64,000 bases of DNA, taken from contig JAKAGT010000014.1 in assembly GCA_021825585.1 (NCBI GenBank), positions 23,129 through 87,128 of the forward strand. Reading direction: 5' to 3'. How positions within the stretch are numbered: the first letter of the stretch is position 1; every line of letters starts with the position of its first letter. The position numbers were made by a program, and so were the translations under genes. Positions 1 through 64,000 of this stretch are shown here, in pieces. This DNA is from Bacteroidota bacterium (GTDB lineage: Bacteria > Bacteroidota > Ignavibacteria > Kryptoniales > JAKASW01). Under the pieces are notes generated by a model. That model saw nothing but the letters and a program-made list of their open reading frames with translations. It was not told where the DNA came from and did not search any database.

Positions 1-2
1 AA

Positions 3-242
3 GCCGCGGCCAAGAAAGCTGCTGCAGCTGCCGCGGCGGCGGCGCAAAAGGCGGCACAGGCGGCAGTGCAACCGGCAGGAGTTCAGCCCGCAGCGGCTCA
101 GTCTGCGGCGGCCCCGGCTCAGAAGGCAGTGCCTCCCGCTCCTCCAAAACCGGAACTGGCAACTCAGGACCCGGCTTCGAAGGACGAGAAGCCGGTTAAT
201 CCCAACGAAATTAAGACTAATCCAAAGGATTCCACGGACTGA
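3..242 (+). CDS. 3' end of a CDS running off the left edge, with an Ala/Lys/Gln/Pro-rich low-complexity tail (possibly NuoI by position)
   Basis: Frame 3 is open from the window edge to TGA at 240-242 (AAAKKAAAAAAAAAQKAAQAAVQPAG...NEIKTNPKDSTD*). The stop lies 1 nt before the nuoJ ATG. Identity is positional inference only. Confidence 0.4.
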   Translation, partial: AAAKKAAAAAAAAAQKAAQAAVQPAGVQPAAAQSAAAPAQKAVPPAPPKPELATQDPASKDEKPVNPNEIKTNPKDSTD

Positions 243-243
243 A

Positions 244-750
244 ATGAACTGGTATAATATAGTCTTCTACGCGTTCGCTGCGCTAACGGTAATCAGCGCA
301 ATAGGCGTCGTATTCTCCAGAAGCATTCTCTATGCGGCTTTCTCGCTCCTGTTTACCTTCTTCGGAGTCGCCGCACTATACGTCCTCCTATCGGCGGATT
401 TTATCGCGATAACGCAGATACTCCTTTACGTCGGCGGAATACTGGTGCTGATAATATTCGGTATCATGCTCACTTCCCGTGCAAACAACGTCGAAGTCAA
501 ACGCAGAGCCTTCCAGCTGGTGCCTGCCGTTCTCGTCGTCGGCGTTATCGCCGGCACTCTGATCGGGGTGCTGACTACGACAAACTGGCCCACAGCAAAT
601 TTCCTCCCATACGAGGACACCGCGCGTCCGATCGGAGCGCTGCTGATGACGCAATTCGTACTTCCGTTTGAGCTGGCATCCATTCTTCTTCTTGTGGCAC
701 TGATCGGCGCTGTGATCATTGCACGCCGCGAGAAAGGAAAGAGAGCTTAA
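244..750 (+). CDS. nuoJ: NADH-quinone oxidoreductase subunit J
   Basis: 168-aa polytopic membrane protein, first of a J-K-L-M-N series, with a typical NuoJ N-terminus (FYAFAALTVISAIGVV). Confidence 0.9.
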   Translation: MNWYNIVFYAFAALTVISAIGVVFSRSILYAAFSLLFTFFGVAALYVLLSADFIAITQILLYVGGILVLIIFGIMLTSRANNVEVKRRAFQLVPAVLVVGVIAGTLIGVLTTTNWPTANFLPYEDTARPIGALLMTQFVLPFELASILLLVALIGAVIIARREKGKRA

Positions 751-751
751 G

Positions 752-1066
752 ATGATACCTAACGTAGGCTTGACTCAATTTCTTGTCGTCAGTGCGATAT
801 TGTTCGCACTCGGCATCTACGGCGTGATAACGAGAAAGAACGCCATTATGGTTTTGATGGGTATCGAGCTGATCCTGAACTCAGCCAACATAAATTTCAT
901 CGCGTTCACGCGGTTCGGACTCATGAATCTCACGGGACAGGTTATCGCAATATTCGTGATCATCCTCGCGGCAGCTGAGGCGGCGATACTACTCGCGATC
1001 GTGCTGAATATCTATCAGCAGCTCAACACTGTCAACGTCGACGAAGTTGATAAACTAAAGAATTGA
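752..1066 (+). CDS. nuoK: NADH-quinone oxidoreductase subunit K
   Basis: ATG at 752 follows the nuoJ TAA (748-750) by 1 nt and has an upstream GAAAGGAAAGAG. The roughly 104-aa 3-TM protein (MIPNVGLTQFLVVSAILFALGIYGV..) is NuoK-like. The ORF-track start at 719 overlaps nuoJ and is unlikely. Confidence 0.9.
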   Translation: MIPNVGLTQFLVVSAILFALGIYGVITRKNAIMVLMGIELILNSANINFIAFTRFGLMNLTGQVIAIFVIILAAAEAAILLAIVLNIYQQLNTVNVDEVDKLKN

Positions 1067-1088
1067 GTGTCTAAAGGATTCTGAGGAA

Positions 1089-3209
1089 ATGATGTCTCCA
1101 ATCGATAGCACTTTGATACACTTAGCCATAGCAGTCTTGATCCTCCCGCTTGTCGGTTTTGTCCTGCTGATATTTTTCGGCAAGAGAATCCCGCGACAGG
1201 ATTTGTTAGAGACGGGAATCTTGTTCCTTGTGCTGGCATTTTCGATTTACATAATGGTGCAGAAGGTCTTTTTCATGACCGAGCCGAGAATCGACCTTAC
1301 ATTCAGATGGATCGATCTCGGTAATTTCTTCGGCGGCAGGAGCTTCCCGATAGACCTCGGTATAGCGATCGACAACATCACGGCGATCATGCTCGTGGTC
1401 GTTACATTGATAAGCGCTCTAGTGCATCTTTTCTCGCTGGCCTACATGCACGATGATGTCAGGTATTCGCGGTACTATGCGTACCTCGGGTTGTTCACAT
1501 TCTCGATGCTGGGCATCGTCCTCGCCAACAACATTCTGATGGTCTACGTGTTCTGGGAGCTCGTCGGATTGAGCTCATACCTCCTTATCGGCCACTGGTA
1601 CGAGAAGAAATCTGCCAGCGATGCGGGCAAAAAGGCGTTTATCGTGAACCGCGTCGGCGATGTCGGGTTCTTCATCGGAATTTTGATTATCTACTCGACC
1701 CTGCATACTTTCCTGTTTACGGGAATTTTCAGCGGGATCGCGCAGGGGCAGCTGTCGGGATCACTCCTGACGGTCGCCGGGATTCTGATATTCTGCGGCG
1801 CAGTGGGCAAGTCCGCTCAATTCCCTCTGCATGTCTGGCTTCCTGACGCTATGGAAGGCCCTACTCCCGTCAGTGCACTGATTCATGCCGCGACGATGGT
1901 TGCGGCCGGAGTTTACCTGGTCGCGCGCGTCTATCCGATGCTTACCGCGGGGGCTTTGACGGTCATCGCCTATATCGGGGCTATCACCGCTTTCATCAGC
2001 GCGACAATCGCCATCACACAGAACGACATTAAGAAGGTACTTGCTTATTCGACCATCAGCCAGCTCGGCTACATGGTGATGGGACTCGGCGTCGGAGCAT
2101 TTTCTGCCGGTGTGTTTCATCTGGTAACGCACGCCGCCTTCAAAGCGGGGTTGTTCCTCGGTTCCGGCTCGGTCATCTACGCGATGCACCATGAGCAGGA
2201 TATGAGGCAGATGGGTGGCCTCCGGAAAAAGATGCCGATCACTTACCTGGCCTTTGTAATATTCACCCTTTCAATCTCGGGTATACCATTTACCTCAGGG
2301 TTTCTGAGCAAAGACAGCATACTTGCTGGCGCGTTCACGTACGGAGTGCTCACGGGGAACATACTCATCCCGATAATCGGCTACACCGTGGTCTTCCTGA
2401 CGGCTTTCTATATGTTCAGGCTGATTATCATGACTTTCCACGGCGAGCCGCGCGACCATCACAAGTACGAGCATACAAAGGAATCTCCGGCTGTCATGAC
2501 TATTCCCCTGATAGTGCTCGCGGCTCTCTCACTGTTCGTGTTCTACAGCTTCAACCCCTTCAATCCGGAACAGGGATGGTTCCTGCATTCGGTCGTCCAG
2601 CCGGAAACCGTCGTCCCCGTCGCACAGCGCTACACGTGGGAGCAGTCGACCGTACCCCAGGACTCGGTAAACCTGGCAGCCGTCGCTTCCGTGGTCCCCG
2701 CCGGCGTAAATCCCGAACCTGCATCGCCGATGTACGAAGAAGTCATGGAGGAAACCCATTATACGGGTTTGGCCATATCGCTGACGCTCGCAGTACTCGG
2801 ACTCCTGGCAGCGTTTGTAGTGTATCAATGGAAGAAGATCGATGCGGAGAAACTGAAACAGAGGGTAAAACCGGTTTACACATTCCTGTATAACAAGTGG
2901 TACTTCGACGAACTTTACGGTGCGACGGCTGTGGCCGGTACGCTGGCGGTAAGCAGGGCGCTTTCATGGTTCGACGGTCATGTCATCGACGGAATCGTAA
3001 ACGGTGCGGCAACTCTGACTCGCGTCTGGTCTACGCTAAGCGGCAAGTTCGATCATTATGTGGTCGATGGCCTCGTCAATTTTTCCGGATGGTTTGCGGG
3101 ATTTCTCGGAAAGGGCGCCCGCAAAGCGCAGACCGGCAAGGTTCAAACATATATAGTCTTCGCCCTGTTGGGTGTCATAATATTGTTTTTTGCATTCAGG
3201 TCGTTTTGA
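1089..3209 (+). CDS. nuoL: NADH-quinone oxidoreductase subunit L
   Basis: 706 aa with antiporter-like motifs (WELVGLSSYLLIGHW, SAQFPLHVWLPDAMEGPTPVSALIHAATMV) and a C-terminal lateral-helix region. GAGGAA precedes the ATGATG start. Confidence 0.95.
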   Translation: MMSPIDSTLIHLAIAVLILPLVGFVLLIFFGKRIPRQDLLETGILFLVLAFSIYIMVQKVFFMTEPRIDLTFRWIDLGNFFGGRSFPIDLGIAIDNITAIMLVVVTLISALVHLFSLAYMHDDVRYSRYYAYLGLFTFSMLGIVLANNILMVYVFWELVGLSSYLLIGHWYEKKSASDAGKKAFIVNRVGDVGFFIGILIIYSTLHTFLFTGIFSGIAQGQLSGSLLTVAGILIFCGAVGKSAQFPLHVWLPDAMEGPTPVSALIHAATMVAAGVYLVARVYPMLTAGALTVIAYIGAITAFISATIAITQNDIKKVLAYSTISQLGYMVMGLGVGAFSAGVFHLVTHAAFKAGLFLGSGSVIYAMHHEQDMRQMGGLRKKMPITYLAFVIFTLSISGIPFTSGFLSKDSILAGAFTYGVLTGNILIPIIGYTVVFLTAFYMFRLIIMTFHGEPRDHHKYEHTKESPAVMTIPLIVLAALSLFVFYSFNPFNPEQGWFLHSVVQPETVVPVAQRYTWEQSTVPQDSVNLAAVASVVPAGVNPEPASPMYEEVMEETHYTGLAISLTLAVLGLLAAFVVYQWKKIDAEKLKQRVKPVYTFLYNKWYFDELYGATAVAGTLAVSRALSWFDGHVIDGIVNGAATLTRVWSTLSGKFDHYVVDGLVNFSGWFAGFLGKGARKAQTGKVQTYIVFALLGVIILFFAFRSF

Positions 3210-3273
3210 AAAACAGCTACACTGTGAATTTTAAATCGAGAATTGAGAATTTAGAAATATCATTGGAGGAATA

Positions 3274-4878
3274 ATGCAGTATCAATTCCTTGGAATTGGG
3301 TATCTGACGTGGATTACTTTTCTGCCTATCTTGGGAATGATAGTGGTTCTGCTCATCCCGAGAGCGAGTACAAATGCGATGAAATGGACGGCGCTGGGAG
3401 CTACAATATTGCAGCTCGTATTTGCGGCGCTGATCTGGATCAATTTCAACCCGGCCCTCACCGGCATAAACGACGTTAGCAAATTCCAGTTTGTCGAGAA
3501 GGCAACGTGGATTAATCTTCAGGGAGTGGGCTGGTTCGGACATGTGGTGATCGAGTACTTCCTGGGTATCGACGGGCTGAGTCTTCCAATGATCGTCCTG
3601 ACGTCGCTGATCTCCTTCGTCGGTGTGGTTGCGTCCTGGAACATCAACAAGGCCCAGAAGGGGTACTTTGCGCTTTACCTCCTGCTCGACACGGGTATGA
3701 TGGGCGTGTTTGTTGCGCTCGACATGTTCCTTTTCTACATGTTCTGGGAAATCATGCTTCTCCCGATGTACTTCCTCATCGGAATTTGGGGAGGTCCGAG
3801 GCGGGAATATGCTGCCATCAAGTTTTTTCTCTATACTCTGCTCGGGTCCGTCCTGATACTTCTTGTCATGCTTGCCCTCTACTTCAGCGTAAGCATCAAA
3901 GATCCGGTAACCGGCCAGATGACGCATACGTTCAATATGCTGGCAATGATGAACCCGGCCAACTACGATCCCAACTCCATTCTCGGCGGGATCGGGACAT
4001 ACTGGAGGGACGTGGCGTTCATCGCCCTGTTCATAGGCTTTGCCATCAAGGTGCCGATTTTCCCGTTCCACACATGGCTTCCGGACGCACACGTCGAAGC
4101 GCCGACCGCAATCAGCGTCATCCTGGCGGGCGTGCTGCTGAAGATGGGAACTTACGGGTTCCTCAGGATCAGCTTTCCGATTTTCCCTGATGCCATGCTG
4201 AAGTACGCATTCCCTCTGGCAATCTTAGGCTTTATAAATATCGTCTATGGCGCGCTCTGTGCGATGGCACAGACCGATTTCAAGAAACTTATCGCCTATT
4301 CCAGCATCAGCCACATGGGCGTCGTTCTCCTGGGCATCGCGGCGATGAATACGCAGGGAGTATCCGGCGGCGTGCTGCAGATGTTCAACCACGGCGTAGT
4401 GACTGCAATGCTCTTCCTTGTAGTCGGCGTGATTTACGACAGGGCGCACACGCGCGGCGTGAACGATTTCGGCGGACTCGCGAACCAGATGCCTGTCTAC
4501 ACCGGGATCATGACGGTGGCTTTCTTCGCGGCAATCGGGCTGCCGGGTCTCAGCGAGTTTGTGAGCGAGATGCTCTCCTATCTCGGAGCGTTCCAGACGT
4601 TCCAGTGGGTCACGATCTTCGCCAGCATCGGAATTCTCCTGACGGCGGGCTACATGCTCTGGACTTTGCAACGGGTGTTCCTTGGCCAGCTCCCTGAGAA
4701 ATGGAAGGGCCTTCCCGACGTAAACGGCAGAGAACTTGTGGCTTTTGTCCCGCTTATGGTCGTAGTTATTCTGCTCGGCATCTTCCCGTCGATTCTTCTC
4801 CACCCGATGAACGCCTCCCTGGATCATCTGGTCGATTTCGTTCACAGGGTGGGAACCGGCTTGACTGCCGTAAAGTAA
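3274..4878 (+). CDS. nuoM: NADH-quinone oxidoreductase subunit M
   Basis: 534 aa, antiporter-like (FPFHTWLPDAHVEAPTAISVILAGVLLKMG). GGAGG Shine-Dalgarno upstream. Confidence 0.95.
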   Translation: MQYQFLGIGYLTWITFLPILGMIVVLLIPRASTNAMKWTALGATILQLVFAALIWINFNPALTGINDVSKFQFVEKATWINLQGVGWFGHVVIEYFLGIDGLSLPMIVLTSLISFVGVVASWNINKAQKGYFALYLLLDTGMMGVFVALDMFLFYMFWEIMLLPMYFLIGIWGGPRREYAAIKFFLYTLLGSVLILLVMLALYFSVSIKDPVTGQMTHTFNMLAMMNPANYDPNSILGGIGTYWRDVAFIALFIGFAIKVPIFPFHTWLPDAHVEAPTAISVILAGVLLKMGTYGFLRISFPIFPDAMLKYAFPLAILGFINIVYGALCAMAQTDFKKLIAYSSISHMGVVLLGIAAMNTQGVSGGVLQMFNHGVVTAMLFLVVGVIYDRAHTRGVNDFGGLANQMPVYTGIMTVAFFAAIGLPGLSEFVSEMLSYLGAFQTFQWVTIFASIGILLTAGYMLWTLQRVFLGQLPEKWKGLPDVNGRELVAFVPLMVVVILLGIFPSILLHPMNASLDHLVDFVHRVGTGLTAVK

Positions 4879-4900
4879 AAGATAAGGATGTATTTATAAG

Positions 4901-6397
4901 ATGGCACAGACCATATACGAGAGTTTCGGCTACCTTCTCCCCGAAACCATGCTTTCGATCTTCTTCATTCTTACGCTCATGACCGCCCTGGTCGGCAAGA
5001 GGCGGAGCAAATACCTCCCTGCTTATATGGCTCTGCTCGGAATCGTGCTCGCCGGCATCTTTGTCTTCAGGCAGATAGGCGTCGACGAACTTGTCTTCAG
5101 CGGGATGTACGCGGTAGATCCTTTCAGCTGGTTCTTCAAGGTCATCTTCCTGGCTACAGGAATCCTGATAATACTGTTTTCACTGCAGAGTCGCGAGCTC
5201 GATGCGGTAGCTACCAAGTATCCCGAATATTTCAGCCTGATCCTGGCTCTAACCATCGGTGCGTTCTTCATGGCGGGTTCATCCAACCTGCTGATGATGT
5301 ATCTGTCGCTCGAGCTGGTAAGCATTTCCTCTTACATCCTTTCTGGCTTCACGAAGGAGAATGCCCGCGCCGACGAAGCGTCTTTGAAGTACGTGATTTA
5401 CGGCGCGTTCTCATCCGGCTTGATGCTCTATGGCATCTCGCTTATCTACGGCATGACGGGCGAAACGAATCTTTACGCCATGAACCAGGCCATCGCGGTC
5501 GGAAACATACCCAGGATCACAATGCTGATTGCAGTAATTCTCATGCTCGTCGGCCTCGGCTACAAGATCAGCGCAGTGCCTTTCCACTTCTGGACCCCGG
5601 ACGTTTATGAGGGCGCTCCGATAACGGTGACCGCCTTCCTGTCGGTCACGTCCAAGGCGGCAGGATTCGCGATGCTGATGAGATTTTTCAAGATAGGTTT
5701 TATTGATTTGACGGCGGCACCTGCTATGGCAGGGATGTGGGGCATCTTCAAAGGTCTGAACTGGACCGATATCATAGCGGTTCTATCGGTGCTCACGATG
5801 TCCGTCGGCAACCTTGTGGCGCTCTGGCAGTCGAACATGAAGCGCCTCCTCGCATATTCCAGCATAGCGCACGCAGGCTACATCCTCATGGGCTTCGTGA
5901 CCCTGACCAACCAGGGGATGTCTGCAATGCTGCTCTACTTCGTTGCTTATCTCCTGATGAATCTGGGCGCCTTCTATGTCGTTATGCTTATTGCGAATAA
6001 GTATCACACCGAGAATATCGAGGACTACAGGGGACTCGGCTACCGCTCCCCTTACGCGGCGTTCGCGCTGACGGTGTTTCTGTTCTCGTTAACCGGTATC
6101 CCGCCGACGTTCGGGTTTATCGGGAAATTCTATCTCTTCTCTGCGCTGATAAGCACGCACTATATCTGGCTGGCGATAGTCGGCGTTATCAACAGCGTCG
6201 TGTCGCTTTACTACTATGCCAAGGTCGTCCGCAATATGTACCTTGTCGAACCGATTGAGAAGTCGAGGATCGAATTCGATTTCGGGAGCAATCTTCTGAT
6301 GACGCTGCTCGTCGTTCCCAACATCGCATTGATGCTTTACTTCACGCCTGTACTTAGCTGGGCGCAGTATTCGGTGACGATGTTCGGCCTGCGCTGA
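4901..6397 (+). CDS. nuoN: NADH-quinone oxidoreductase subunit N
   Basis: 498 aa, antiporter-like (VPFHFWTPDVYEGAPITVTAFLSV). Last gene of the nuo series. Confidence 0.95.
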   Translation: MAQTIYESFGYLLPETMLSIFFILTLMTALVGKRRSKYLPAYMALLGIVLAGIFVFRQIGVDELVFSGMYAVDPFSWFFKVIFLATGILIILFSLQSRELDAVATKYPEYFSLILALTIGAFFMAGSSNLLMMYLSLELVSISSYILSGFTKENARADEASLKYVIYGAFSSGLMLYGISLIYGMTGETNLYAMNQAIAVGNIPRITMLIAVILMLVGLGYKISAVPFHFWTPDVYEGAPITVTAFLSVTSKAAGFAMLMRFFKIGFIDLTAAPAMAGMWGIFKGLNWTDIIAVLSVLTMSVGNLVALWQSNMKRLLAYSSIAHAGYILMGFVTLTNQGMSAMLLYFVAYLLMNLGAFYVVMLIANKYHTENIEDYRGLGYRSPYAAFALTVFLFSLTGIPPTFGFIGKFYLFSALISTHYIWLAIVGVINSVVSLYYYAKVVRNMYLVEPIEKSRIEFDFGSNLLMTLLVVPNIALMLYFTPVLSWAQYSVTMFGLR

Positions 6398-6468
6398 ACC
6401 GCTATAGCTGCCCGCCGGGATTGGAATGAAAGCGGACGGAAGCCTCAGAAATATTCTTTACCATCCAT

Positions 6469-6500
6469 AAAAAAAGTCCCGCCGAAGAGCGGGACTTTTT
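6469..6500. terminator. Bidirectional intrinsic terminator between convergent nuoN and rpsU
   Basis: AAAAAGTCCCGC-CGAAGA-GCGGGACTTTTT. GC stem at 6476-6482/6489-6495, flanked by an A-run on one side and a T-run on the other. Confidence 0.75.
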
Positions 6501-6505
6501 CCGTA

Positions 6506-6700
6506 TCAACCGAGTTCCGATGCAAGCTTCTGGTTGCGCCTTATAGCCTTAACGCGCTTCATACGCTTGCGAACTGAAGGCTTCGTGAAGTATGTTCGCT
6601 TCTTGAATTCTTTCAGAATTCCCGAACGCTCGTACTTCTTCTTGAAGCGCCTCAGAGCTCTGTCGATCGGCTCATTTTCCTGAACCATGACGCCGACCAA
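6506..6700 (-). CDS. rpsU: 30S ribosomal protein S21
   Basis: 64 aa, (M)VGVMVQENEPIDRALRRFKKKYERSGIL. This aligns residue-for-residue with the E. coli S21 N-terminus. TTG start with GGAAGGTGA Shine-Dalgarno. Confidence 0.9.
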   Translation of the reverse strand: MVGVMVQENEPIDRALRRFKKKYERSGILKEFKKRTYFTKPSVRKRMKRVKAIRRNQKLASELG

Positions 6701-6911
6701 TCAAATCACCTTCCTTCGTTTTAAATGAGCTTTCGTAAATTACGCACCGGGAGCCGGAAAAACAAGGTTCGAATCCCCGCGAGGAGACGTCCTCCGTAAC
6801 GTTTGTATGCCGCTATCAACCGGGCTGAATATTTGTCGAAATAATCCGGCCGACTCCTCAAAAACGATGAAAATACAACCCCTGATGCTTATATTTCGTT
6901 ATTGAGAGGCC

Positions 6912-7760
6912 ATGCTATCTTCCACTTGCACATATAAACTCGGCGAGAGTTTGATCGAGTTCGGAACCCGAACGTATCTCATGGGCATCCTGAACGTGAC
7001 GCCCGACTCTTTCTCCGACGGCGGAAGGTTTTTCGACCAGACGGACGCAGTCCTGCACGGCTTTCAGATGGTGAAGGATGGTGCCGACATGATCGACGTC
7101 GGCGGCGAGTCGACCAGGCCGGGTGCCGAGTACGTTCCGGCTGACGAGGAAATACGCAGGGTGGTTCCCGTGATCCGGAAAATCCGGCAGAAGACGAGTG
7201 TTCCTGTATCGATCGACACTTACAAATCCGAAGTCGCGAAGGCCGCCCTGGAAGCGGGGGCGACCATTGTAAATGATATCAGCGGTTTGCATTTTGATGA
7301 GAAGATGGCGGAAGTCATAGCCGAGCACAGCGCTTCGGTTGTAATAATGCATATAAAAGGAACGCCTAAGGATATGCAGACCAACCCGGAATATGACGAC
7401 GTCGTGCGGGAAGTTTACGATTATCTTTCGAAGTCGGTGGAATCTGCGAGCAACAGCGGAATAAAACAGATAATGATAGATCCGGGCATCGGTTTCGGCA
7501 AGACAGCAAATCACAATCTCGAGCTACTGAACCGTCTCGAAGAGTTCAGGGGCATCGGCGTCCCGATCTTAATCGGTGTATCAAGGAAGTCGTTTATCGG
7601 GAAGATCCTGGACACTCCGGTGGATGCGCGGCTGGAAGGGACAGCGGCCGCAGTGACCGCGAGCATACTGCATGGCGCCGACATCGTCCGTGTTCATGAC
7701 GTGCGCGAAATGCGGCGCGTCGCGCGCGTCGCCGATGCGATACGGAGACAAAGGGTTTAA
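6912..7760 (+). CDS. folP: Dihydropteroate synthase
   Basis: 282 aa with GILNVTPDSFSDGG, DVGGESTRPG and VNDISG motifs. Confidence 0.9.
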   Translation: MLSSTCTYKLGESLIEFGTRTYLMGILNVTPDSFSDGGRFFDQTDAVLHGFQMVKDGADMIDVGGESTRPGAEYVPADEEIRRVVPVIRKIRQKTSVPVSIDTYKSEVAKAALEAGATIVNDISGLHFDEKMAEVIAEHSASVVIMHIKGTPKDMQTNPEYDDVVREVYDYLSKSVESASNSGIKQIMIDPGIGFGKTANHNLELLNRLEEFRGIGVPILIGVSRKSFIGKILDTPVDARLEGTAAAVTASILHGADIVRVHDVREMRRVARVADAIRRQRV

Positions 7761-8575
7761 TGGAACTCTTCCACATCGGTTTCATCACGGTCTCCGTAAT
7801 AGACATCCTGGACATCGGGATCGTGGCGTTCATATTCTACAAGCTGTATCAGGTTATGCGCGGGACGGTGGCTGCCCAGATTTTTATCGGGCTGCTGATG
7901 ATCCTCGCGCTGTCGTTTGCCGCTCAGGCACTCGGTATGCGGGCCCTCGGGTGGCTTCTCGGGACGCTGACGAACATCTGGGTTATCGCGTTTATCGTCC
8001 TCTTTCAGCCGGAGCTGAGAAGGCTTTTCCTTTATTTCGGGAAAAACAGCTTCGTGAGGTTCTTCATACACATCGACATAAGCGAGACCGTGGACGAAGT
8101 GGCTGACGCGGCCGCGGAACTCAGCAACAGACAGCACGGCGCGTTGATAGTCATTGCCCGCACCGGGGCGCTCCGGACGATAATCGAGACCGGTGAGGAG
8201 ATTCGCGCCAAGGTTTCGAAGGAATTGTTGGTCTCGATATTCAACCCGAAGGCTCCATTGCACGACGGTGCCGTAGTAATCCGCGGCGAGTCTATTGAAG
8301 CTGCAAGATGCACGCTTCCTCTCAGTTCGACCACGAAGATCAGCGGTTATGTCCTTGGCATGCGTCACCGTGCCGGGATCGGAGTATCGGAGCAATCGGA
8401 CGCGTTGGTGGTGATAGTCTCGGAAGAGACGGGAACCATCTCGATCGCGGAAGACGGCATATTGTCGCGCGGACTTTCTCCTGAGGGACTCAGACGCAGG
8501 TTGAAAGAAACCCTACCCAGCCCTTCCCAGAAGGGGGCGCGGTCGATCTTCAAGCGCACGGCAGAGGATGCCTAA
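7760..8575 (+). CDS. cdaA: Diadenylate cyclase (c-di-AMP synthase), membrane-anchored CdaA type
   Basis: 271 aa with three N-terminal TM helices and a DAC domain carrying DGA (PLHDGAVVI) and RHR (GMRHRAGIG) motifs. TAATG overlap with folP. Confidence 0.85.
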   Translation: MELFHIGFITVSVIDILDIGIVAFIFYKLYQVMRGTVAAQIFIGLLMILALSFAAQALGMRALGWLLGTLTNIWVIAFIVLFQPELRRLFLYFGKNSFVRFFIHIDISETVDEVADAAAELSNRQHGALIVIARTGALRTIIETGEEIRAKVSKELLVSIFNPKAPLHDGAVVIRGESIEAARCTLPLSSTTKISGYVLGMRHRAGIGVSEQSDALVVIVSEETGTISIAEDGILSRGLSPEGLRRRLKETLPSPSQKGARSIFKRTAEDA

Positions 8576-9227
8576 GGTCGCGGTCGCCATCCCTGCTCAC
8601 AACGCCGCGAACTCAATCGGTGAAGTGATATCGCAGGTGGCGCGTTTCGTGTCTCCCGGCGACATCTTCGTTGTCGACGACGGCTCCTCCGATCAGACAG
8701 ATTTGGTTGCTCGCGGGCATGGGGTCTGGCTGCTTCGACATTCGAAAAAGCGGGGAAAAGGCTCCGCACTCCGCGACGCTGCCGGTAAGATACTCGAGCT
8801 CGATTACGAAGCGGTGATTACTTTAGATTCCGATTTACAACACGACCCGGCTGAGATTCCTTTATTTATTGCCGCGTCCGGCGATTTTGACGTGGTTATA
8901 GGAAAGCGGACGATCTCGGTCGGCAACATGCCGCTCCACCGGTACCTGTCCAATTCAATAACGACCAGGCTGATTTCCATGAGGACTGGAGTCAGGATTG
9001 AAGACAGCCAGTGCGGCTACAGGCTTTACAAGACGAGAGTCTTGAAGGCAGTTCATTCGGACTGCAATCATTACGATTACGAATCCGACCTTCTGATAAA
9101 GGCGGCCTTGGCGGGTTTTAGGGTCGGTTTCGTGCCGATTAAAACTATCTACAACGATTCGAAGAGCGGAATGCGGACGATCGACATCCTGCGCTTCATA
9201 AAAGTCTATCTGAGATCATTCTTCTGA
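8568..9227 (+). CDS. Family-2 glycosyltransferase (polyprenol-phosphate sugar synthase-like)
   Basis: 219 aa with AIPAHNAANSI, VVDDGSSDQT and DSDLQHDP (DxD) motifs. 8-nt overlap with cdaA. Confidence 0.7.
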   Translation: MPKVAVAIPAHNAANSIGEVISQVARFVSPGDIFVVDDGSSDQTDLVARGHGVWLLRHSKKRGKGSALRDAAGKILELDYEAVITLDSDLQHDPAEIPLFIAASGDFDVVIGKRTISVGNMPLHRYLSNSITTRLISMRTGVRIEDSQCGYRLYKTRVLKAVHSDCNHYDYESDLLIKAALAGFRVGFVPIKTIYNDSKSGMRTIDILRFIKVYLRSFF

Positions 9228-9231
9228 TATT

Positions 9232-9906
9232 ATGATAAAAACTAAACTGCTCGATAAATACGCCGATGCCCGGGCGGAAATGATCCTTCTGCTAAAGGAG
9301 CGCGGGATTGCCGACGAAAGCGTGCTGAAGGCGATGTCCGAAGTCGAGAGACACCTGTTTATCCCACTTCCCCTGCGCAACCATGCATACGACGATGCGG
9401 CACTCCCGATCGGCGAGGGGCAGACTATCTCTCAGCCGTACACCGTTGCCATTATGACAGAAGAGCTGCACGTCAAAGAACTCGACAAGGTGCTCGAGAT
9501 TGGAACGGGGAGCGGCTATCAGACGGCCATCCTGGCGGCCATGGGTATAAGGGTGTTCACGATCGAGAGGCTCCCGGGTTTGCTCAAAACGGCGAAGCAG
9601 GTACTGGAAAGTCTCAACGTACGGTTCGTTTCCAAGATGAGCGACGGTACGATCGGGTGGCGCGAGTTTTCCCCTTTTGACGGGATACTCGTAACGGCAG
9701 GTGCACCGGAAATACCGAAGCCGCTGATCGAGCAGCTTAAAGTGGGCGGCAAGTTAGTCATACCGGTCGGCTCGCAGGACTTCCAGCAGATGAAGATTGT
9801 GACCAAAGTTGACGAGAACAACCGGTGCGAAATAATCGACAAGGCCGATTTCAAATTCGTACCGCTGATAGGCAAGGAAGGGTGGCACGAAGACGATAGC
9901 AGGTAG
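9232..9906 (+). CDS. pcm: Protein-L-isoaspartate O-methyltransferase
   Basis: 224 aa with GEGQTISQPYTVA and the SAM motif LEIGTGSGYQTAILA. Confidence 0.9.
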   Translation: MIKTKLLDKYADARAEMILLLKERGIADESVLKAMSEVERHLFIPLPLRNHAYDDAALPIGEGQTISQPYTVAIMTEELHVKELDKVLEIGTGSGYQTAILAAMGIRVFTIERLPGLLKTAKQVLESLNVRFVSKMSDGTIGWREFSPFDGILVTAGAPEIPKPLIEQLKVGGKLVIPVGSQDFQQMKIVTKVDENNRCEIIDKADFKFVPLIGKEGWHEDDSR

Positions 9907-10849
9907 GCAGGCAATTGCCGTCGTCGGCCCGACCTGCACCGGGAAAACGAAGATAGGTATAGAGCTTGCGCAGCTGGTCGGCGGGGAAATAATCTCGGCA
10001 GACTCGAGACAAATATACAAACTCGCCACTATCGGCACGGCAAAGCCGTCGAAGGAGGAGCTGGAGGGAGTTCCGCATCATCTTATCGACATACTTCCGC
10101 TGGACGAGGAGATGAGCGCCGGAGTTTACTCCAGGCTTGCCAGAAAAGTCGCAGCCGAGATCTTTTCAAGGGGCCGCGTCCCGGTCATAGTCGGCGGCTC
10201 CGGGCTCTACCTGCGTGCGCTTATCGACGGTCTGTTTGAGGGGCCGGAGGTCGATGGGGAGACGAGAGCAAATCTCAGGAAGAGGTTACGTTACGAAGGG
10301 GCGGAGAAGCTTCTCGAGGAATTGAAACGGGTCGATCCGAAAGCCGCGGAAGGTTTACTACCCCAGAACTATAAGCGGATATTGAGGGCGCTTGAAGTCT
10401 GGCACGGTTCCGGGACAAAGATTTCGGAATTGCGGGAGCTTAAACCTGATACGCCGGATTTCACAACCATTCAATTCGGGCTTCAGGTCGAACGAAAAGA
10501 GTTGTATCGCCGGATAGAAAAGCGTGTCGACGGAATGATCGAGCAGGGCCTTGTGGATGAAGTTAAAGATATCCTTCGCCGCGGATTCGATCCGGCTCTC
10601 AATTCATTACAGACCGTCGGCTATCGCGAGGTCGTCTCTTACCTCCAGCAAAGGATGCCGTTCGAAGAAATGGTTGATTTGGTAAAGATGAACACGCGGC
10701 GCTACGCAAAACGGCAGATGACATGGTTTCGGAAGGACGGAAGAATAATCTGGATAGAAACGGGCGGGATTGGACCCGCTCAGGTTGCAGGGGAGATCAG
10801 TTCAATGCTTGGGAAATTGCCCGGCAACTCTCAGGCAACAGGGCGATGA
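9896..10849 (+). CDS. miaA: tRNA dimethylallyltransferase; start codon uncertain
   Basis: The frame is open from 9872. The P-loop AVVGPTCTGKT is encoded at 9917-9949, well upstream of the first ATG (10112). There is no ATG/GTG/TTG/CTG between the in-frame TAG (9869) and the P-loop; the candidates are ATA 9896 and ATT 9914. The rest is typical MiaA (ADSRQIY, GTAKP, GGSGLY). Confidence 0.8.
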   Translation: MAGRQAIAVVGPTCTGKTKIGIELAQLVGGEIISADSRQIYKLATIGTAKPSKEELEGVPHHLIDILPLDEEMSAGVYSRLARKVAAEIFSRGRVPVIVGGSGLYLRALIDGLFEGPEVDGETRANLRKRLRYEGAEKLLEELKRVDPKAAEGLLPQNYKRILRALEVWHGSGTKISELRELKPDTPDFTTIQFGLQVERKELYRRIEKRVDGMIEQGLVDEVKDILRRGFDPALNSLQTVGYREVVSYLQQRMPFEEMVDLVKMNTRRYAKRQMTWFRKDGRIIWIETGGIGPAQVAGEISSMLGKLPGNSQATGR

Positions 10850-10904
10850 AGTTCAAAGCCTCCGGATCGCACCGCCGTCAAGACAAGAGTTGGTCGACCG
10901 TAAA

Positions 10905-11474
10905 CTATCCCTGTGAAAAGGCGGCAATTATGGCTTCCGCAGCCTGAGAGGCATCGCCGATTGTCTTTACAGACCCCATCCTCGCCTCGTGGCCTTCAGC
11001 CGTGAGGGCTTTGTTCATCAGGTCGACCACCGGTCTCCAAAAATCCGTGACGAGCACTATCGGCTTTCTGTCGATGATATCCTTGTTCATCAACTCCCAA
11101 ACGGCGGCGAACTCGACGAGCGTGCCCGTCGCCCCCTTCAGAACCATGTAGGCGTCCCCTATCTCGACAAGCCTCTCCAGCCTCTCATAAAGGGAAGCCG
11201 TGTGGACCTGAACATTTACGTACTGGTTTGGTGTCGGAGAGAAGGCCGCAAATGTAACCCCGATTATCTTCACGTCTGATTCGGAGGCTCCCTTCGATAC
11301 CGCTTCCATTATCCCCCCATAACCCCCCGTACACACAGATATCCCCGCCCGGGCAAGCTTTTTCCCGATGAGTTCAGCATCCTCGTATTCTTTCGATCCC
11401 TCGACAGGGCTGCTGCTTCCGAAGACGGTTACAATCTTGCCCTGAGAGGGGTGTGGGGGTTGTGTTTCAGACAC
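10905..11474 (-). CDS. LOG/TIGR00725-like Rossmann-fold nucleotide-binding protein
   Basis: 189 aa with VFGSS, TGGYGGIMEAVSKGA and KGATGTLVEF motifs, resembling the LOG/SLOG signatures GGGxxGxM and PGGxGTxxE. Confidence 0.6.
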   Translation of the reverse strand: MSETQPPHPSQGKIVTVFGSSSPVEGSKEYEDAELIGKKLARAGISVCTGGYGGIMEAVSKGASESDVKIIGVTFAAFSPTPNQYVNVQVHTASLYERLERLVEIGDAYMVLKGATGTLVEFAAVWELMNKDIIDRKPIVLVTDFWRPVVDLMNKALTAEGHEARMGSVKTIGDASQAAEAIIAAFSQG

Positions 11475-11479
11475 AAAAT

Positions 11480-13630
11480 CTAGTTGTAAATCGTGATCCT
11501 CTGGCCGGGACGGATATCCCGTTCAGCCGTAGTATTCCATTCTTTGAGCTGGTCAAGAGATACGCCGAACTTTTTCGCAATGCTCCAGAGAGAATCGCCG
11601 GGGCGTACTCTATAAACCGTCCGGGAATCAGAATTATCTGCGATCAGGCCTGTCTGGTCGGCGCCGGTGTTGATGGCTGTCGATGCAGCCGCTACTCGCA
11701 AGCGCTGACCGATGCTAATCCTGTTGGAACGCAGGCTGTTCCATCGTCGAAGGTCGGTTACGGTAACGTGGTAAAGCGAAGCAATTCCTATCAAAGTCTC
11801 GCCGCTCCTCACCCTGTGGAATCCGGTAGGGGATGTCGTGGTGGGCGGGGGATCAACCTGTGCTTGTGCGACGGTCTTTCTGCTCGTCTTGGCGGCCATC
11901 ACAATCAGCCTCATTCTGGGCCGGATCATCGTTCCGCGAAGATGGTTCAGTCTCTTCAGCCGCGCTACCGTTGTACCGTAACGGGCAGCTATCTCACCAA
12001 GGGTTTCACCCCTCCTCACGACGTGAATCGACGATGTCGTGCTCCCTGTGCGCTCTGCAACTCTCTCACCGCGGGCGTAATATGAACTTCTGACGGGAAT
12101 CAAAAGGAGAGTTCCGGCCATCACTCTTCTGGTCCGCCAGGACAGGTCGTTCGCAATTCTCAGTGAACGGAGTCCGACACGGTATCTTCTGGCAATTCCG
12201 TAAAGCGTTTCGCCGTAGCGAACGCGGTGGAACGTCCATGTCAACTTGGCAGATTCGGGAATTTTCTGATAATCTTCGGCAAACACAGGACCCATCCCCT
12301 GCGGCACCAGTAGGGGATAGCCGCGTCCGTCAAAATCGGGCGGCGTCACCGCATGCACGAGTTCCGGATTCATCTTGATGAGCGTATCGAGGCTGACCCC
12401 GGTCGCTTCGGCTAGGACTTTCAGCTCAACGCTGTCGGGAATCCTCACCGTATCGCATGGAGCCGGTGCGGCTGCGACGCTGTCGCTAAAACCGTACTCA
12501 GTCGGGTTCATTGCTATCAGAGTGACCGCTATGTACTGCGGGACGTAGTTCCTGGTCTCACGTGGCAGGAAGCGTTTTATTTGCCAGAAATCCCTGTCGC
12601 CCCCGCTCCTGCGGATCGCCCTCTCGACGGAACGCGTTCCACAGTTGTAGGCCGCTATGGCTAAGTACCAGTTGTTGTAGTAATTGTAAAGGTCTTTCAA
12701 GTGTTTTGCGGCGGCTTCGGTTGCAAGAACCGGATTCCGACGCTCATCATACCACCAATTCGAGTGAAGCCCGTAAAGGTTTCCCGTCGAGCGGATAAAC
12801 TGCCAGAGTCCTACGGCTCTCGCCCATGATCGCGCGGTCGGGTCGAGACCGCTTTCCGGCATGGACAAATAAGCGATCTCTGCAGGAAGGCCTTCCTGCA
12901 GGAAAATCTTCTTCATTGTGGGCATGTACAAACCGGAACGGTAAATCCAGTTTTGCATGTGCCATCTTCCGCGAGTCGTGAAGAATTCTATATTCTGCTC
13001 GACAAACCGGTTCATGACAAGCGGTATGGTAGTCTTGGGAGCGGCCTGCTTTGGGAACTTAGCTCCGGCAATGCTTATTGAATCGACTATCTGTGAGAGT
13101 TTCTCCTGAAGGGCGAAAACCGATGTACCAGGCTCCAGGTTCTGAACGCTCGAAATGTATGTCTTGTAATCGTTTATTATCTGCTGGCTGAGAGCCACGA
13201 AGTCCTTGTTTTCTTCAATGTCGGGGTAGTAGCTCAGATCGTTCAGGACATCTATGCTGTTTTCGAATTGGATTACCGATGAATCCTGTGCCCCCATTTT
13301 CTGCAGCCTTATTGCGTCGGTATAATATTCCCGTGCCAGTGCCATCAACTTGTCAACAGCGTCATCGTCCGTGAGAATTGAATCAGGGCCGCTTAAGGTG
13401 GTCAATTCGGTTTGTTGGACTATGGCACGCCTGCTCATTTCCACGGAAGACTTCAAACTAAGCGAGTCTTGTTGTGACTCGGCTTTAACCTGAGCCTCCA
13501 CGGATTGTGATTTCTGAAGCTCTTTGTTCGAAGAGCAGGAGAATGAAATAGTCGCTAACAAGCCCCCAATAATCAGTAGGAAAGAGTTCTTTCTTTGCAT
13601 TGGCCTCGTTCGTTTGGAAATACCTATCAA
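11480..13630 (-). CDS. Membrane-bound lytic murein transglycosylase (MltD-like) with four C-terminal LysM repeats
   Basis: SLT catalytic region (MPESGLDPTARSWARAVGLWQF) and four LysM units (YGETLYGIARRY.., RGETLGEIAARY.., SGETLIGIASLY.., PGDSLWSIAKKF..). The true start may be ATG at 13600, which gives a lipoprotein-like leader. Confidence 0.8.
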   Translation of the reverse strand: MIGISKRTRPMQRKNSFLLIIGGLLATISFSCSSNKELQKSQSVEAQVKAESQQDSLSLKSSVEMSRRAIVQQTELTTLSGPDSILTDDDAVDKLMALAREYYTDAIRLQKMGAQDSSVIQFENSIDVLNDLSYYPDIEENKDFVALSQQIINDYKTYISSVQNLEPGTSVFALQEKLSQIVDSISIAGAKFPKQAAPKTTIPLVMNRFVEQNIEFFTTRGRWHMQNWIYRSGLYMPTMKKIFLQEGLPAEIAYLSMPESGLDPTARSWARAVGLWQFIRSTGNLYGLHSNWWYDERRNPVLATEAAAKHLKDLYNYYNNWYLAIAAYNCGTRSVERAIRRSGGDRDFWQIKRFLPRETRNYVPQYIAVTLIAMNPTEYGFSDSVAAAPAPCDTVRIPDSVELKVLAEATGVSLDTLIKMNPELVHAVTPPDFDGRGYPLLVPQGMGPVFAEDYQKIPESAKLTWTFHRVRYGETLYGIARRYRVGLRSLRIANDLSWRTRRVMAGTLLLIPVRSSYYARGERVAERTGSTTSSIHVVRRGETLGEIAARYGTTVARLKRLNHLRGTMIRPRMRLIVMAAKTSRKTVAQAQVDPPPTTTSPTGFHRVRSGETLIGIASLYHVTVTDLRRWNSLRSNRISIGQRLRVAAASTAINTGADQTGLIADNSDSRTVYRVRPGDSLWSIAKKFGVSLDQLKEWNTTAERDIRPGQRITIYN

Positions 13631-13792
13631 TATAGGCGTGTCCTAAGTTTTTGTCAAGTAAAAGTTTAAGCGGTGACTGAAACTGCCGGATATTTCAAGA
13701 CTTAACCTCTGATCATAGTATCGGACAACCTGAAGGGATCTGTAGTACCGCAACCCCTCTACGGCCCAGGCTGGGAACCCCGTTCGTTCAGA

Positions 13793-13814
13793 GAGGCGGG
13801 ATATTTCCCGCCTC
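13793..13814 (-). terminator. Stem-loop just downstream of the mutase gene (possible terminator)
   Basis: GAGGCGGGA-TATT-TCCCGCCTC, a 9-bp GC-rich stem 15 nt after the stop. There is no clear U-run, so function is uncertain. Confidence 0.35.
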
Positions 13815-13828
13815 ATGCTTCTCCAGGT

Positions 13829-15490
13829 TCAGAAAACGACCGGTTCTTCGTACACGCCGAACACCTCTTTCAGCGTGTTACACATCTCACCCAGCGTCAC
13901 ATACACACGCGTGGCTTGAAGCAGCTTCGGCATCAAATTCGATCCATCTTCAGCGGCCCTTTTCAGTTCGGATAGAGAGTTTTCCGCCTCCACTTCGCTC
14001 CTGTGAGCCCGTACCTCCTCGATTCGCTGCCGCTGCTTAATTTCCACCTCTTTTGGTATCTCGAGAATCGGGATGGATATCTGCTCGTTTTCCTGCACGT
14101 ATTCATTAACCCCCACGATAATCTTCTCCCTCCTGTCGAGCTCCTGCTGATACCGGTATGCGGCATCCGCTATTTCGCGCTGGAAGAAGCCCTGCTCAAT
14201 GGCGGCAATTACACCGCCAAGAGAGTCGATCTTCTCGAAATATCTTTCAGCCTCCCGCTCCATTCTATTGGTGAGATTCTCAATGAAGTAGCTTCCGGCA
14301 AGCGGGTCGATTGTGTTCGCAACGCCGGTTTCGTGTGCCAGGATTTGCTGCGTACGTAGGGCAATAGTCACCGCCTTTTCGCTTGGGAGTGCAAGCGTCT
14401 CATCCATGGAATTAGTGTGGAGTGACTGAGTTCCGCCAAGAACCGCGGCCAAAGCCTGGTATGCCGTACGGACGATGTTGTTTTCGGGCTGCTGGGCGGT
14501 CAAAGAGCATCCGGCAGTTTGTGTGTGAAATCGTAGTGTCCATGTTCGCGGATTTTTTGCACCGTATTTGTCTCGCATCCGCCGGGCCCAGATTCTCCTC
14601 GCCGCCCTGAACTTGGCGATCTCTTCGAAGAAGTCGAGATGAGAATTGAAGAAGAACGAAAGCTGAGGGACAAATTCGTTCAGGTCCAGGCCGGCGGCGA
14701 TTCCGGCTTCTACATAAGCGAACCCGTTAGCAAGCGTAAATGCCAATTCCTGGGCAGCAGTCGAACCTGCCTCCCTGATGTGATAGCCGCTTATTGAAAT
14801 CGGGTTCCACTTCGGCATTTCCTTCACGGCATACGCGAACATATCCGTGATGATTCTCATCGACGGATTCGGGGGATATATCCATTCCTTCTGGGCAATG
14901 TATTCCTTCAGGATATCGTTCTGGATCGTACCGCGAAGTTGAGGTGCCATCACGCCCTGCTTTTCTGCTACGACAATATAGAAGGCCAACAGCATGGCGG
15001 CAGGTGCGTTTATGGTCATCGAAGTAGAAACCTTGTCGAGCGGAATTCCGTCGAAAAGAACTTCCATATCGGCAAGTGAACTGACTGATACGCCGCAGAG
15101 TCCGACTTCGCCCTCCGAAAGAGGATCGTCTGCATCCCGTCCCATCAGAGTGGGGAGATCAAAAGCCACGCTTAGACCGGTCTGACCGTTTTCGAGGAGG
15201 TAGTGGTAGCGTTTGTTCGAGTCTTCGGGCGTTCCAAAGCCTGCAAACTGTCGCATGGTCCAGAGTCGCCCGCGGTACATCGTCTGATGTATCCCGCGTG
15301 TGTAAGGAAATTCTCCCGGAAAACCTATGTCGTTCCGGAAGTCGAGGTTCTCGATGTCATCAGGGGTGTATAACGCATCGATCGGTTCACCGCTCACGGT
15401 GGTGAATTTTGCAGGCCGGGTTTCTCTCGTCGCTGCCTCTTTTTCCCACTCCGCTTTTCGCTTCTTAATCTCATCGATGGAGTTGTTCAT
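13829..15490 (-). CDS. Methylmalonyl-CoA mutase family, catalytic (N-terminal barrel) subunit only
   Basis: 553 aa from ATG 15490 ([15 protein letters not shown]...) with [15 protein letters not shown] and [34 protein letters not shown] motifs. No B12-binding domain. The start overlaps the upstream stop (ATGA). Confidence 0.85.
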
Positions 15491-16224
15491 TGAATCACCT
15501 TTTCCCTTTTGATTCGGCGGTAAGAATCGGATATGATCTTTACCACTGCCGCGCACATTAGAAGGTATCCGGCCAGAAATGGTATCCAGTCGAAAGACGT
15601 CGGTGCATAGTTTCCCAGGCCTTTTGGGCCCACGGAAAATAAGATATGAAAAATTTTCCCCGTAAACGAGTATAATACCACGAAACAGCCTGCAGCGAAC
15701 ACCCATGAGTTTCGGCCGCCGATCCTGACCTCGTCCGACCTGTCGGCCAGATTAATGAGGGCAAGGGAACCCGCACCAAGAAGAATAGAGATCAGCACAG
15801 GTGTGAGGACGGGGCCGATCCATGCCACCGGAATCAGGAAGAGTATGTCGAAGCTCAGCAGCGAACTTGGCCAGCCGATCATGAGTTTGAGAAAGACATA
15901 GTAGAATATGTCCCAAAGCGCAAATGCGTATATGAAAAACATCCACTTTTGAAGCTTGTTTCTCCCGGCCAGGAGCCCAACCGCCAGGAGCATTATTACA
16001 GTCGCCGCTTCGCGCCCCACCTCTATGAGTGCAAAATTGGGTTGCAGATACTTCATGGGGAATACTTCCGAGACGCTCCCGAAAATCATTTGCCGGAGGT
16101 AGACGACTACCGCGGACTCGACATATGCCATTGCTATCGCGTATATGGAGACCGTAAAAGCCTTTTTCACGCCGCCAATTTCTGCAAGTTGATCGACTCT
16201 TTCAATGTCAGCCGGAAGCCGCAT
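15487..16224 (-). CDS. Polytopic membrane protein of unknown function
   Basis: Up to 245 aa with about 6 hydrophobic helices. 4-nt ATGA overlap with the mutase gene. The N-terminus is uncertain (an internal Met at 16131 is possible). Confidence 0.5.
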
Positions 16225-16267
16225 CGTCCGGCGCTTCGTGCGAAGTTTCTTGATTTGCTAAACCCTC

Positions 16268-17470
16268 ATGTTTAAATTGCTTAAAGAGAATTTGATGAGG
16301 ACAAGAAGAGGGATCGCAATACTCGGCTCTACCGGGTCGATTGGAAAGAGCAGCCTTGACGTTATCTCAAGTATGAACGAGCATGGCGAAGACTACTATG
16401 TGACATATTTGGTCACGAACAAGAACGTCGATCTCCTCTACCAGCAGGTAAAGAAGTACAACCCCATCGGAGTGGTAATAATCAATGAGGAGCGCGCCAA
16501 GCAGTTTCAATCCTACCTGAACGGCGAGAAACTGAACGTCTATTCCGGAGAAGCGGGCCTTGCGGAGGTGATGTCCCGGGGAGAGTTTGACGTCCTGATC
16601 AGTTCGCTTGTCGGTTTTGCCGGGCTCCGGCCGACACTGGAAGCCCTTCGTGCGGGGAAAACGGTAGCACTGGCCAACAAGGAGACACTGGTCGTGGCCG
16701 GAGAAATTGTGAATGAGACTGCGCGCGAGTATCGTGCTAATGTTGTCCCGGTAGACAGCGAACACAGCGCTATCCTGCAGTGCTTCACCGGCGAAGATAA
16801 AGAGTCGATTGCCAAGCTGATACTTACCGCCTCCGGTGGACCATTTCTGAACAGGAGTAAAGAGGACCTTGAAAAAGTCACCGTTGAAGAGGCGCTGAAC
16901 CACCCGAACTGGCGGATGGGAAACAAGATTACGATCGATTCCGCCACCCTGATGAACAAAGGTCTTGAAGTTATTGAAGCGCATTATCTTTTCGATCTGC
17001 CGCCCGAGAGGATAGAAATCGTCGTTCATCCGCAGTCCATCATACATTCGATGGTTGAATTTGTCGACGGTTCGATAAAGGCGCAGCTGGGCATGCCCGA
17101 CATGAAGATTCCTATCCAGTATGCGCTGACATATCCGGAACGAATAAGGTCGAAGTATCAGAGGATAGATTTCGGCAAGGTGAGCCAGTTGACCTTCATG
17201 AGACCCGACGTGGAGAGGTTTCCCCTTATTAGTCTGGCTTACGAAGCTCTCAGTCAGGGCGGAACCGCGACCGCGGTGCTCAATGCGGCAAACGAGGCCT
17301 CGGTCGATCTTTTCCTGAGAAGGAAGATAAGGTTCACTCAGATAGCAGATTTTGTCAGGCAAGCCCTAGAATCCATTCCCACAAAGCGTCTCCCGGACAT
17401 AGACGAGATTTTTGAAGCGGATCGCCAGGCGAGGCAGTTTGTTTACGCGGAGACGGAGCATTCCAACTAG
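16268..17470 (+). CDS. dxr: 1-deoxy-D-xylulose-5-phosphate reductoisomerase
   Basis: ILGSTGSIG NADPH motif, LANKE, and DSEHSA. Alternative start ATG at 16295. Confidence 0.9.
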   Translation: MFKLLKENLMRTRRGIAILGSTGSIGKSSLDVISSMNEHGEDYYVTYLVTNKNVDLLYQQVKKYNPIGVVIINEERAKQFQSYLNGEKLNVYSGEAGLAEVMSRGEFDVLISSLVGFAGLRPTLEALRAGKTVALANKETLVVAGEIVNETAREYRANVVPVDSEHSAILQCFTGEDKESIAKLILTASGGPFLNRSKEDLEKVTVEEALNHPNWRMGNKITIDSATLMNKGLEVIEAHYLFDLPPERIEIVVHPQSIIHSMVEFVDGSIKAQLGMPDMKIPIQYALTYPERIRSKYQRIDFGKVSQLTFMRPDVERFPLISLAYEALSQGGTATAVLNAANEASVDLFLRRKIRFTQIADFVRQALESIPTKRLPDIDEIFEADRQARQFVYAETEHSN

Positions 17471-17490
17471 CTCAGAGTTGAGACCATAGC

Positions 17491-18792
17491 ATGACTTACA
17501 TCCTATATTTCATTATAACAATCGGAATACTCGTCCTTGTGCACGAGTTCGGGCACTTCATCGCGGCAAAGCTGTTCGGGATGAAAGTCGACACGTTTTC
17601 GGTCGGTTTTCCGCCCAGGGCTTTCGGAAAGAAAATCGGAGACACCGATTACTGCGTGTCGTGGGTACCTATTGGGGGGTATGTTAAGATTGCCGGGATG
17701 GTGGACGAGAGTTTCGACACGGATTTTCTGAAGAATCCGCCGCAGCCCAACGAGTTCCGCTCGAAACCGATGTACCAGAGGATGATTGTCGTCTCAGCGG
17801 GCGTTATAATGAATTTCCTTCTGACCTTCCTGATTTTCTACGGAATCAACCTCGCCAGCGGAAGGTTGTTCCATGCGACAACGACCGTGGGAAGTGTTTC
17901 CTCCAATTCCGTAGCGGCGGAGGTGGGCTTCAGGCAGGGAGACCAGCTTCTTTCAGTCAACAACAAGGCCGTCAAAAACTGGGAGGGCGTCGAGACTGAT
18001 CTTTACCTGGACAACGTAGCTTCTCCTTTGACCGTTAACCTGAAGCGGGAAGGCCATATTACCACACTGACCATTCCAAAGGGGACGATCAAGCCGGATA
18101 AGGACATAGGTATTTACCCCAACCACATGCACGCATTGATAGAGGCGGTCGAGCCGAATATGCCTGCTGCCAAAGCAGGCCTCAAACCCGGCGACGTAAT
18201 CGAGTCGATTGACGGCCAGGTGATCGCAACGAACGAACAGGTCGTCAACATCGTAAAGCAGAATAAAGGCAAGCTCATAAACCTCGGGATCCAGCGGGAC
18301 AACAAGCTCGAGCAAATTTCGGTCATGCCCAATTCCGACGGAAAGATCGGGATCCAGATCGGCATGTCTTACACCGGCCCGATTCAAAAGCTGAGCTACA
18401 ATGTCATTAGCGCCGCCCCGGTCGGCTTTGACGAGACGGTCGGCAACACTGCGCTGCTGGTGCAGTCCCTCGTCAGGATTGCCACCGGCAAGGTGTCGTT
18501 TACGAAATCGATAGGCGGTCCGATCAAGATAGCACAGCTGGCTACACAGAGTGCCGAGTTGGGACTCGTCGTCTTTCTGAGATTCATGGCTCTGCTAAGC
18601 ATTAGCCTCGCGGTGCTGAATATAATTCCGTTCCCTGCGCTGGACGGTGGACACCTGGCCTTCCTCGTCTATGAGTCTGTTTTCAGGAGGGAAGTGCCCG
18701 CGAAGATAAAGATATTTGCGCAGCAGGTTGGCTTCGCGATACTCCTTCTTTTCATGGCGTTCGTGATTTATAACGACATAGTGCACTTCTGA
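17491..18792 (+). CDS. rseP: RIP site-2 zinc metalloprotease RseP
   Basis: 433 aa with HEFGHF near the N-terminus, central PDZ regions, and NIIPFPALDGGHL. The dxr-rseP adjacency is common. Confidence 0.85.
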   Translation: MTYILYFIITIGILVLVHEFGHFIAAKLFGMKVDTFSVGFPPRAFGKKIGDTDYCVSWVPIGGYVKIAGMVDESFDTDFLKNPPQPNEFRSKPMYQRMIVVSAGVIMNFLLTFLIFYGINLASGRLFHATTTVGSVSSNSVAAEVGFRQGDQLLSVNNKAVKNWEGVETDLYLDNVASPLTVNLKREGHITTLTIPKGTIKPDKDIGIYPNHMHALIEAVEPNMPAAKAGLKPGDVIESIDGQVIATNEQVVNIVKQNKGKLINLGIQRDNKLEQISVMPNSDGKIGIQIGMSYTGPIQKLSYNVISAAPVGFDETVGNTALLVQSLVRIATGKVSFTKSIGGPIKIAQLATQSAELGLVVFLRFMALLSISLAVLNIIPFPALDGGHLAFLVYESVFRREVPAKIKIFAQQVGFAILLLFMAFVIYNDIVHF

Positions 18793-18940
18793 CACTATCC
18801 TTTGGTGTCATTTCACCGGAATTGCAGACCGGAGTTGCCTGCTCACCTGACCGGGCGAACGATGCGGCTTTAGAAGCTGGCAGGGGAGGTCAGGCGGATC
18901 ACGAATTGCGTTTCACTTCATGTGCTTATAAATTTACCCA

Positions 18941-20029
18941 ATGGCAAAACAGAAGAAGAGTTCTCGGGAGGATCCGAAGCCTCAAAGGGGAGTAGCTCCA
19001 ACCGAGGTCGAGGACGATTCAAAGTTCGACAGGGCGCTTCGCCCGAAAATCCTCAAGGAGTTCGTCGGACAGAAGAAGATCGTCGGCAAACTCAAGGTAT
19101 TTATAGAGGCTGCAAAGAGGCGCAAGGAGGCGCTGGACCATGTGTTGTTCATGGGGCCTCCGGGGCTCGGGAAGACCACACTGGCCAACATCATTGCAAA
19201 CGAACTCGGGTCCGAGCTCATTTCCACGACGGGCCCATCTCTCGAAAGGCCGGGTGATCTTGCGGGAATCCTGACGTCGATGCAGGACGGCGTCGTTCTG
19301 TTCATAGACGAGGTACATCGCATGCCGGCCGCCGTCGAGGAAATCCTTTACGGGGCCATGGAGGATTACAGGGTTTCGATCGTTGTCGACAGGGGACCCG
19401 GTGCGAGAAGCGTTCAGTTAGGACTCAATCCGTTTACGCTCGTTGCAGCCACTACACGTGCGGGTCTTCTCAGCAATCCGTTCAGGTCCAGGTTCGGCAT
19501 CATAGAACGGCTGGCATATTACGAAGATGAGGAGTTGCAGTCCATCGTGGAACGGTCCGCTTCCATTCTCGATGTCGATATTGACGAAGAATCCTCATTC
19601 GAGATTGCGCGCCGGAGCCGGGGAACTCCTAGAATCGCGAACCGCTTCCTGAGGCGAACTCGCGACTATGCAGATGTCGACAATAAGGGTAAAATCACCC
19701 TGGAGGTCGCAAGGCATGCGCTTCAGCAGCTTGAGGTCGACAAGACCGGGCTGGACGAAATGGACAAGAAAATTCTCATGACTGTTATCGATTATTACAA
19801 AGGAGGACCGGCCGGAGTCAATGCCGTTGCTGCAGTAGTAGGCGAAGATGCCGGCACGATCGAGGAAGTCTACGAACCGTTCCTCCTGCAGAAGGGCTAT
19901 TTGAGAAGGACTCTGCGGGGAAGGGAAGCCACCGAAAAGGCGTATGAGCTTATCGGCAGGGAGAAGAAAGCTTCTTCAATGCAAACAGAATTGCCTATTG
20001 ACCGCCCGGAACAGAGCACCGAAAACTAA
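18941..20029 (+). CDS. ruvB: Holliday junction branch-migration ATPase RuvB
   Basis: LRPKILKEFVGQ, Walker A GPPGLGKTT, Walker B FIDEVHR, and RGTPRIANR. Confidence 0.95.
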   Translation: MAKQKKSSREDPKPQRGVAPTEVEDDSKFDRALRPKILKEFVGQKKIVGKLKVFIEAAKRRKEALDHVLFMGPPGLGKTTLANIIANELGSELISTTGPSLERPGDLAGILTSMQDGVVLFIDEVHRMPAAVEEILYGAMEDYRVSIVVDRGPGARSVQLGLNPFTLVAATTRAGLLSNPFRSRFGIIERLAYYEDEELQSIVERSASILDVDIDEESSFEIARRSRGTPRIANRFLRRTRDYADVDNKGKITLEVARHALQQLEVDKTGLDEMDKKILMTVIDYYKGGPAGVNAVAAVVGEDAGTIEEVYEPFLLQKGYLRRTLRGREATEKAYELIGREKKASSMQTELPIDRPEQSTEN

Positions 20030-20118
20030 ATTCCCCCCGGACGCATAAATCCCTCCGATTTGCATAATCATACCGAAGCGACCGACCTGGCCGGGAGACA
20101 ACGTCCCAAAACGAAATC

Positions 20119-20706
20119 ATGACAGCATACCGTCCTCTACCGGCTGAGTTTTATCGCAGGGATACACTTCACCTCGTACCTGAGATCCTGGGAAAAGTCC
20201 TTGTGAGGAAGGTATGCGGGAAGGCGCTCGCCGGCCGGATAGTCGAAGTCGAGGCATACATAGGCGATGACCCGGCGAGTCATGCGGCCCGTGGTATGAC
20301 CATGAGAAACAAAGTGATGTTCGAAGACGGCGGCGTGTCATACGTTTACTTCACTTATGGCATGCACTTCTGCTTCAACATTGTCACTGAAAAGAAGGGG
20401 TTCCCCGCAGCTCTCCTGGTACGGGCTCTCGAACCTCTGTGCGGAATTGAAGACATGAAGAAGCGGCGGGGAACCGATAATCTGCACAATCTGACGAACG
20501 GACCGGCGAAGCTTTGTCAGGCTATGGGTATCGACCGTGAATTGAATGGAGAAAAACTGACAGGAGGCAGGCTCTTCATTGCCGACGACGGTTATGCGGT
20601 CGACGTAAAGGCGATTGGGCGCTCAACGAGGATAGGAATCAGAGTCGGAAGGGAAGCTAAATGGAGGTTTTTCCTGAAGGGGAGCGAATTCCTGAGCAGG
20701 CTTTAG
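20119..20706 (+). CDS. DNA-3-methyladenine glycosylase (AAG/Mpg family)
   Basis: 195 aa with FYRRDTLHLVPEILGK, VEVEAYIG..DPASHA, YFTYGMHFCFN and NGPAKLCQAMGI motifs. Confidence 0.85.
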   Translation: MTAYRPLPAEFYRRDTLHLVPEILGKVLVRKVCGKALAGRIVEVEAYIGDDPASHAARGMTMRNKVMFEDGGVSYVYFTYGMHFCFNIVTEKKGFPAALLVRALEPLCGIEDMKKRRGTDNLHNLTNGPAKLCQAMGIDRELNGEKLTGGRLFIADDGYAVDVKAIGRSTRIGIRVGREAKWRFFLKGSEFLSRL

Positions 20707-21380
20707 CCGAGGAAGAAAACGCTCACATGCGGCAGGAATATTACGTATAACGCCCACATCGTCAGGCCGAATGCTATCGGGACTGCAATATTGTCATCGA
20801 CCACGTTATACGAAATGACTTCGGCAACTGAGGCTACGACCGTTGCCGCAGCACCTATCAGGTATTCGGCAACCAGATAATCTACCTTCGGAGTAAGTGC
20901 TACTCCGACAATCCCTGCTATGATAAATGCGAGAGATCCCTCGTAACTCTTCGGCATGCCTCTGCCGGGGAAGATCTTGTGTCTTCCGAACCTCTTGCCG
21001 AAGACGGCCGAAGCAGCATCGGCAAGTATGAGCACGGTAAAGCTTGTGATCATGATGTACTTGGGGAAAATAACGATGCAGATGGCTGCCGAAATCAGCA
21101 TGAAGGTTGCGCCGTTCAGCGCGTGCTTCTTTTCATCGACCTCGTGCCTACGGAGAAGGAATCCGAAGAATCTGTAGAAGAAGGTCGAGATCAGCGGGAC
21201 ATCGTAACGGGCCAGGTCCACTATAATGAACGCGACGGTCATGGGGATAAGTATCTCCAGGGTGAGCGGCTTGGGGATGAAATAGTAGATAACAGGAATG
21301 AGAAGCGAGAAAAGGTGAATGGCTTTCCTGATCAGCTCCCCGCGAAAGTCTACAGCGTCCTGGACGGCAGTTTCTCCCAT
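20703..21380 (-). CDS. Polyprenol/phytol/dolichol kinase family (CTP-dependent) membrane protein
   Basis: 225-aa polytopic protein with RKAIH, LADAASAVFGKRFGRHKI and KSYEGSLAF motifs, typical of the SEC59/VTE5 family. Confidence 0.65.
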   Translation of the reverse strand: MGETAVQDAVDFRGELIRKAIHLFSLLIPVIYYFIPKPLTLEILIPMTVAFIIVDLARYDVPLISTFFYRFFGFLLRRHEVDEKKHALNGATFMLISAAICIVIFPKYIMITSFTVLILADAASAVFGKRFGRHKIFPGRGMPKSYEGSLAFIIAGIVGVALTPKVDYLVAEYLIGAAATVVASVAEVISYNVVDDNIAVPIAFGLTMWALYVIFLPHVSVFFLG

Positions 21381-21458
21381 GAACTTAAAAGCGAGGCAAA
21401 AAGTGTGCGATCATAAACTTATCTGACCGCGATCATCCATCGAAACAGGAGGCGCAAC

Positions 21459-23504
21459 TTAATTCGTGCTTTGTTGCGACGTCGTGACCTGCCCGCTCGG
21501 TACCTCAGGCTGGCTCTTCCCGTTGCCGTTCGGTCTGACGAATGGAGGAAGCTCTTCACCCTTGATCGACTTGCGTATTTCTTCGGCGTCGAGGATTTCA
21601 CGTTCGAGGAGGGCGCTCGCCAATCTGTCCAGTGCATCTCTATGCTCGTTTATTATTTCCTCTGCACGAGTCATACACTTCAGGACGATTCCTCTTATCT
21701 CTTCATCTATTTCGATCGCAGTCTTTTCGCTGTAGTTCCGGTGCTTCGTTATCTCTCTACCGAGGAATATCTCCTGCTCATTCTCTCCCCATGTCAGAGG
21801 ACCGAGCTTATCACTCATTCCCCATTCGCACACCATCTTTCTGGCAATTGTCGTCGCCTTTTCGATGTCGTTCCCGGCGCCGGTGGTATATTTGCCGAAA
21901 ATAATTCTCTCTGCCGCCCGTCCGCCGAGCGCGTACGTAATCATGGCAAGGAGGTACTCGCGTGAGTACGTGTGCTTCTCGTCTATTGGAAGATAGGTCG
22001 TAACTCCGAGCGCTCTTCCGCGGGGGATGATCGTAACCTTGTGGACAGGGTCCGCTTCGGGGACCATCTTAGCTACGAGCACGTGTCCTGACTCGTGGTA
22101 CGCAGTCACCTTCTTTTCTTCATCGGAGATGATCGTGCTCTTTCTCTCAGGCCCCATCATGACCTTATCTTTCGCTTCCTCCATGTCGAGCATGGAAACA
22201 GTCGTGCTGTTTTTTCTCGCGGCAAGGAGGGCAGCCTCGTTGACAAGATTCGCCAGCTCTGCACCGGCAAAACCGGGGGTCTCTTTGGCGATGATGCTCA
22301 GGTCGACATCCTGCGCGAGAGGAATACTCCTGGTGTGTACCTTGAGTATTCCCTCTCTCCCTTTCACGTCGGGTCTGTCGACAACGATCTGCCGGTCGAA
22401 TCTTCCGGGGCGAAGGAGGGCAGGGTCGAGAACGTCCGGTCGGTTAGTGGCAGCAATTATGATCACTCCGCTGTTTTGCTCGAAACCGTCCATCTCTACC
22501 AGTAGCTGATTAAGCGTCTGTTCACGCTCGTCATGTCCGCCGCCGAGCCCGGCTCCTCTGTGCCTGCCGACCGCGTCGATCTCGTCTATGAACACAATGC
22601 ACGGGGCGTTCTTTTTTGCCGTGTCAAACAGGTCGCGAACACGGCTCGCACCCACGCCGACAAACATCTCGACGAAATCCGCACCGCTGATTGAGAAGAA
22701 TGGCACGCCGGCCTCGCCCGCGACTGCCCGGGCCAACAGCGTCTTGCCTGTTCCGGGAGGTCCGAGAAGCAATACGCCGCGCGGGATCTTGCCGCCGAGC
22801 CGTTGAAACTTGGCCGGCTCCTTCAGGAATTCGATAATCTCTCCCAGCTCTTCCTTGGCCTCGTCGGCACCGGCAACATCGTGGAAGGTCACCTTGACCT
22901 GGCTCTCAGTCATTAACTTCGCACGGCTCTTGCCGAAACTGAAGATGCCTTTCGTATTGTTGCCCTGCATTCGGCGCATGAACACAAGCCAGATTCCGAT
23001 CAGCAGAACCCACGGCAGGAAGCTGATCAATCCATTCACCCATTGCTCGTTCTCTCTGACGAAGTTGAATTTTATGCCCTCCTTTTCCCATTGGGCGACC
23101 ACGTTCGGGTCTCCGGCCTGAGGGAGGAACACCTTGAACTTCTCTATCTTTGTCCTTTTTCCGGTGCTGGTTGTGATTTCAGTGGGCTCTTTAAGTGTAC
23201 CGTGAAAATCGTAATTGTTGATCTCTGATTTCTTTATCACCGCTTCTTTGATCAACCCCGAATCGAGCAATGTCTGGTATTGAGTATAGGTTATCTCAGT
23301 TTCCGGATTATCATTGCTGCGGAACAACGTCATTACGATGAAAACCGCCAATATTATCGTGGCCCAGCCGATTATGATTCTTCCTGTTTTCCAGTTGAAG
23401 TCCTCTTCGGGAGGTTGATTCGAGCGTCTCTTAAGGTTCGGAGGTGTAACTCTTCGTTTTGGTGGAGCGTTTTTATTTCTATCGTTTTGTGTATTTGGCA
23501 TCAA
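21459..23504 (-). CDS. ftsH: ATP-dependent zinc metalloprotease FtsH
   Basis: 681 aa with [18 protein letters not shown], the SRH region, and the HESGH zinc site. Confidence 0.95.
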
Positions 23505-23519
23505 AAAACTCCTATGAAG

Positions 23520-24083
23520 CTATTTATCCAAGACATATATCGCCCGTAAATTCCTTGCCTTCTGCGCGTAATCCAGACCATAGCCAATGACGAAGTGATT
23601 TGGTATTTGGAATCCTATGTAATCTACCTTAAAATCGATCTTGACGCAATCACTCTTGTAAAGTAGGGTTACCACGCTGAAGGAAAGAGGATTCTGTTTG
23701 GTAACCAGTCTCTTTATAAAATCCATGGACAGGCCCGAGTCTATGATATCCTCTACGATTATGATGTCCCTGTCTGTTACTTGACAATTTAGGTCCTTTA
23801 AAAGTTTCACATTTCCCGAGGAAATCTTCGCGTCTCCATAGCTCGACAACTTGAAAAAGTCGATTTCGCAGTCGACATCTATCTCCCGTATGAGGTCGGA
23901 AAAGAAGATGAACGAGCCGTTGAGTACCCCGATGAAAATCGGCGTTTTTCCGGCATATTTCGCGTTTAGTTCTCCCGCCAGTTCCTTTATGCGTTTCTTG
24001 ATATCTTCCTCACTAATAAACAGGCGGAACCGCTCGTTATTGACGGTGACAAACCGCAGGGGTTCATTTATAACCGAATTCAA
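23520..24083 (-). CDS. hpt: Hypoxanthine phosphoribosyltransferase
   Basis: 187 aa with the PRPP motif IIIVEDIIDSGLS. Conserved tilS-hpt-ftsH order. Confidence 0.9.
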   Translation of the reverse strand: MNSVINEPLRFVTVNNERFRLFISEEDIKKRIKELAGELNAKYAGKTPIFIGVLNGSFIFFSDLIREIDVDCEIDFFKLSSYGDAKISSGNVKLLKDLNCQVTDRDIIIVEDIIDSGLSMDFIKRLVTKQNPLSFSVVTLLYKSDCVKIDFKVDYIGFQIPNHFVIGYGLDYAQKARNLRAIYVLDK

Positions 24084-25440
24084 GCTTCAATATTCTCCTA
24101 GTTTGTTCTGTCATTCTGAAACGGTCGTCGACTCTCAAGCCGCAGACCCATACCACATTATCTCTGTTCGTCAATACCAACACGTTGCTCTTCTGGTATA
24201 TCGGTATTTTCGAGTCAATCAGAAAATCGCTAATCTTCTTGTGCCCCTTCAGTCCAAGCGGTACAAACGAATCACCGGAGTGCCATGTCCGCAAAGTGAG
24301 GACATCTCCTACCAGATCGGCGTCAACAAATTCAACAACGGGAGAAAGCGAAAAGTGCACATCGCTCCGGTCTACGATCTCAGTGCTCAGGTAGAACTCA
24401 TCAAATTCATACTTCTTGCCCGGCAGGATCTCGGCTACGAATTCCTCCGGCTCTTTCGGGTTCTTTATAAACACGAGATTACGCCTGTCTTTGTAAACGA
24501 CAACCCCGTTCCCGAGCTCGATTGAACTTCCAGTTTCGGAATCGAGCAAATCCATTATTGCATGGACCTTTGCGTAGTCAACTTCCCCCTTCACGAAATC
24601 TTTCAATGCAGTCATGATTATGGTCTCCTGCAGGAAAAGAAGAGAGTTCCTTAGCTTGAAGATATCGAGTATGAGCTTCTCGCTGTCGAAGTTCTTGGCT
24701 ACGCTCGCGTAAATGTTTCTGGTCTCGTTTTCGACAAAAGTCTCCAATTCCTGAAAAATTGCGGCGTTGCGGTTCAAAGCGGCTATCGCTGCCGGGTTAA
24801 TCCTCTCCAGGACCTGTGGAAGGAGCGTATGCCTTATGAAATTGCGTGTGTAGTGGTTCTTCAAATTCGATGAATCTTCGCGGTACTTAAGGCTCTTCAA
24901 TTTTGCATATTGTTCTATGTCGCTCCTCTCGGCAAACAAAAGAGGGCGTATGATACTCTCGCGCACGACCGGAATTCCGCCCAAGCCGCTTGCCCCTGAC
25001 CCGCGCAAAAGGTTAAGGAGAACCGTCTCCGCGTTGTCGTTTGCGTTATGTGCCGTGGCTATTTTCGTTAAATTCTTGAGAATTTTTACTGTTTCAAAGA
25101 ACTTGTACCGGATTTCTCTTGCTCCCACCTGGAGAGAAGCCTTGTGTTCCACCATGAACGCTTTGACATCTGCAACATGGACGAAGCACTCAATGCCGTA
25201 GTCTTCTGCCAATTTCTCGACGAATTTCTGGTCCTGATCTGATTCTTCCCCGCGCAGCTGGTGATTTATATGGGCAATCGAAATATCCAGCTTGTAAAGC
25301 CCCCTTAAATCCATCAGCAAATCCAGAAGCACCACTGAATCGATGCCTCCTGAAACTCCAACGATTATCTTGTCGTTTTCCGAGACAAGCTGGTACTTGC
25401 GAACAAAGCTTTCGAATCTATTAAAAAAGCTACGCAACAT
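24064..25440 (-). CDS. tilS: tRNA(Ile)-lysidine synthetase
   Basis: PP-loop GVSGGIDS. The likely start is ATG at 25440 (MLRSFFNRFESF..); the ORF-track start at 25524 adds 28 unlikely residues. Confidence 0.85.
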   Translation of the reverse strand: MLRSFFNRFESFVRKYQLVSENDKIIVGVSGGIDSVVLLDLLMDLRGLYKLDISIAHINHQLRGEESDQDQKFVEKLAEDYGIECFVHVADVKAFMVEHKASLQVGAREIRYKFFETVKILKNLTKIATAHNANDNAETVLLNLLRGSGASGLGGIPVVRESIIRPLLFAERSDIEQYAKLKSLKYREDSSNLKNHYTRNFIRHTLLPQVLERINPAAIAALNRNAAIFQELETFVENETRNIYASVAKNFDSEKLILDIFKLRNSLLFLQETIIMTALKDFVKGEVDYAKVHAIMDLLDSETGSSIELGNGVVVYKDRRNLVFIKNPKEPEEFVAEILPGKKYEFDEFYLSTEIVDRSDVHFSLSPVVEFVDADLVGDVLTLRTWHSGDSFVPLGLKGHKKISDFLIDSKIPIYQKSNVLVLTNRDNVVWVCGLRVDDRFRMTEQTRRILKLEFGYK

Positions 25441-25952
25441 CGTGCATTGTGTACAGTTTAGAAAATGTCTCGCAGGGCGGGACTGGACTGCGCTTAAGTT
25501 ATTATTCCGGGGCGTCAATTGCAATTTTTAAACGGAAAGCGGTATGCTGCGAGCCAGACATGAAGAAGGACGGTCGACAAGAGCCGCGGCGGCAGCATGA
25601 AGTCGGCCCCCTAACCGGTTCTTCTCCGGGTGAGAAAAGCTTAACCCGTTGTGCCGCTGGAACTTCCGCATGATAATTGACTCCAGACCTTTCATCTGAT
25701 TCGGTTAAGAGAACCCCTGGTTATCTTAGTTTGTTAGGTGAGAGTGACTTACGTGCATCCGGTGGGCTGTCCTGGCCCATTGCAGGTGAATCCCAGGTGA
25801 TTTTTATTTATAATTACGGTGGACGAAAGCGAACAGAGAAGTTCTACAATGGCCAGTACCCCACTCAAGGGGTGTGCCTTTATTCAAGAGAGGAAAAAGG
25901 CCTGGGGCCGTTGACCTTCTATTTTGAATAAGATGAAAATAGATCGAGTATT

Positions 25953-28844
25953 ATGGACGTATTGAGAGAGTTTTGCGGACCAAACGCAGGTTATGTTTTA
26001 GAACTTTACGATAGATTCCTTGCAGATCCGAATTCGGTAGACGAGGAAGCAAAGGGAGCCTTTCAGAAATGGGGGCGGGAACTTGCCGAGGCAATATCCT
26101 GGACTTCATCGACTTCGGAAAAAACCGGTCAGGGCCGAGTCGCTTCCGAGGGGGAACGGAAAACCATACTTTCCGTTGCAAGTCTGGCCCATGACATCAG
26201 GCAGTTCGGACATCTGGCGGCACATCTTGACCCGCTCGGCCTGCTTCCTGAAAGCGCGTCGATACTCCGGATGGATTCGTACAGATTAACGAACGATATT
26301 CTCAAGAAACTTCCGGCAGACATAGTGAGCGGCCCCGTCGTCGCCAAATCGGGGAATGCACTCGAAGCAATCGAGACCCTGATGGACATCTATACATCGA
26401 CCGTCGGATTCGACTTCGAGCATGTCCATGATGTAGATGAGCGAACATGGCTGCGAGACGTAATCGAGTGCAGGGAGTTCTCCCGCCTCGTTGTCCCTGT
26501 CGATGAGAAATCGATGCTTGAGAAGCTGACACAGGTCGAAGTATTCGAGCAATTTCTGCAGCGCTCTTTCCCGGGCAAATTCAGATTTTCAATCGAGGGT
26601 GTGGACATGCTTGTGCCCATGCTTGGAGAACTTGTCACGCACGCCCGCACAAAATCGCTCATCATAGGCATGGCGCACCGTGGGCGGCTTAATGTCCTGG
26701 CACATATCCTCCAGCTTCCGTACGCAGCAATCTTCGCCGAGTTCAGGGATCCTGCCCGCCATCGGAATTCACGTGTTGACCTGGACTGGACCGGCGACGT
26801 GAAATATCATCTCGGCGGATTCCGCATTCAGCAAAACAGTTCGCCGAAGGAGCTGGAGATTCTTCTTGCGCCAAATCCAAGCCATCTTGAGGCAATTGAT
26901 CCCGTGATAGAAGGGATGGCACGTGCTTCCGGAACGGACGCGCAGCATGGAGGAAAGCCGAAATTCGATCCCAGTATCACGCTTCCCGTCCTGATCCACG
27001 GCGACGCTTCTTTCCCCGGACAGGGAATAGTTGCCGAGACGTTGAACTTCTCGAGACTGGATGGCTACTCCACGGGTGGAACGATTCACATAATCACGAA
27101 TAACCAGCTCGGGTACACTGCCCTCCCCAGTGAATCGAGGAGCACAAGGTATGCGAGCGACCTTGCGAAGGGTTTTGAAATACCGATCGTCCACGTCAAT
27201 GCCGACGATCCCGAAGCGTGCATAGAGACAATAAGGATCGCATCTGCCTACAGAGAAAAATTTCACAAGGATTTTCTGATCGACCTGGTCGGATACCGGC
27301 GGCACGGTCATAATGAGAGCGATGAGCCGACATTCACGCAGCCCTTGATGTACGAGAGGATACAGGGTACTCCCACAGTCAGGCAGAAGTGGGCGAAGAC
27401 CCTTGAGCAAAGGAATATTATCCAGCCGGATGAGGCCGCCAGGCTGGTCAAGACCGAGTTTGACCGGCTGCAGTCGGTGCTCTCGTCGCTCGAGCCGGAC
27501 AAGGCGTTGATCGAGACACGTCCGGTGGCGCCTCCTTCCGGGATTGCGAAGCGCGTCAAGACTCAGGTCCCGCTTGAAAGGCTGAAGAAGCTCAACGAAG
27601 AGCTGTTGACCTTCCCTGACGGATTTTCCATTCACCCGAAACTCGTTCGATCGGTGGAAAAGCGAAGAGTCGTTTTCGACAATCCGGATAGTCCGACGAT
27701 CGATTGGGCCGCGGCTGAATTATTCGCACTCTCCTCGATCATCCAGGAAGGAATTCCGATTCGGTTCAGCGGTCAGGACTCGGACAGAGGGACTTTCAGT
27801 CACAGGCACTTGACGTATCATGACATCAAGAACGGGAACACGTTCAATCCCCTTCAATCGCTTCGCGACGCGAAGGCGGGATTCGAGATTTACAACAGTC
27901 CGTTGACCGAGAACGCCGCCATAGGCTTCGAATACGGCTACAACGTCCAGGAGCCGGAGAGGCTCGTCATCTGGGAAGCCCAGTACGGTGACTTCATAAA
28001 CAACGCGCAGATCATGGTGGATGAGTTCATCACTTCGGCGCGGGCAAAGTGGGGCCAGACCACATCGGTCGTCCTTCTCCTGCCGCACGCTTACGAGGGG
28101 CAGGGGCCGGATCATTCGAGCGGCCGCCTGGAGCGGTACCTGGAATTAGCCGCGGAGACCAACATACGAGTTGCCAATTGCACGACCTCTGCTCAATATT
28201 TCCACCTGTTGAGGCGGCAGGCCCTCGTTCTTAAGACGGATCCGCTCCCGCTGGTCGTTATGACTCCTAAGGGACTGCTGCGTCATCCGCACACCGCTTC
28301 GACTCCGCGAGACCTTGTTGAAGGGAAATGGCGGTCTGTTATCGACGATCCGGACACGGCAAACCTGCGCAACAAGACCGAGAGGCTCATTCTCTGCAGC
28401 GGGAAGGTCTTCGTCGATTTGATGGACAGTGAACTCAGGAGGGGCAACGACCGCGTGGCTGTTGTGCGAATTGAACAATTATATCCGTTTCCCGCCGATG
28501 AGCTGAGGGACGCGGTAAAAGGCTACAAGCGTCTCAAAGAAATAGTCTGGGTGCAGGAAGAGCCTGAGAACATGGGGGCTTTGAACTACATCCGACCGCT
28601 CCTGCAAGACCTGTTTGGCGCGAAACTGCCGATCAATTATATAAGCAGAACCCGTAACGCAAGCCCGGCCGAGGGTTCGACCGCCCTGCATATCGCACAC
28701 CAGAAAGAGATAATTGAACGCGCGTACGGGTGGAATCTGGATGCCGTAGAGGCGGGGTCCGCAGAAGTTCCTTCGATAGGTGAGCTGGTCCCCAATCGAC
28801 AATCAGTCAATGAAGTCAACAGCACAGGAGGAAACTCGAGATGA
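25953..28844 (+). CDS. sucA: 2-oxoglutarate dehydrogenase E1 component
   Basis: 963 aa with typical E1o blocks (GMAHRGRLNVLAHIL, HGDASFPGQGIV, RRHGHNESDEP, LPHAYEGQGPDHSS). Confidence 0.95.
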   Translation: MDVLREFCGPNAGYVLELYDRFLADPNSVDEEAKGAFQKWGRELAEAISWTSSTSEKTGQGRVASEGERKTILSVASLAHDIRQFGHLAAHLDPLGLLPESASILRMDSYRLTNDILKKLPADIVSGPVVAKSGNALEAIETLMDIYTSTVGFDFEHVHDVDERTWLRDVIECREFSRLVVPVDEKSMLEKLTQVEVFEQFLQRSFPGKFRFSIEGVDMLVPMLGELVTHARTKSLIIGMAHRGRLNVLAHILQLPYAAIFAEFRDPARHRNSRVDLDWTGDVKYHLGGFRIQQNSSPKELEILLAPNPSHLEAIDPVIEGMARASGTDAQHGGKPKFDPSITLPVLIHGDASFPGQGIVAETLNFSRLDGYSTGGTIHIITNNQLGYTALPSESRSTRYASDLAKGFEIPIVHVNADDPEACIETIRIASAYREKFHKDFLIDLVGYRRHGHNESDEPTFTQPLMYERIQGTPTVRQKWAKTLEQRNIIQPDEAARLVKTEFDRLQSVLSSLEPDKALIETRPVAPPSGIAKRVKTQVPLERLKKLNEELLTFPDGFSIHPKLVRSVEKRRVVFDNPDSPTIDWAAAELFALSSIIQEGIPIRFSGQDSDRGTFSHRHLTYHDIKNGNTFNPLQSLRDAKAGFEIYNSPLTENAAIGFEYGYNVQEPERLVIWEAQYGDFINNAQIMVDEFITSARAKWGQTTSVVLLLPHAYEGQGPDHSSGRLERYLELAAETNIRVANCTTSAQYFHLLRRQALVLKTDPLPLVVMTPKGLLRHPHTASTPRDLVEGKWRSVIDDPDTANLRNKTERLILCSGKVFVDLMDSELRRGNDRVAVVRIEQLYPFPADELRDAVKGYKRLKEIVWVQEEPENMGALNYIRPLLQDLFGAKLPINYISRTRNASPAEGSTALHIAHQKEIIERAYGWNLDAVEAGSAEVPSIGELVPNRQSVNEVNSTGGNSR

Positions 28845-30121
28845 AACATGCGGTTGTCGTCCCCGCGCTCGGGGAATCAGTCGTCGAAGCGAGAATAGCG
28901 CATTGGTTGAAAAGAGAGGGCGAGGCAGTCGAAATCGGCGATGTCCTCGTCGAGCTCGAAACCGAAAAGGTCAACGTCGAAGTCGCCGCCCAGGAGTCTG
29001 GCGTCCTGACAAAGATCATCGCCCATAAGGGAGACACCGTACATATAGGAGATACGATCGGAGAGGTTGATGCGTCCGCTGCGCCGGCAGTCTCGCAAGC
29101 ATCAGGGGAAGTCTCCGCTGCATCGGAGGCAGTGAAGGCGCCTGCGAAGCAAACTGTTCAAGAGGAGAAAAGAGTCGAAGCGGCAGCCAGGGAGAAGGTG
29201 ACTCCGCTCGCAAAACGCGTAGCGGAGGTGAGCGGCCTTGAGATATCTGCAGTCTCAGGATCGGGTACGGGCGGCAGGGTGACCAAACACGACGTCGAAA
29301 GTTTTCTGTCGCACAAGAGCGAACCGGCAGCTTCAAACCACGGCGAGACCGGTGTCTCAGGACCCGAAAATGGCAAACAGAATACCCCCCGTCCCGTGCC
29401 TAAAATTGTTGCAACGGAGAGGAAAGAGCGAGAAGAGAGAGTCAGGATGTCTCTCCGGAGAAAGACTATAGCGCGAAGGATGGTAGAGGCCCAGCAATCG
29501 GCGGCAATGTTAACGACTTTTAACGAAGTCGACATGAGCCGTGTCATGGAACTAAGGAAGAAGTACAAGGAGAGTTTCAAGGAAAAACATGGTGTAAACC
29601 TGGGGATTGTCTCGTTCTTTGTGAAGGCGGCCATCACCGCTTTGAAGGAGTTCCCCAGGCTGAATGCGGAGATTGACGGCGACGACTTATTGTATAAATA
29701 TTATTACGACATCGGTGTCGCGATAGGTGCCGAGGAAGGGCTTGTCGTACCGGTACTCAGAAATGCCGACATGATGACGTTTGCAGAGATAGAGATGGGG
29801 ATTAAGAACTATGCCGAGAAGTCGGCCAGCGGCGCCTTGACGCTCGACGACCTGCGCGGCGGGACTTTTACGATTACGAATGGGGGAGTCTTCGGTTCAA
29901 TGATGAGCACGCCAATCCTCAATCCGCCTCAGGTCGGCATACTTGGACTGCATAAGATTGCAGAAAGACCGGTGGCCGAAAACGGTCAACTCGTAATAAA
30001 GCCCATGATGTATGTTGCCCTGACATACGACCATCGAATAGTCGACGGACGCGAGTCCGTGCAGTTTCTCGTCAAGGTAAAGGAGTTTGTCGAAGACCCC
30101 GCGACCATGCTGTTCGAGTAG
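28841..30121 (+). CDS. sucB: Dihydrolipoyllysine-residue succinyltransferase (E2o)
   Basis: Lipoyl domain (LVELETEKVNVEV), an Ala/Pro-rich linker, an E3-binding segment, and the catalytic DHRIVDG motif. ATGA overlap with sucA. Confidence 0.9.
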   Translation: MKHAVVVPALGESVVEARIAHWLKREGEAVEIGDVLVELETEKVNVEVAAQESGVLTKIIAHKGDTVHIGDTIGEVDASAAPAVSQASGEVSAASEAVKAPAKQTVQEEKRVEAAAREKVTPLAKRVAEVSGLEISAVSGSGTGGRVTKHDVESFLSHKSEPAASNHGETGVSGPENGKQNTPRPVPKIVATERKEREERVRMSLRRKTIARRMVEAQQSAAMLTTFNEVDMSRVMELRKKYKESFKEKHGVNLGIVSFFVKAAITALKEFPRLNAEIDGDDLLYKYYYDIGVAIGAEEGLVVPVLRNADMMTFAEIEMGIKNYAEKSASGALTLDDLRGGTFTITNGGVFGSMMSTPILNPPQVGILGLHKIAERPVAENGQLVIKPMMYVALTYDHRIVDGRESVQFLVKVKEFVEDPATMLFE

Positions 30122-30165
30122 AGTGAAGCACGTCGGGTGGTGGAAGAGGCGACGGACTCGAGACC

Positions 30166-30894
30166 CTATCCACGGCCGGATGCAGAAGTTTTCTTGACGG
30201 CGCTTTTCCTTTTTCTTTTGCCGAAATCCTTGGCGGATAATTCTCTTATCGCGTCGGCAGCGACCCACCTGGCGGTTGTCGAATCCATCTTCCTTATTTC
30301 GCGTGCCGTATCCAGTGCCGCTTTGTTCAGCTTCGGGTTTCGTTTCCCGATTTGTCGCAGGGCCCAGTTGACCGCTTTCTTCACGAAATTCCTCTCGTCG
30401 GCAGCCTCGCGCTTTATCAAGGGAAGAAATGAAATGAAAAGGTCGTCTCCTGTTCTCTTATCGTGAACGGCAAGGGACGCCATGAGGACAAATCCTGCAC
30501 GCTTCACAAATTCTTCCCGTCTCTTTGACCATTCTTTTGCCTTTGCTGCCGCAAACTCTGTCTTGTCGAACAGACTGCTGCAAATCTGATCGCAGACGTC
30601 CCATGAATCGAAGTCTTTTGCCCATTTCTCCATCTGAGAGCTCGTCACATTCTCTGGGTCGTCGATGTATCCGGCGAGGATCCTTGCCTCGTGAAGTTCT
30701 GTCTTCCACAATTCCGCGGCAAGGGCGTGGTTTCGCCCGATTTCCTTGGCAAGGTCGCGAAGAATCGGTATCGATATCCCCAATGTGTTCTTTGTGCTTA
30801 TCCCGAATCTGGCCAGCCCCTCCAGGCTCTCGGGATTGCGGAATTCCTCGAGCACCCTTACTACCTTCATTGCGTTGCGTTTCGGATTTTCCAT
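30166..30894 (-). CDS. DNA alkylation repair protein (AlkD/AlkC-like HEAT-repeat glycosylase family)
   Basis: About 243 aa from ATG 30894 (MENPKRNAMKVV..). Helical repeats with WDVCDQ, VKRAGF and NFVKKAVNWALRQIGKRN motifs characteristic of that family. Confidence 0.7.
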   Translation of the reverse strand: MENPKRNAMKVVRVLEEFRNPESLEGLARFGISTKNTLGISIPILRDLAKEIGRNHALAAELWKTELHEARILAGYIDDPENVTSSQMEKWAKDFDSWDVCDQICSSLFDKTEFAAAKAKEWSKRREEFVKRAGFVLMASLAVHDKRTGDDLFISFLPLIKREAADERNFVKKAVNWALRQIGKRNPKLNKAALDTAREIRKMDSTTARWVAADAIRELSAKDFGKRKRKSAVKKTSASGRG

Positions 30895-31148
30895 TTTTGC
30901 AGGCTCCCTGTTTCTCAATTCCCGGTATCGTAGATCGTCAGTTATCAACCCGCCGCACCATTTTTTGCCGGCCTGAGTTGTCGGCAATATGTTCGATCCT
31001 GCACGACTCGGATTCGCCATCAATATAGAAGCGTGCTGGTTCTAATGCCATCTCAGGCATCGAATCTGTCTGCTGGACCATCATATGTACCAGTCTCCTC
31101 ACAGCTGCCCCGCAGGATGACGAGGCTCCTTCTCTCACCGAGTCGCTG

Positions 31149-31178
31149 TTCAACCTTGATTAGACCTGCTTATATAAT
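31149..31178 (+). promoter_or_regulatory. Possible sigma70-type promoter for carB
   Basis: Perfect TATAAT at 31173-31178, and a weak -35 (TTCAAC, 31149-31154) at 18-nt spacing. This would favour the TTG at 31212 as the carB start. Confidence 0.3.
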
Positions 31179-31184
31179 TAACTT

Positions 31185-32690
31185 TTGTGTCGAAAACCAA
31201 GTGAGCAGTTATTGCCTAAACGTGAAGATGTAAAATCAATCCTGATAATCGGGAGCGGCCCCATCGTAATCGGGCAGGCCTGCGAGTTCGATTATTCGGG
31301 TACGCAAGCATGCAAAGTTCTGCGGAAGCTCGGCTACAAGGTCATCCTCGTCAACAGTAATCCGGCAACGATCATGACCGATCCTGAACTGGCGGACGTT
31401 ACTTACATCGAACCATTGACCCCGGAGTTCGTGCAGAAAATTATCGAGATTGAAAAACCCGGCGCGGTTCTTCCCACAATGGGAGGGCAGACAGCATTGA
31501 ATATTGCAGTCAGCCTTGCCGAATCGGGAGTCCTCGAGCGAAACGGGGTCGAGATGATCGGGGCAAAGCTCGATGCGATTAAGAAAGCCGAAGACCGAGA
31601 GTTGTTTAAAGATACCGTTACTGCCATTGGGCTCGACGTGCCGAAGGGAGGTTTCGTTCGGACGATGGAACAGGCGATGGATATCATTAGTCACGTCGGA
31701 TTTCCCGCGATCATCAGGCCGTCATTTACTCTCGGTGGAATGGGGGGCGGAGTCGCTTACAATATCGAGGAGTTTGAAGGAATCGCGCGCCATGGGCTCT
31801 CCGTCAGTCCCATAAGCGAAATCCTTATCGAGGAATCCGTCCTGGGCTGGAAGGAATTTGAGCTGGAAGTGATGCGGGACAAGAAAGACAACGTCGTGAT
31901 CGTATGTTCGATTGAAAACGTCGATGCGATGGGTGTACACACTGGTGATTCCATCACGGTTGCACCGGCCCAGACGCTGACCGACCGCGAATATCAAAGG
32001 ATGCGTGACTGGGCGAAGAAGATCATCCGCGCCGTCGGGGTTGAGACCGGCGGATCGAATATTCAGTTTGCCGTGAACCCGGCAGACGGCAAGATGGTAG
32101 TCATCGAAATGAACCCGCGCGTTTCCCGCTCCAGCGCACTCGCATCGAAAGCCACGGGTTTCCCGATTGCCAAGATCGCCGCAATGCTTGCGGTGGGTTA
32201 CACTCTTGATGAGATCCCAAACGACATCACGAAGAAGACCCCGGCGTCATTCGAACCGTCGATCGACTACGTGGTCGTGAAGATTCCGCGTTGGGACTTC
32301 GAAAAGTTCAAAGGGACGGACGACACACTCGGCGTCCAGATGAAATCGGTCGGAGAGGCGATGTCTTTCGGAAGTACGTTCAAGGAAGCCCTGCAGAAGG
32401 CGCTCAGATCGCTCGAACAAGGACGATTCGGACTCGGCAGCGACGGGAAGGACGTTTACGACATTTCGAAGTTGAAGAATTCGAAGCTGCGCGAGGCGAA
32501 GCGGGCAATCGCAAATCATTTGCAGCAACCCAAACCGGACAACATATTTTATCTCCGCCCGGCTCTTCAGGCAGGCCTGGCGGTCGAAGAGATACACGAG
32601 CTTACGAAAATCGATCCGTGGTTTCTTAGGAACGTAAAAGAGATTGTGGATTTCGAGAATGAACTCCGCGAAAGCTTCTTTGTCGAGTGA
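31185..32690 (+). CDS. carB: Carbamoyl-phosphate synthase large subunit, N-terminal half (ends at an in-frame TGA)
   Basis: [23 protein letters not shown] plus the first ATP-grasp domain. The likely start is TTG at 31212 (MPKREDVKS.., matching the E. coli MPKRTDIKS). The ORF stops inside the oligomerisation domain. Confidence 0.85.
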
Positions 32691-32717
32691 TCCGGAAACA
32701 GAATACGAGATTTTGAA

Positions 32718-34526
32718 TTGAGCACAGAGCACATGAAGAAGTCCCCGATCAATGAATCAGCACTCCGCAAGGCCAAACAGCTTGGTTATTCAGACCGACA
32801 GCTTGCAGAGATTTTCAGCACGACTGAATCGAAAATCCGCGACGTGAGATCGAAGCTCGGCGTTAAGCCGGTTTTCAAAACCGTCGACACATGTGCGGCA
32901 GAGTTCGACGCGGAGACGCCCTACCATTTCTCTACTTATCAGGAAGAGGACGAGTCGGTCAGGAGCGACCGGAAAAAGGTGGTTATCCTTGGCAGCGGGC
33001 CCAACCGGATCGGGCAGGGCATCGAATTCGACTACTGCTGCGTTCACGGAGTCCTCGCGGCACGCGAAGAGGGCTATGAAGCCATCATGATCAACTGCAA
33101 TCCGGAGACGGTTTCCACCGATTACGACACGGCCGACAAGCTTTATTTCGAGCCGTTGACATTCGAAGATGTCATGAACGTGATCGAGGCCGAGCAGCCA
33201 GAGGGCGTCATAGTCAGCTTCGGCGGGCAGACTCCGCTCAGGCTCGCGAAATCTCTGGAGGAGGCCGGAGTCAGGCTCCTCGGCACGAGTTCGGAAGGGA
33301 TTGACATTGCGGAAGACAGGAAACGATTCGGAGAGCTCTTGCGGAGACTGAATATCCCTCATCCTGAATTCGGGACGGCCTACTCGGTTGCTGAAGCCGT
33401 GGATGTCGCATCGCTCATCGGTTACCCTGTGCTTGTCCGCCCCTCGTATGTCCTCGGCGGGCGGGCGATGGAAATCTGTTACAACCAGGATTCTCTCAGG
33501 AACTACATGCAGACCGCGGCGGACGTGTCTCCTGATAAGCCGGTGTTGATCGATCGGTTCCTCGAGGACGCGTTCGAGTTCGACGTCGATGCCGTTGCAG
33601 ACGGGGAGGACGTGGTTATCGGCGCTATCATGGAACATATCGAGGAGGCGGGCATCCACTCGGGAGACAGCGCGGCGGTCATCCCGCCCTATATGATAAC
33701 CGACAAGTGTCTCAAGGAGATCAAAGACTATACTAACATGCTGGCCCACGGGCTCAAAGTCGTCGGACTGATGAACATACAGTTTGCCATGAAGGACGAC
33801 GTCGTCTACATCATCGAGGTAAATCCGAGGGCGAGCAGAACGGTCCCGTTTGTCAGTAAGAGTATCGGTCTGCCGCTTGCCAAGATAGCTGCGAAGATCA
33901 TGCTCGGGAAAAAACTGAAGGACATGGATCTGGACCGGGCAAACGGACGTTTCGATCACATTGCCATCAAGGAGGCGGTGTTCCCGTTTAACCGGTTCAC
34001 CCGTGTGAAAGTCTTCCTGGGTCCCGAAATGCGTTCGACGGGCGAAGTGATGGGTATCGATCCCGACTTCGGGGCGGCGTATGCCAAGTCGCAGGCAGCG
34101 GCGGGAAACCCGCTGCCAAAGTCAGGTGCGGTGCTCTTCAGCGTGAATGACAACGATAAGAACAAGGGTACGCTCGATATCGCGCGGGCCTTTGCCGGCC
34201 TCGGCTTCAAGCTTATCGCAACGGAAGGGACTTCCAGGTTCCTCACAGAGAACGGAATCGTGAATGAAAAGATATTCAAGGTCAGCGAGGGCAGGCCGAA
34301 TATCGTCGACTACATAAAGAACGGGAAGATACAGTTCATCATTAACACGCCCCTGGGAGAGGAAGCCAGATCCGATGAATATTCCATCGGCTGGGCGGCA
34401 ATCGAACACAGGGTATCTTTCGCCACCACTCTCTCCGCGGCGTCGGCTGCCGTCAAGGCGATCAAGTCTCTTCAGGCCGGCGAGTTGCGGGTCAAGCCGA
34501 TCCAGCAGTTTCATAAGTCCGCATGA
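32718..34526 (+). CDS. carB: Carbamoyl-phosphate synthase large subunit, C-terminal half
   Basis: Same reading frame as the upstream half, 9 codons after the TGA. Start candidates are TTG 32718 and ATG 32733. Contains VDTCAAEF, VVILGSGPNRIGQGIEFDYCCVH, the second ATP-grasp domain, and the MGS-like allosteric domain. Confidence 0.85.
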   Translation: MSTEHMKKSPINESALRKAKQLGYSDRQLAEIFSTTESKIRDVRSKLGVKPVFKTVDTCAAEFDAETPYHFSTYQEEDESVRSDRKKVVILGSGPNRIGQGIEFDYCCVHGVLAAREEGYEAIMINCNPETVSTDYDTADKLYFEPLTFEDVMNVIEAEQPEGVIVSFGGQTPLRLAKSLEEAGVRLLGTSSEGIDIAEDRKRFGELLRRLNIPHPEFGTAYSVAEAVDVASLIGYPVLVRPSYVLGGRAMEICYNQDSLRNYMQTAADVSPDKPVLIDRFLEDAFEFDVDAVADGEDVVIGAIMEHIEEAGIHSGDSAAVIPPYMITDKCLKEIKDYTNMLAHGLKVVGLMNIQFAMKDDVVYIIEVNPRASRTVPFVSKSIGLPLAKIAAKIMLGKKLKDMDLDRANGRFDHIAIKEAVFPFNRFTRVKVFLGPEMRSTGEVMGIDPDFGAAYAKSQAAAGNPLPKSGAVLFSVNDNDKNKGTLDIARAFAGLGFKLIATEGTSRFLTENGIVNEKIFKVSEGRPNIVDYIKNGKIQFIINTPLGEEARSDEYSIGWAAIEHRVSFATTLSAASAAVKAIKSLQAGELRVKPIQQFHKSA

Positions 34527-34709
34527 ATGTAACGGCCGCTGAGTTCTTAGAAGCCTCGTCAGATTGCGTCCGATCATTTCCTCCAATTCGTGGTAACTCG
34601 CCGTCTCCTCCTGTTTGATTGACGGATGACGGTGGATTGCGTTCTCCCCGGTTGTTCGGTCTTGATTACCTGTATATTCTCGCGCTCTCTCCTTATTTTC
34701 TAATTCGGA

Positions 34710-36470
34710 ATGAAGCTTCTATTCGTAACGTGTGCAGTATTCGTTGGACTGGCTTTAGGCAGCAGTGCAACTGCCCAGAACAGGATCAACTCGGTAAGAG
34801 TTGTCGGTGCCGCGGACCTGGCCGGATTCAACCCGGCGGAGTATTTCAAGCCGTTAGGCTTTCCATCTTCGGATACCTCTCGCATCACGGCGGGAATAAC
34901 CCAGATCAAACAGGCGTATTACTCGGATGGCTACTTGCTCTGCCGGGCGGACTCGTTTAGCGTCGTGGGGATGAAGGAACCGGGCGAAAGCGAGCTGGCC
35001 ATCTATATTTCTGCGGGGCCGCGTTTGCTTGTCGGGAGATTATCAATCAGCGGTAACAAATTCCTGACCAACTCATCCTTCAATGGCGATTTGTACACTA
35101 AGGTGGGGAGGCCGTTTGACCAGTCCGGTCTTGAAAACGACATCAAGTATATCCTCGGCCGGTATAATCAGGACGGGTTCCCGCTGGCCGCGGTAACGAT
35201 CGACAGCATTTACGTCTACAATAACCGCGGGTCCGATTCCCTCGGCATCTCGCTGAATGTCAACGAAGGGAAGAGGGTGAGGATTGAAGCGGTCCGTATC
35301 GAAGGGAATACCGAGACGAAAGACTACGTCATAATGCGCGCTCTTCAGATAGTCCCGGGCACATATTACAATGAAAATGAATTGACGCTTGCCAAACAGC
35401 GGCTGCAAAAGCTCGGATTCTTCCAGAGCGTAGGTGATCTCCAGATATTCGAAAGCGGCGACACCACGGGTCTGCTGGTGAAAGTGGTCGAAGGAAACAC
35501 GAATACATTCGACGGCGTAATCGGTTACGTCCCGTCGCAGTTAGGGCAGCCGGGATATTTTACGGGGATGATCGACGTTTCGATGACAAACCTCTTTGGA
35601 ACGGGAAGGAAGTTTCGGGCCATGTGGCACCAGGAGACAAAGTTGACCCAGCAGCTGGAAATTGACTATGGCGAACCTTACATCTTCGGACTGCCGCTCA
35701 ATGCAGAGGTCGATTTCACCCAGCGCCAGCAGGATTCGACATCGGTGACGAGAAACTTCGGACTAAGCGGCATCTTCCTGTTCAGCGATAACTTCAATGC
35801 GAACGTGTCATTGAACACACTGACGACGACACCGCTCCTCAATGCCGCCAACTACTATTCCGTCTACCAGAGCAGCGTGCTGAACCTGGGCGTTGGAGTA
35901 ATGTATGATACACGCAATGATGTCTACAGTCCCACCCGCGGGGTCTTGTACGAGACCCAGCTGCAGTTTGGACAGAAGAAGATTTACGGCCCGGAACAGC
36001 TGATAACACCCGACACGAGACTTACCAGCTATACGCAGCATCTGACGGTCGGGCTCTCTTTCTTTCATGAGTTCATCGCCCGGCAGATACTTGCCGTCGG
36101 AATCCACGGCGAGCAGGTCACAGGCACCGAGCTCGACCAGAGCGACATGTACCGCCTCGGCGGCACGAACACTATCCGTGGGTACATCGAGAATCAATTT
36201 CTTGCAACGAAGGCGGCTTGGACGAACATAGAGTACAGATTCGCGACCGGGAGAGAATCGTTCTTCTTCGCTTTCGTCGATGCGGGTTACATTTATATGC
36301 AGAGCGATCCGCTTGCGGACCTCCCTTCAAGCTCATTCTCGGTATATGGCTACGGCGTCGGTGCCCAGGTCGAAACCGGGCTCGGCATACTCAAGGCGAG
36401 TTTTGCGCTCGGCAAGGGCGACTCGTTTGTACAAGGGAAGATCCATTTCGGAATTGTCAACCAATTTTGA
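34710..36470 (+). CDS. Omp85/BamA-family outer-membrane protein (short, TamA-sized form)
   Basis: Signal peptide (..GLALGSSATAQ), POTRA-like repeats, and a surface-antigen barrel ending in the ..GIVNQF terminal-Phe signature. Confidence 0.8.
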   Translation: MKLLFVTCAVFVGLALGSSATAQNRINSVRVVGAADLAGFNPAEYFKPLGFPSSDTSRITAGITQIKQAYYSDGYLLCRADSFSVVGMKEPGESELAIYISAGPRLLVGRLSISGNKFLTNSSFNGDLYTKVGRPFDQSGLENDIKYILGRYNQDGFPLAAVTIDSIYVYNNRGSDSLGISLNVNEGKRVRIEAVRIEGNTETKDYVIMRALQIVPGTYYNENELTLAKQRLQKLGFFQSVGDLQIFESGDTTGLLVKVVEGNTNTFDGVIGYVPSQLGQPGYFTGMIDVSMTNLFGTGRKFRAMWHQETKLTQQLEIDYGEPYIFGLPLNAEVDFTQRQQDSTSVTRNFGLSGIFLFSDNFNANVSLNTLTTTPLLNAANYYSVYQSSVLNLGVGVMYDTRNDVYSPTRGVLYETQLQFGQKKIYGPEQLITPDTRLTSYTQHLTVGLSFFHEFIARQILAVGIHGEQVTGTELDQSDMYRLGGTNTIRGYIENQFLATKAAWTNIEYRFATGRESFFFAFVDAGYIYMQSDPLADLPSSSFSVYGYGVGAQVETGLGILKASFALGKGDSFVQGKIHFGIVNQF

Positions 36471-36662
36471 ATTCTGCATTGATTAGCTCGGCTGAAATTA
36501 TTAAAAATAGATGAGCATCGTGGAATCTTTGAAGCCGGGATTTCCGTTCCATAAAGAAGTCATCTTTCAGCCGCCTTCTTTACCTTCCGTACGAGAAGGT
36601 GGAGACTCGACTGAGCCGTTGCATTAAGTGTTTAGTAAAAATCGAAGGTTCAATAAAGACCA

Positions 36663-37484
36663 ATGATCGAATATCTTAAATTGGCCCGCATAGGAAATGT
36701 CATGATTGCATTTCTGAGCGTCGAGTGCGCGGGAATACTCTGCGGTATCAATGTTTCAAGAACATGGGTAGTCCTTGCGGCGGCCATAGCCGCTTCCCTT
36801 ATCACAGCCGGCGGGAATGCTGTAAATGATCTCTTTGACATTGACATAGACAAGATCAACCGGCCCAATCGCCCCATCGCCTCCGGCAGACTCTCCCCGG
36901 AAAAAGCTAAAATGTTCTATGCCGGGGTCACAGGAATCGGATTGCTGATTGCTGCGTTTATAAATATCCCTGCGTTCGCAATCGCGGTCGGAGCGTCGAT
37001 CCTGATCTTCCTGTACAGTTATAAACTGAAAAGGACGATCTTCTACGGAAACCTGGCCGTAGCCTTCGTAACGGGACTCACCTTCGTTTACGGTGGCACA
37101 GCGGTAGGGGACCTGAAGGACGTCTATCCTGCCGCCATTTTTGCTTTTCTTACCAACCTTATCAGGGAAATTATTAAGGATGCCGAAGATGTCGGGGGGG
37201 ATAGCTATGTAGGTGTTCATACGATTGCCACCAGATATGGAACCGCAGTCTCCTCGCGCATTTCTATTGCCCTGACGGCAATTCTGCTCTTCATGGTCTG
37301 GGGCGCATACCACCTGAGTGTTCTGCCGATTCAATTCCTGACAGTTTGCGGACTGACTATCCTGCCAATAGGAGTTTACATCACTTATCTTCTTATAACG
37401 AGGCACAGCTTCTCAGAGGCAAGCTTCGGATATAAACTCATGATGATCTTCGGGCTGGCAGCTTTGATAGTCGGAAAAGTGTGA
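36663..37484 (+). CDS. UbiA-family prenyltransferase, DGGGP-synthase-like
   Basis: 273 aa with about 8 TM helices. First Asp-rich motif NAVNDLFDIDIDKINRPNRPIASG and second motif IKDAEDVGGDSYVGVHTIA. Confidence 0.8.
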   Translation: MIEYLKLARIGNVMIAFLSVECAGILCGINVSRTWVVLAAAIAASLITAGGNAVNDLFDIDIDKINRPNRPIASGRLSPEKAKMFYAGVTGIGLLIAAFINIPAFAIAVGASILIFLYSYKLKRTIFYGNLAVAFVTGLTFVYGGTAVGDLKDVYPAAIFAFLTNLIREIIKDAEDVGGDSYVGVHTIATRYGTAVSSRISIALTAILLFMVWGAYHLSVLPIQFLTVCGLTILPIGVYITYLLITRHSFSEASFGYKLMMIFGLAALIVGKV

Positions 37485-37533
37485 TCACGGAGCCTGACAG
37501 GCTCCAACCATCAAGAAAAAACCGAGGAGCACA

Positions 37534-39957
37534 GTGATGAAAAAGTACCTGTTGGTCCTTCTCTCGGTCGCGTGTTTTTCAACCGCGAGATCTCAATCTC
37601 TCCCGCCCGTACATCACGCACCGAACAGAGAATTCCATATGAAGAATATCGTGTTGAACTTCAAGTTCGACATGACAACCAAAACTCTGTTCGGCAAAGC
37701 GACCGAGACGATAGAACCTCTTCGAACACGACTTGATTCCGTCCATCTGAATGCTGTCGATATGAAAATTGAGTCCGTTACGATGGCAGGCAGGCCGCTG
37801 AGTTACCATTACAACGGGAAAATACTGACCGTGATATTCAAAGAAAAGTACGGACTCGGCAGCCAGCTTACCTACGCGATCAAATATTCCACCAAGCCGA
37901 CGCGCGGAATATTCTTCATAACTCCCGACAAAGGATATCCCCACCGGGATCCGGAAGTGTGGAGCAACAGCGAGCCTGAAGATGCGAGGTACTGGTTCCC
38001 ATGCCACGATTATCCCGATGATTTCACCAGCAGCTCTGTGATTGCGACCGTTCCCGAAAACTGGACAGTGATTTCTAACGGGGTACTGAAGAGCGTAACC
38101 ACGGTCGATGGAGGAAAAGAGAAGAAATTCGATTGGGTAGAAGCCCGACCGCACGTCGTCTATTTGATTTCCATCATCGCGGGAATCTTCAAGCGATTCG
38201 AGGACCATTACGGGAAGACTCCGATTTACTATTATTCCGATCCGAAGTACGGCGATTTGATAACCCAGAACTTCAAGAGGGAGCCGGACGTGCTGAAGTT
38301 TTATTCCCACATAACGGGGCATCCCTTCCCGTGGGAGAAGCTGGCATTGACGACTGTTACCAACTTCACCTGGGGCGGTGAAGAGAACGTGTCAGCAATC
38401 ACGCTCACCGACAGGACAATCCATGACCGGTTTGCAGAGCCGCAAATATCCAGCGTATCACTTATTGCGCATGAGACGGCACATCAATGGTTCGGGGACC
38501 TCCTGACGACACGCAACTGGGCAAACGCGTGGCTCAATGAAGGCTTCGCAACCTACTTCGAGGCGTTGTACCGCGAACACGCTTACGGAGAAAAGGAGTT
38601 TGAGTATGAAATGTATCACAACCACAATCAGGTCATAGCAGCCGACAACGTCGACAGGCGTCCGACGGTCTACAACCGCTATTACGATCCCGTCGATGTG
38701 TTTGGAACGTACATTTACCCGCGAGGTGCGTCGATGCTGCACATGCTTCGATTCTTCCTGGGAAACCAGCTGTTTGACAAGGCCATCAGGCATTACGTGA
38801 AGGAATTCAAACACCGGAATGTCGACACTCGTGATTTCTCCAATGCAATCAGAGAGGCGACCGGTTACAACGTCAATTGGTTTTTCAATGAATGGCTTTA
38901 CAAGGGAGGGCACCCGATTTTCGATGTGAGCTACAAATACCATCCCGGGACACAGAAGGTCTTGATGAAAGTGAGCCAGGTGCAGAAAGTTGACAGTCTG
39001 ACGCCTGTATACAAAATGCCCGTCGATATATACATCGCCACCCCCATGGAAAACATAAATAAGCGGGTGTGGGTGGATTCTCTTATGAACACATTCAGTT
39101 TTACAGTTCCCGACAAGCCGCTGATGGTCAATTTTGATGAAGGCCATTGGCTTCTGGATCAGGTGCATTTTCGCAAAAGCGAAAAAGAGCTCGCTTACCA
39201 GATGAAGAGCGACTCGGACGTAGTGGGACGGATCTGGGCAGCCGACCAGCTTGAGAAGCACTACAAGAACGAGTCGGAGGCCCTTCTCATAGCGGCTCTG
39301 AAGACCGACGACTTCTGGGGAGTTCGCCGCAAATGCGCGCAGCTGCTCGGCGACTTCGTCGACAGTGGGTCCAGAGAAGCTCTCATTGCCGCCACACACG
39401 ACGCGGATGCGCGCGTCGAGGAAGCGGCGATCCGCTCGCTGGGAAATTTCAAAGGTGACAGGGATCTCGAAGGGTTCCTCTCCGGGATTTTCTATGATCA
39501 GCAAAACTATTTCGTCAGAGCAGCAGCCATCACGGCAATGAGCGATATAGATTCGGCGGCCGCCTTTCATGCCATCTACACTGCCCTCGACAGGGATTCG
39601 TACGGCGAGGTTATCCGTACTGCCGCGCTCAAGGGCCTGACCAAAATACGGCCCAACATGGCTTACCTGATAGCGACGAACTATGCGAAATACGGGGAGC
39701 CGGAGGCCCTGCGAACCACGGGGCTCCGGGTTTTGGCAAAACTTGACATGAACTACCAGGAGACAATTGCCCGGTTTTCCAAATATCTTTCCGATCCATA
39801 TATCTGGGCGCGCGCAGGTGCCATTGAAGGTCTTGGAAGAATCGGGAAGAGCTCTGTCATACCATTGCTGAGGGAGAGAATGAAAGTTGAACCTGACGGA
39901 CGACTGGTTGCCATGGCCAGGCGGGCAATTGAATCGATCGAAGCACGGGATAAGTAA
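37534..39957 (+). CDS. pepN: M1-family aminopeptidase (aminopeptidase N-like) with C-terminal HEAT repeats
   Basis: Signal peptide; HETAHQWFGD...WLNEGFATY (HExxH plus E); exopeptidase-motif variant GGEEN; HEAT-like C-terminal repeats. Confidence 0.8.
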   Translation: MMKKYLLVLLSVACFSTARSQSLPPVHHAPNREFHMKNIVLNFKFDMTTKTLFGKATETIEPLRTRLDSVHLNAVDMKIESVTMAGRPLSYHYNGKILTVIFKEKYGLGSQLTYAIKYSTKPTRGIFFITPDKGYPHRDPEVWSNSEPEDARYWFPCHDYPDDFTSSSVIATVPENWTVISNGVLKSVTTVDGGKEKKFDWVEARPHVVYLISIIAGIFKRFEDHYGKTPIYYYSDPKYGDLITQNFKREPDVLKFYSHITGHPFPWEKLALTTVTNFTWGGEENVSAITLTDRTIHDRFAEPQISSVSLIAHETAHQWFGDLLTTRNWANAWLNEGFATYFEALYREHAYGEKEFEYEMYHNHNQVIAADNVDRRPTVYNRYYDPVDVFGTYIYPRGASMLHMLRFFLGNQLFDKAIRHYVKEFKHRNVDTRDFSNAIREATGYNVNWFFNEWLYKGGHPIFDVSYKYHPGTQKVLMKVSQVQKVDSLTPVYKMPVDIYIATPMENINKRVWVDSLMNTFSFTVPDKPLMVNFDEGHWLLDQVHFRKSEKELAYQMKSDSDVVGRIWAADQLEKHYKNESEALLIAALKTDDFWGVRRKCAQLLGDFVDSGSREALIAATHDADARVEEAAIRSLGNFKGDRDLEGFLSGIFYDQQNYFVRAAAITAMSDIDSAAAFHAIYTALDRDSYGEVIRTAALKGLTKIRPNMAYLIATNYAKYGEPEALRTTGLRVLAKLDMNYQETIARFSKYLSDPYIWARAGAIEGLGRIGKSSVIPLLRERMKVEPDGRLVAMARRAIESIEARDK

Positions 39958-39975
39958 ATAGTCAATCGGGAATGA

Positions 39976-40003
39976 AGGGGAGCGCCATCGGAGGCGCTCC
40001 CTT
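39976..40003 (+). terminator. Stem-loop downstream of the aminopeptidase gene
   Basis: GGGAGCGCC-ATCGGA-GGCGCTCCC, a 9-bp core (39978-39986/39993-40001). The trailing U-tract (TTCCTC) is weak. Confidence 0.35.
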
Positions 40004-40097
40004 CCTCGACACGCTTCCAGCTGATTAGGATAGTCTGTTCAAACTTTTCTGTAACGATTCTGAACGCTCACCGTACTTCTAAAAAAAGGAATCGTAC

Positions 40098-42362
40098 TTG
40101 AACAGAATAACTCTACTACTTGCTACCCTGGTGTCTGTCTCCTCATCTTTATTTGCGAGCCAGGACCGAGACTCGACTAATGCGACGCTCTTCGTCGTGA
40201 AAGCTGTCAAGGTGGATGGTAACGTTACTCTCACCGGTCGACTTACAGATCCATTGTGGAAATCGGCGCCGCGGGCTGAGCTCAACTACGAGATCCAGCC
40301 TGGAGATAACACTCCGGCCCCGCAGGCAACTACGGTGATGGTACTCTACAATTCACAGTACCTGTACTTCGGTTTTAATTGTCACGATACGAGTCCTTCT
40401 CAAATACGCGCTCATGTGACCGACCGGGATAATATTTTCCAGGATGATTTTGCCGGCGTAATTCTGGATACCTACGATGATCACCAAAGGGCGTACGAGT
40501 TTTTCGTGAACCCTTATGGAATTCAGGCTGACCTGATGAGGAACGGGAACAACGAAGATGCGAGCTGGGATGCGGTGTGGTATTCAAAGGCCGCCATGAA
40601 TGACAGCGGGTACACGGTTGAGATGGCGATACCTTTCAAGAGTCTGCGTTTCCCGACGTCGAAGATTCAGGATTGGGGATTAGAGATGTTCCGTAATTTG
40701 CCGAGAGACAGCCGGGTACAGATTTCCTGGGTCAAGTTGAATCTTAACGATGCTTGTCTTCTCTGCCAGACTGGTACACTGGAGGGCCTCAAGGGCCTGC
40801 AGTCGACGGGCTCATTGGAGGTTCTCCCGTACGCAATGGGGCTTGAGAGCGGAGGTATTTATAACACCGACGACCCGGAATCGCATTTCTCAAACGGACC
40901 GGTGAAGGGGAGAGTCGGCGGCGGGCTCAAGTATGCCCCGACGCCCAGTATGTCCCTTGAAAGCGTCGTCAATCCCGATTTCAGCCAGGTCGAGTCGGAT
41001 GCGGTCCAGATAAGTGTGAACACGACTTTTGCTCTCTTCTACCCTGAAAAGCGTCCCTTCTTCATGGACGGCAACGATATCCTCAGCACTCTGATTCAGG
41101 CGTATTACTCACGGATGATCAACGACCCCCTGGGGGCCGGAAAAGTGATCCAGAAATCCGGTCCATGGTCTGTGGCTTATCTTGCGGCCGAGGATGTCAA
41201 CTCGCCGTTCATCGTAGCCGGCGAGGAGGGAAGTGTTTCCGATAACAGCGGTGACAACACTTTCGCGACTCCGTTTCATTCGTTCTCAAACATATTGAGG
41301 GCCAGATATAACTTCGGCATCCAGTCCTTTGTCGGTGCGCTCGGGACGACGCGGAATTTTACGAATGCGCACAACTATGTCGGCGGTGTCGATTGGAATC
41401 TGTTCTTCTCACATAACTATACATTCGACGGGCAGCTCCTCCTTTCAAATACACGTGAATTGAACGATACAAGTCTCGTTTCCGATCCCACTTATTTCGG
41501 CAACACCCGGTTCACAAAAGCCTTTGACGGGCAGGAATATGACGGGACGGGGTTCCAGGCGGATTTCAGGCGGGACGCGAGGCACTACAGCTTCAGACTG
41601 ACTTATAAGGATTTCTCTCCGACGTTCCAGGCTGAAGACGGTTATGTCTTTTCAAACGACCTTCGGACAGCCGACATGGAACATTCGTTGTTCTTCTATC
41701 CAAATACCCCCCTTGTCGATAATTGGGGAGTCGATGTGGAATCCGGCCTGCACTACGATTACCAGGGGGTGAGGAAAGAGAGATGGGTTGTACCCACTCT
41801 CATCCTGAATCTCAAGAGCCAGACGCAATTGACCGCGAGCTACTTCCTGGTGAATGATGAGCTCTTCCACTCGGTGAATTTTACAAGAGTGAATAGGTGG
41901 CAGTTCCAGCTGGAAACGAACCCGATGAGCTCTTTGACTTTCAGCCTGAACGCGTCTGCCGGTAGATTCATTTACCGGGAAGACCAGCCGGCTTTAGGAG
42001 CCGGACACGACATCAGTGCCGAGCTGGTGCTGAGACCGACCGACAAACTCACGCTGACGATCGACTACGCAAGGTCGCGCCTGTCAGATATTGCGGGCGG
42101 AGAACTTCTTTTCGACGGATACATCTCGAGGGTCGAAGGCGTGTACCAATTCAGCGACAGGCTTTTTGTGAGGTTGATCGGCCAGTACGACGAGTTCAAT
42201 AAGGCAGTCGAGGTCGACCCGCTTTTCAGCTACAAACTGAACCCGTTCACCATCTTTTATGCGGGGTCGACACACGACATGCAGGATTACGGAAGGCCTT
42301 ATGGTGTCGTTCAGACTGCCAGGGAATTCTTCATAAAACTGCAGTACCTGTGGCGCAGCTAA
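40098..42362 (+). CDS. Secreted CBM9-like / DUF5916-type protein
   Basis: TTG start, signal peptide, and an N-terminal block (VDGNVTLTGRLTDPLWKSAP...YLYFGFNCHD...DDFAGVILDTYDD) that I recognise from CBM9/DUF5916 proteins. The long remainder is rich in beta strands. Confidence 0.55.
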   Translation: MNRITLLLATLVSVSSSLFASQDRDSTNATLFVVKAVKVDGNVTLTGRLTDPLWKSAPRAELNYEIQPGDNTPAPQATTVMVLYNSQYLYFGFNCHDTSPSQIRAHVTDRDNIFQDDFAGVILDTYDDHQRAYEFFVNPYGIQADLMRNGNNEDASWDAVWYSKAAMNDSGYTVEMAIPFKSLRFPTSKIQDWGLEMFRNLPRDSRVQISWVKLNLNDACLLCQTGTLEGLKGLQSTGSLEVLPYAMGLESGGIYNTDDPESHFSNGPVKGRVGGGLKYAPTPSMSLESVVNPDFSQVESDAVQISVNTTFALFYPEKRPFFMDGNDILSTLIQAYYSRMINDPLGAGKVIQKSGPWSVAYLAAEDVNSPFIVAGEEGSVSDNSGDNTFATPFHSFSNILRARYNFGIQSFVGALGTTRNFTNAHNYVGGVDWNLFFSHNYTFDGQLLLSNTRELNDTSLVSDPTYFGNTRFTKAFDGQEYDGTGFQADFRRDARHYSFRLTYKDFSPTFQAEDGYVFSNDLRTADMEHSLFFYPNTPLVDNWGVDVESGLHYDYQGVRKERWVVPTLILNLKSQTQLTASYFLVNDELFHSVNFTRVNRWQFQLETNPMSSLTFSLNASAGRFIYREDQPALGAGHDISAELVLRPTDKLTLTIDYARSRLSDIAGGELLFDGYISRVEGVYQFSDRLFVRLIGQYDEFNKAVEVDPLFSYKLNPFTIFYAGSTHDMQDYGRPYGVVQTAREFFIKLQYLWRS

Positions 42363-42595
42363 AGCGATCCATTCAATTGTTGTTGGATGATGCGGGATCT
42401 TACAGCAAAATAATCGATCACGCCGGGAAAACCAGTTCAGAGCCTTATCCGGACTTCTCGTGAGCAGTGGCGTATAGTGTTTGGCTTAACCTTCACTGAA
42501 GTCGTTCCGTCAGAAGTTTGGCCTATCCTGATATGCGGCCTGCCGCATCTCGTTTGATGTGCCTGGATCTTTTCTCCCGCTGAAGATGCGGTTTC

Positions 42596-42799
42596 TTATT
42601 GTCCGGTCGTATTCGGATCATATGGCACTATCCACCAGGCGATAAGGTATGTTATTAGTACCGGCACAACCCCAGTGACGAAGCATATCAGGACAGCGCC
42701 TAGTCTGACCAATGTCGGATCGATGTCCAGCATCTCCGCCAGTCCCCCGCAAAGCCCTGCTATTTTCTTATCAGTTCTGGATCTGTAGTATTTTGTCAT
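42596..42799 (-). CDS. PspC-domain membrane protein
   Basis: 67 aa with RSRTDKKIAGLCGGLAEMLDIDPTLVRLGAVL followed by one TM helix. AAGGAG Shine-Dalgarno. Confidence 0.7.
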   Translation of the reverse strand: MTKYYRSRTDKKIAGLCGGLAEMLDIDPTLVRLGAVLICFVTGVVPVLITYLIAWWIVPYDPNTTGQ

Positions 42800-42891
42800 T
42801 CTGTCAGCTCCTTTGCTCTTTCAGCCTGTTCGTTCAAATCTCTAAGACGATTATTGGAGCCCATGGTTACGACAGATTCTCCTGAAGAAGG

Positions 42892-42933
42892 AGCCGCAGC
42901 AGCTTTTCGAATTGGGTCGAGACCGCTGCGGCT
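42892..42933 (-). terminator. Hairpin after the cytochrome operon (possible terminator)
   Basis: AGCCGCAGC (42892-42900) pairs with GCTGCGGCT (42925-42933), a 9-bp stem around a 24-nt loop, 27 nt after the stop. On the minus strand it is followed by CUUCUUC. Confidence 0.3.
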
Positions 42934-42960
42934 AAAACCACTTTTCGACTCAGAGGCCAT

Positions 42961-43761
42961 CTAATGCATATTGCTCAGCTGCTTGCCATCGTAGAATCTG
43001 TCTTTATGTGAGAGAGAGTAGACGTAGTTTGCCAAATCCCATCTTTGCTTGTCGGTCAGTATTTGCGCGTATGACGGCATCGGGGTTCCGTTGAGCCCCG
43101 TACTGAAGATGAGATAGATCTTTTGCGGACTCCTTCCCATTTTGATATCCCAATAATGAGTCAGGTTCGTGGGTTGGATATGATGCCCCTCGTCATCTGT
43201 CACGGTAGGTGCAGCCGGACCGTTTCCTTCGCCGGTGATGCCATGGCAGCTCCAGCAATGCATGTTCAGGTAAACCTCGCGGCCACGCTCGATACTGTTC
43301 AACGTGTAAGGTATCGGAGTTGAAATCCTGACGGTGTCCAGCGGGTACTGGGACGAATCGCTGAAAGCCGGTGAGAGTGTCTTGATGTACTCTACAACCG
43401 AGTACTGATCTGCGATGCTCATTTGTGCGAAGGACGGCATTGCGGTGTGGTAAATGCCTGAATTTATTGTCCTTAGCAGGTCGTAGTTCGTGGGGAGCTC
43501 TCCGGAAGCTGTACTGCGGAACTTGTAAACTCCGAGTTTGAAATCTCTGGGCTTCGTTCGGAGGGAGACCGAGACGGGGCCGCTACCGTCACCGTTGTCG
43601 CCGTGACATGGTGCGCACGCCTCGTGATAAACTGCCTTGCCTCGCGCCACGCTCACCTGGTCCGAGCCGTTGAAACTCGTGGCGCAGGAGTATAGAGCGA
43701 GAGATAATGAAAAAGCCGCCACCAGTGCTGTAAATTTGCCAACTTTCGTTTTCATTTTCAT
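42961..43761 (-). CDS. Dihaem c-type cytochrome, probable lipoprotein
   Basis: 266 aa with the leader ..FSLSLALYSC. Two CxxCH motifs (CAPCH, CWSCH), each followed by a Met-Pro ligand motif (TAMPSF, TPMPSY). GGAAGGGGG Shine-Dalgarno, 9 nt after the upstream stop. Confidence 0.8.
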   Translation of the reverse strand: MKMKTKVGKFTALVAAFSLSLALYSCATSFNGSDQVSVARGKAVYHEACAPCHGDNGDGSGPVSVSLRTKPRDFKLGVYKFRSTASGELPTNYDLLRTINSGIYHTAMPSFAQMSIADQYSVVEYIKTLSPAFSDSSQYPLDTVRISTPIPYTLNSIERGREVYLNMHCWSCHGITGEGNGPAAPTVTDDEGHHIQPTNLTHYWDIKMGRSPQKIYLIFSTGLNGTPMPSYAQILTDKQRWDLANYVYSLSHKDRFYDGKQLSNMH

Positions 43762-43770
43762 CCCCCTTCC

Positions 43771-44982
43771 TCAGAATCCCACCAGAACGCCGAGTGTCGT
43801 CAGGGTCGTCTTCGTGTCGCTCCCGGCGGCAGGCGTGTTGTCGTCAAGATAGCTGAGCTCAGCATATGCGCCCACGTTCGGGGCAAAATGATAACGAATT
43901 CCTCCGGTCCATTGATTCTGCTTTTCACTTGTCTGATTCACATCGACAAAATCATATCTGCCGTAGATGAAAAATTTCTCCGGGACAATCAGCACATTCA
44001 GTCCAAGAAAACCTCCATCCATTGTCTGTTTTATCCCGACGATGTTGTCGTCCGTGGCGCTCATGTACTGGAACGACAGATCGAATCTCTTGGTCCAGGG
44101 GTCATTTGCCTCGACGGCAAATCCATATCGGTTCATATTATCGGTCACGTTGTTTACTGCAAGCTCCTTGCCCCCGTAGTAGTACAATCCTAATCTGAAA
44201 GGGGCGTTGTCGATGTAAGCGGTCTGTTCAAGCATCAGGAAGTTAGCTTCGTTTGAATTGAGGGGGTCACCTCCATCCGTTCCATCGCTTACTGCCGCTT
44301 CATAGCGGAGGCCGTCCAATATCTGAGGGAAGAAACCGTACACTGACGCGGCCCACTGCGGGTCGGCTATCAGCAGCGTACCACCAGCCGGGTTGTAGTC
44401 GTAGATGAGATAATCTGCAGATTCGACGATCGTCGTGTTGTCCGGAAATGTGTTCCACAGGCGGAAGCGCCCGAACCTGAAATTCAGATTGCTCTGCCCG
44501 TCGGGCCCCGCGAGATTGTTGAACATTATGCTCATCGTTTCTATCGAAGGCGAATACTGGCCCGGCCCGGTGATCCCAATGGGTGCGGCCAGAAAGTAAC
44601 TCAAGTGTTTCGCTATAGTCCCCGCGGTAAAAAGGTCAAGTCCGCTGGGTTGAAAGGTTAACTCGTTGCTCGATGTCTTAATGCCTCCTGTCGTCGTTAC
44701 GGTGTGTGCCGACACAAAGGACGGATAGAATACGAATGAGAGCGACAGCGGTTCCTGGGCCCAGATCGGTTCGGACTCGTCCGTTCCCGGCAGCTGGTAG
44801 CCGTTGATCTGGAAGCGTCTCCCGTAGTCGTTGAGGACCGGCGGCACGGTATGACATCTGAAACAACTGACATGGTATTTTCTTGCAAAGAGTGGGATAG
44901 CCCCGGCCTGATTCGTCGTAACCGCGACCGATGCTACAGCAAACCCCAATAGAATAGCAAAACGAAAGGGAACAAGTCTCAT
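43771..44982 (-). CDS. Outer-membrane beta-barrel protein with an N-terminal CxxCH (fused cytochrome-porin architecture)
   Basis: 403 aa: signal peptide (..TTNQAGA), C40-F-R-C43-H44 within FARKYHVSCFRCHTVPPVLNDYG, then an alternating-hydrophobic, Gly/Tyr-rich sequence ending ..TLGVLVGF. GGAGGG Shine-Dalgarno. Confidence 0.6.
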   Translation of the reverse strand: MRLVPFRFAILLGFAVASVAVTTNQAGAIPLFARKYHVSCFRCHTVPPVLNDYGRRFQINGYQLPGTDESEPIWAQEPLSLSFVFYPSFVSAHTVTTTGGIKTSSNELTFQPSGLDLFTAGTIAKHLSYFLAAPIGITGPGQYSPSIETMSIMFNNLAGPDGQSNLNFRFGRFRLWNTFPDNTTIVESADYLIYDYNPAGGTLLIADPQWAASVYGFFPQILDGLRYEAAVSDGTDGGDPLNSNEANFLMLEQTAYIDNAPFRLGLYYYGGKELAVNNVTDNMNRYGFAVEANDPWTKRFDLSFQYMSATDDNIVGIKQTMDGGFLGLNVLIVPEKFFIYGRYDFVDVNQTSEKQNQWTGGIRYHFAPNVGAYAELSYLDDNTPAAGSDTKTTLTTLGVLVGF

Positions 44983-45057
44983 ATTTACCCTCCGGGTAGT
45001 TTGTGCTTAAGCGGACAGTTGAATTCTAATCGTGCTTCGTAAATTCAGCCGTCGTCC

Positions 45058-45792
45058 CTATTTCAGAGTGAAATCGACGGTGGCGGTCTTGCCCGCAGTC
45101 ACGGTTACTTCCTGCGTCTCTTCGATTGGCTTGGAGAATTCCGGTTTCCCGCTTATGTCCTTGGTACCCCATCCTTCATGCCACATCACAATCTTGTATT
45201 TGCCGGCAGGAACGTCCGCGAGTTTAAATGCACCTTCTTTGTCCGTGGCAGTTGCGAATCCATCGCCGGAAACATAAACATAGCAATTCATCCACGGATG
45301 TACATCGCATCTCATCATATACATCCCAGGCTTTCTTACATGCTGCACGACCTTCATCCCCTTGACGGGTTCGGCAATATTGAATGCTGTCTCGTTATTT
45401 GAAGCGAAGTAGCCGTGAACATTATGGAACAGCGGGTCGCTGTTGGTAACGGTGAACGCCTCTCCATGATTCACCACAAGAACATGCGGATGATAGGCGC
45501 AGTCTTTCTGATCGATGTCATACTTCGATGGTGATACCTTTTCGGGTTTGGCCTTTGCTCCCTCGATGTAAACCACAGCATATTCAACGCCTCCTCCTTT
45601 GGAGACAATGAGTCTGTCGAGAGAAGCCTCGTTGCCGCACACGTTGTTGTTGTACGTTACTTTATATGGCTTCATAGTCGGGGCCGACCCGGCGAATGTC
45701 ACTGTTCCTTGCACCGTGCCTGTCTGTCCATAGGCAAGTCCAAAACCTAACAATACTGCAAAAATGGATGTGATGATCTTGTGGGCTTTCAT
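45058..45792 (-). CDS. Periplasmic cupredoxin-like (type-1 copper) protein flanked by Ig-like segments
   Basis: 244 aa with a signal peptide. Ligand-like pattern FHNVHGY ... MRCDVHPWM (His; Cys-x2-His-x2-Met). AAGGAG Shine-Dalgarno. Confidence 0.7.
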   Translation of the reverse strand: MKAHKIITSIFAVLLGFGLAYGQTGTVQGTVTFAGSAPTMKPYKVTYNNNVCGNEASLDRLIVSKGGGVEYAVVYIEGAKAKPEKVSPSKYDIDQKDCAYHPHVLVVNHGEAFTVTNSDPLFHNVHGYFASNNETAFNIAEPVKGMKVVQHVRKPGMYMMRCDVHPWMNCYVYVSGDGFATATDKEGAFKLADVPAGKYKIVMWHEGWGTKDISGKPEFSKPIEETQEVTVTAGKTATVDFTLK

Positions 45793-46055
45793 TCTAATTT
45801 ACTCCTTATTCTGTTTACCAGTTCTTTCCAAATACAACCTGGATGTAAGGACTATAATGAAACTTTCGTTCTATTAGTTCCTTATTGCGGTAAATAGAGT
45901 TGAAATCATTGCAAATTAGAGGGGATCTGGCGAGCTGGACATCGAGGAGTGAGGCGGTTGGGGGAATACTTCCATGTCGTCGACCGCCAGAATGCTCGAC
46001 AGGTTCCTTCCCAGGCGTGCAATTCAGGAACAGCCTGTCTTAAAACGGATAGAAA

Positions 46056-48116
46056 TTATTCTTCTCCGCGAATAGACCTATACTTCTTCAGCTTGCCTTC
46101 TACGACCGCTGCCAGCAGATCCGGATCAACCGGCTTGGTCAGATAATCGTCGACGCCAAGCTGAACCCCGGCTCGAACAAAGAAACTCTCGTGCATACCG
46201 CTTATCAGTATGAAGGGTACCTTCTTCAGGTGAGGAATTTTCTGTACCTGTTCATAAAACGAAAAACCATCGCCCTCCGTCTCCGAGAATAAGACGTCTG
46301 AGATGATTATGTCCACGTTCGTCGTCTCGAGGACTTTCAAGGCGGCGGTAGGGCTATTGCCGGTCAGGACACCGTACCCATATCCCTCGAGCACCTTGGT
46401 AACTGTGTCGAGAAGTTCGTGGTCGTCATCGACCAGCAAGATCACTCCTTTCAACACTGCCCGTTGGAAGGCAGCGAATATGAAAGGTCCAAGTTTAGAA
46501 GACTCCTTCCCTGTGATCTGGTATTTAGATTTAAGCTCTTCGAGGGCCCCCTCTTCATCCGACCTGATTCGCCCGTTTTTTATTTCTTTTTCGACCTCCG
46601 TCGTATAAGCCTGCAGCCTGATCTTGCTTTCGCACTCAAGATGGTCCTCGAAGGTTAACTCGAGGATCTCACGCAATTGCATCAGTTCCACGGCGGTATC
46701 TTCTGTAATCGGCGGACTGGCCCACGCCTTTCTGAGCCGCCCCCGGTAAATCTCGAGCTTCTGTTCGAGAGTGTCGGGAAGTTTGACGCCAAGCAATTTC
46801 AGTCTCTTCTCAAGTCCGTACTCGACTTCGCTTGTTGCTTCGTCCAGCCGAGCCTCGAATTCTCTCTCCATCTCAGCCTTCAGGGCAGCCCTCGTCTCAT
46901 TGAGCTTTCGCTGTTCTTCCTCTACGACACGCTTCCTTTCCATCTCGAGCTTGGTCTGGCTCTCCACTATCTCCTTTTTCATCCGCATCTCTGTTTTCTC
47001 GCGGGCGGCTCTGAGTTCGGCTTCAAGCTTAGTATCGTATTCGGCCTCGAGCTGCTTCCTCATCTCACTTTGCTTCTTCCCGAGTTCATTCCGTTCATTC
47101 TGGTTTATTTCGTCCAGACGTTTTTTCAGTCCGGCCTGCGACTCGAGTTCAAGCTTTTTGTATCTCTCTTTGTACAGGTTTTCAAGCTTGTCCTGCTGGA
47201 AATTGATTTCAGCCTCGATATTCTTCTTGTCTGCCTGCCACTTTTCGTCAAATTCCTTTTGCAGACGTGCCCGGACCTCTTCAATCGATCTGTCCCGTTC
47301 TTTTGCCTGCTCGGCTATGGTAGAGGCTTTTACCCTGGCAATCTCTTCGGAGAGTTTTTCCTCGAATTCTCCCTCCATCTGCTTCTTGCTGTCTTCGATC
47401 GCCTTCCGCTGTTTTTCCAGCAGGCTCTGTTTTTCCTTTACAGCCGATTCCCTCAGCTCAAGCATCGATTTCTCGTAAAGCGAACTCATTTCGGATCGGG
47501 TTTCTTCTTCAGCCTTCTTACGTTCGCTGGCAAGCTGCTGTCGAAAGGCCGCCTCCATCTTCTCGACCTCGATTTCAAAGTTCTCCTTGTACTGCTTCTC
47601 CAGATCTTTTCTGAATCGCTCCTTTTCCTTCTCAAGGCTCGCGATCAAGGAGGCACGTTCAGCTTCCTGCCATTCCCGTTCCTTCTTCAAGGCGCCTGCA
47701 ATTCTCTGTTCGGCCTTTCTGATTTCATCGGTGAATTTCTTGTTGTATTCTCCTTCGAGCTTCTTCTCGATATCTGCCCGAATTGCCTCCTCATTTATCT
47801 GTGGTTTCTCTTCCTTCGGCTTGGTCTCTTTCTTCCCGGGAATTTCCTCCTGTTCCACCTCTCCCTGCGGCTGAACTTCTACAGGCGTCCTGGTGCCCCC
47901 TTTTTCGAGCGCCTGGAGTCGTTCCTCAAGTGCCAGCGCGTAGCCGTTGTTTGGATCGACCGCTCGAACGGATTCGAGCTCCTCTCTCGCCTCTACGTAT
48001 TTGCCTTCTCTAATGTTCTTGTCGGCCAGACGCAGGTGTGTTGCGATTTCCTGCCTGGTACTATCGGACGATTCTGGCGGTACCTGTTTGGGACCTTGAT
48101 TCCTCTTGAATAGCAT
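46056..48116 (-). CDS. Response regulator: N-terminal TPR-like motif, very long E/K/R-rich coiled coil, C-terminal receiver domain
   Basis: 686 aa. The REC domain has the canonical residues (LLVDDD, IIISDVLF, ILISG, YLTKP). No DNA-binding or enzymatic output domain is recognisable. Confidence 0.75.
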   Translation of the reverse strand: MLFKRNQGPKQVPPESSDSTRQEIATHLRLADKNIREGKYVEAREELESVRAVDPNNGYALALEERLQALEKGGTRTPVEVQPQGEVEQEEIPGKKETKPKEEKPQINEEAIRADIEKKLEGEYNKKFTDEIRKAEQRIAGALKKEREWQEAERASLIASLEKEKERFRKDLEKQYKENFEIEVEKMEAAFRQQLASERKKAEEETRSEMSSLYEKSMLELRESAVKEKQSLLEKQRKAIEDSKKQMEGEFEEKLSEEIARVKASTIAEQAKERDRSIEEVRARLQKEFDEKWQADKKNIEAEINFQQDKLENLYKERYKKLELESQAGLKKRLDEINQNERNELGKKQSEMRKQLEAEYDTKLEAELRAAREKTEMRMKKEIVESQTKLEMERKRVVEEEQRKLNETRAALKAEMEREFEARLDEATSEVEYGLEKRLKLLGVKLPDTLEQKLEIYRGRLRKAWASPPITEDTAVELMQLREILELTFEDHLECESKIRLQAYTTEVEKEIKNGRIRSDEEGALEELKSKYQITGKESSKLGPFIFAAFQRAVLKGVILLVDDDHELLDTVTKVLEGYGYGVLTGNSPTAALKVLETTNVDIIISDVLFSETEGDGFSFYEQVQKIPHLKKVPFILISGMHESFFVRAGVQLGVDDYLTKPVDPDLLAAVVEGKLKKYRSIRGEE

Positions 48117-48260
48117 GCTTGCTCCCTAGGATCTTTAGGTAAACTGCAACGCCTTATGCTGATTGAACTTGGCAATCAGACCGGCATTTCTCGATCTGTG
48201 GTGAAGCTGCGGGGTCCCTATCTGTTCTGCCTTTCTAAGAATTTTCAAGTGCATACTTTG

Positions 48261-48926
48261 TCATCCGTTATCCGCGGCGTGGTGCTTAATTATCTTCGCA
48301 TCGACCAGGAACACTACATCCTCGGCAATGTTTGTAGCATGGTCCGCAATCCGTTCGATGTGTTTGAGGGCGACGATCAAATGCGCTCCCGGTTCGACAA
48401 AATCCGGGTTCTTCTTCATCTCGCCTATAACGAAATGGAATTTCTGCCGGTTCATTTCGTCCACGACATCGTCCTCTTTACATATGCGTCGCGCCAGTTC
48501 GGCGTCTGCATGGATAAATGAATCTATGCTGTCGTGTACCATACGTCTTGCTACGTCGCCCATCTCGAGTATCGCCGTTGCCCGTACAAACCCGTGGTAG
48601 TTCTTCAGCGGTTCCACGCGCTGCGCTATGTTGACGGCCACATCTCCTATCCTCTCGAGCTCATGGTTGATCTTAATGGCGGACACTACGAGGCGCAAAT
48701 CTGTGGCGACGGGCTGTTCCAGTGCCATGATCTCGTCTACCTGCTGATCCAGAAGGTTATCGAACTGGTTCACCTTTTTTTCGCTTTCATATACCTTTTC
48801 GGTCTCCCCCACATCGCCGTCGTGAAGTGCCCGAAAGGCAAGATCAAGTTGCGAATCGACCAAACTCCCCATCTTTATAAGGTTGGATCTGAGTTTCTCC
48901 AGCAGATCCTCGAAATGCCTGTGCAT
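48261..48926 (-). CDS. phoU: Phosphate signalling complex protein PhoU
   Basis: 221 aa with two PhoU repeats (ELERIGDVAVNIA / HIERIADHATNIAEDV). Confidence 0.9.
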   Translation of the reverse strand: MHRHFEDLLEKLRSNLIKMGSLVDSQLDLAFRALHDGDVGETEKVYESEKKVNQFDNLLDQQVDEIMALEQPVATDLRLVVSAIKINHELERIGDVAVNIAQRVEPLKNYHGFVRATAILEMGDVARRMVHDSIDSFIHADAELARRICKEDDVVDEMNRQKFHFVIGEMKKNPDFVEPGAHLIVALKHIERIADHATNIAEDVVFLVDAKIIKHHAADNG

Positions 48927-48983
48927 AAGATTCTCTCCTTAGTCGAGTGGGAACAATAAGTCCCACACTTTTAAAATTACACT

Positions 48984-50036
48984 TTATTTCTTTAAAAAAA
49001 AGCTGAACTCAGATCCCTTTCCAACCTCACTCTTTACCTCAATTTTGCTGTTGTGAGCCTCTACAATGTGCTTAACAATAGCAAGACCGAGCCCCGTTCC
49101 GCCGACACTCCTGCTCCTGTCCTTGTCCACCCTGTAGAATCTCTCGAAGATTCTCGCAAGGTGTTCCTCTCCTATCCCGGTGCCGTTGTCCCTGACAAAG
49201 ACTCTGACGGAGTTCGGAAGTTCCGCGAACCCCACTTCGATCTTTCCTCCCCTGTCGGTGTATTTTATTGAATTATCTATCAGATTGGATATCGCCTGTC
49301 TGAGTCTGTCCCTGTCTCCTAGAACAAGAACTTCGTGGGAATCGGAACGGTATTCGAGCAGGATGTCTTTTTTCTTCGCGATAGGCTGCATTTCCTCGGT
49401 CAGGGTACTTAGAAACTGAGAGATATCGAAATATCGGAAGCTCATTCTCATTTCGCCGCTTTCGATTCTCGAAATTTCGATGAGGTCATTAAGCAGGGTG
49501 TTCAGTCGCTCGGAATGCTGGTATGCCTTCTGAAGAAAATCCCTGTTCACATTCTCGTCGTCGATGGCCCCGTCTATCAGAGTTTCGATGAAGCCCTGGA
49601 TGCTGAATATGGGCGTGCGCAATTCGTGGGACACGTTAGCGAGGAACTCGCTTCGCACCCTCTCGAGTTTTTCGAGCTTTGCGATATCCTCCTTAAGGTT
49701 TCCGACGATCTGATTTACGAGTTTGCCTATCCGGCGGAGTTCCGGCGTCCCCGATTCCGGCAGACGAACGGAAAGATCCCCGGCACTGATTCTTTGCAGT
49801 GCATCCACTATGGTGTTTAGTATCTTAGTCTGACGGTTTCTGAAAGAAAGGAATACCTCTTCAAAAATATAGAACAGGGAAGCGCCAACGATCGCCGTAA
49901 TTACCAGATGATTTTCAAGGAATGTCGCCTGCAGTGAAAGAAGGTCCTCGAGAATCAACAGGAGCAGATATACGACCGCCCCTGCTGCGATCGCAATAGC
50001 TATCCTTGTCTTGTAGTCAGAAAAGAGTCTGGTCAT
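48984..50036 (-). CDS. phoR: Sensor histidine kinase (PhoR-like)
   Basis: TM region plus HAMP domain, H-box FLANVSHELRTP, and N/G boxes (DNSIKYT, DNGTGI, GGTGLGLAIV). 4-nt overlap with the upstream regulator gene. Confidence 0.8.
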   Translation of the reverse strand: MTRLFSDYKTRIAIAIAAGAVVYLLLLILEDLLSLQATFLENHLVITAIVGASLFYIFEEVFLSFRNRQTKILNTIVDALQRISAGDLSVRLPESGTPELRRIGKLVNQIVGNLKEDIAKLEKLERVRSEFLANVSHELRTPIFSIQGFIETLIDGAIDDENVNRDFLQKAYQHSERLNTLLNDLIEISRIESGEMRMSFRYFDISQFLSTLTEEMQPIAKKKDILLEYRSDSHEVLVLGDRDRLRQAISNLIDNSIKYTDRGGKIEVGFAELPNSVRVFVRDNGTGIGEEHLARIFERFYRVDKDRSRSVGGTGLGLAIVKHIVEAHNSKIEVKSEVGKGSEFSFFLKK

Positions 50037-50716
50037 TCCGCCTTAAATTTGTATCCGACCCCTTTGATGGTTTCAATCATCTCAGCGTGGTCGCCGAGCT
50101 TTTCACGGATCTTGCGTATATGCACGTCCACCGTTCTGTCTCCTACGTAGACATCCGAGCCCCAAATCCTGCTTAGAAGTGTCTCACGGGATATGACCTT
50201 GCCTTCATGGGAAGCCAGGTAATATAGTATCTCGAACTCTTTCCGGGGGAAGAACACCTGTTCGCCCCCGATTTTGACCAGGTAGCTTTCTCTGTCTATG
50301 ACAACCTTCCCGAAGTCAATGCTTTTATTCTCCTCGCTCTTGACACCTTCATATCTCCGGAGCACTGCACGGATCCGCGAAACTAATTTCCGCGGGCTAA
50401 TTGGTTTCACGATATAATCGTCCGCTCCGAGCTCAAGTCCGAGGACTTCGTCGAATTCCGCACTTTTCGCAGTCAGGAAAATGACGGGGATATCCATCGT
50501 CCTTTCGTTTTGGTTCAGTGCCTTAATCACCTCGTATCCGTCCTTGCCCGGAAGCATAATGTCCAGGAGGATAACATCCGGTCTGACTTCGGTCGCCTTC
50601 AGAAGCGCTCCGTCGCCGGTAGCAGCGGATTCAACCCTGAAGCCTTCGCGTTCAAGGTTATAACGTATAAGTTGAACAATGTCATTCTCATCGTCAACAA
50701 CAAGGACGGTTTTCAT
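50033..50716 (-). CDS. phoB: OmpR/PhoB-family response regulator
   Basis: 227 aa with REC (VVDDEND, ILLDIMLPG, LTAK) and a winged-helix domain (TVDVHIRKIREKL, IETIKGVGYKF). Confidence 0.85.
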   Translation of the reverse strand: MKTVLVVDDENDIVQLIRYNLEREGFRVESAATGDGALLKATEVRPDVILLDIMLPGKDGYEVIKALNQNERTMDIPVIFLTAKSAEFDEVLGLELGADDYIVKPISPRKLVSRIRAVLRRYEGVKSEENKSIDFGKVVIDRESYLVKIGGEQVFFPRKEFEILYYLASHEGKVISRETLLSRIWGSDVYVGDRTVDVHIRKIREKLGDHAEMIETIKGVGYKFKAE

Positions 50717-50889
50717 TTAGAGCTCCTATGTTTGCGGGGCAAGAGGATGGGGCTTGTCGCACGACACATGTCCCCTACGGGTACGCGTTACTATGTCCGT
50801 GACAGTAAACTGCGTTCCGCTTTCAGACTCGGCCCGGCCACACGCGTGGGGACAAGCCAGCCAGGATTCCCGGGATGCAGTTTCAGGCG

Positions 50890-50962
50890 AGGCGACGGGC
50901 GGATTCGAACCGCCGCATAAAGGTTTTGCAGACCTCTCCCTTAGCCACTTGGGTACGTCGCC
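50890..50962 (-). tRNA. tRNA-Cys (GCA)
   Basis: Hand-folded cloverleaf: GGCGACG/CGTCGCC acceptor, anticodon arm GAGGT-CTGCAAA-ACCTT, T-arm GGCGG-TTCGAAT-CCGCC. CCA is not encoded. Confidence 0.9.
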
Positions 50963-50965
50963 ATT

Positions 50966-51010
50966 AAAAAAACCGCCGTATTCCGCGTCCCGCGACGCGG
51001 GATCGGCGGG
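50966..51010 (-). terminator. GC-rich hairpin plus U7 between tRNA-Gly and tRNA-Cys
   Basis: Minus strand: CCGCCG-A-TCCCGCG-T-CGCGGGA-CGCGGAATA-CGGCGG-TTTTTTT. The U-run ends 3 nt before the tRNA-Cys 5' end. Confidence 0.45.
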
Positions 51011-51047
51011 CTGAAACCTACAGACTTAACAAAACTACTAGTTCGAG

Positions 51048-51120
<73 letters not shown>

Positions 51121-51132
51121 ATTTGTGTTGAA

Positions 51133-51161
51133 AATATAGCCGTACGCTGAAGAAAAGTCAA
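51133..51161 (-). promoter_or_regulatory. Near-consensus sigma70-type promoter for tRNA-Gly
   Basis: Minus strand: TTGACT (51156-51161), 17 nt, TATATT (51133-51138), then 12 nt to the mature tRNA 5' end. Confidence 0.6.
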
Positions 51162-51393
51162 GAACATGGAAGCAGCACGAGCGTCAGCGGGCTATTTTAC
51201 TCCCATTTGGACACCGAGCCCGCAGTGAAAAAAGGGCAATGGTATTCGACCTTTGCGGGGCTTTGCGCCTTCTTGAAAACGCTGGTCTTCCTTCAAAGAG
51301 CCTATCGCATTTTCCGGGAGAACCCACGCCTGCGCTCTGAGGTGCGCCGGCTCTTAACTAGAATGAGATACTCCGCATATTGGGTGGGTAATG

Positions 51394-51456
51394 TCGGGGC
51401 GGTGGGATTCGAACGGACGACCTTGGCGCGAAGCGCGCTACGCTCTAACCGGGCTG
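51394..51456 (-). other. tRNA-like 3' fragment (degenerate copy)
   Basis: Matches tRNA-Pro over the D-loop, variable loop, T-arm and 3' acceptor strand, apart from two T-stem mismatches (GTCCG vs CCCAC). The anticodon arm is replaced and its stem carries one mismatch, and there is no 5' acceptor strand. Confidence 0.7.
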
Positions 51457-51696
51457 TTGGGTTGTTAAGTCCATGAGGTATCTTTTCGCACCGCGTGCCT
51501 TGATTTGCTTCTCTCGCCTGACGGCCTCAGGGCGTGTCGGGAACTCTTCTGCGTGAACTAGCTGCCACGGAATACCCGGCTTTATGGATTTGGTTTCCCC
51601 TGAGTTGTGTTCGATCAGTCGATTTTCAAGATCTTCGGTACTACCCGTGTAGTATCTATCAGTCCTCTTACTATACAGAATATAGACTTTGTACAT
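51445..51696 (-). CDS. Small GIY-YIG (URI-domain, YhbQ/COG2827-like) nuclease-family protein, copy 2
   Basis: 83 aa: MYKVYILYSKRTDRYYTGSTEDLENRLIEHNSG... (GIY-YIG core, Arg, Glu, Asn). The ORF-track start at 51750 runs through the tRNA-like fragment and is unlikely. Confidence 0.8.
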   Translation of the reverse strand: MYKVYILYSKRTDRYYTGSTEDLENRLIEHNSGETKSIKPGIPWQLVHAEEFPTRPEAVRREKQIKARGAKRYLMDLTTQQPG

Positions 51697-51702
51697 CGAT
51701 CG

Positions 51703-51765
51703 TCGGGGCGGTGGGATTCGAACCCACGACCTTGGCGCGAAGCGCGCCACGCTCTAACCGGGCTG
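51703..51765 (-). other. tRNA-like 3' fragment (stems intact)
   Basis: CAGCCCGGTTAGAGCG + TGGCG-CGCTTCG-CGCCA + AGGTC + GTGGG-TTCGAAT-CCCAC + CGCCCCGA. Outside the anticodon arm it is identical to tRNA-Pro. It lacks U33 and a 5' acceptor strand. Confidence 0.7.
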
Positions 51766-52005
51766 TTGGGTTGTTAAGTCCATGAGGTACCTTTTCGCAC
51801 CGCGTGCCTTGATTTGCTTCTCTCGCCTGACGGCCTCAGGGCGTGTCGGGAACTCTTCTGCGTGAACTAGCTGCCACGGAATACCCGGCTTTATGGATTT
51901 GGTTTCCCCGGAGTTGTGTTCGATCAGTCGATTTTCAAGATCTTCGGTGCTACCCGTGTAGTATCTATCAGTCCTCTTACTATACAGAATATAGACTTTG
52001 TACAT
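51754..52005 (-). CDS. Small GIY-YIG nuclease-family protein, copy 1
   Basis: Protein identical to copy 2. The ATG lies 6 nt (CGATCG) after the tRNA-Pro discriminator base. The last 3 codons and the TAG stop lie in the tRNA-like D-loop sequence. Confidence 0.8.
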   Translation of the reverse strand: MYKVYILYSKRTDRYYTGSTEDLENRLIEHNSGETKSIKPGIPWQLVHAEEFPTRPEAVRREKQIKARGAKRYLMDLTTQQPG

Positions 52006-52011
52006 CGATCG

Positions 52012-52086
52012 TCGGGGCGGTGGGATTCGAACCCACGACCTCCTGGTCCCAAACCAGGCGCTCTAACCGGGCTGAGCCACGCCCCG
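52012..52086 (-). tRNA. tRNA-Pro (TGG)
   Basis: CGGGGCG/CGCCCCG acceptor, D-arm GCTC-AGCCCGGTTA-GAGC, anticodon arm CCTGG-TTTGGGA-CCAGG, T-arm GTGGG-TTCGAAT-CCCAC, discriminator A. Confidence 0.9.
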
Positions 52087-52297
52087 CAGGATTTAACTCA
52101 ATATAACCCATCCCGGGCGAATACAACAAGCAAAACGCGGACTTGTCTCGTGAAAAGCTTGATCGGGTGTTCATACGGGCGGGGGCCGGGTTTATGTTTA
52201 TACTGCGAACAAATAAGAAAGACCGGCAAATGGTCCCGGTTTCGTTGCATAAAAAGGGGGTGTTGGTTAACTTTCAGATTATCAATCTTCAAAGGAG

Positions 52298-52720
52298 ATG
52301 TCGATGGCTTACCAACCTAAACCACCTGAAGGATGGCTTAAGACCAATTTAAGGTATTATAAGCACTCCGGAAGCTGGGCCTGGATACTGCATAGAATCA
52401 CGGGGCTCGGACTTACAGCTTACATTTTTGTCCACATTTACGCGCTGACCTCGCTTACTCAAGGCCCACAGGCCTTTGACAACGAGATGAAGCTTTTCTC
52501 AACCCCCGTGTTCAAGGTTCTTGAGTGGCTTCTGTTTTCGCTTGTACTCTTTCATGCATTCAACGGTGTGAGGATTGTTCTCGTCGATTGGGCGAGCGGA
52601 GCGAAAAATCACAAGAAGATTCTTACGTTAGTTTACGGACTCGGAGTAGTTCTCTTCATCGGAATGGGGGTACTGATGTTCAGAGAGCCACTCGCCAACA
52701 TGTTTGCTTCAATAAGGTGA
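52298..52720 (+). CDS. sdhC: Succinate dehydrogenase cytochrome b subunit
   Basis: 3-TM protein with HRITGLGLTAYIFVHIY, first gene of the sdh operon. AAGGAG abuts the 52298 ATG, so the ATG at 52304 may be the real start. Confidence 0.8.
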   Translation: MSMAYQPKPPEGWLKTNLRYYKHSGSWAWILHRITGLGLTAYIFVHIYALTSLTQGPQAFDNEMKLFSTPVFKVLEWLLFSLVLFHAFNGVRIVLVDWASGAKNHKKILTLVYGLGVVLFIGMGVLMFREPLANMFASIR

Positions 52721-52728
52721 GGTGAAAA

Positions 52729-53079
52729 ATGTATAAACACACTGGATCGCGCGGAAGTGGTGCGCCCTCTTGGGTGCTCCAGCGAATTACCGGGCTCCTG
52801 CTCGTCGTCGTCGTGATCGGACATTATTTCGTTATGCATGCGAACCCGGCGAGCGGCCACACATATGCCGCCGTCCTCGACAGGATGCATCAACCATTCT
52901 GGAAAATGTTCGACCTGACATTCATTACCGTCGGATTGTGGCACGGGCTTAACGGTACATGGGGAATCTTTCGGGATTATAAGATGAAACCTGCTGTTAG
53001 TCTGACGATCTACGGAATCATCATCCTGTCGGGAATTGCTTTCTGGGTTCTCGGCGTAAACACGATTCTTTCTTTCTAA
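52729..53079 (+). CDS. sdhD: Succinate dehydrogenase hydrophobic anchor subunit
   Basis: 116 aa, 3 TM helices, [20 protein letters not shown]. Lies between sdhC and sdhA. Confidence 0.7.
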
Positions 53080-53098
53080 TATTGAAAAGGAATTTGTA

Positions 53099-54856
53099 AT
53101 GATCACTCATCAATACGATGTATTAATAGTTGGAGCAGGAGGAGCGGGGCTGCGGGCGGCTCTGGAGATTCCCGAAGGATTTAGTTGCGCCGTCCTCTCC
53201 AAGGTCTTCCCGACTCGCTCTCATACCGGGGCGGCTCAGGGCGGAATCGGGGCCGCTCTTGGAAATGAAGAGGAGGATAGCTGGGAATGGCACATGTTCG
53301 ATACCGTCAAGGGGAGCGATTACCTGGGGGATCAGGAAGCAATTGAAATAATGACCAAGGACGCCAGCCGGGCCATAATAGAGCTGGAACACATGGGAAT
53401 GCCCTTTTCCAGGACGCCTGAGGGGAAAATAGCACAGCGCAGATTCGGCGGCCACACGAGGCCTGAGGATCCTTCCGACCCGGATTCGAAGCATATCGCG
53501 GTAAAAAGATCGTGCTACTCCGCCGACAGGACGGGGCACGTCATGCTTCATACTCTCTACGAAAACTGCATAAAACAGAAGGTCCATTTCTTCTCGGAAT
53601 TCTACGTCACCGATCTGATAATGTCGGGCAATGTCTGTGCAGGAATCGTCGCCATGGATATCGCGACGAGCGAAGTACACATATTCCACGCAAAGGCGGT
53701 AATGCTTGCCACCGGCGGCTACGGCAGAGTTTTCAGGATTACTTCGAATGCTCATGCCGGCACGGGCGATGGATTCTCGCTAGTGTACAACAACGGTCTG
53801 CCGCTGCAGGACATGGAATTTGTTCAGTTCCATCCGACCGGTTTGTGGAAACTTGGAATCCTGATTTCAGAGGCGGCACGCGGCGAAGGCGGAATATTAC
53901 TGAACAACAAGGGCGAGCGTTTCATGGAACGTTACGCGCCCACCGTGAAGGACCTTGCCCCCCGAGACATGGTCTCCCGTGCGATCTTAACGGAAATTCG
54001 TGAAGGACGCGGCTTCAAGGGGAGCGACGGGACATATTACGTTCATCTTGATGTTTCCCACTTGCCCAAGGAAGTTATCGATGACAAACTTCCCGAGATT
54101 ACAGGTTTTGCAAGAACATACCTCGGTGTCGAACCTACGAAGGAGCCGATTCCCATCCAGCCCACCGCACACTATGCAATGGGCGGAATTCCAACCACCC
54201 CGGATGCGGAGGTGACCAAGGACAAGAAGAATACCAAAGTCGCCGGGCTCTATGCCGCCGGCGAGGCCGCCTGCGTATCGGTCCACGGTGCAAATCGCCT
54301 TGGAACGAACTCCCTGCTTGACCTTATAGTTTTCGGGCGCCGCGGGGGGAAGGCGATAGCCGAGTTCATCAAGAATACCGATTTTGCTCCTCTCCCAGCG
54401 GATGCGGCAGAAAGGACACTTTCGAAGATCGACAAGGTCATGAATTCGAAAGGGAGCGAGAAAGTCGGCGCGCTTCGCACGGAACTCCAGGAAAAGATGA
54501 TGGAGAAAGTCGGGATCTTCAGAAACGAGAGCGATTTGAAGGAGATGACTTCGGAGATAAAGAGCCTGCGGGAGCGTTACCAGAATATCGCGATCGACGA
54601 CAAAGGGAAGACCTTCAACACCGATCTGATCGAGGCGATTGAGCTCGGTAGTCTGCTGGACACAGCCGAGCCGATAATCTACGGCGCCCTCGTCAGACAG
54701 GAGTCGCGTGGGGCACATTCACGCGAGGATTTCCCGAACCGCGACGATAAAAACTGGCTCAAGCATACTCTTATCTTCAAGAAGGATGGAACGCCAAAGG
54801 TAGATTACAAGACGGTTTCCATCACACGTTTCCAGCCGAAAGAAAGAAAGTACTGA
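53099..54856 (+). CDS. sdhA: Succinate dehydrogenase flavoprotein subunit
   Basis: [25 protein letters not shown] (FAD-linking His), HPTG, and RGEGG. Confidence 0.95.
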
Positions 54857-54872
54857 AAGGAAAGGCGGAAAA

Positions 54873-55580
54873 ATGAAAGTCACTCTTCGAATACAAAGGT
54901 ACAACCCCGAAAAAGACTCGGAACCTTACTATCAGGAATTCGTTCTTGAGGCGGGAGACGAAAAGGAGAGGATACTCGATCTCCTTCACCAGGCAAAATG
55001 GAAACACGACGGCACTTTGACGTTTCGCCGCTCCTGCGCGCATGGCGTCTGCGGTTCCGACGGAATAAGGATCAACGGGAGGAACAGGCTAGCCTGCTCG
55101 ACCCTCCTCAGGGACGTCAACTATAAGAAGCCGATAGTGATTGAGCCGCTGCCATCCATGCCGATTGTTAAGGATCTGATTGTCGACATGTCGGATTTCT
55201 ACAAAAAGTACGAGGCGGTGAAACCGTACTTAATTAATAACGCGCCGCCGCCGGAACATGAGCGTCTGCAGAGCAACGAGGATGCCGAAATGCTGTTCGA
55301 ATCAGCCAAGTGCATACTCTGCGCCTGCTGTACGACATCTTGCCCGTCATCATGGTCGGACGAGAACTACATCGGGCCGGCAGCACTTCTCAAGGCATAC
55401 CGGTTTGTATTTGACACGCGCGACGATGCCGGTGATGAACGGCTCGACGTTGTGGATACTCCGGACGGCGCCTGGAGATGCCATACCATATTCAACTGTG
55501 TCGAGGCATGCCCGAAAGAAATCAACATAACGTGGCACATATCCCAGATGAAAAAGCGACTGGCTCAGCGGGAAATGTAG
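54873..55580 (+). CDS. sdhB: Succinate dehydrogenase iron-sulfur subunit
   Basis: Three Cys clusters: CAHGVCGSDG, CILCACCTTSCP and CHTIFNCVEACP. Confidence 0.95.
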   Translation: MKVTLRIQRYNPEKDSEPYYQEFVLEAGDEKERILDLLHQAKWKHDGTLTFRRSCAHGVCGSDGIRINGRNRLACSTLLRDVNYKKPIVIEPLPSMPIVKDLIVDMSDFYKKYEAVKPYLINNAPPPEHERLQSNEDAEMLFESAKCILCACCTTSCPSSWSDENYIGPAALLKAYRFVFDTRDDAGDERLDVVDTPDGAWRCHTIFNCVEACPKEINITWHISQMKKRLAQREM

Positions 55581-55901
55581 CCGAAAGTAAGTCGAATCTG
55601 AACGAACCGAGGCTGTCCCATAAGTGTCGTTGTGTCATTCCCGAATGCTCTTATCCCGGTCATTAATCTTTTTCTTCTTTTGGGACAACCTCGGTCATTT
55701 CTCCCACCTGGGAATCCGCTCCATCACCTGCCATAATGACTTCCTTCTTCCACCACTGGATCCAACTTCTTTCATGCAGGAGGTGGATCCTTTGTGAAAC
55801 GGTAACCAGGCGGCCAATTCGAACCTGGCACACAACATTACGTTTTTTTCACATACCCGTTTTTCCCTTTCTCGTTCCTTCCTAAGACTTTATATTACAC
55901 C

Positions 55902-58900
55902 ATGTTCAGAAGAATCCTACTGATAGTCGGCATCATGTTAGCGCTGAGTCCGGCACTGTTGGCGCAGGAAGGGCAGGCCAGCTCGGATTTGCAATTTGGA
56001 ATGGAGTTGTACAAGAACAAGATGTACGACCTTGCCGAGGAGCAGTTCAGCAAATTCCTGCAGCAATATCCCGCCTCTCCGTCGGCGTCCCAGGCAAGGT
56101 ATTACCTTGCAATGTCGCAGCTTGAAGAAAAGAAGTTTTCATCCGCGGCGACGAATTTCCAGGCTTTTGCGGTCCAGTATCCAAACGACCCGCTTGCCCC
56201 GACCGCGTGGATTAACGCCGGGGAGGCATTTGCAAAGGCAGATCAATATTCAAACGCGGGTTTGGCGTATGAGCGACTTAGAGTTTTTTATCCGCAAGAT
56301 GCTCACGCGCCGGGGGCGCTACTGAAAGCTGCAAGGTATTTCGAACTTTCGGGTGATACGACACGGGCCGAGAATTCTCTCCTGATCGTCGTGAACGATT
56401 ATTCCTCGACCTCCAGCTATTTTCAGGCGACCCTTCAGCTCGGCAATCTGTATTTCGGTTCGGGGCAACTTCTGAAGGCAGAGAACCAGTACAAATCACT
56501 GCTGACTTCCGGTAGCGACTCGGTTCGAGTTATGGGCCTGCTCGCACTCGGCAAACTCAACAAGATGCGCGGCATGACACGGCAGGCGGAGGGATACCTC
56601 GATGATGCTGCCCAATTAAACATCGCGCCGCAGAGTTTAGATGCGCTTCTCGAAAGTATTGAGATCGATTTGGAGGCAGGGGACTTTTCGCGTGCTCTCC
56701 AACGCGCTGGACAAATAGATACCAGCAGTCTGACCGGCGGGCAGGTGGAGAGACTCGAGTACGAGAGGGCCTACTCCCAGATAGGTCTCGGAAACACAGC
56801 CGGGTATGAAAACAGGCTCGACAGATTGAGAAAACTCCCTGCTGGGTACAGAATAAGGTTGGCCGGGCTTCTCGGCACGAGGGCAATGTATACTGACGGG
56901 GTGTCGCTACTCCGGAATCTGCCGTCGGACTATCTCACCGATGAGACTTTGACGCTCTATGCTGAGCTGGCCTTCAATGCCGGGAGGATGAATCTTGCGG
57001 ATTCACTCCTTTCGCTTTCCATGGAGCGGTCTAAGAGCCCAAAGGCAAGAGTTGTAGTGCAATTGCTGAATATCGAGAGTGTATATCTCAAGAATCCGGA
57101 GCTGGTTCGACGGACCTTTTCCCGCTATCAGGGGGACTTGAAAGATCGGCCTGATGCGTTTTTGTACTATGAGGCTCAATATGAAGCGAACAACGGCAAT
57201 TACAGGGACGCTTTGAGGGACCTGAACGAGATTCTGGAAAAATACCCATGGTCGGACTACGCCGCCGCGTCCGACAGCCTGTCGAACTACATGTCAAATT
57301 TCAAGGATGTTGATTATAAAGCAGCGATAGTTACCCTGGCAGACATCATCTACAGCCAGTCGTCGACTTCCGGAAACAAAGTTGACGCGCTTATGCATCT
57401 CGGAAATCTCTTCAGGAGCGAACTGAAAGACTACGGCCGTGCGGCTGAGATTTACAGGGAAGTTGCTTCAATAGCTGCCGGAGATACCGGGAGGATTGCT
57501 GAATTTCTCCTTGCCGAGACACTCGAGAAGACTTCGGGCGCAGAAATCGGCGAGAATTCTCCTTCTTATTCGATCTATCAGAAACTAGCATCGGGTCTGA
57601 GTAACGATTCCATTTCCGAAAGGTCGCTTTACCAGGTGGTCCGTTTGCAGGACGATTCGGGAGATTCAGTTTCGGCAGAGAGTTCGGCCCTGGGTTTCCT
57701 GAAGCGTTTTCCGAATTCCACATATGTGCCGGAAGTCTACTATATTCTCGCGAGAACGCTATACAACAGCGGAGCTTATCACGAGGCGATCGCACAGGCT
57801 GCGCTTGCGGGCGCCATGCCGGGAGCGCAACTCATCATGGCACGAGCTGAGATCGGCCTCGACTCCCTCAGCGACGCGCAATCGACTCTGCAGGGTCTTT
57901 TCTCTTCGCAGCCGCCCGAGAAATATCTGATCGAAGGGCAGCTGCTTTATGCACGACTCCTGGCGGAGATGAACCTGGATGCCGGTCAGGCTTATTTTCA
58001 ATTGCTGGGAGAGATCGGCCCATCCCGTTACAAGAACGACATCGCGGCAAAGTTTGCCGATTATCTCTACACTACCGGGCGCTTCGACAGTGCTTATTCT
58101 GTTTATGCGTCGATTGGCGCCGATCAGTTGTGGCATACTTCAGACCCGGCGATAGTCTATCGAATGGCGTATTGCAAGCTGAAGGCAGGAAACCTGAAGA
58201 GGGCTGAGGATCTCTTCCAGGAGGTTGCGACGAATTCAGGCGATTCCTCCAGAGTGGCCGATTCATACTACCAGCTCGGGAAGATTTACGCGTCGCTCGG
58301 CGACAAGCGCATGAGCGCGTCATTCTACGAGAAGGCGGGTTCAGGCGATTTGAAAGGACTCCTGGACGCGGCCGAAACATATTTTAGGTCGCTCGACTAT
58401 GCCGACGCGAAGCGAGTGTACCAGCAGATTTTGAATGCCACATCGGTGGATACTCTAAAAGCATATTCGGCGGCGAGATTGATCGACATAAACTATTTGA
58501 CAAACAACGTCAAGGATGCCGATCTGGCGGCTGCAAACTTCAGGAAAAATTATCCCGACGCCGGCGACAGATATGTCGCGCGGTTTCTTGTTGACAAGGC
58601 CGAGTATCTGATTCGCATGAAAAGCTATGCGGAGGCAAGGAGGATTCTCGACAAGGTGAAGGGTGACTATGACAATACTCCTTCGTATCCCGCCGCCTTG
58701 CTGGACGAGGCGAAGATCCTGGTGGAGGTTGGAGACCTGGCAAAGGCGCAGCAGAAGCTCGAGGAATTGATCAAGAAGTATCCGGTGAGTCCTGTTGCAC
58801 CTGAGGCCCATCTCCAACTCGGGAATATCTTCTACGCCCATCAGAAATATCAGGACGCGATCGATAATTTCCGGGCGATCTATCTCGACTCGCTGGCCGA

Positions 58901-59414
58901 CCGGAGTCTTATGCGTGACGCGATGAGCAGGCTCATAAATTCCTACGAGTCGGTGGGGATGTATGATGGAGCTTTGGAAGTGGACAGGAAGTTCATCGCG
59001 ATGTTTCCCGAGGATCCTTCCATCATGGACAAGAAGATACAGGTCGGGATTCTTTACGAAGAGATGAATTATTTGGACCAGGCGCTGCTCACGTTCCAGG
59101 ATCTGGTGAAACAGGTAAGCCGCGATCATCAGGCGGAGCTCCATTACTATATCGGGGCCATATATGACGACAAGGGAGATTACGCGAACGCAATCCTCGA
59201 ATTCCTGAAAGTCCCGTATCTCGTTACGCCTAACCCGGCTGTCGATTGGGCAGCTCAGGCTTACTACATGGCTGGAAAGTGCTACGAGAAGCTGAACAAG
59301 CCTAATGAGGCCATTGCAATGTATGAGAAAATTGTCCACAAGCCCAACACGGACGCTACTTTCATAGCCGGAGCCGAACGAGAGATAAACAGAGTAAAGG
59401 CATTGTTGAAATAA
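55902..59414 (+). CDS. Large secreted tetratricopeptide-repeat protein
   Basis: 1170 aa with a signal peptide (..LSPALLAQEG). TPR-like A/Y/L-patterned helical repeats recur throughout. Confidence 0.75.
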   Translation: MFRRILLIVGIMLALSPALLAQEGQASSDLQFGMELYKNKMYDLAEEQFSKFLQQYPASPSASQARYYLAMSQLEEKKFSSAATNFQAFAVQYPNDPLAPTAWINAGEAFAKADQYSNAGLAYERLRVFYPQDAHAPGALLKAARYFELSGDTTRAENSLLIVVNDYSSTSSYFQATLQLGNLYFGSGQLLKAENQYKSLLTSGSDSVRVMGLLALGKLNKMRGMTRQAEGYLDDAAQLNIAPQSLDALLESIEIDLEAGDFSRALQRAGQIDTSSLTGGQVERLEYERAYSQIGLGNTAGYENRLDRLRKLPAGYRIRLAGLLGTRAMYTDGVSLLRNLPSDYLTDETLTLYAELAFNAGRMNLADSLLSLSMERSKSPKARVVVQLLNIESVYLKNPELVRRTFSRYQGDLKDRPDAFLYYEAQYEANNGNYRDALRDLNEILEKYPWSDYAAASDSLSNYMSNFKDVDYKAAIVTLADIIYSQSSTSGNKVDALMHLGNLFRSELKDYGRAAEIYREVASIAAGDTGRIAEFLLAETLEKTSGAEIGENSPSYSIYQKLASGLSNDSISERSLYQVVRLQDDSGDSVSAESSALGFLKRFPNSTYVPEVYYILARTLYNSGAYHEAIAQAALAGAMPGAQLIMARAEIGLDSLSDAQSTLQGLFSSQPPEKYLIEGQLLYARLLAEMNLDAGQAYFQLLGEIGPSRYKNDIAAKFADYLYTTGRFDSAYSVYASIGADQLWHTSDPAIVYRMAYCKLKAGNLKRAEDLFQEVATNSGDSSRVADSYYQLGKIYASLGDKRMSASFYEKAGSGDLKGLLDAAETYFRSLDYADAKRVYQQILNATSVDTLKAYSAARLIDINYLTNNVKDADLAAANFRKNYPDAGDRYVARFLVDKAEYLIRMKSYAEARRILDKVKGDYDNTPSYPAALLDEAKILVEVGDLAKAQQKLEELIKKYPVSPVAPEAHLQLGNIFYAHQKYQDAIDNFRAIYLDSLADRSLMRDAMSRLINSYESVGMYDGALEVDRKFIAMFPEDPSIMDKKIQVGILYEEMNYLDQALLTFQDLVKQVSRDHQAELHYYIGAIYDDKGDYANAILEFLKVPYLVTPNPAVDWAAQAYYMAGKCYEKLNKPNEAIAMYEKIVHKPNTDATFIAGAEREINRVKALLK

Positions 59415-60673
59415 TGTTTGAAAAAGAGATTTCCAGCTACGCGTTCAACATCACCAGGCGTTATACAGGCGACCGTGTCTCACTCAGCTCTCTGATGACG
59501 GATGTTGAACTTCCCGATAGCTTCAGGATGTTCGCTGAGGCCGAGGTGAAAGAGATTATCGACAAGGAGGACCTGGAAAAGAGCAAGACGGGGAAGTTTG
59601 ACTTTTCCAGACCGGAGATCAAGAGCCTGTTGAAGGAGATCCGGCATGTCCTCAAGAACTCGTTTGAGTTTTCGAGGGAAGAGTTTCTTGAGATGACAGA
59701 CAGGGCCACGAAGTTCATTTTCAATTATGTTATCCGGCCGAGATGGACCCTCGAGAAATTCCTCTTCAAAGGCGAAACGGAGGTCAACAAGGAAAACATC
59801 GAGAAAGCATCTCGATTCCTCGCCGATTATCCCTATTATCCGAAGGGGATACTCGAATACCTGGACTTCAACAAGAGGGAACTGCTCGATGTGGAGTCCT
59901 GGAAACAGCTCCACGCAAAGATTGACGAGCATCTCTTGAGCGCCCTGCCGTCAAAGGCCCCGAGTCTCACTTCCGCGATTTTTGATCTGTTCGCGTTTTC
60001 GATCGGCGGGGACAGGGTTCCCACCGACGCTCTCATACTCTACTTCCGGGATAAATCGGCCCCGGAAGCAGTCGACAGGCTCGAATTTGCGAAGGAACTT
60101 AAGAATATCCAGTCCCTCGACAGGGCTACGCTCTCCTTGATACTGGAGGCAACTTCCAGGGATGTGGACCAGAAGATAGCCGTTCTCAAGACACCGGAGG
60201 AGCCGCCTAAAGAATTCCGCACGTTCGAAAGACAGACGGTGACCAATCCTTTCACACCGCATGAAGTAGAAGTCCCCGGCATTAAGGATGAAGTCGAAGA
60301 AAAGGAAAGCGTCCCGCAGCCGGTTCAAGTCGAACGTGCAAAGGCGGAGGCGAAGCCGATGGATAAGCAGCTGTCGGAGACTGCCGAACCCGCCCCTAAA
60401 GAGCCCAAGAGCACGGCTCCTTCGATAAGAACCATTATGTCGGAAAAACTGGAGAGCAAGATAGTCAAAAAGATCTTTCACGGGAGCAGATCAGGATATC
60501 AGATTGCGATACATAAGCTCGACGAAAGCCCCAGCTGGGAAAAGGCCTCTAAGATTCTGGAAGGAATTTTTATCGACAACGAAGTCGACCCGTTTTCAAA
60601 ATATGCTGTCGCACTTACGGATGTTGTCAGCGCCAAATTTCGACCTGCCGGTGGAACAAGGATTAGGCTTTAA
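59414..60673 (+). CDS. Hypothetical protein (no domain recognised)
   Basis: 419 aa. TAATG overlap with the TPR gene. Helical N-terminal half, an acidic/Pro-rich linker, and a small C-terminal domain. Confidence 0.55.
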   Translation: MFEKEISSYAFNITRRYTGDRVSLSSLMTDVELPDSFRMFAEAEVKEIIDKEDLEKSKTGKFDFSRPEIKSLLKEIRHVLKNSFEFSREEFLEMTDRATKFIFNYVIRPRWTLEKFLFKGETEVNKENIEKASRFLADYPYYPKGILEYLDFNKRELLDVESWKQLHAKIDEHLLSALPSKAPSLTSAIFDLFAFSIGGDRVPTDALILYFRDKSAPEAVDRLEFAKELKNIQSLDRATLSLILEATSRDVDQKIAVLKTPEEPPKEFRTFERQTVTNPFTPHEVEVPGIKDEVEEKESVPQPVQVERAKAEAKPMDKQLSETAEPAPKEPKSTAPSIRTIMSEKLESKIVKKIFHGSRSGYQIAIHKLDESPSWEKASKILEGIFIDNEVDPFSKYAVALTDVVSAKFRPAGGTRIRL

Positions 60674-60808
60674 GTGTACAAACATAGGGCAGTTGAGGAA
60701 ATCGATGGAGCCACGGAGGGCAGCGTGACGCGAGTTGGACGGGTTATTGTTCAACCCATCGCGGTTTCGACGACGGGGAACAAAACAGTCAGGCAGTCGA
60801 TTTAGAAG

Positions 60809-61795
60809 ATGGCACACTTCGTCGACGAGGCGGTAATTCACGTCAAGGCCGGTGACGGCGGGAATGGATGTGTGAGTTTCAGAAGGGAGAAGTTCGTCCC
60901 GCGGGGTGGACCCGACGGCGGAAATGGCGGGAGAGGCGGAAACGTAATCCTCTTTGGAGACAAGAGCCTGACAACTCTTCTGGATTTTCACTACCGTGCC
61001 TCATTCAAAGCGGCAAGGGGCCAGCACGGCCAGGGTTCAAACAAGTTCGGGAAGGGGGCTGATGACGTGGTAATTAAGCTCCCCGTCGGCACCGTCGTCA
61101 GGGACGCTGAATCAGAAGAGCTAATAGTGGATATAATCGAGGACTCGCAGGAATTCGTAATCGCGAGGGGCGGAAGAGGTGGAAGAGGAAACGCGGAATT
61201 TGCGACATCCACCGACCGCGCGCCGAGAAGGGCGGACCCTGGCGGACTCGGAGAAGAGAGGACGCTGAAACTCGAATTGAAACTTCTGGCAGACATCGGC
61301 CTGGTTGGATTTCCCAATGCCGGAAAGTCGACGTTACTGTCGGTGATTTCCGCGGCCAAACCGAAGATTGCCGATTACCCTTTTACGACTCTTTCCCCCA
61401 TTCTCGGGATTGCCAAATTCGGTGATAAATCCTTTGTTGTGGCGGATATGCCGGGCCTGATCGAAGGGGCGAGTCACGGGAAGGGGCTTGGAATCTCTTT
61501 CTTGAGACACATTGAACGCACGAAGGCCATCGCCGTTCTTATTGAGTCTACTTCCTCCGATCCGGCGTCAGACTTCGAAAAGCTTATGGACGAATTGCAG
61601 ACCTACAGCGACGATTTGCAAGGGAAAGTCAGGATGGTTGTATTCACCAAGACCGATCTGCTCGAACGATCTAAGATGCCGGAATTGAAGCGTTTAGAAA
61701 TTCCGCGCAAGTTCAAAAAGCACTTTATCAGCGCCGTCACGGGAAACGGAATAGAAGAACTCCTTGGGCTGTTCGCGGCTTCGCTGAAGAAATAA
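60809..61795 (+). CDS. obg: GTPase Obg/CgtA
   Basis: MAHFVDEAVIHVKAGDGGNGCVSFRREKF, a glycine-rich Obg fold, and G1 GFPNAGKST. Confidence 0.95.
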   Translation: MAHFVDEAVIHVKAGDGGNGCVSFRREKFVPRGGPDGGNGGRGGNVILFGDKSLTTLLDFHYRASFKAARGQHGQGSNKFGKGADDVVIKLPVGTVVRDAESEELIVDIIEDSQEFVIARGGRGGRGNAEFATSTDRAPRRADPGGLGEERTLKLELKLLADIGLVGFPNAGKSTLLSVISAAKPKIADYPFTTLSPILGIAKFGDKSFVVADMPGLIEGASHGKGLGISFLRHIERTKAIAVLIESTSSDPASDFEKLMDELQTYSDDLQGKVRMVVFTKTDLLERSKMPELKRLEIPRKFKKHFISAVTGNGIEELLGLFAASLKK

Positions 61796-62052
61796 AGAGC
61801 CGTCCCATCAATTGTTCCACCGTGAAATCGCCGCTGTCCACGGGGATCAAACCACACTTCTTTAATTAAATTCTAGCCTCCTTGATTTTTGGGGGCATCG
61901 CCGGTATCTTTTGCTGTCAGGATGCTCGGGTTGCGTGGGAGTCAAGGCGGGCTCAGTAGACATCTTCCGATCATAACGACGTGAGCCGGTTCGACCCACT
62001 CGTCTTAAACCGATCGAACGCCCCAATGTGATTCCATCCTCGCTGCAAATCG

Positions 62053-63876
62053 ATGCAGTGCGAAAGCACCTATAATCAAAAGAGTTCGGATGATATGAGA
62101 GTCGGTTTGCCATTCGCGACATTCATGCTTTCCATTAACGGGGAGACTTCTGCCGAAGGCGGTAAAGCGGAGATAGCGGGTTCAGATGAGAGCGGACGCG
62201 TCTCACGTCTGGAATCGACGTTAGGGAGAGTCAATCAGGCGCTGGTGAGGCTCCGGTCAAGGGAAGAAATGCTCGAACGTGTCTGCGACGCGATGGTGGA
62301 GTATGGCGGGTATATAATTTCCTGGATGGGTTGGCTGAATCCGAGGACGCACATCGTTGTCCCCGCTGTATTTTCAGGTCAAGTTGCGGAAGAGTATCTA
62401 AGCGCCATGAGAATCACAGTTGATGAAGATGCCCTTGGGAAGGGACCCACCGGCTCAGCGCTCCGCGAGGGTAAGACTTTTGTGTGCAACGATTTTCAAT
62501 CTGATGAACGGACAAGACCCTGGTGGGATGCGGGTAAAGTTGCGGGTATTCGGTCGTCGGCAGCTTTCCCGTTTCGAAGCAAGGGTGTAGTTTGCGGAAC
62601 CCTGAACGTTTATTCGAACGAGCCAAAGGTGTTCGGAGAGAAAGAGGTGTCAATTCTGGAAGAGATAGCAGTGGACATCTCGGTTGCGCTTGATCGGATA
62701 GACGAGGAGATGCTCAGGGCACAATCGGTCAAGACCCACGCGGAGGGGGAGGAGAGGTTTCGCGGATTCGCAGAAGCTGCAGAACAGGTTTTCTGGATAT
62801 CGAGCCTTCATCCGGAGTTGATTCTGTATGTCAATCCGGCGTTTGAGCGACTGTGGGGGAGGCCGGTTTCCGACCTCTATCGCAATCCGAGAATCTGGAC
62901 CGACTCCATCTATATCGATGATCGGGCAAGAGTCACAGAAGGATACTCGAATTGGACACTTGGCATTCCTGGTTCCAGATATGATGTCGAGTACAGACTT
63001 GTCAAACCCGACGGTGATATCCGATGGATTGCCGATCATGGATTTGTCCTTCGCTCGGAAGGAAACAGGATCCTCCAGGTCGGTGGAATAGCCGAGGATA
63101 TAACGGACCGCAAGGAAGCTTTAGCTAAACTGCAGAGATCCGAGAAGCGGTATCGCCAAGCGCTGGACAATATGATGGAAGGATGCATGATCATCGGCTT
63201 TGACTGGACCTATCTATACGTCAACGACGCCGCGGCCAGACATGGCCGTCAGAGTAAAGAGAAGCTTATCGGACATACAATGATGGAAATGTACCCGGGA
63301 GTCGAAGAAAGCGAAGTATTTGCCAGGTACCGGGACTGCATGCTGGAGTCCATTCCGCAGAAATTCGAGTCAAAGTTCGTGTTTCTCGACGGAACGACAA
63401 ACTGGTACGAGTTCATTGTGAACCCCGTTCCGGAAGGTATTTTCGTGTTGAGTCTCGACATAACTGATCGGAAGCGAGTGTTGGAGGCGTTGATGGAAAG
63501 TGAAGAAACATTGAGGGAGGCGCAGAGTCTTGCCCGTCTGGGCAACTGGAGGTTCGACCTGCTGACCAACAAGTTCACCTGTTCAGACGAGCTGCTTCGG
63601 ATTCTCGAGCTTTCGCCGGATGAGTTTGGCGATACCTTCGAAGAATTCCTGTGTATGATCCATATCGACGATCGCGCCTATGTGGTAAGTGTTTATAAGA
63701 AGTCAATTGAAGATAGAGTTTCAACTCACGTTTCGCATCGTGTCTTGCTTAGGAACGGAAGCATCAAATCAGTAGTGCAACAGTTCACCACTTTTTACGA
63801 CAGCAGCGGACGTCCTGTCCGCTCGGTCGGAACTGTGCAAGATGTCACTAGTCGAGAAGGGACATGGGAGAGGTAG
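62053..63876 (+). CDS. GAF plus multi-PAS sensor protein without a recognisable output domain
   Basis: 607 aa with an N-terminal GAF-like region and at least three PAS/PAC units ending in DITDRK / DITDRK / DVTSRE boundary motifs. The N-terminus is uncertain. Confidence 0.75.
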   Translation: MQCESTYNQKSSDDMRVGLPFATFMLSINGETSAEGGKAEIAGSDESGRVSRLESTLGRVNQALVRLRSREEMLERVCDAMVEYGGYIISWMGWLNPRTHIVVPAVFSGQVAEEYLSAMRITVDEDALGKGPTGSALREGKTFVCNDFQSDERTRPWWDAGKVAGIRSSAAFPFRSKGVVCGTLNVYSNEPKVFGEKEVSILEEIAVDISVALDRIDEEMLRAQSVKTHAEGEERFRGFAEAAEQVFWISSLHPELILYVNPAFERLWGRPVSDLYRNPRIWTDSIYIDDRARVTEGYSNWTLGIPGSRYDVEYRLVKPDGDIRWIADHGFVLRSEGNRILQVGGIAEDITDRKEALAKLQRSEKRYRQALDNMMEGCMIIGFDWTYLYVNDAAARHGRQSKEKLIGHTMMEMYPGVEESEVFARYRDCMLESIPQKFESKFVFLDGTTNWYEFIVNPVPEGIFVLSLDITDRKRVLEALMESEETLREAQSLARLGNWRFDLLTNKFTCSDELLRILELSPDEFGDTFEEFLCMIHIDDRAYVVSVYKKSIEDRVSTHVSHRVLLRNGSIKSVVQQFTTFYDSSGRPVRSVGTVQDVTSREGTWER

Positions 63877-63877
63877 C

Positions 63878-64000
63878 ATGGGAATACTCAAACTGCTTGC
63901 GGAGGATTCTCGAATGTCCGGTACGGCCGGATGGTCAGGCACGACCTACTTGAGGGTCAAGCTTTTTATCGGTTTTGGGCTGATAATTGCCGTCTTGATT
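63878..64000 (+). CDS. 5' end of a CDS running off the right edge (membrane-anchored, possibly the signalling partner)
   Basis: ATG 1 nt after the upstream TAG. 41 codons are open to the window edge and end in a hydrophobic helix (LFIGFGLIIAVLI). Confidence 0.4.
   Translation, partial: MGILKLLAEDSRMSGTAGWSGTTYLRVKLFIGFGLIIAVLI

Follow-up and report, generated by a model that had tools for sequence, protein, structure and literature searches.

The three-gene locus studied here, found in an uncultured member of Kryptoniota (class Kryptonia, Bacteroidota sensu GTDB), is probably a Cyc2-type electron-uptake module, a reading to which we assign a probability of roughly 0.6. Its genes encode a secreted protein that resembles type-1 cupredoxins, a predicted fused cytochrome-porin of the Cyc2 family and a dihaem cytochrome c lipoprotein assigned to the Kustc0457 family. 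The functional logic of the original prediction, in which an outer-membrane haem-porin is combined with a periplasmic dihaem cytochrome and a blue copper protein, was thus supported. As Cyc2 homologues have already been reported from the genomes of Ignavibacteria and Bacteroidetes (PMC6344600, PMC8478452), the locus is less novel than first supposed; it adds one more representative to a type of system already known and reveals no new mechanism.

Organization of the locus

The window, that is, the whole 64-kb stretch of DNA analysed, carries the three genes on the minus strand in the order cupredoxin (45058..45792, 244 aa), cyc2 (43771..44982, 403 aa) and dihaem cytochrome c (42961..43761, 266 aa). 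The coordinates agree with the predicted co-directional arrangement, with a gap of 75 bp between the cupredoxin gene and cyc2 and of 9 bp between cyc2 and the dihaem gene. Each gene also has the Shine-Dalgarno sequence of its own that had been claimed for it, namely AAGGAG (45807-45802) for the cupredoxin gene, GGAGGG (44993-44988) for cyc2 and GGAAGGGGG (43770-43762) for the dihaem gene. The last of these directly abuts the ATG at 43761, and translation may therefore begin at the second ATG, at position 43755. All three genes are kept in related genomes, which indicates that they are real genes and not chance open reading frames.

The sole long gap of the unit is the 263-bp intergenic region 5' of the cupredoxin gene (45793..46055, minus strand), which presumably holds the promoter. 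A scan of this region for the sigma-70 consensus returned no site, this consensus being uninformative for the host phylum. At the other end, 28-69 nt past the stop codon of the dihaem gene, RNA folding predicted a stem-loop (42892..42933, minus strand) of -27.8 kcal/mol (z = -3.5 relative to shuffled sequences). It has no clean T-run and was missed by the consensus terminator scan, and it likely marks the end of the transcript.

The haem-porin is assigned to the Cyc2 family

Cyc2 proteins are outer-membrane haem-porins through which iron-oxidising bacteria draw electrons from dissolved iron. To classify the 403-aa protein, we used the Cyc2 features published by Keffer et al. 2021 (PMC8406198), which are a signal peptide, a single CxxCH, the motif AxPxFAR[Q/K][T/Y], a PxL motif, a length of at least 365 aa and a C-terminal porin barrel of about 16 strands like that of OprO/OprP. 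The motif upstream of the haem site is described in that study as unique to Cyc2. The protein has all of the features that could be tested. Its predicted signal peptide (residues 1-28), in which the structure model places a helix (residues 4-21), has a basic start, a hydrophobic core and an A-G-A cleavage site immediately ahead of the conserved motif. This motif, A28-IPLFARKY-36, fits AxPxFAR[K/Q][Y/T] and is followed, after three residues, by the only CxxCH of the protein, CFRCH (C40-C43-H44; nt 44865-44851), which lies just past the signal peptide. The PxL motif is found at P48-V-L50, with P48 four residues after the haem histidine H44. The protein ends in ...VLVGF, with phenylalanine as the last residue, and matched Porin_4 in Pfam (3e-9).

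The AlphaFold2 (AF2) model (pLDDT 72, pTM 0.72) contains a beta-barrel at residues 82-402, with 16-18 strands according to DSSP, while the haem domain (residues 22-78) was modelled at pLDDT <50. Foldseek searches with the model retrieved Omp32, PorB, OprP (2o4v) and OprO (4rjw) at about 1e-12, and the best matches were 16-strand porins. The barrel, the single CxxCH behind the signal peptide and the terminal phenylalanine had all been anticipated.

The haem motif was invariant in two alignments, A1 (19 sequences) and A3 (40 sequences), as expected from the original prediction, and P48, L50 and the other Cyc2 motifs were invariant in A1. A profile search with the clade found 3348 representatives at E<=1e-3. 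The strict AxPxFAR motif was present in most of the 119 full-length representatives listed and the remainder deviated by 1-2 residues, with the same spacing between motif and CxxCH in all 119. The protein shares 19-29% identity with the 39 other, diverse family representatives in A3. A further homologue search with the 40-sequence profile mainly returned the same close clade and a handful of other proteins, and cluster look-ups of 10 distant representatives gave no link to the named Cyc2 proteins of known iron oxidisers. According to Keffer et al., the function of divergent Cyc2 homologues is uncertain (PMC8406198).

Taken together, sequence and model place the 403-aa protein in the outer membrane, as a porin whose periplasmic N-terminus carries one c-type haem-binding motif, and assign it to the Cyc2 family by every published sequence and structure criterion that could be tested. 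This makes a stronger case than the original prediction, which considered the protein Cyc2-like.

The periplasmic carriers resemble a Kustc0457-type cytochrome and an amicyanin-like cupredoxin

The 266-aa protein has the lipoprotein-type leader and the paired haem and methionine motifs that had been noticed in it. The lipobox cysteine is C26 (LYSC), the CxxCH motifs are at residues 49 (CAPCH, nt 43617-43603) and 169 (CWSCH, nt 43257-43243), and MP is found at residues 108 and 228. Pfam assigned two PF00034 domains, and the two CxxCH motifs are consistently 119-121 residues apart in the 23 homologues that were read from the loci. The match to PDB 6h5l_B (Kustc0457) had an E value of 1.2e-53 (186 bits, 44% identity over 212 aligned residues) and joined residues 39-253 of the query to residues 9-221 of the chain, with both haem motifs and both MP motifs in register. 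On this sequence evidence, we assign the protein to the Kustc0457-type dihaem cytochromes c. Orthology with the c4-type Cyc1 was rejected, as the Acidithiobacillus ferrooxidans cytochrome c-552 (PDB 1H1O) matched only around the haem motif (residues 47-63; E = 0.2, 14 bits).

In the 244-aa protein, the predicted copper ligands are H123 (in FHNVH) and C162, H165 and M168 (in CDVHPWM; ligand-loop codons 45309-45289). All four are invariant in 23 homologues with identities down to 29% (alignment A2); the second histidine of FHNVH, H126, is not conserved there and is not a ligand. Together with the cupredoxin fold of the AF2 model (pLDDT 90), this confirms the type-1-copper-like ligand set of the original prediction. 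The amicyanin/plastocyanin-like domain (approximately residues 73-174) is inserted in a CarboxypepD_reg-like beta-sandwich, whose first strand is formed by residues 24-33 and the rest by residues 180-243, and which has an invariant Trp-His pair. The profile matches reflect both parts, with CarboxypepD_reg at 1.9e-9 and Copper-bind at 0.079 in Pfam and amicyanin at 6e-4 in NCBIfam, and the public annotation names the sandwich only. Foldseek matched the model to amicyanin, the C-terminal cupredoxin domain of NirK, plastocyanin and pseudoazurin. The protein is thus assigned to the type-1 cupredoxins, with an amicyanin/pseudoazurin-like domain that would bind copper. We rejected orthology with rusticyanin, which was absent from the PDB sequence search at E<=1 and from the best 50 Foldseek matches.

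Conservation and gene neighbourhoods in relatives

Synteny was surveyed in 24 genomes of Kryptoniota, Ignavibacteria and Kapabacteria. The pair of cyc2 and the dihaem gene was found in all 22 loci with enough sequence, from all three classes, and the cupredoxin gene in 13 of 23 informative loci. The expected synteny therefore holds for the pair, but for the whole trio only in part.

Haem-copper oxidase genes of two unrelated types are located directly upstream of the module, on the same strand, in seven loci. In L005 and L006, a cluster of COX1, COX3, COX4, COX2, haem O synthase and a membrane cytochrome c leads directly to cupredoxin-cyc2-dihaem; in L011-L014 and L024, a COX2-COX1-X set, unrelated to the former, overlaps or abuts cyc2. 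The window itself encodes no terminal oxidase, as tblastn found no cox genes across its 64 kb. The original prediction was thus right that no oxidase is adjacent, but the direction of electron flow can be narrowed further than it had supposed, given that in close relatives the module immediately follows cytochrome c oxidase operons.

Two loci have N-oxide-related genes, in one of them along with a Cu-ATPase, as neighbours instead of an O2 reductase. The module of L021 is preceded by NosD-NosF-NosY (with a cytochrome c fusion) and followed by qNOR, and that of L016 adjoins NnrS and the Cu-ATPase. These neighbourhoods raise the alternative that the carriers serve N-oxide or peroxide metabolism and feed N2O, NO or nitrite reductases, either with electrons entering through Cyc2 (Fe(II)-dependent denitrification) or as periplasmic carriers only. 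Consistent with this, of the homologues of the dihaem protein with a solved structure, the closest is partnered with a nitrite-reducing HAO-like enzyme, and the NirK domain ranks among the nearest solved structures found for the cupredoxin model. We consider this alternative unlikely, as the seven loci above tie the module to O2-reducing haem-copper oxidases, compared with only two for N-oxide genes, and the 64-kb window contains no N-oxide reductase gene. Moreover, it differs from the electron-uptake reading only in the electron sink and is compatible with uptake through Cyc2. Other members of the Cyc2 family adjoin CCP/MauG (L031) or FCSD and an NrfD complex (L029), and such unrelated redox neighbours suggest that the family is not bound to one pathway.

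In both Kryptoniota clades, the module is flanked by PhoU, PhoR/PhoB-like or pst genes. This arrangement, and the resemblance of the barrel to the phosphate porins OprP and OprO, could mean that the porin belongs to the Pho regulon, serves mainly as a channel selective for phosphate or anions and has a haem with a sensory or protective function. We rank this explanation low and regard it as very improbable. The likeness to OprO/OprP is general to Cyc2, and both served as templates for Cyc2PV-1 (PMC8406198); the Pho genes are on the opposite strand or one gene away from the module, and no PhoU match was found at the Ignavibacteria and Kapabacteria loci. A Pho channel would also leave unexplained why a dihaem cytochrome c is so tightly and universally coupled to the porin and why the haem motif is invariant.

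A proposed path from Fe(II) to a terminal reductase

If the protein works like the characterised Cyc2 of Mariprofundus and Acidithiobacillus and like Leptospirillum Cyt572, dissolved Fe(II) would enter or dock at the pore of the Cyc2 protein and reduce its haem. The electron could then pass, in either order, to the dihaem cytochrome c lipoprotein, whose gene, 9 bp downstream of cyc2, appears to be translationally coupled to it, and to the soluble type-1 cupredoxin. Its final destination may be a cytochrome c oxidase, or some other reductase facing the periplasm, whose genes lie elsewhere in the genome. The oxidase genes next to the module in seven relatives support such inward flow, from Fe(II) to a terminal oxidase. 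Since described relatives are heterotrophs, the module most likely serves as an additional source of energy or detoxifies Fe(II), and is less likely to support obligate lithotrophy.

The reverse direction, in which electrons from respiration leave the cell through the module for Fe(III), humic substances or a different external acceptor, appears improbable to us. Cyc2 homologues do occur in relatives of Fe(III) reducers, for example in Ignavibacteriaceae (PMC6344600), and ferric iron respiration was proposed in the description of Kryptonia, though via a different, multihaem cluster (PMC4737851). On the other hand, every Cyc2 protein characterised so far oxidises Fe(II) and has a positive potential, such as the 208 mV of Cyc2PV-1 (PMC8406198), and both the presence of a type-1 cupredoxin and the link with operons for cytochrome c oxidase indicate the high-potential end of a chain. 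A single haem is also too short to cross the outer membrane to a solid acceptor. For the same locus, we rejected an identity with the 'unique iron respiration pathway' of Ca. Kryptonia, as that pathway is the multihaem cluster (pfam09698, pfam14522; PMC4737851).

A broader proposal, which we put forward tentatively and hold to be possible though somewhat less probable than its opposite, is that the Kryptoniota-Ignavibacteria-Kapabacteria group assembled a complete Fe(II)-to-oxidase chain of its own by combining Cyc2 with non-orthologous components. In this chain, a Kustc0457-type lipoprotein would take the place of Cyc1 and a sandwich-embedded, amicyanin-like cupredoxin that of rusticyanin, and the module would have been joined to haem-copper oxidase operons of two unrelated types, depending on the clade. 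Under this proposal, bacteria that are widespread in soils and hot springs and currently deemed heterotrophs would be unrecognised facultative iron oxidisers, and the dihaem gene would be a second marker that tells working Cyc2 systems from orphan homologues. Cyc2 is the main genomic marker for inferring iron oxidation from metagenomes, but its function is uncertain outside a few iron-oxidising lineages. The locus offers a clean and conserved context in a poorly known branch of Bacteroidota, in which cyc2 has a fixed dihaem partner, often a cupredoxin and sometimes an oxidase operon. It also brings out two carrier families that are hidden by the public annotations 'hypothetical protein' and 'carboxypeptidase regulatory-like domain-containing protein', and leads to the prediction, open to testing, that Kryptoniota oxidise Fe(II) facultatively.

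Comparison with known systems

Conduits of the Mtr/Pio type (MtrAB, MtoAB, PioAB) hold a periplasmic decahaem cytochrome in a 26-strand porin. The 403-aa protein, with one haem motif fused to a small barrel, is not of this type. No multihaem gene was present in the three-gene unit or among the neighbouring open reading frames listed for 14 related loci, in which none of the genes that adjoin the module has more than two CxxCH motifs.

The cupredoxin shares with amicyanin, pseudoazurin and plastocyanin the His...Cys-x2-His-x2-Met set, the His-Asn motif and the cupredoxin fold (TM-score 0.65-0.74, normalised to the target). It differs from these single-domain proteins in that its domain is embedded in the carboxypeptidase-regulatory-like beta-sandwich with the Trp-His pair. 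Kustc0457 is the dihaem subunit of the HAO-like Kustc0458/0457 complex of Kuenenia stuttgartiensis (PDB 6H5L chain B), a proven electron-transfer subunit with two six-coordinate haems. The alignment with the dihaem protein covers essentially the whole mature protein; unlike Kustc0457, the latter is a predicted lipoprotein and is paired with Cyc2 rather than with an octahaem HAO-like enzyme.

The three roles of haem-porin, periplasmic dihaem cytochrome c and blue copper protein also share one transcription unit in the rus operon of A. ferrooxidans (cyc2-cyc1-ORF-coxBACD-rus), and L005 and L006 resemble it further in that an aa3-type cox cluster directly adjoins the module. The gene order of the rus operon is different, the present window has no cox genes, and the dihaem partner and the cupredoxin found here are neither a c4-type Cyc1 nor a rusticyanin. 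Of the rus-type packing originally proposed, the presence of the same three roles in one operon was retained, whereas the 1H1O comparison and the lack of a rusticyanin match in the searches above identify the partners as analogues rather than orthologues.

With the named Cyc2 proteins (Mariprofundus ferrooxydans Cyc2PV-1, Acidithiobacillus ferrooxidans Cyc2 and Leptospirillum Cyt572), the haem-porin shares the signal peptide, the N-terminal CxxCH, AxPxFAR and PxL, a size of roughly 400 aa and a barrel like that of OprO/OprP. Unlike them, it comes from Kryptoniota, a lineage described as heterotrophic. In the named systems and in this clade alike, Cyc2 is associated with periplasmic c-type cytochromes and cytochrome c oxidases.

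Gene layout and the Cyc2-family porin

The unit comprises three minus-strand genes, encoding a 244-aa cupredoxin (45058-45792), a 403-aa haem-porin (cyc2, 43771-44982) and a 266-aa dihaem cytochrome c (42961-43761), separated by gaps of 75 bp and 9 bp exactly as in the original prediction, and all the Shine-Dalgarno sites proposed there were found. A 263-bp intergenic region precedes the cupredoxin gene, and beyond the last gene lies a stable stem-loop (42892-42933, -27.8 kcal/mol, z = -3.5). The dihaem cytochrome c gene is translationally coupled to cyc2. Because the third Shine-Dalgarno sequence (GGAAGGGGG, 43770-43762) abuts the annotated ATG of this gene, its true start may be the second ATG at 43755.

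The 403-aa protein is almost certainly a member of the Cyc2 family. Cyc2 proteins have been described as at least 365 aa long, with a signal peptide, a single CxxCH preceded by an AxPxFAR[Q/K][T/Y] motif (considered Cyc2-unique), PxL four residues past CxxCH, and a 16-strand OprO/OprP-like porin (Keffer et al. 2021, PMC8406198). The protein reads AGA-IPLFARKY-HVS-CFRCH-TVP-PVL-N, that is, A28-x-P-x-F-A-R-K-Y36, C40-x-x-C43-H44 and P48-x-L50, and these residues, including the CxxCH noted in the original prediction, are invariant across 19 aligned homologues with identity down to 33%. Out of 1.84 billion representative proteins, a profile built from these homologues retrieved 3348 relatives at E ≤ 1e-3, of which 1021 scored E ≤ 1e-10. 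The motif-to-CxxCH spacing is identical in all 119 full-length representatives listed; most of them have the strict motif (the remainder deviate by one or two residues), and most have a C-terminal aromatic residue.

The anticipated barrel was predicted by AlphaFold2 at residues 82-402 (pLDDT 72, pTM 0.72), with 16-18 strands by DSSP. Its best PDB matches were 16-strand porins, including OprP (2o4v) and OprO (4rjw), the templates also used for Cyc2PV-1, the characterised Cyc2 of Mariprofundus ferrooxydans. The haem domain (residues 22-78), including its placement relative to the pore, is modelled with low confidence.

Cupredoxin and dihaem cytochrome partners

The 244-aa protein, publicly annotated as 'carboxypeptidase regulatory-like domain-containing protein', contains a type-1 cupredoxin domain whose ligand set is complete: H123 (within a His-Asn motif), C162, H165 and M168 are all invariant in an alignment of 23 sequences with identity down to 29%. 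The structure model (pLDDT 90) matched amicyanin, the C-terminal cupredoxin of a NirK, plastocyanin and pseudoazurin. Rusticyanin was not among the matches of the sequence and structure searches; the copper ligands proposed earlier stand, but the protein is an analogue of rusticyanin rather than a homologue. W204, H205 and C98, outside the Cu site, are also invariant. This cupredoxin-in-beta-sandwich family also occurs without Cyc2 at three loci on Gammaproteobacteria-type contigs (L025, L027 and L028), where the gene follows one for a ~840-aa HEAT-repeat protein, with a CydA-like protein and c-type cytochromes nearby in L025 and L027.

The 266-aa protein belongs to an electron-transfer family, and has a lipobox (LYSC, C26) and two class-I cytochrome c domains, with CxxCH at residues 49 and 169 and MP at 108 and 228. 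Among solved structures, by far the nearest is 6H5L chain B (E 1.2e-53, 44% identity, 212 aligned positions). This is the dihaem cytochrome Kustc0457 of Kuenenia, which lengthens the haem circuit of Kustc0458, an HAO-like enzyme that reduces nitrite (PMC8042395). With the c4-type Cyc1 structure of Acidithiobacillus ferrooxidans (1H1O) the match was restricted to the surroundings of the haem motif, at E = 0.2. The protein that the earlier prediction compared with Cyc1 is a dihaem cytochrome c lipoprotein of the Kustc0457 family.

Conservation and redox neighbours

All three proteins have their closest relatives in metagenome-assembled genomes labelled Candidatus Kryptoniota, Kryptonia or 'Bacteroidetes bacterium'. 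Scanning one genome per prokaryotic species gave 24 loci, all from Kryptoniota, Ignavibacteria, Kapabacteria or unclassified Bacteroidota bins, save one labelled Alphaproteobacteria. The proposed synteny was seen throughout for the cyc2-dihaem pair, with the dihaem gene directly behind cyc2 in 22/22 loci extending far enough (it is duplicated in two, and both haem motifs are kept throughout), but only partly for the cupredoxin gene, which stands ahead of cyc2 in 13 of the 23 informative loci and is missing from the thermophilic Kryptonium/Thermokryptus/Chrysopegis clade. Three cupredoxin-less loci have a conserved Cys-rich protein of ~115-135 aa (...C-x2-C-x2-C...GHGNC...) encoded directly upstream of cyc2 (L017, 5633-5974; L019, 5511-5867; L022, 5460-5867), for which no Pfam match was found; a Crp/Fnr regulator and a universal-stress-like protein are encoded nearby.

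The module is syntenic in relatives and is also linked to oxidase genes there. In L005 (47-5125) and L006, whose Cyc2 proteins are 71-73% identical to that of the window, an A-type COX1-COX3-COX4-COX2-haem O synthase-membrane cytochrome c (466 aa) cluster leads directly, without a change of strand, into cupredoxin-cyc2-dihaem. A divergent COX2-COX1-X set (~3100-6000) abuts or overlaps cyc2 upstream on the same strand in L011-L014 and L024; X is a 270-aa protein without a Pfam match, fused to COX1 in L014. The module has therefore been linked in two clades with haem-copper oxidase operons that are unrelated to each other. This twofold linkage is the best available evidence for inward electron flow to a terminal oxidase. 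Outward electron transfer is very improbable. The window has no terminal oxidase genes anywhere in its 64 kb, extending the earlier remark that none is adjacent.

We consider Cyc2-type uptake of electrons from Fe(II), via the dihaem lipoprotein and the cupredoxin to a terminal reductase, the probable whole explanation (about 60%). At the pore, Fe(II) would reduce the haem of Cyc2, electrons would pass to the dihaem lipoprotein and the cupredoxin (no order implied), and the final acceptor would be a cytochrome c oxidase encoded elsewhere in the source genome or, in some lineages, N-oxide reductases. NosDFY and qNOR by the module in L021, and NnrS and a Cu-ATPase in L016, point to N-oxide metabolism; an N-oxide-linked sink as the overall explanation is unlikely. 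In remoter branches of the family, cyc2-type genes adjoin flavocytochrome c sulfide dehydrogenase and an NrfD-type complex (L029) or sit behind a CCP/MauG dihaem peroxidase gene at a distance of 14 bp (L031). The family as a whole is not bound to one pathway and appears to serve several redox pathways.

Genomic surroundings

The remaining window content is housekeeping genes, including complex I subunits, succinate dehydrogenase, 2-oxoglutarate dehydrogenase, an Omp85-family outer-membrane protein and a PhoR/PhoB-like pair with PhoU (48261-50716, minus strand). PhoU with a PhoR/PhoB-like pair, or pstSCAB, adjoins the module in both Kryptoniota clades in varying orientations (counterparts in L010-L012, L014 and L024), which may be mere inherited gene order or a phosphate-iron link; that the 403-aa protein is instead a Pho-related porin is highly implausible.

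Directly upstream of the cupredoxin gene, a minus-strand gene (46056-48116), kept there in L001-L004 and L007-L009, encodes a protein of 686 aa. This has a weak TPR match near its N-terminus, a very long, coiled-coil-looking Glu/Lys-rich stretch and a C-terminal receiver domain without an output domain, and it accounts for the strong skew in GC and AT at 46-48 kb. Two tandem small GIY-YIG genes (51445-51750 and 51754-52005, minus strand), ~99% identical over the gene, are each preceded by an identical tRNA 3'-half-like sequence (GGTCGTGGGTTCGAATCCCACCGCCCCGA), of which only the upstream copy belongs to a complete tRNA, tRNA-Pro (52011-52086, minus strand), with tRNA-Cys and tRNA-Gly just beyond. 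The region 51445-52086 looks like a GIY-YIG element duplicated along with a tRNA end.

Comparison with known systems

Cyc2 homologues are already known in Ignavibacteriaceae, Ignavibacteriales and Bacteroidetes genomes from motif- or FeGenie-based surveys (PMC6344600, PMC8478452), and the family tree holds ~1,600 sequences (PMC8406198). We found no literature link between Cyc2 and Kryptoniota and no published description of a cupredoxin-cyc2-Kustc0457-like unit; the iron pathway proposed when the phylum was described is another, multihaem cluster. The locus thus represents a lineage-specific partner set around Cyc2 rather than a new mechanism. It can help with annotation and with the prediction of facultative iron oxidation in the Kryptoniota group. 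Its dihaem cytochrome and cupredoxin are analogues, not homologues, of the proteins of the A. ferrooxidans rus operon.

Follow-up and report, generated by a model that had tools for sequence, protein, structure and literature searches.

The 64-kb stretch of DNA analyzed here (the window) belongs to a Kryptoniota bacterium and contains, on its minus strand, adjacent genes for a secreted copper protein, a 403-amino-acid protein with a predicted heme site ahead of a porin barrel, and a diheme cytochrome c (Table 1). The diheme protein is the only other cytochrome encoded in the window; no multiheme gene was found near the central gene, here called cyc2, and no terminal oxidase gene was present in the 64 kb. 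Public labels for cyc2 and its relatives are limited to "hypothetical protein," "Gram-negative porin," and "cytochrome c domain-containing protein."

An earlier reading of the letters and open reading frames (the sequence-only reading) had reported the cyc2 reading frame with no strand given. The frame is present on the minus strand, starts at an ATG, and has a GGAGG ribosome-binding site ahead of it. The peptides quoted in that reading, its heme-binding residues C40, C43, and H44, and its C-terminal VLVGF all agreed exactly with the translation, and its claim of a sole CxxCH motif was borne out, with C40 and C43 the only cysteines in the protein. The signal peptide it described is likewise predicted by inspection; MRLVPFRFAILLGFAVASVAVTTNQAGA has a basic n-region, a hydrophobic core, and an A-x-A site, residues 4 to 21 form a helix in the AlphaFold2 (AF2) model, and A28, at position −1 of the predicted cleavage site, is 91% conserved across the family.

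Table 1. Positions of genes, protein domains, and other features at the cyc2 locus
Feature	Position	Strand	Basis or description
Predicted Cyc2-family fused monoheme cytochrome c-porin gene	43771..44982	−	403 aa + stop; ORF, Pfam Porin_4, family profile, Cyc2 motif
Predicted signal peptide, residues 1-28, MRLVPFRFAILLGFAVASVAVTTNQAGA, cleavage AGA/IP	44899..44982	−	Inspection
Predicted heme c domain, residues 29-76, IPLFARKY-HVS-CFRCH-TVP-PVLN-DYGRRFQINGYQLPG	44755..44898	−	Family conservation
Predicted CxxCH heme attachment site, C40-F-R-C43-H44	44851..44865	−	Sole CxxCH; invariant in 117/117
Porin beta-barrel, residues 77-403, C-terminal ...LGVLVGF	43774..44754	−	AF2, Foldseek, barrel-only profile
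Secreted 244-aa protein, upstream of cyc2	45058..45792	−	Amicyanin-like type-1 copper (cupredoxin) domain at about residues 82-174, plus C-terminal CarboxypepD_reg-like domain
Diheme cytochrome c, 266 aa (CAPCH, CWSCH), downstream of cyc2	42961..43761	−	Pfam Cytochrom_C ×2, 4.4e-26
Possible stem-loop past diheme gene, AGCCGCAGC ... GCTGCGGCT, then CCTTCTTC	42892..42933	−	Read from sequence

Conserved heme domain and porin barrel

Conservation within the family peaks in the 48 residues of the predicted heme c domain. In an alignment of 117 diverse relatives, C40, C43, and H44 were invariant, and A28, P30, F32, R34, P48, L50, and N51 were at least 90% conserved (96% for P48 and 95% for L50). CxxCH was found in 214 of 228 family proteins, exactly once in each, and in 213 of those 214 it fell inside the first 110 residues; the remaining protein, P0028, has an N-terminal extension of ~270 aa that moves the motif beyond residue 110. 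The 14 proteins without CxxCH are N-terminally truncated fragments, as judged by profile coordinates. A frequent absence of the motif among homologs had been named beforehand as counterevidence to the architecture; instead, every full-length homolog carries it. No distal heme ligand was conserved across the family alignment; within the clade of the window protein, H126, M321, and H365 are candidates for a sixth ligand.

The remainder of the protein is a barrel. The AF2 model (pTM 0.70) placed a beta-barrel rather than a soluble fold across residues ~80 to 402, and Foldseek, the check proposed by the earlier reading, matched it to 16-strand porins with a probability of 1.00 and an E value of about 1e-12. 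Matches included Omp32, OmpT, OprO (4RJW, 1.1e-12), OprP (2O4V, 7.4e-12), and PorB, and of these the 16-strand PorB superposed best (target-normalized TM score of 0.77). DSSP divided the modeled barrel into 19 segments, and the strands number 16 or 18. Pfam Porin_4 matched residues 168 to 382, within the barrel part only, above its cutoff (E value of 3.2e-9; 37.4 bits versus 27). Thus, both parts of the architecture proposed from the sequence, a single-heme N-terminal module and a porin barrel fused to it, were upheld. The heme domain has low confidence in the AF2 model, which was built without the cofactor. OprO, OprP, Omp32, PorB, and OmpT share the barrel fold with the window protein but lack a heme domain and are only 9 to 16% identical to it in sequence. 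Used as a profile against PDB sequences, the Cyc2 alignment found nothing meaningful, and therefore no relative with a solved structure is recognizable by sequence.

An ordinary diffusion porin, perhaps phosphate related, in which CxxCH is incidental or vestigial would fit the OprO/OprP-like fold, the Pfam result of Porin_4 only, the name "Gram-negative porin" given to a homolog by one source, and the surroundings of the gene, with phoU, phoR, and phoB 3 kb from cyc2 in the window and pstSCAB-phoU abutting the locus in thermophilic Kryptonia. The invariance of both cysteines and the histidine in 117 diverse sequences, the presence of the whole conserved heme domain ahead of the barrel, and the strict coupling of the gene to that of a diheme cytochrome c make such a porin very improbable.

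Membership in the Cyc2 family

Keffer et al. (2021) define Cyc2 by a signal peptide, one N-terminal CXXCH preceded by AxPxFAR[Q/K][T/Y] and followed by PxL, a minimum length of 365 aa, and a barrel resembling those of OprO and OprP (PMC8406198). The AxPxFAR[Q/K][T/Y] motif is described as unique to Cyc2, and most Cyc2 proteins are about 400 aa long (PMC8406198). The window protein has 403 aa, a signal peptide recognized by inspection only, a single N-terminal C40FRCH44, and a PxL at P48-V-L50, where P48 is H44+4. The Cyc2 motif is present as A28-I-P-L-F-A-R-K-Y36, followed by 3 residues and then CxxCH, a distance in only approximate agreement with the paper's "5 amino acids upstream." This spacing is identical in the family members listed and in proteins from Ralstonia and Methylocystis. 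AF2 and Foldseek together give an OprO/OprP-like barrel of about 16 strands, and the OprO and OprP templates matched here are those reported for Cyc2 of Mariprofundus ferrooxydans PV-1.

The tie to Cyc2 was made through these published criteria and through profiles, using a homolog from Ralstonia, which Keffer et al. name among the genera with Cyc2 homologs (PMC8406198), as a stand-in for a reference Cyc2. The family profile retrieved 3,373 cluster representatives at E values of ≤1e-3 and 1,072 at ≤1e-10, in an unbroken series of intermediates. Word-indexed homolog searches with alignments A1 and A2 stayed inside the close clade and yielded no named Cyc2, and looking up the cluster members of ten distant profile matches gave no names. 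A profile of the barrel alone still matched 103 of 112 distant members at E values of <1e-5 (computed within that set), indicating that the fusion is ancestral. Family-wide profile A2 spanned the Ralstonia megaplasmid protein (ANPIFARQTGLNCASCH...PEL) end to end, over profile positions 14 to 391, with an E value of 5e-36 in a single comparison, and the same homolog and the window protein matched by BLASTP at 1e-13. The published criteria also call for a BLASTP E value of ≤1e-5 to a reference Cyc2 of Clusters 1 to 3, or a FeGenie HMM score above cutoff, along with a position in the Cyc2 tree.

The sequence-only reading had allowed for a distinct family with convergent architecture, and several results lean that way. 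The barrel has diverged strongly in sequence from proteobacterial relatives, a Kryptonia barrel-only profile had no significant match to the Ralstonia or Methylocystis proteins, and the 403-aa protein had no match in NCBIfam. Because the consensus unique to Cyc2 is matched and homology reaches through the barrel, this hedge is unsupported; a heme site gained on a porin independently of Cyc2 would have to coexist with the Cyc2-specific motif at identical spacing, the series of intermediates, the reach of the barrel-only profile into distant members, and the end-to-end A2 alignment, and we consider it scarcely credible. Judged by its sequence, the gene almost certainly belongs to the Cyc2 family, and the locus is very probably best explained by a Kryptoniota cytochrome-porin fusion of that family. 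The gene is an unannotated member of a known family and extends a known system rather than founding a new one.

Among the fused cytochrome-porin iron oxidases, Cluster 1 of the family is represented by Cyc2 of M. ferrooxydans PV-1, Cluster 2 by that of Acidithiobacillus ferrooxidans, and Cluster 3 by Leptospirillum Cyt572 (PMC8406198, PMC7029218). All three resemble the window protein in having a signal peptide, one CXXCH some 10 residues past the mature N terminus, both AxPxFAR[Q/K][T/Y] and PxL, a total length near 400 aa, a barrel like that of OprO/OprP with about 16 strands, and a partner periplasmic c-type cytochrome. The window protein differs from them in its host, a member of the Kryptoniota in the FCB group and a nonphototrophic relative of the Chlorobi, and in the extended motif of its own clade, IPLFARKY[HN]xSCFxCHTxPPxLNDFGRRFQxNGYQLPG.

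A three-gene operon and its relatives

The cupredoxin, cyc2, and diheme genes form an operon and a conserved three-gene unit. The diheme gene begins 9 bp after cyc2, the cupredoxin gene ends 75 bp before it, both of these genes have Shine-Dalgarno sites, and a simple terminator scan called no terminator between the three genes. Counts from the sigma-70 promoter and terminator scan were under the shuffled expectation, making that scan uninformative. The possible stem-loop beyond the diheme gene, which the terminator scan left uncalled, is at most a tentative candidate for the operon end.

A single-sequence AF2 model of the 244-aa upstream protein was unusable (pLDDT of 40), and a search with a profile of orthologs was used instead, which matched amicyanin structures over residues 82 to 174 with an E value of 5e-5. 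All 14 orthologs keep the copper ligands H123, H126, C162, H165, and M168, and the C-terminal domain matches Pfam CarboxypepD_reg (1.9e-9) and has an invariant WHEGW. The downstream diheme cytochrome c has a possible lipoprotein signal, LALYSC, and is homologous to PDB 6H5L chain B (E value of 1.2e-53).

Related loci, which come from Kryptoniota, Ignavibacteria, and Kapabacteria, were collected by scanning genome contigs with subfamily-specific patterns, and because of that specificity the scan stops short of classical iron oxidizers. In 21 of the 23 loci the diheme gene immediately follows cyc2, and the other 2 are truncated. A cupredoxin gene precedes cyc2 in 13 loci and is missing from those of thermophilic Kryptonia. 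Genes for terminal enzymes adjoin several of these modules. For example, COX1-COX3-COX2-UbiA is directly upstream in locus L005, a CcoI-like ATPase and a cbb3 CcoN-CcoO fusion are downstream in L015, and L016 has a monoheme cytochrome c and a truncated COX1-family gene, arranged as in L015, along with an adjoining NnrS. In L021, the module lies between upstream nosDFY-type genes and a downstream NorB-type gene.

Comparison with other electron transfer systems

The rus operon of Acidithiobacillus, cyc2-cyc1-cup-coxBACD-rus (PMC10654088), follows the same logic as the window operon, with an outer membrane Cyc2, then a diheme cytochrome c, and a blue-copper protein. Locus L005 completes the parallel, since its adjacent genes encode an aa3-type oxidase and a UbiA-family protein (possibly heme O synthase). 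The parts are different, however. The rus diheme protein is a c4-type Cyc1, and the one here is recognized as a 6H5L chain B homolog; rusticyanin is replaced by an amicyanin-like protein with an extra CarboxypepD_reg-type domain; the cupredoxin gene comes first in the window operon, unlike in the rus operon; and coxBACD has no counterpart in the window, with cox genes adjacent only in L005. The window operon is analogous in function to a rus-type operon and is not a member of that type.

MtoAB, PioAB, and MtrCAB likewise use a heme-holding barrel to carry electrons across the outer membrane, but each is assembled from two or three polypeptides, and the barrel, of 26 strands, encloses a decaheme cytochrome (PMC8406198). 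The single polypeptide, single heme site, and small barrel encoded in the window rule out an Mtr-like complex and place the protein outside the MtrAB/MtoAB/PioAB group. A role for the gene in the iron respiration proposed for Kryptonia by Eloe-Fadrosh et al. was also rejected, as that pathway involves multiheme cytochromes in a different cluster.

Proposed role in electron uptake

Iron-oxidizing bacteria use Cyc2, a single-heme outer membrane pore, to draw electrons from dissolved iron, and it is the main genetic marker for inferring microbial iron oxidation from genomes. The window protein is best read as an outer membrane conduit that takes up electrons, probably from Fe(II), and feeds periplasmic carriers. 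In the proposed pathway, Sec would export the protein, a cytochrome c maturation system would attach one heme c at C40 and C43 with H44 as an axial ligand, and the C-terminal ~325 residues would fold as an outer membrane barrel of roughly 16 strands, with the small heme domain at or within its periplasmic mouth. A dissolved electron donor, most likely Fe2+, would enter the pore and reduce the heme, and the electron would pass to the cotranscribed periplasmic carriers, the diheme cytochrome c and the amicyanin-like blue-copper protein, which would hand it on to terminal enzymes whose genes lie in other parts of the genome. Heme attachment and outer membrane location are predicted, and we infer the Fe(II) substrate, the direction of electron flow, and the first carrier. 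Both ccm genes and a cytochrome c oxidase are encoded in Kryptonia genomes (PMC4737851).

A Cyc2-family conduit might also serve something other than energy-yielding iron oxidation, such as exchange with Mn(II), Cu(I), or humic-type shuttles, outward reduction, detoxification, or delivery of electrons to nitrogen oxide reductases rather than oxygen reductases. This is possible, if on balance unlikely. Cyc2 homologs occur in organisms not known as iron oxidizers and few have been tested biochemically (PMC7029218), Cyc2-like proteins have been discussed for Mn-oxidizing Manganitrophaceae (PMC9040806), Kryptonia have been characterized as heterotrophs for which ferric iron respiration is proposed (PMC4737851), and the nosDFY-type, NorB-type, and NnrS neighbors in L021 and L016 point toward nitrogen oxides. 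On the other hand, every family member tested biochemically oxidizes Fe(II) (PMC8406198, PMC7029218), a narrow pore with a single heme suits a dissolved cation, and oxygen reductases adjoin the module in L005, L015, and L016. For Cyc2 of PV-1, heme reduction that depends on Fe(II) has been demonstrated.

Once these genes are recognized as Cyc2, the Kryptoniota join the lineages with candidate iron oxidation or, at a minimum, with electron uptake at the outer membrane. No paper in the literature searched explicitly links Cyc2 with Kryptonia; Cyc2 has already been reported in neighboring lineages, e.g., Ignavibacteriales, by FeGenie surveys (PMC8478452). The conserved partners and the varied placement of the module beside oxygen and nitric oxide reductases provide testable hypotheses about the periplasmic part of the pathway.

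Identity is 65 to 97% within the close clade, 42 to 44% to thermophilic Kryptonia, and 36 to 41% to Ignavibacteria and Kapabacteria, and thus falls as taxonomic distance grows. A tentative and rather doubtful extension is that the cyc2-diheme pair, usually with the amicyanin-like copper protein, is an old and largely vertical electron uptake module of Kryptoniota, Ignavibacteria, and Kapabacteria, docked beside varied terminal enzymes (aa3, cbb3, and NorB/Nos). If so, nominally heterotrophic soil and hot spring bacteria could oxidize Fe(II) with oxygen or nitrogen oxides, and the history of the module would differ from that of Cyc2 in photoferrotrophic Chlorobium, for which horizontal acquisition in recent times has been proposed.

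Identification of the window protein as Cyc2

The sequence-only reading described the cyc2 ORF as a single-heme motif fused to a porin-like barrel, and its details proved exact: the minus strand does encode this ORF, and the cited peptides, the numbering of C40, C43, and H44, and the C-terminal VLVGF all agree with the translated sequence. CxxCH occurs once, as claimed, and C40 and C43, at the predicted site of heme attachment, are the only cysteines. By inspection, the N terminus (a basic n-region, a hydrophobic core, and a site between AGA and IP) reads as a Sec signal peptide, and residues 4 to 21 are helical in an AlphaFold2 model.

Features of the cyc2 module and its surroundings in the window and in related loci (L numbers)
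Locus	Feature	Coordinates	Strand	Description
Window	754-aa secreted protein	40098..42362	+	CBM9-like and DUF5916 domains; convergent to operon
Window	Diheme cytochrome c	42961..43761	−	266 aa; CAPCH and CWSCH; two Pfam Cytochrom_C domains; starts 9 bp after cyc2
Window	cyc2	43771..44982	−	403 aa; ATG start, GGAGG 5' of it
Window	Cupredoxin	45058..45792		Secreted, 244 aa; 75 bp ahead of cyc2
Window	686-aa protein	46056..48116	−	N-terminal TPR, very long Glu/Lys-rich coiled-coil-like middle, C-terminal response-regulator receiver domain; directly upstream of operon
Window	phoU, phoR-like kinase, phoB-like regulator	48261..50716		3 kb upstream of module
Window	tRNA-Cys, tRNA-Gly, tRNA-Pro	50889..50962, 51047..51120, 52011..52086		Beside GIY-YIG-like ORFs
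Window	Two GIY-YIG-like ORFs	51445..51750, 51754..52005	−	Small, tandem, nearly identical; 83-aa core in common
L005	COX1-COX3-COX2, UbiA-family gene, protein with cytochrome c domain			Upstream of module; complete chromosome; orthologue 73% identical
L010	phoU-pstB-pstA-pstC-pstS	8030..12318		Directly abuts diheme gene
L015	CcoI-like P-type ATPase, cbb3-type CcoN-CcoO fusion			Downstream of module
L016	NnrS	3694..4887		Upstream, adjoins module
L016	Monoheme cytochrome c, large ORF, further on truncated COX1-family gene			Downstream of module
L021	nosD, nosF, nosY-cytochrome c fusion on one side of module, NorB-type gene on the other	1260..11613		Extra diheme cytochrome inserted; Ignavibacteria-like MAG labeled Alphaproteobacteria

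Keffer et al. (2021) recognize Cyc2 by a signal peptide, a single CXXCH, a length of at least 365 aa, the motif AxPxFAR[Q/K][T/Y] upstream of CXXCH (called unique to Cyc2), PxL 4 residues downstream, and a 16-strand porin like OprO/OprP (PMC8406198). All of these features are present in the window protein, which reads A28-I-P-L-F-A-R-K-Y36, HVS, C40FRCH44, TVP, P48-V-L50. A tblastn search of plasmids returned homologs on Ralstonia megaplasmids and one Methylocystis plasmid, and these served as a proxy for validated Cyc2 references and FeGenie HMMs; Ralstonia is among the genera with Cyc2 homologs named by Keffer et al. (PMC8406198). The motifs in the Ralstonia (ANPIFARQT-GLN-CASCH-TVY-PEL) and Methylocystis (AVPSFARQT-GQP-CATCH-TAF-PEL) proteins have the spacing of the window protein, and three c-type cytochrome genes follow the Methylocystis gene.

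The window protein matched the Ralstonia protein by BLASTP over residues 7 to 131 (E of 1e-13), and hhalign of alignment A1 against the Ralstonia protein gave a probability of 97%. Two further E values refer to the small sets compared and not to a full database: the family-wide profile A2 matched the Ralstonia protein at 5e-36 over profile positions 14 to 391, and a barrel-only profile of the Kryptonia clade matched 103 of 112 distant full-length members at E of <1e-5. Because these matches run through both the heme part and the barrel, sequence comparison places homology in both modules and makes the fusion ancestral. The sequence-only reading had allowed for a distinct family of convergent architecture; the Cyc2 motif, its equal spacing, the full set of Cyc2 features, and homology across both modules make such a look-alike very unlikely.

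Barrel structure

Pfam Porin_4 matched residues 168 to 382 (E of 3.2e-9; 37.4 bits versus a cutoff of 27). An AlphaFold2 model built with 26 homologs as input (pLDDT, 70.7; pTM, 0.70) is a closed beta-barrel between roughly residues 80 and 402, with low confidence at residues 21 to 76, as expected because the heme domain was modeled without its cofactor. Foldseek against the PDB, a check proposed along with the porin-like reading, bore out that reading by returning the 16-strand porins OmpT, Omp32, OprO (4RJW), OprP (2O4V), and PorB with a probability of 1.00 and E of about 1e-12 to 1e-13. PorB gave the top overlay (target-normalized TM, 0.77), and 18-strand MOMP fit more poorly (TM, 0.48). 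DSSP divides the model into 19 strand segments, at least one necessarily a bulged strand, and we read the modeled barrel as having 16 strands, possibly 18.

Family size and conservation

A first search recovered 43 homologs, mostly from Kryptoniota and Bacteroidota MAGs and labeled hypothetical, "Gram-negative porin," or "cytochrome c domain-containing," that align along a near-invariant IPLFARKY..C..CH...P.LN.FGRRFQ.NGYQLPG. When 1.84 billion cluster representatives were searched exhaustively with a profile, 3373 proteins matched at E of ≤1e-3 and 1072 at E of ≤1e-10. The Cyc2 family is large and well known, and the window gene is a new, so far unannotated member.

No full-length homolog among those examined lacks the heme motif: 214 of 228 proteins carry exactly one CxxCH, and the other 14 are N-terminally truncated fragments, judged by profile coordinates. 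The motif lies within the first 110 residues in 213 of the 214, the exception being P0028, which has an N-terminal extension of about 270 aa. Conservation of ARKY..C..CH..P.LN, suggested as a check, was assessed among 117 diverse members (mean column identity, 12%): C40, C43, H44, and G54 are invariant, and A28, P30, F32, R34, P48, L50, and N51 are each conserved in 90% or more. Alignment A2 has no family-wide conserved His or Met to act as sixth heme ligand; at column 64, 36% of sequences have Met, but the window protein has Leu. The Kryptonia clade does conserve H126, M321, and H365, all inside the barrel. P0239, a divergent second family protein of 388 aa from a Kryptoniota MAG (Candidatus Kryptoniota bacterium), shares 37% identity with the window protein across 21% of its length, so some Kryptoniota may carry more than one Cyc2 type.

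Conserved partner genes

cyc2 lies in an operon with a cupredoxin gene and a diheme cytochrome c gene; a terminator scan called none between the three genes, and a possible stem-loop lies 3' of the diheme gene. Across 23 related loci from GTDB genomes (Kryptoniota, including Kryptonium, Thermokryptus, and Chrysopegis; Ignavibacteria; Kapaibacterium; and one MAG labeled Alphaproteobacteria), the diheme gene directly follows cyc2 in 21, and the other two contigs end ahead of it. The cupredoxin gene precedes cyc2 in 13 of the 23 and is absent from the thermophilic Kryptonia loci among them.

The diheme cytochrome, whose N terminus ends in LALYSC and may carry a lipoprotein signal, is clearly homologous to PDB 6H5L chain B (E of 1.2e-53), which we take to be the diheme redox partner of an octaheme enzyme. 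A 2026 preprint cites 6H5L as a Kuenenia stuttgartiensis HAO-type structure.

In an orthologue-profile search, residues 82 to 174 of the 244-aa protein matched amicyanin structures (E of 5e-5), with HNVH aligned to HNVH and CDVHPWM to CTAHPFM; all 14 orthologues retain H123, H126, C162, H165, and M168. Equally invariant are C52 and C98, in the N-terminal part, and WHEGW (residues 204 to 208), in the C-terminal CarboxypepD_reg-type domain (Pfam, 1.9e-9). These residues could bind a second metal or form a disulfide, and no known family match accounts for them.

Respiratory neighbors and proposed electron path

The window flanks hold only housekeeping genes (complex I subunits, 2-oxoglutarate dehydrogenase, BamA, and succinate dehydrogenase), and no terminal oxidase was found in the 64 kb. 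Neighborhoods in relatives are those expected for a periplasmic electron-delivery chain, with oxidase genes in L005, where the UbiA-family gene is possibly a heme O synthase, and in L015 and L016. The neighbors in L021 and L016 hint at coupling with denitrification or nitrogen oxides. Acidithiobacillus cyc2-cyc1-cup-cox-rus follows a parallel logic (PMC10654088), but the carrier proteins of the module are not orthologous to those of Acidithiobacillus.

In the published Cyc2 model, Fe2+ reduces a heme in the pore and electrons pass through periplasmic carriers to a terminal oxidase (PMC8406198, PMC12442345). By analogy, this is the most likely mechanism for the window protein: with a presumed outer-membrane localization and Fe(II) as the putative substrate, dissolved Fe2+ would enter the pore and reduce the single heme, and electrons would flow inward, by way of periplasmic carriers, to a terminal oxidase. 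Cyc2 homologs also occur in organisms not known to oxidize iron, and tests cover few of the family's members (PMC7029218). Kryptonia were described as heterotrophs, with iron respiration proposed through multiheme cytochromes in another cluster (PMC4737851). In FeGenie surveys, Ignavibacteriales and other FCB-group MAGs were reported to have Cyc2 genes, chiefly of the Cluster 3 type (PMC8478452, PMC7914226). No explicit Cyc2-Kryptonia link was found in the literature searched, where two papers name both but draw no connection. The added value here is modest: a conserved partner set with variable docking to terminal enzymes.

Other genes near the module

Pho-regulon genes occur near the module across Kryptoniota; phoU occupies the same position in L011, L012, and L023 as in L010. 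This may be plain synteny or an iron-phosphate regulatory link. The gene for the 686-aa protein, which may be a regulator, stays beside the module in the closest loci (L001 to L004 and L007 to L009), and that for the 754-aa protein also keeps its position in the closest loci. At the GIY-YIG-like ORFs, an antisense "GAVGFEPTT" reading is repeated, which suggests that tRNA-like fragments were duplicated together with the ORF.

Follow-up and report, generated by a model that had tools for sequence, protein, structure and literature searches.

GIY-YIG proteins of the UPF0213/YhbQ type are widespread, and we have found no established function for them. Slx1-type enzymes are structure-specific DNA nucleases; Slx1 itself carries a RING/PHD domain and needs Slx4. 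At the tyrT locus of E. coli (rtT RNA, tpr ORF) the tRNA gene has tandem repeats behind it, each of them ending with the 3' segment of the tRNA. These repeats are co-transcribed with the tRNA, contain a small ORF and are the source of a processed RNA. In mascRNA the anticodon arm is non-decoding. SegB of phage T4 is a free-standing GIY-YIG homing endonuclease whose gene lies between tRNA genes, and it has been suggested to bias the inheritance of its own locus (PMC2330249). The tyrT locus is mentioned in bioRxiv 10.1101/2024.07.17.603846.

The locus described here lies in a 64,000-nucleotide stretch of DNA from a Bacteroidota bacterium (the window). In it, a GIY-YIG gene and a tRNA-like piece (tL) form a unit that is repeated head to tail after an intact tRNA-Pro gene. 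We give roughly half of our confidence to the reading that this unit is a promoterless cassette, transcribed with the tRNA and carrying a tRNA-derived structured RNA module, which is passed on mostly vertically and shows repeat-recombination dynamics, and that the array in the window is a recent two-copy expansion of such a conserved cassette residing within tRNA operons. The features are listed below in order along the minus strand.

52100..52105, minus strand: candidate -10-like hexamer TATATT, 13 nt upstream of tRNA-Pro (read from the sequence)
52012..52086, minus strand: intact tRNA-Pro(UGG), CCA not encoded (ARAGORN; Rfam RF00005, 71.3 bits against a gathering threshold of 29)
51703-52011 and 51394-51702, minus strand: two 309-bp tandem units, each running spacer, ORF, tL (Tandem Repeats Finder and alignment)
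52006..52011, minus strand: first 6-nt spacer CGATCG, from discriminator A73 to the ATG (sequence)
51754..52005, minus strand: proximal GIY-YIG ORF, ATG start, 83 aa, stop included, predicted UPF0213/Slx1 type (PF01541 E=9.5e-16; AF2; Foldseek)
51703..51765, minus strand: proximal tL, 63 nt, tRNA-Pro-derived (alignment to the tRNA)
51750-51765, minus strand: D-loop and 3' part of the D-stem of the proximal tL, holding the TAG stop
51733-51749, minus strand: closed arm of the proximal tL, TGGCGCG-CTT-CGCGCCA
51703-51732, minus strand: variable loop, T arm, 3' acceptor strand and A73 of the proximal tL
51697..51702, minus strand: second 6-nt spacer CGATCG (sequence)
51445..51696, minus strand: distal GIY-YIG ORF, same protein as the proximal one (3 synonymous differences)
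51394..51456, minus strand: distal tL, abutting unique sequence (alignment)
51424-51440, minus strand: closed arm of the distal tL, in which G>A creates an A·C mismatch
51161..51133, minus strand: sigma-70-like promoter match of the downstream tRNA-Gly/tRNA-Cys (consensus scan)
51047-51120, minus strand: tRNA-Gly(GCC), downstream syntenic context outside the cassette (ARAGORN)
50889-50962, minus strand: tRNA-Cys(GCA), downstream syntenic context outside the cassette (ARAGORN)

Tandem Repeats Finder reported a period of 309 with 2.1 copies and 98% matches at 51393-52041 and, together with ARAGORN and the alignment, confirmed the layout given in the preliminary description, that is, 309-bp units holding an 83-aa ORF and a tL after tRNA-Pro. 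In the alignment, the proximal tL is identical to tRNA-Pro over CAGCCCGGTTAGAGCG and over the final 30 nt, while the anticodon arm has been swapped for TGGCG-CGCTTCG-CGCCA. The 22-nt tRNA 3' motif occurs three times in the window and was absent from shuffles. The TAG stop of the proximal ORF lies inside GGTTAGAGC and is thus supplied by the tL; because the ORF overlaps the tL in this way, translation and tL folding would be coupled. The units differ at six positions, three in the ORF and three in the distal tL. The ORF differences (positions 57, 96 and 216) are all synonymous, as claimed at the outset, and the two encoded proteins are identical. The changes in the distal tL (TGGCG>TAGCG and GTGGG>GTCCG) each break a stem pair, the latter leaving the 5' strand of its T-stem as GTCCG where the proximal piece has GTGGG.

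The six differences also argue against the second copy being a mis-assembled loop, a probability that we regard as close to negligible. It is true that many short-read contigs end at the cassette or within it, and the arrays do break short-read assemblies, but the unit-to-unit junction is present in the independent assemblies L082, L086 and L088 (homologous loci and contigs are cited by our own numbers), and L088 matches the SNPs of the window in the proximal tL, the distal ORF (57T, 96A, 216A), the distal tL and the unique flank. Tandem copies are found in many unrelated genomes as well, including on large contigs of 1-4 Mb. The recurrence of the junction, in L088 with the same SNPs, shows that the duplication reported earlier is real.

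Other strains of the same species carry one unit, on long contigs from other samples (L219-L221), and copy number is therefore polymorphic, being 1 or at least 2 among near-identical strains. The ORF haplotype of L219-L221 (57C, 96C, 216A) is a chimera of the proximal and distal copies of the window; L086 has an internal tL of the GTCCG type and L087 an internally deleted copy. The preliminary description had the distal tL decaying. This view did not hold, since the stem-breaking changes are segregating polymorphisms and the distal piece is intact in L221. A zero-copy allele was absent from the 23 contigs of the species (contigs with an identical response regulator), and a search of metagenome contigs for an empty site, in which the downstream flank would follow tRNA-Pro immediately, gave 0 exact matches.

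The encoded protein matches PF01541 with 58.3 bits against a cut-off of 22.6, and the Pfam GIY-YIG domain spans residues 2-69. Profile searches against the PDB gave 1zg2 (E=2e-11), 1ywl (3e-11), SLX1 (5e-5) and I-TevI (0.14), from which the protein is judged nearest to the UPF0213/Slx1 branch rather than to the UvrC, I-TevI or restriction-enzyme branches. The AF2 model (pLDDT 87.8, element order E-E-H-E-H-H) predicts the GIY-YIG fold, a three-stranded sheet with helices, and Foldseek matched it to 1zg2, to Slx1 (4xlg, 7cq3) and to the I-TevI core. Across 22 sequences, residues Y5, Y16, G18, R26, H30 and E62 do not vary, and the catalytic Tyr (GIY), Tyr (YIG), Arg and Glu are all conserved, while the tail of the protein, which is encoded by the tL, is variable. 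By homology, the predicted nuclease would be a structure-specific DNA endonuclease. The purifying selection on the ORFs that had been proposed is supported by a median dN/dS of 0.15 over 104 between-genome pairs and by the strain SNPs in the ORF, four of which are synonymous and one a conservative K>R; we take the protein to be under such selection. Because the protein consists of the catalytic domain only, it is not a homing enzyme of the Seg/I-TevI type. NCBIfam returned only a sub-threshold match to a group-I-intron endonuclease (TIGR01453, 18.8 bits against a cut-off of 56), PADLOC gave no significant match (best E=0.007, 13.5 bits) and PHROGs gave none. The subfamily was absent from viral contigs, where four distant matches of 36-46% identity, none of them near a tRNA, were all that was found, and phage carriage was rejected on this ground. 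With no DNA-binding domain on a bare 83-aa domain of UPF0213/Slx1 type and no members on viral contigs, the analogy with SegB and homing endonucleases that had been drawn for this locus is weak.

The arm of the tL is a conserved 17-nt element with a 7-bp stem and a 3-nt loop, in which the loop positions 32:38 and 33:37 are base-paired. All 19 tLs that were selected through their ORF have a fully paired arm (slid controls, about 45%); since the finder accepted only pieces with a perfect T stem and an arm of at least 4 bp, this figure is partly so by construction, and the only fully free pair is 33:37. That pair is CG in 7 cases, GC in 7, UA in 3 and UG in 2. The covariation score is 0.538 against 0.177 in shuffles, none of 500 reaching it. 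The wobbles are all G·T on the sense strand, the sole A·C being the recent distal G>A of the window, which points to a structure in RNA or in the sense strand. The closed arm is under purifying selection, and the different anticodon arm of the preliminary description is neither arbitrary nor decaying, since it has been conserved in separate phyla with covariation in its helix.

In its outer part, the tL follows whichever tRNA is local to the lineage, which in L052 is tRNA-Ala. A functional tRNA would have a full cloverleaf and, in a 7-nt anticodon loop, U33 and R37, and the tL does not form this: on the Rfam tRNA model the proximal piece scores 20.4 bits, below the gathering threshold of 29, no Rfam family other than tRNA was found for it, and the tLs of the window have no 5' acceptor strand. 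When 12 units were folded with RNAfold, the partner of the 3' acceptor strand changed from unit to unit, so none is conserved. An Rfam alignment over 51703-51802 and 'RGA' codons (CGN GGN G) suggested a 5' acceptor strand hidden inside the ORF; this candidate was rejected, because free third-codon positions are unpaired with the 3' strand in L001, L004, L006, L012, L021 and L022. Given the missing 5' strand and the lack of a conserved partner for the 3' strand, the tL is not expected to be a canonical substrate of RNase P or RNase Z, which counts against a simple release or translation of the second ORF. In one locus (L081) it is the T loop and not the anticodon loop that has been abolished. 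The tLs can also mislead annotation in practice: ARAGORN reports some as tRNAs whose anticodons are unusual, such as tRNA-Cys(ACA) in L012 and a 4-nt 'anticodon' in L052.

The search for homologues that had been proposed gave a positive result: nearly every homologue is linked to tRNA genes and to tRNA-like pieces, and copy number varies, up to at least 10 in the largest arrays. We collected 78 homologous loci by the ORF alone. A tRNA-Pro (UGG, CGG or GGG) lies on the same strand within 700 nt in 64 of the 78, directly upstream of the ORF in 45, directly downstream in 14 and elsewhere within that distance in 5; ten more loci are at contig edges and four, including L052, have no called tRNA-Pro. 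The cassette of L052 sits at a tRNA-Ala in the 16S-23S spacer, and its tL flanks match that tRNA. The cassette is found at tRNA-Pro genes across Bacteroidota, Ignavibacteriota and Kryptoniota, and cultured carriers include Flavobacterium algoritolerans LB1P51, F. psychrotolerans RB1R5, F. artemisiae KCTC 62025 and Pseudochryseolinea flava SDU1-6. No tRNA was near the more distant GIY-YIG homologues (48% identity or less), and the idea that tRNA linkage is general to small Bacteroidota GIY-YIG genes was ruled out by three distant homologues without a nearby tRNA. About 25 of 80 metagenome matches to the hairpin motif fell inside high-GC coding regions and were discarded as chance. Locus L001 keeps the order Pro-ORF-tL-Gly-Cys-response regulator and is syntenic with the window, at 65% amino-acid identity. 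A neighbor-joining tree of the ORF proteins (76 aa; weakly resolved) groups them by host taxon, which suggests that inheritance has been mostly vertical and not by active spread.

An intact tRNA followed by cargo and a displaced tRNA 3' fragment is the classic attL/attR pattern, and the direct repeats that it calls for are present here, as 30 nt shared by the intact tRNA and its partial copy. A tRNA-targeting integrative element could have inserted, left these two pieces and later been mostly lost, and the 5-bp inverted repeats flanking 7 nt in the arm resemble a tyrosine-recombinase core site of the kind reportedly described by Williams in 2002 (in the reference list of PMC9897764). We consider this history largely refuted and very improbable. 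As stated in the preliminary description, an integrase is absent, none being found within about 8 kb of the array, where the neighbors are sdhCDAB, a phoB/phoR/phoU-like operon, a porin and a TPR protein; a recombinase family is likewise absent from the called-gene tables of those homologous loci that have such tables. In hundreds of species the cargo is this same 250 bp, and a mirror-image layout exists, with a tRNA 5' fragment upstream of the tRNA. Finally, the direct repeat in L076 runs past the tRNA through the terminator hairpin, which is the geometry of a tandem duplication.

The way in which the ORFs are expressed can be approached from the spacing. With 6 nt between tRNA-Pro and the proximal ORF there is no room for a promoter, and a consensus scan found no promoter-like site there or inside the cassette. 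In related loci of the Ignavibacteriota/Kryptoniota type, the ORF starts 2-9 nt past the tRNA end called by ARAGORN. The short spacers and the lack of an internal promoter-like site favor co-transcription, for which TATATT would be the only plausible promoter position of a whole tRNA-ORF-ORF transcript. Under the reading of a cassette that is co-transcribed with its tRNA, the unit has two parts: a promoterless gene for a minimal GIY-YIG protein of about 83 aa, with the predicted UPF0213/Slx1-type catalytic domain only, and a tL whose outer part is copied from the neighboring tRNA and whose anticodon arm is the closed arm. The ORFs would be transcribed from the tRNA-Pro promoter within the tRNA precursor, and 3' processing of the CCA-less tRNA would release an mRNA with almost no leader for near-leaderless translation. 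The tL hairpins in the sense-strand RNA may act as a structural, stabilizing, processing or protein-binding element, probably with no decoding role. The terminator-like hairpin and T-run found directly 5' of the ATG in units from Cytophagia and Flavobacteriia sit poorly with simple read-through expression. Where the tRNA is downstream, a TAnnTTTG motif of the Bacteroidetes type lies ahead of tL-ORF-tRNA, in agreement with co-transcription. Array length would change through unequal homologous recombination, or through slippage, at the direct repeats that derive from the tRNA, and cassettes would only rarely relocate to other tRNA genes. Dynamics of this recombination type are suggested by the chimeric haplotype of L219-L221, the L086/L087 variants, the L076 repeat and the arrays of tLs without an ORF (L104, L105, L139, L147 and L077), the last of which indicate that amplification needs no nuclease in cis.

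A conserved, apparently active nuclease combined with tandem amplification is also what would be expected of a selfish element. In a mechanism of the nuclease-driven kind suggested in the preliminary description, the GIY-YIG enzyme would nick or cut DNA structures at the tRNA gene or the closed arm, and repair through the tRNA-derived repeats would copy the cassette. Arrays would form in this way and a cassette could now and then move to another tRNA gene, with no integrase required. The homology to structure-specific nucleases of the Slx1 type and the conserved catalytic residues agree with this, as do the arrays of at least 10 copies, many matches at contig ends, the polymorphic copy number, the truncated, frameshifted or prematurely stopped copies that often occupy the downstream end of an array (L004, L008, L009, L021, L045) and the occurrence of cassettes beside the genes of three tRNA-Pro isoacceptors as well as beside the tRNA-Ala of the rRNA spacer, with tL flanks matching the local tRNA. 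We nevertheless judge it rather unlikely that the nuclease drives the cassette in this way. An 83-aa protein has no DNA-binding or specificity domain, its tree follows host taxonomy, no empty-site allele was found among the contigs searched, tLs have amplified into arrays that hold no ORF and so no nuclease in cis, and the subfamily is not carried on viral contigs. The wobbles being of the G·U kind only, selection seems to act on one strand and not on a double-stranded or cruciform target. In a further version, which we hold to be unlikely, an unrecognized integrase-less element parasitizes tRNA and rRNA operons through the joint action of the Slx1-like nuclease and the closed-arm tRNA mimic. 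Specificity, which the 83-aa enzyme lacks, would come from the mimic in the form of RNA or of folded single-stranded DNA, cleavage and repair via tRNA homology would duplicate the cassette and sometimes move it between tRNA genes, and the ORF-less tL arrays would be non-autonomous derivatives. If the nuclease and the closed-arm module do drive the rearrangements, the locus would stand for a mobile cassette of a new kind and of very small size.

The repeat unit holds ORF and tL strictly 1:1, and this could be explained by a toxin with an RNA antidote or decoy, similar to a type III toxin-antitoxin or a defense module. The nuclease would act on tRNA-Pro or on a nucleic acid bound like a tRNA, and the tL, with its sealed anticodon loop, would be an uncleavable mimic that sequesters or regulates it. 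Such a role would fit the retention of tRNA-like features with selective loss of the anticodon loop (the T loop in L081), the selection of structure at the level of the sense strand and the coupling of translation and tL folding through their overlap. We find it improbable all the same: we know of no GIY-YIG RNase, an L-shaped mimic is impossible for the many tLs that are partial (5' or 3' acceptor strand absent), PADLOC had no significant match, the setting is one of housekeeping tRNA and rRNA operons and not a defense island, and tL arrays occur free of ORFs.

A full-text search of the published literature, with most subscription journals outside its coverage, found no description of this arrangement, which is not proof of novelty. 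Among known systems, the best matches in sequence and fold are UPF0213/COG2827 (BH0048 1zg2, EF2693 1ywl, E. coli YhbQ) and the Slx1 domain, with which the protein has in common the H-N-x-G...T...PW motif and the catalytic Tyr, Tyr, Arg and Glu; the bacterial UPF0213 members are also small and single-domain. The linkage to tRNA-Pro, the tL and the tandem arrays set the cassette subfamily apart, and the three more distant homologues that were checked lie away from any tRNA. An invariant partner, namely tRNA-Pro with a covarying RNA hairpin, offers a concrete experimental handle on UPF0213/YhbQ-type proteins. The likeness to SegB is that of a GIY-YIG gene among tRNA genes. Seg and I-TevI enzymes have a C-terminal DNA-binding domain that the cassette protein lacks, its similarity to I-TevI is marginal by the scores given above, and its setting is chromosomal, housekeeping and mostly vertical in contrast to the phage or intron residence of the I-TevI/Seg type.

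The remaining comparisons concern layout. The tyrT locus likewise has a tRNA gene and then tandem repeats each ending in a tRNA 3' segment, but it probably has no sequence relationship to the cassette, lacks a nuclease and a closed-anticodon-arm module and is a single enterobacterial locus, whereas the cassette family spans phyla. As in att duplication, an intact tRNA and a displaced partial copy form direct repeats around cargo; the cassette differs in having no integrase, a single 250-bp gene as cargo, iteration, a mirror layout and a conserved non-tRNA arm. Integron cassettes also combine a promoterless ORF with a structured single-strand element in head-to-tail arrays of variable length after a resident promoter. 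Here there is no IntI, attI or attC consensus and every cassette holds the same gene, so that the resemblance is one of layout only. In tRNA punctuation (mitochondrial transcripts; MALAT1-mascRNA), tRNAs or structures like them flank an mRNA, and tRNA-processing enzymes could set its ends in the same manner here; mascRNA also shares the non-decoding anticodon arm. The cassette tLs differ in being usually incomplete cloverleaves, and their processing role is a prediction. In bacteria, the locus would exemplify an mRNA that sits among tRNA-type structures and is probably delimited by them, in one instance within the 16S-23S spacer.

The locus lies on the minus strand of the window and consists of tRNA-Pro(UGG) followed by two 309-bp units, each made up of a spacer, a GIY-YIG ORF and a look-alike piece derived from tRNA-Pro (tL). 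The unit nearer the tRNA gene is called proximal, the other distal.

Elements of the locus, in order
52086..52012, minus: tRNA-Pro(UGG), the first element
between tRNA-Pro(UGG) and the proximal ORF, minus: spacer CGATCG, 6 nt
52005..51754, minus: proximal ORF, ATG start, 83 aa
51765..51703, minus: proximal tL, 63 nt
51696..51445, minus: distal ORF, preceded by a second CGATCG spacer
51456..51394, minus: distal tL
downstream of the distal tL, minus: unique sequence, then tRNA-Gly(GCC), tRNA-Cys(GCA) and a phoB-like response regulator

Tandem Repeats Finder gave a 309-bp period, 2.1 copies and 98% identity. In alignment the proximal tL and tRNA-Pro are identical in two stretches, 16 nt in the D loop/stem and the final 30 nt, the place of the anticodon arm is taken by TGGCG-CGCTTCG-CGCCA, and the TAG stop of the ORF falls within GGTTAGAGC. 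Both ORFs encode the same protein, with a GIY-YIG domain (Pfam E=9.5e-16). The two-unit tandem layout and the six unit differences are as the preliminary description listed them: three are synonymous (ORF positions 57, 96 and 216) and three break stems in the distal tL. The surrounding genes are housekeeping ones (sdhCDAB and phoU/phoR/phoB-like genes), and no integrase or transposase was found within ~8 kb of the cassette. A mechanical ORF list contained a 101-aa version of the distal ORF, extended to a GTG within the proximal tL (window 51445-51750, minus), and antisense ORFs span the repeat (window 51207-51476, 51534-51785 and 51843-52106, plus); all of these look like by-products of the repeat and not genes.

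An assembly artefact had been named as a possible source of the duplication. Among contigs from other samples, chosen by an identical or 99%-identical protein, the unit-to-unit junction is present in L082, L086 and L088, so each had at least two units, and the window's SNPs are also found in L088. A look-up of the identical response regulator retrieved three contigs with a single unit between sdhC and the regulator, L219 (125 kb), L220 (82 kb) and L221 (21 kb). Their ORF haplotype, 57C, 96C, 216A, agrees with the window's proximal copy in its 5' part and with the distal copy in its 3' part. Because adjacent inter-unit differences in the window are never more than 120 nt apart, collapse of two copies during assembly at k=141 is an unlikely source of this haplotype; unequal crossing-over of the copies, or a single copy as the ancestral state, would fit it. 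The tLs of the three contigs vary (TAGCG/GTCCG in L219, TGGCG/GTCCG in L220, and an intact TGGCG/GTGGG in L221), a GTCCG-type tL sits inside an array in L086, and the next copy in L087 is internally deleted, with codon 3 joined to approximately codon 61 (L087 423-460). The duplication is real and polymorphic, and the changes of the distal tL that had been read as decay are segregating polymorphisms.

In the window's species several contigs end within the ORF (compare L082, L223 and L224), and many members of the family are found no more than a few hundred bases from the end of their contig, among them L003, L013, L016, L017, L019, L023, L030, L031, L035 and others, the pattern expected if the repeats fragment short-read assemblies.

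A pattern search, run on one genome for each GTDB species, brought up 327 relatives, and 79 loci were retained from these; the hosts are Bacteroidota (Flavobacteriia, Cytophagia, Chitinophagia, Bacteroidales, Lewinellaceae), Ignavibacteriota and Kryptoniota. Linkage to tRNA genes was tallied with ARAGORN and tblastn for 78 loci. On the same strand, tRNA-Pro lies immediately upstream of the ORF or array in 45/78 (layout A, that of the window), immediately downstream in 14/78 (layout B), and within 700 nt with degenerate copies intervening in 5/78; 10/78 sit at a contig edge where its position is indeterminable, and no tRNA-Pro was called in 4/78. The association with tRNA genes suggested earlier thus extends to wherever the subfamily is found (tRNA-Pro within 700 nt at 64/78 loci), with anticodon UGG at 42 loci, CGG at 15 and GGG at 7. 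One of the four loci without tRNA-Pro, L052 (1-2420, a Lewinellaceae MAG), carries the cassette in the 16S-23S spacer in the order 16S, tRNA-Ile, tRNA-Ala, a closed-arm full-length tRNA-Ala look-alike (38 bits, Rfam tRNA), ORF and a second tRNA-Ala look-alike. GIY-YIG homologues at or below 48% identity, four of them on viral contigs, have no tRNA in their vicinity, so the linkage is specific to the window's subfamily, which is marked by the motifs EHNSGETKS and KARGA. Full-length copies number one at 65 loci, two at 8, three at 1, four at 2, five at 1 and at least 10 at L010, where the array extends past both ends of the examined stretch. One copy in L008 has a premature stop (2001-2084), and frameshifted or truncated downstream copies occur in L045 (2303-2513) and L009 (2319-2474).

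The protein is a catalytic domain alone. UPF0213 proteins (1zg2, 1ywl) were the top match both in a profile search of PDB sequences and in Foldseek queried with an AF2 model (pLDDT 87.8), followed by Slx1, with the I-TevI catalytic core marginal; the enzyme is thus of the Slx1/UPF0213 type and not of the Seg type to which it had been likened. Residues Y5, Y16, G18, R26, H30 and E62 are invariant. The last few C-terminal residues vary and are coded by whichever part of the tL the reading frame enters, the stop falling at tRNA positions 8-10 (GTG TAG CG; L033, L074, L079), in the D loop (GGT/GGC TAG; the window's group and L052) or in the closed-arm loop (e.g. GCT TAG GCG; Cyclobacteriaceae). 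The median dN/dS between genomes, 0.15 (Nei-Gojobori, 104 pairs limited to dS 0.05-1.2), indicates purifying selection on the protein, as had been proposed for the ORFs.

In essentially all look-alikes beside ORFs the replacement arm stays at 17 nt, with some of 16 or 18 nt, and loop positions 32:38 and 33:37 are complementary, which closes the arm into a 7-bp stem with a 3-nt loop. The 5-bp stem TGGCG/CGCCA is common to Ignavibacteriota, Kryptoniota and Cytophagia, and stems in Flavobacteriia, Chitinophagia and Bacteroidales are TCCCGC/GCGGGA, TCCTGCT/AGCAGGA or TCACGC/GCGTGA; every type is unlike the anticodon stem of the resident tRNA-Pro. Among 19 ORF-selected tLs, 228/228 cells were paired (slid controls pair at ~45%), 7/12 pairs changed on both sides, and the covariation score was 0.538 against 0.177 in shuffles and was reached by 0/500 of them. 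The tL finder accepted only sequences with a fully paired T stem and an arm of 4 bp or more, which left pair 33:37 alone fully free; it is CG in 7, GC in 7, UA in 3 and UG in 2. All wobbles are G·T on the sense strand, and the single A·C mismatch comes from the recent G>A change in the window's distal copy. This strand bias suggests that what is selected is the transcript, or the sense strand as DNA in single-stranded form, and not duplex DNA. The odd arm is thus conserved and covaries at the RNA level, and is not a product of decay.

Outside the closed arm, the tL follows the resident tRNA lineage by lineage, its T arm tracking the local gene (GTGGG..CCCAC, GGAGG..CCTCT, GTCAG..CTGGC, GCAGG..CCTGC; tRNA-Ala in L052), which implies that sequence exchange with the functional gene continues. 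Erosion is on the ORF-facing side: layout A tLs lack the 5' acceptor strand and the 5' strand of the D stem, and in layout B an A/T-rich leader replaces the 3' strands of the T stem and acceptor. Folding of 12 units showed no conserved partner for the acceptor strand left unpaired; a 5' strand hidden in the RGA codons was ruled out, as free third positions fail to pair.

Loops of the tRNA have repeatedly been turned into tight hairpins across tLs. In L003, L009, L014, L015, L019, L038, L043, L080 and L081 the T loop is replaced or expanded by a GC-rich hairpin after GGTTC (e.g. TCCGCC-TTCG-GGCGGA or TCCCGC-TTT-GCGGGA); L081 has a normal Pro(GGG) anticodon arm, yet a large T-arm insert. ARAGORN called tL pieces as tRNA-Cys(ACA) (L012 2234-2304) and as a tRNA of undetermined type with a 4-nt anticodon, 'atac' (L052 1875-1954), and pieces of this kind probably give rise to spurious tRNA annotations. 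A true tRNA-Ala(GGC) in L145 (10671-10744) has the commonest closed-arm stem, TGGCG/CGCCA, as its anticodon stem between GAGCG and AGGTCG; this may be coincidence or a hint of the closed arm's origin.

The direct repeat around the ORF of L076 runs from variable loop through acceptor to terminator hairpin (~63 nt), the geometry of a tandem duplication as opposed to insertion at a set position in the tRNA. Arrays of tLs also exist without an ORF.

ORF-less tLs and arrays
L104, 8290-8615: 76-nt units
L105 (11186-11564), L126, L136, L139 (14219-14541) and L161 (1924-2170): one to three tLs before tRNA-Pro
L121, 1079-1490: array
L077, 2330-2570: two units downstream of tRNA-Pro
L147, 3620-4045: three 90-nt units after tRNA-Ala(CGC), with the same closed arm and no nuclease ORF

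Together with the L076 geometry and the chimeric single-copy haplotype, these arrays favour formation by unequal homologous recombination or slippage between tRNA-derived repeats, and argue against a need for the nuclease in cis. Nuclease-driven multiplication is a candidate process that the data do not require.

Units in the ORF-less arrays of tRNA-Pro look-alikes (L104, L105, L139, L121, L161, L077) measure 76-116 nt; some arrays lie between tRNA-Arg and the true tRNA-Pro, others after tRNA-Pro with a terminator hairpin per unit. The closed arm GAGCG TGGCGCC-nnn-GGCGCCA AGGTCG is fused to the 3' part of other tRNAs, with no nuclease ORF, in L147, L160 and L127 (L160 2294-2539, L127 4836-5240: one copy after tRNA-Ala(UGC) following tRNA-Ile; copies flanking tRNA-Val).

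Within the window's clade 2-9 nt separate the called tRNA end from the start of the ORF, too little for a promoter, and a scan found no promoter-like site within the cassette. In alignments, none of the window's three tRNAs encodes CCA. The 3' end of CCA-less precursors is made by endonucleolytic cleavage after the discriminator, so the 3' ends of these tRNAs should arise in that way; such a cut would leave an mRNA with a 6-nt leader. The ORFs may be co-transcribed with tRNA-Pro. In layout B, a TAnnTTTG motif, the Bacteroidetes -7 consensus, lies upstream of tL-ORF-tRNA-Pro. Units of Cytophagia, Flavobacteriia and Lewinellaceae have a terminator-like hairpin and T-run directly 5' of the ATG (L024 1958-2000; L076 1957-2000; L052 1955-2000), which is hard to reconcile with simple co-transcription.

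A neighbor-joining tree of 90 ORFs, weak since it was built on 76 residues, groups them mainly by host taxon, with isoacceptor type varying by clade, and L001 shares synteny with the window, at 65% identity; inheritance of the cassette therefore appears to be mostly vertical. Relocation is rare; the cases are shifts between Pro isoacceptors, a move onto tRNA-Ala within the rRNA spacer, and a solitary copy (L020).

The earlier interpretation is supported in part: the integrase-less iterated cassette, purifying selection and the tRNA link hold, but the enzyme is not of the Seg type and the odd arm is not decay. Full-text literature yielded no published description of the tRNA-Pro, GIY-YIG ORF and tL arrangement. 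The closest analogues of the cassette array in layout include att duplications, integron cassettes, tRNA punctuation and the tRNA-linked repeats carried by E. coli tyrT. The tyrT locus is mentioned in bioRxiv 10.1101/2024.07.17.603846.
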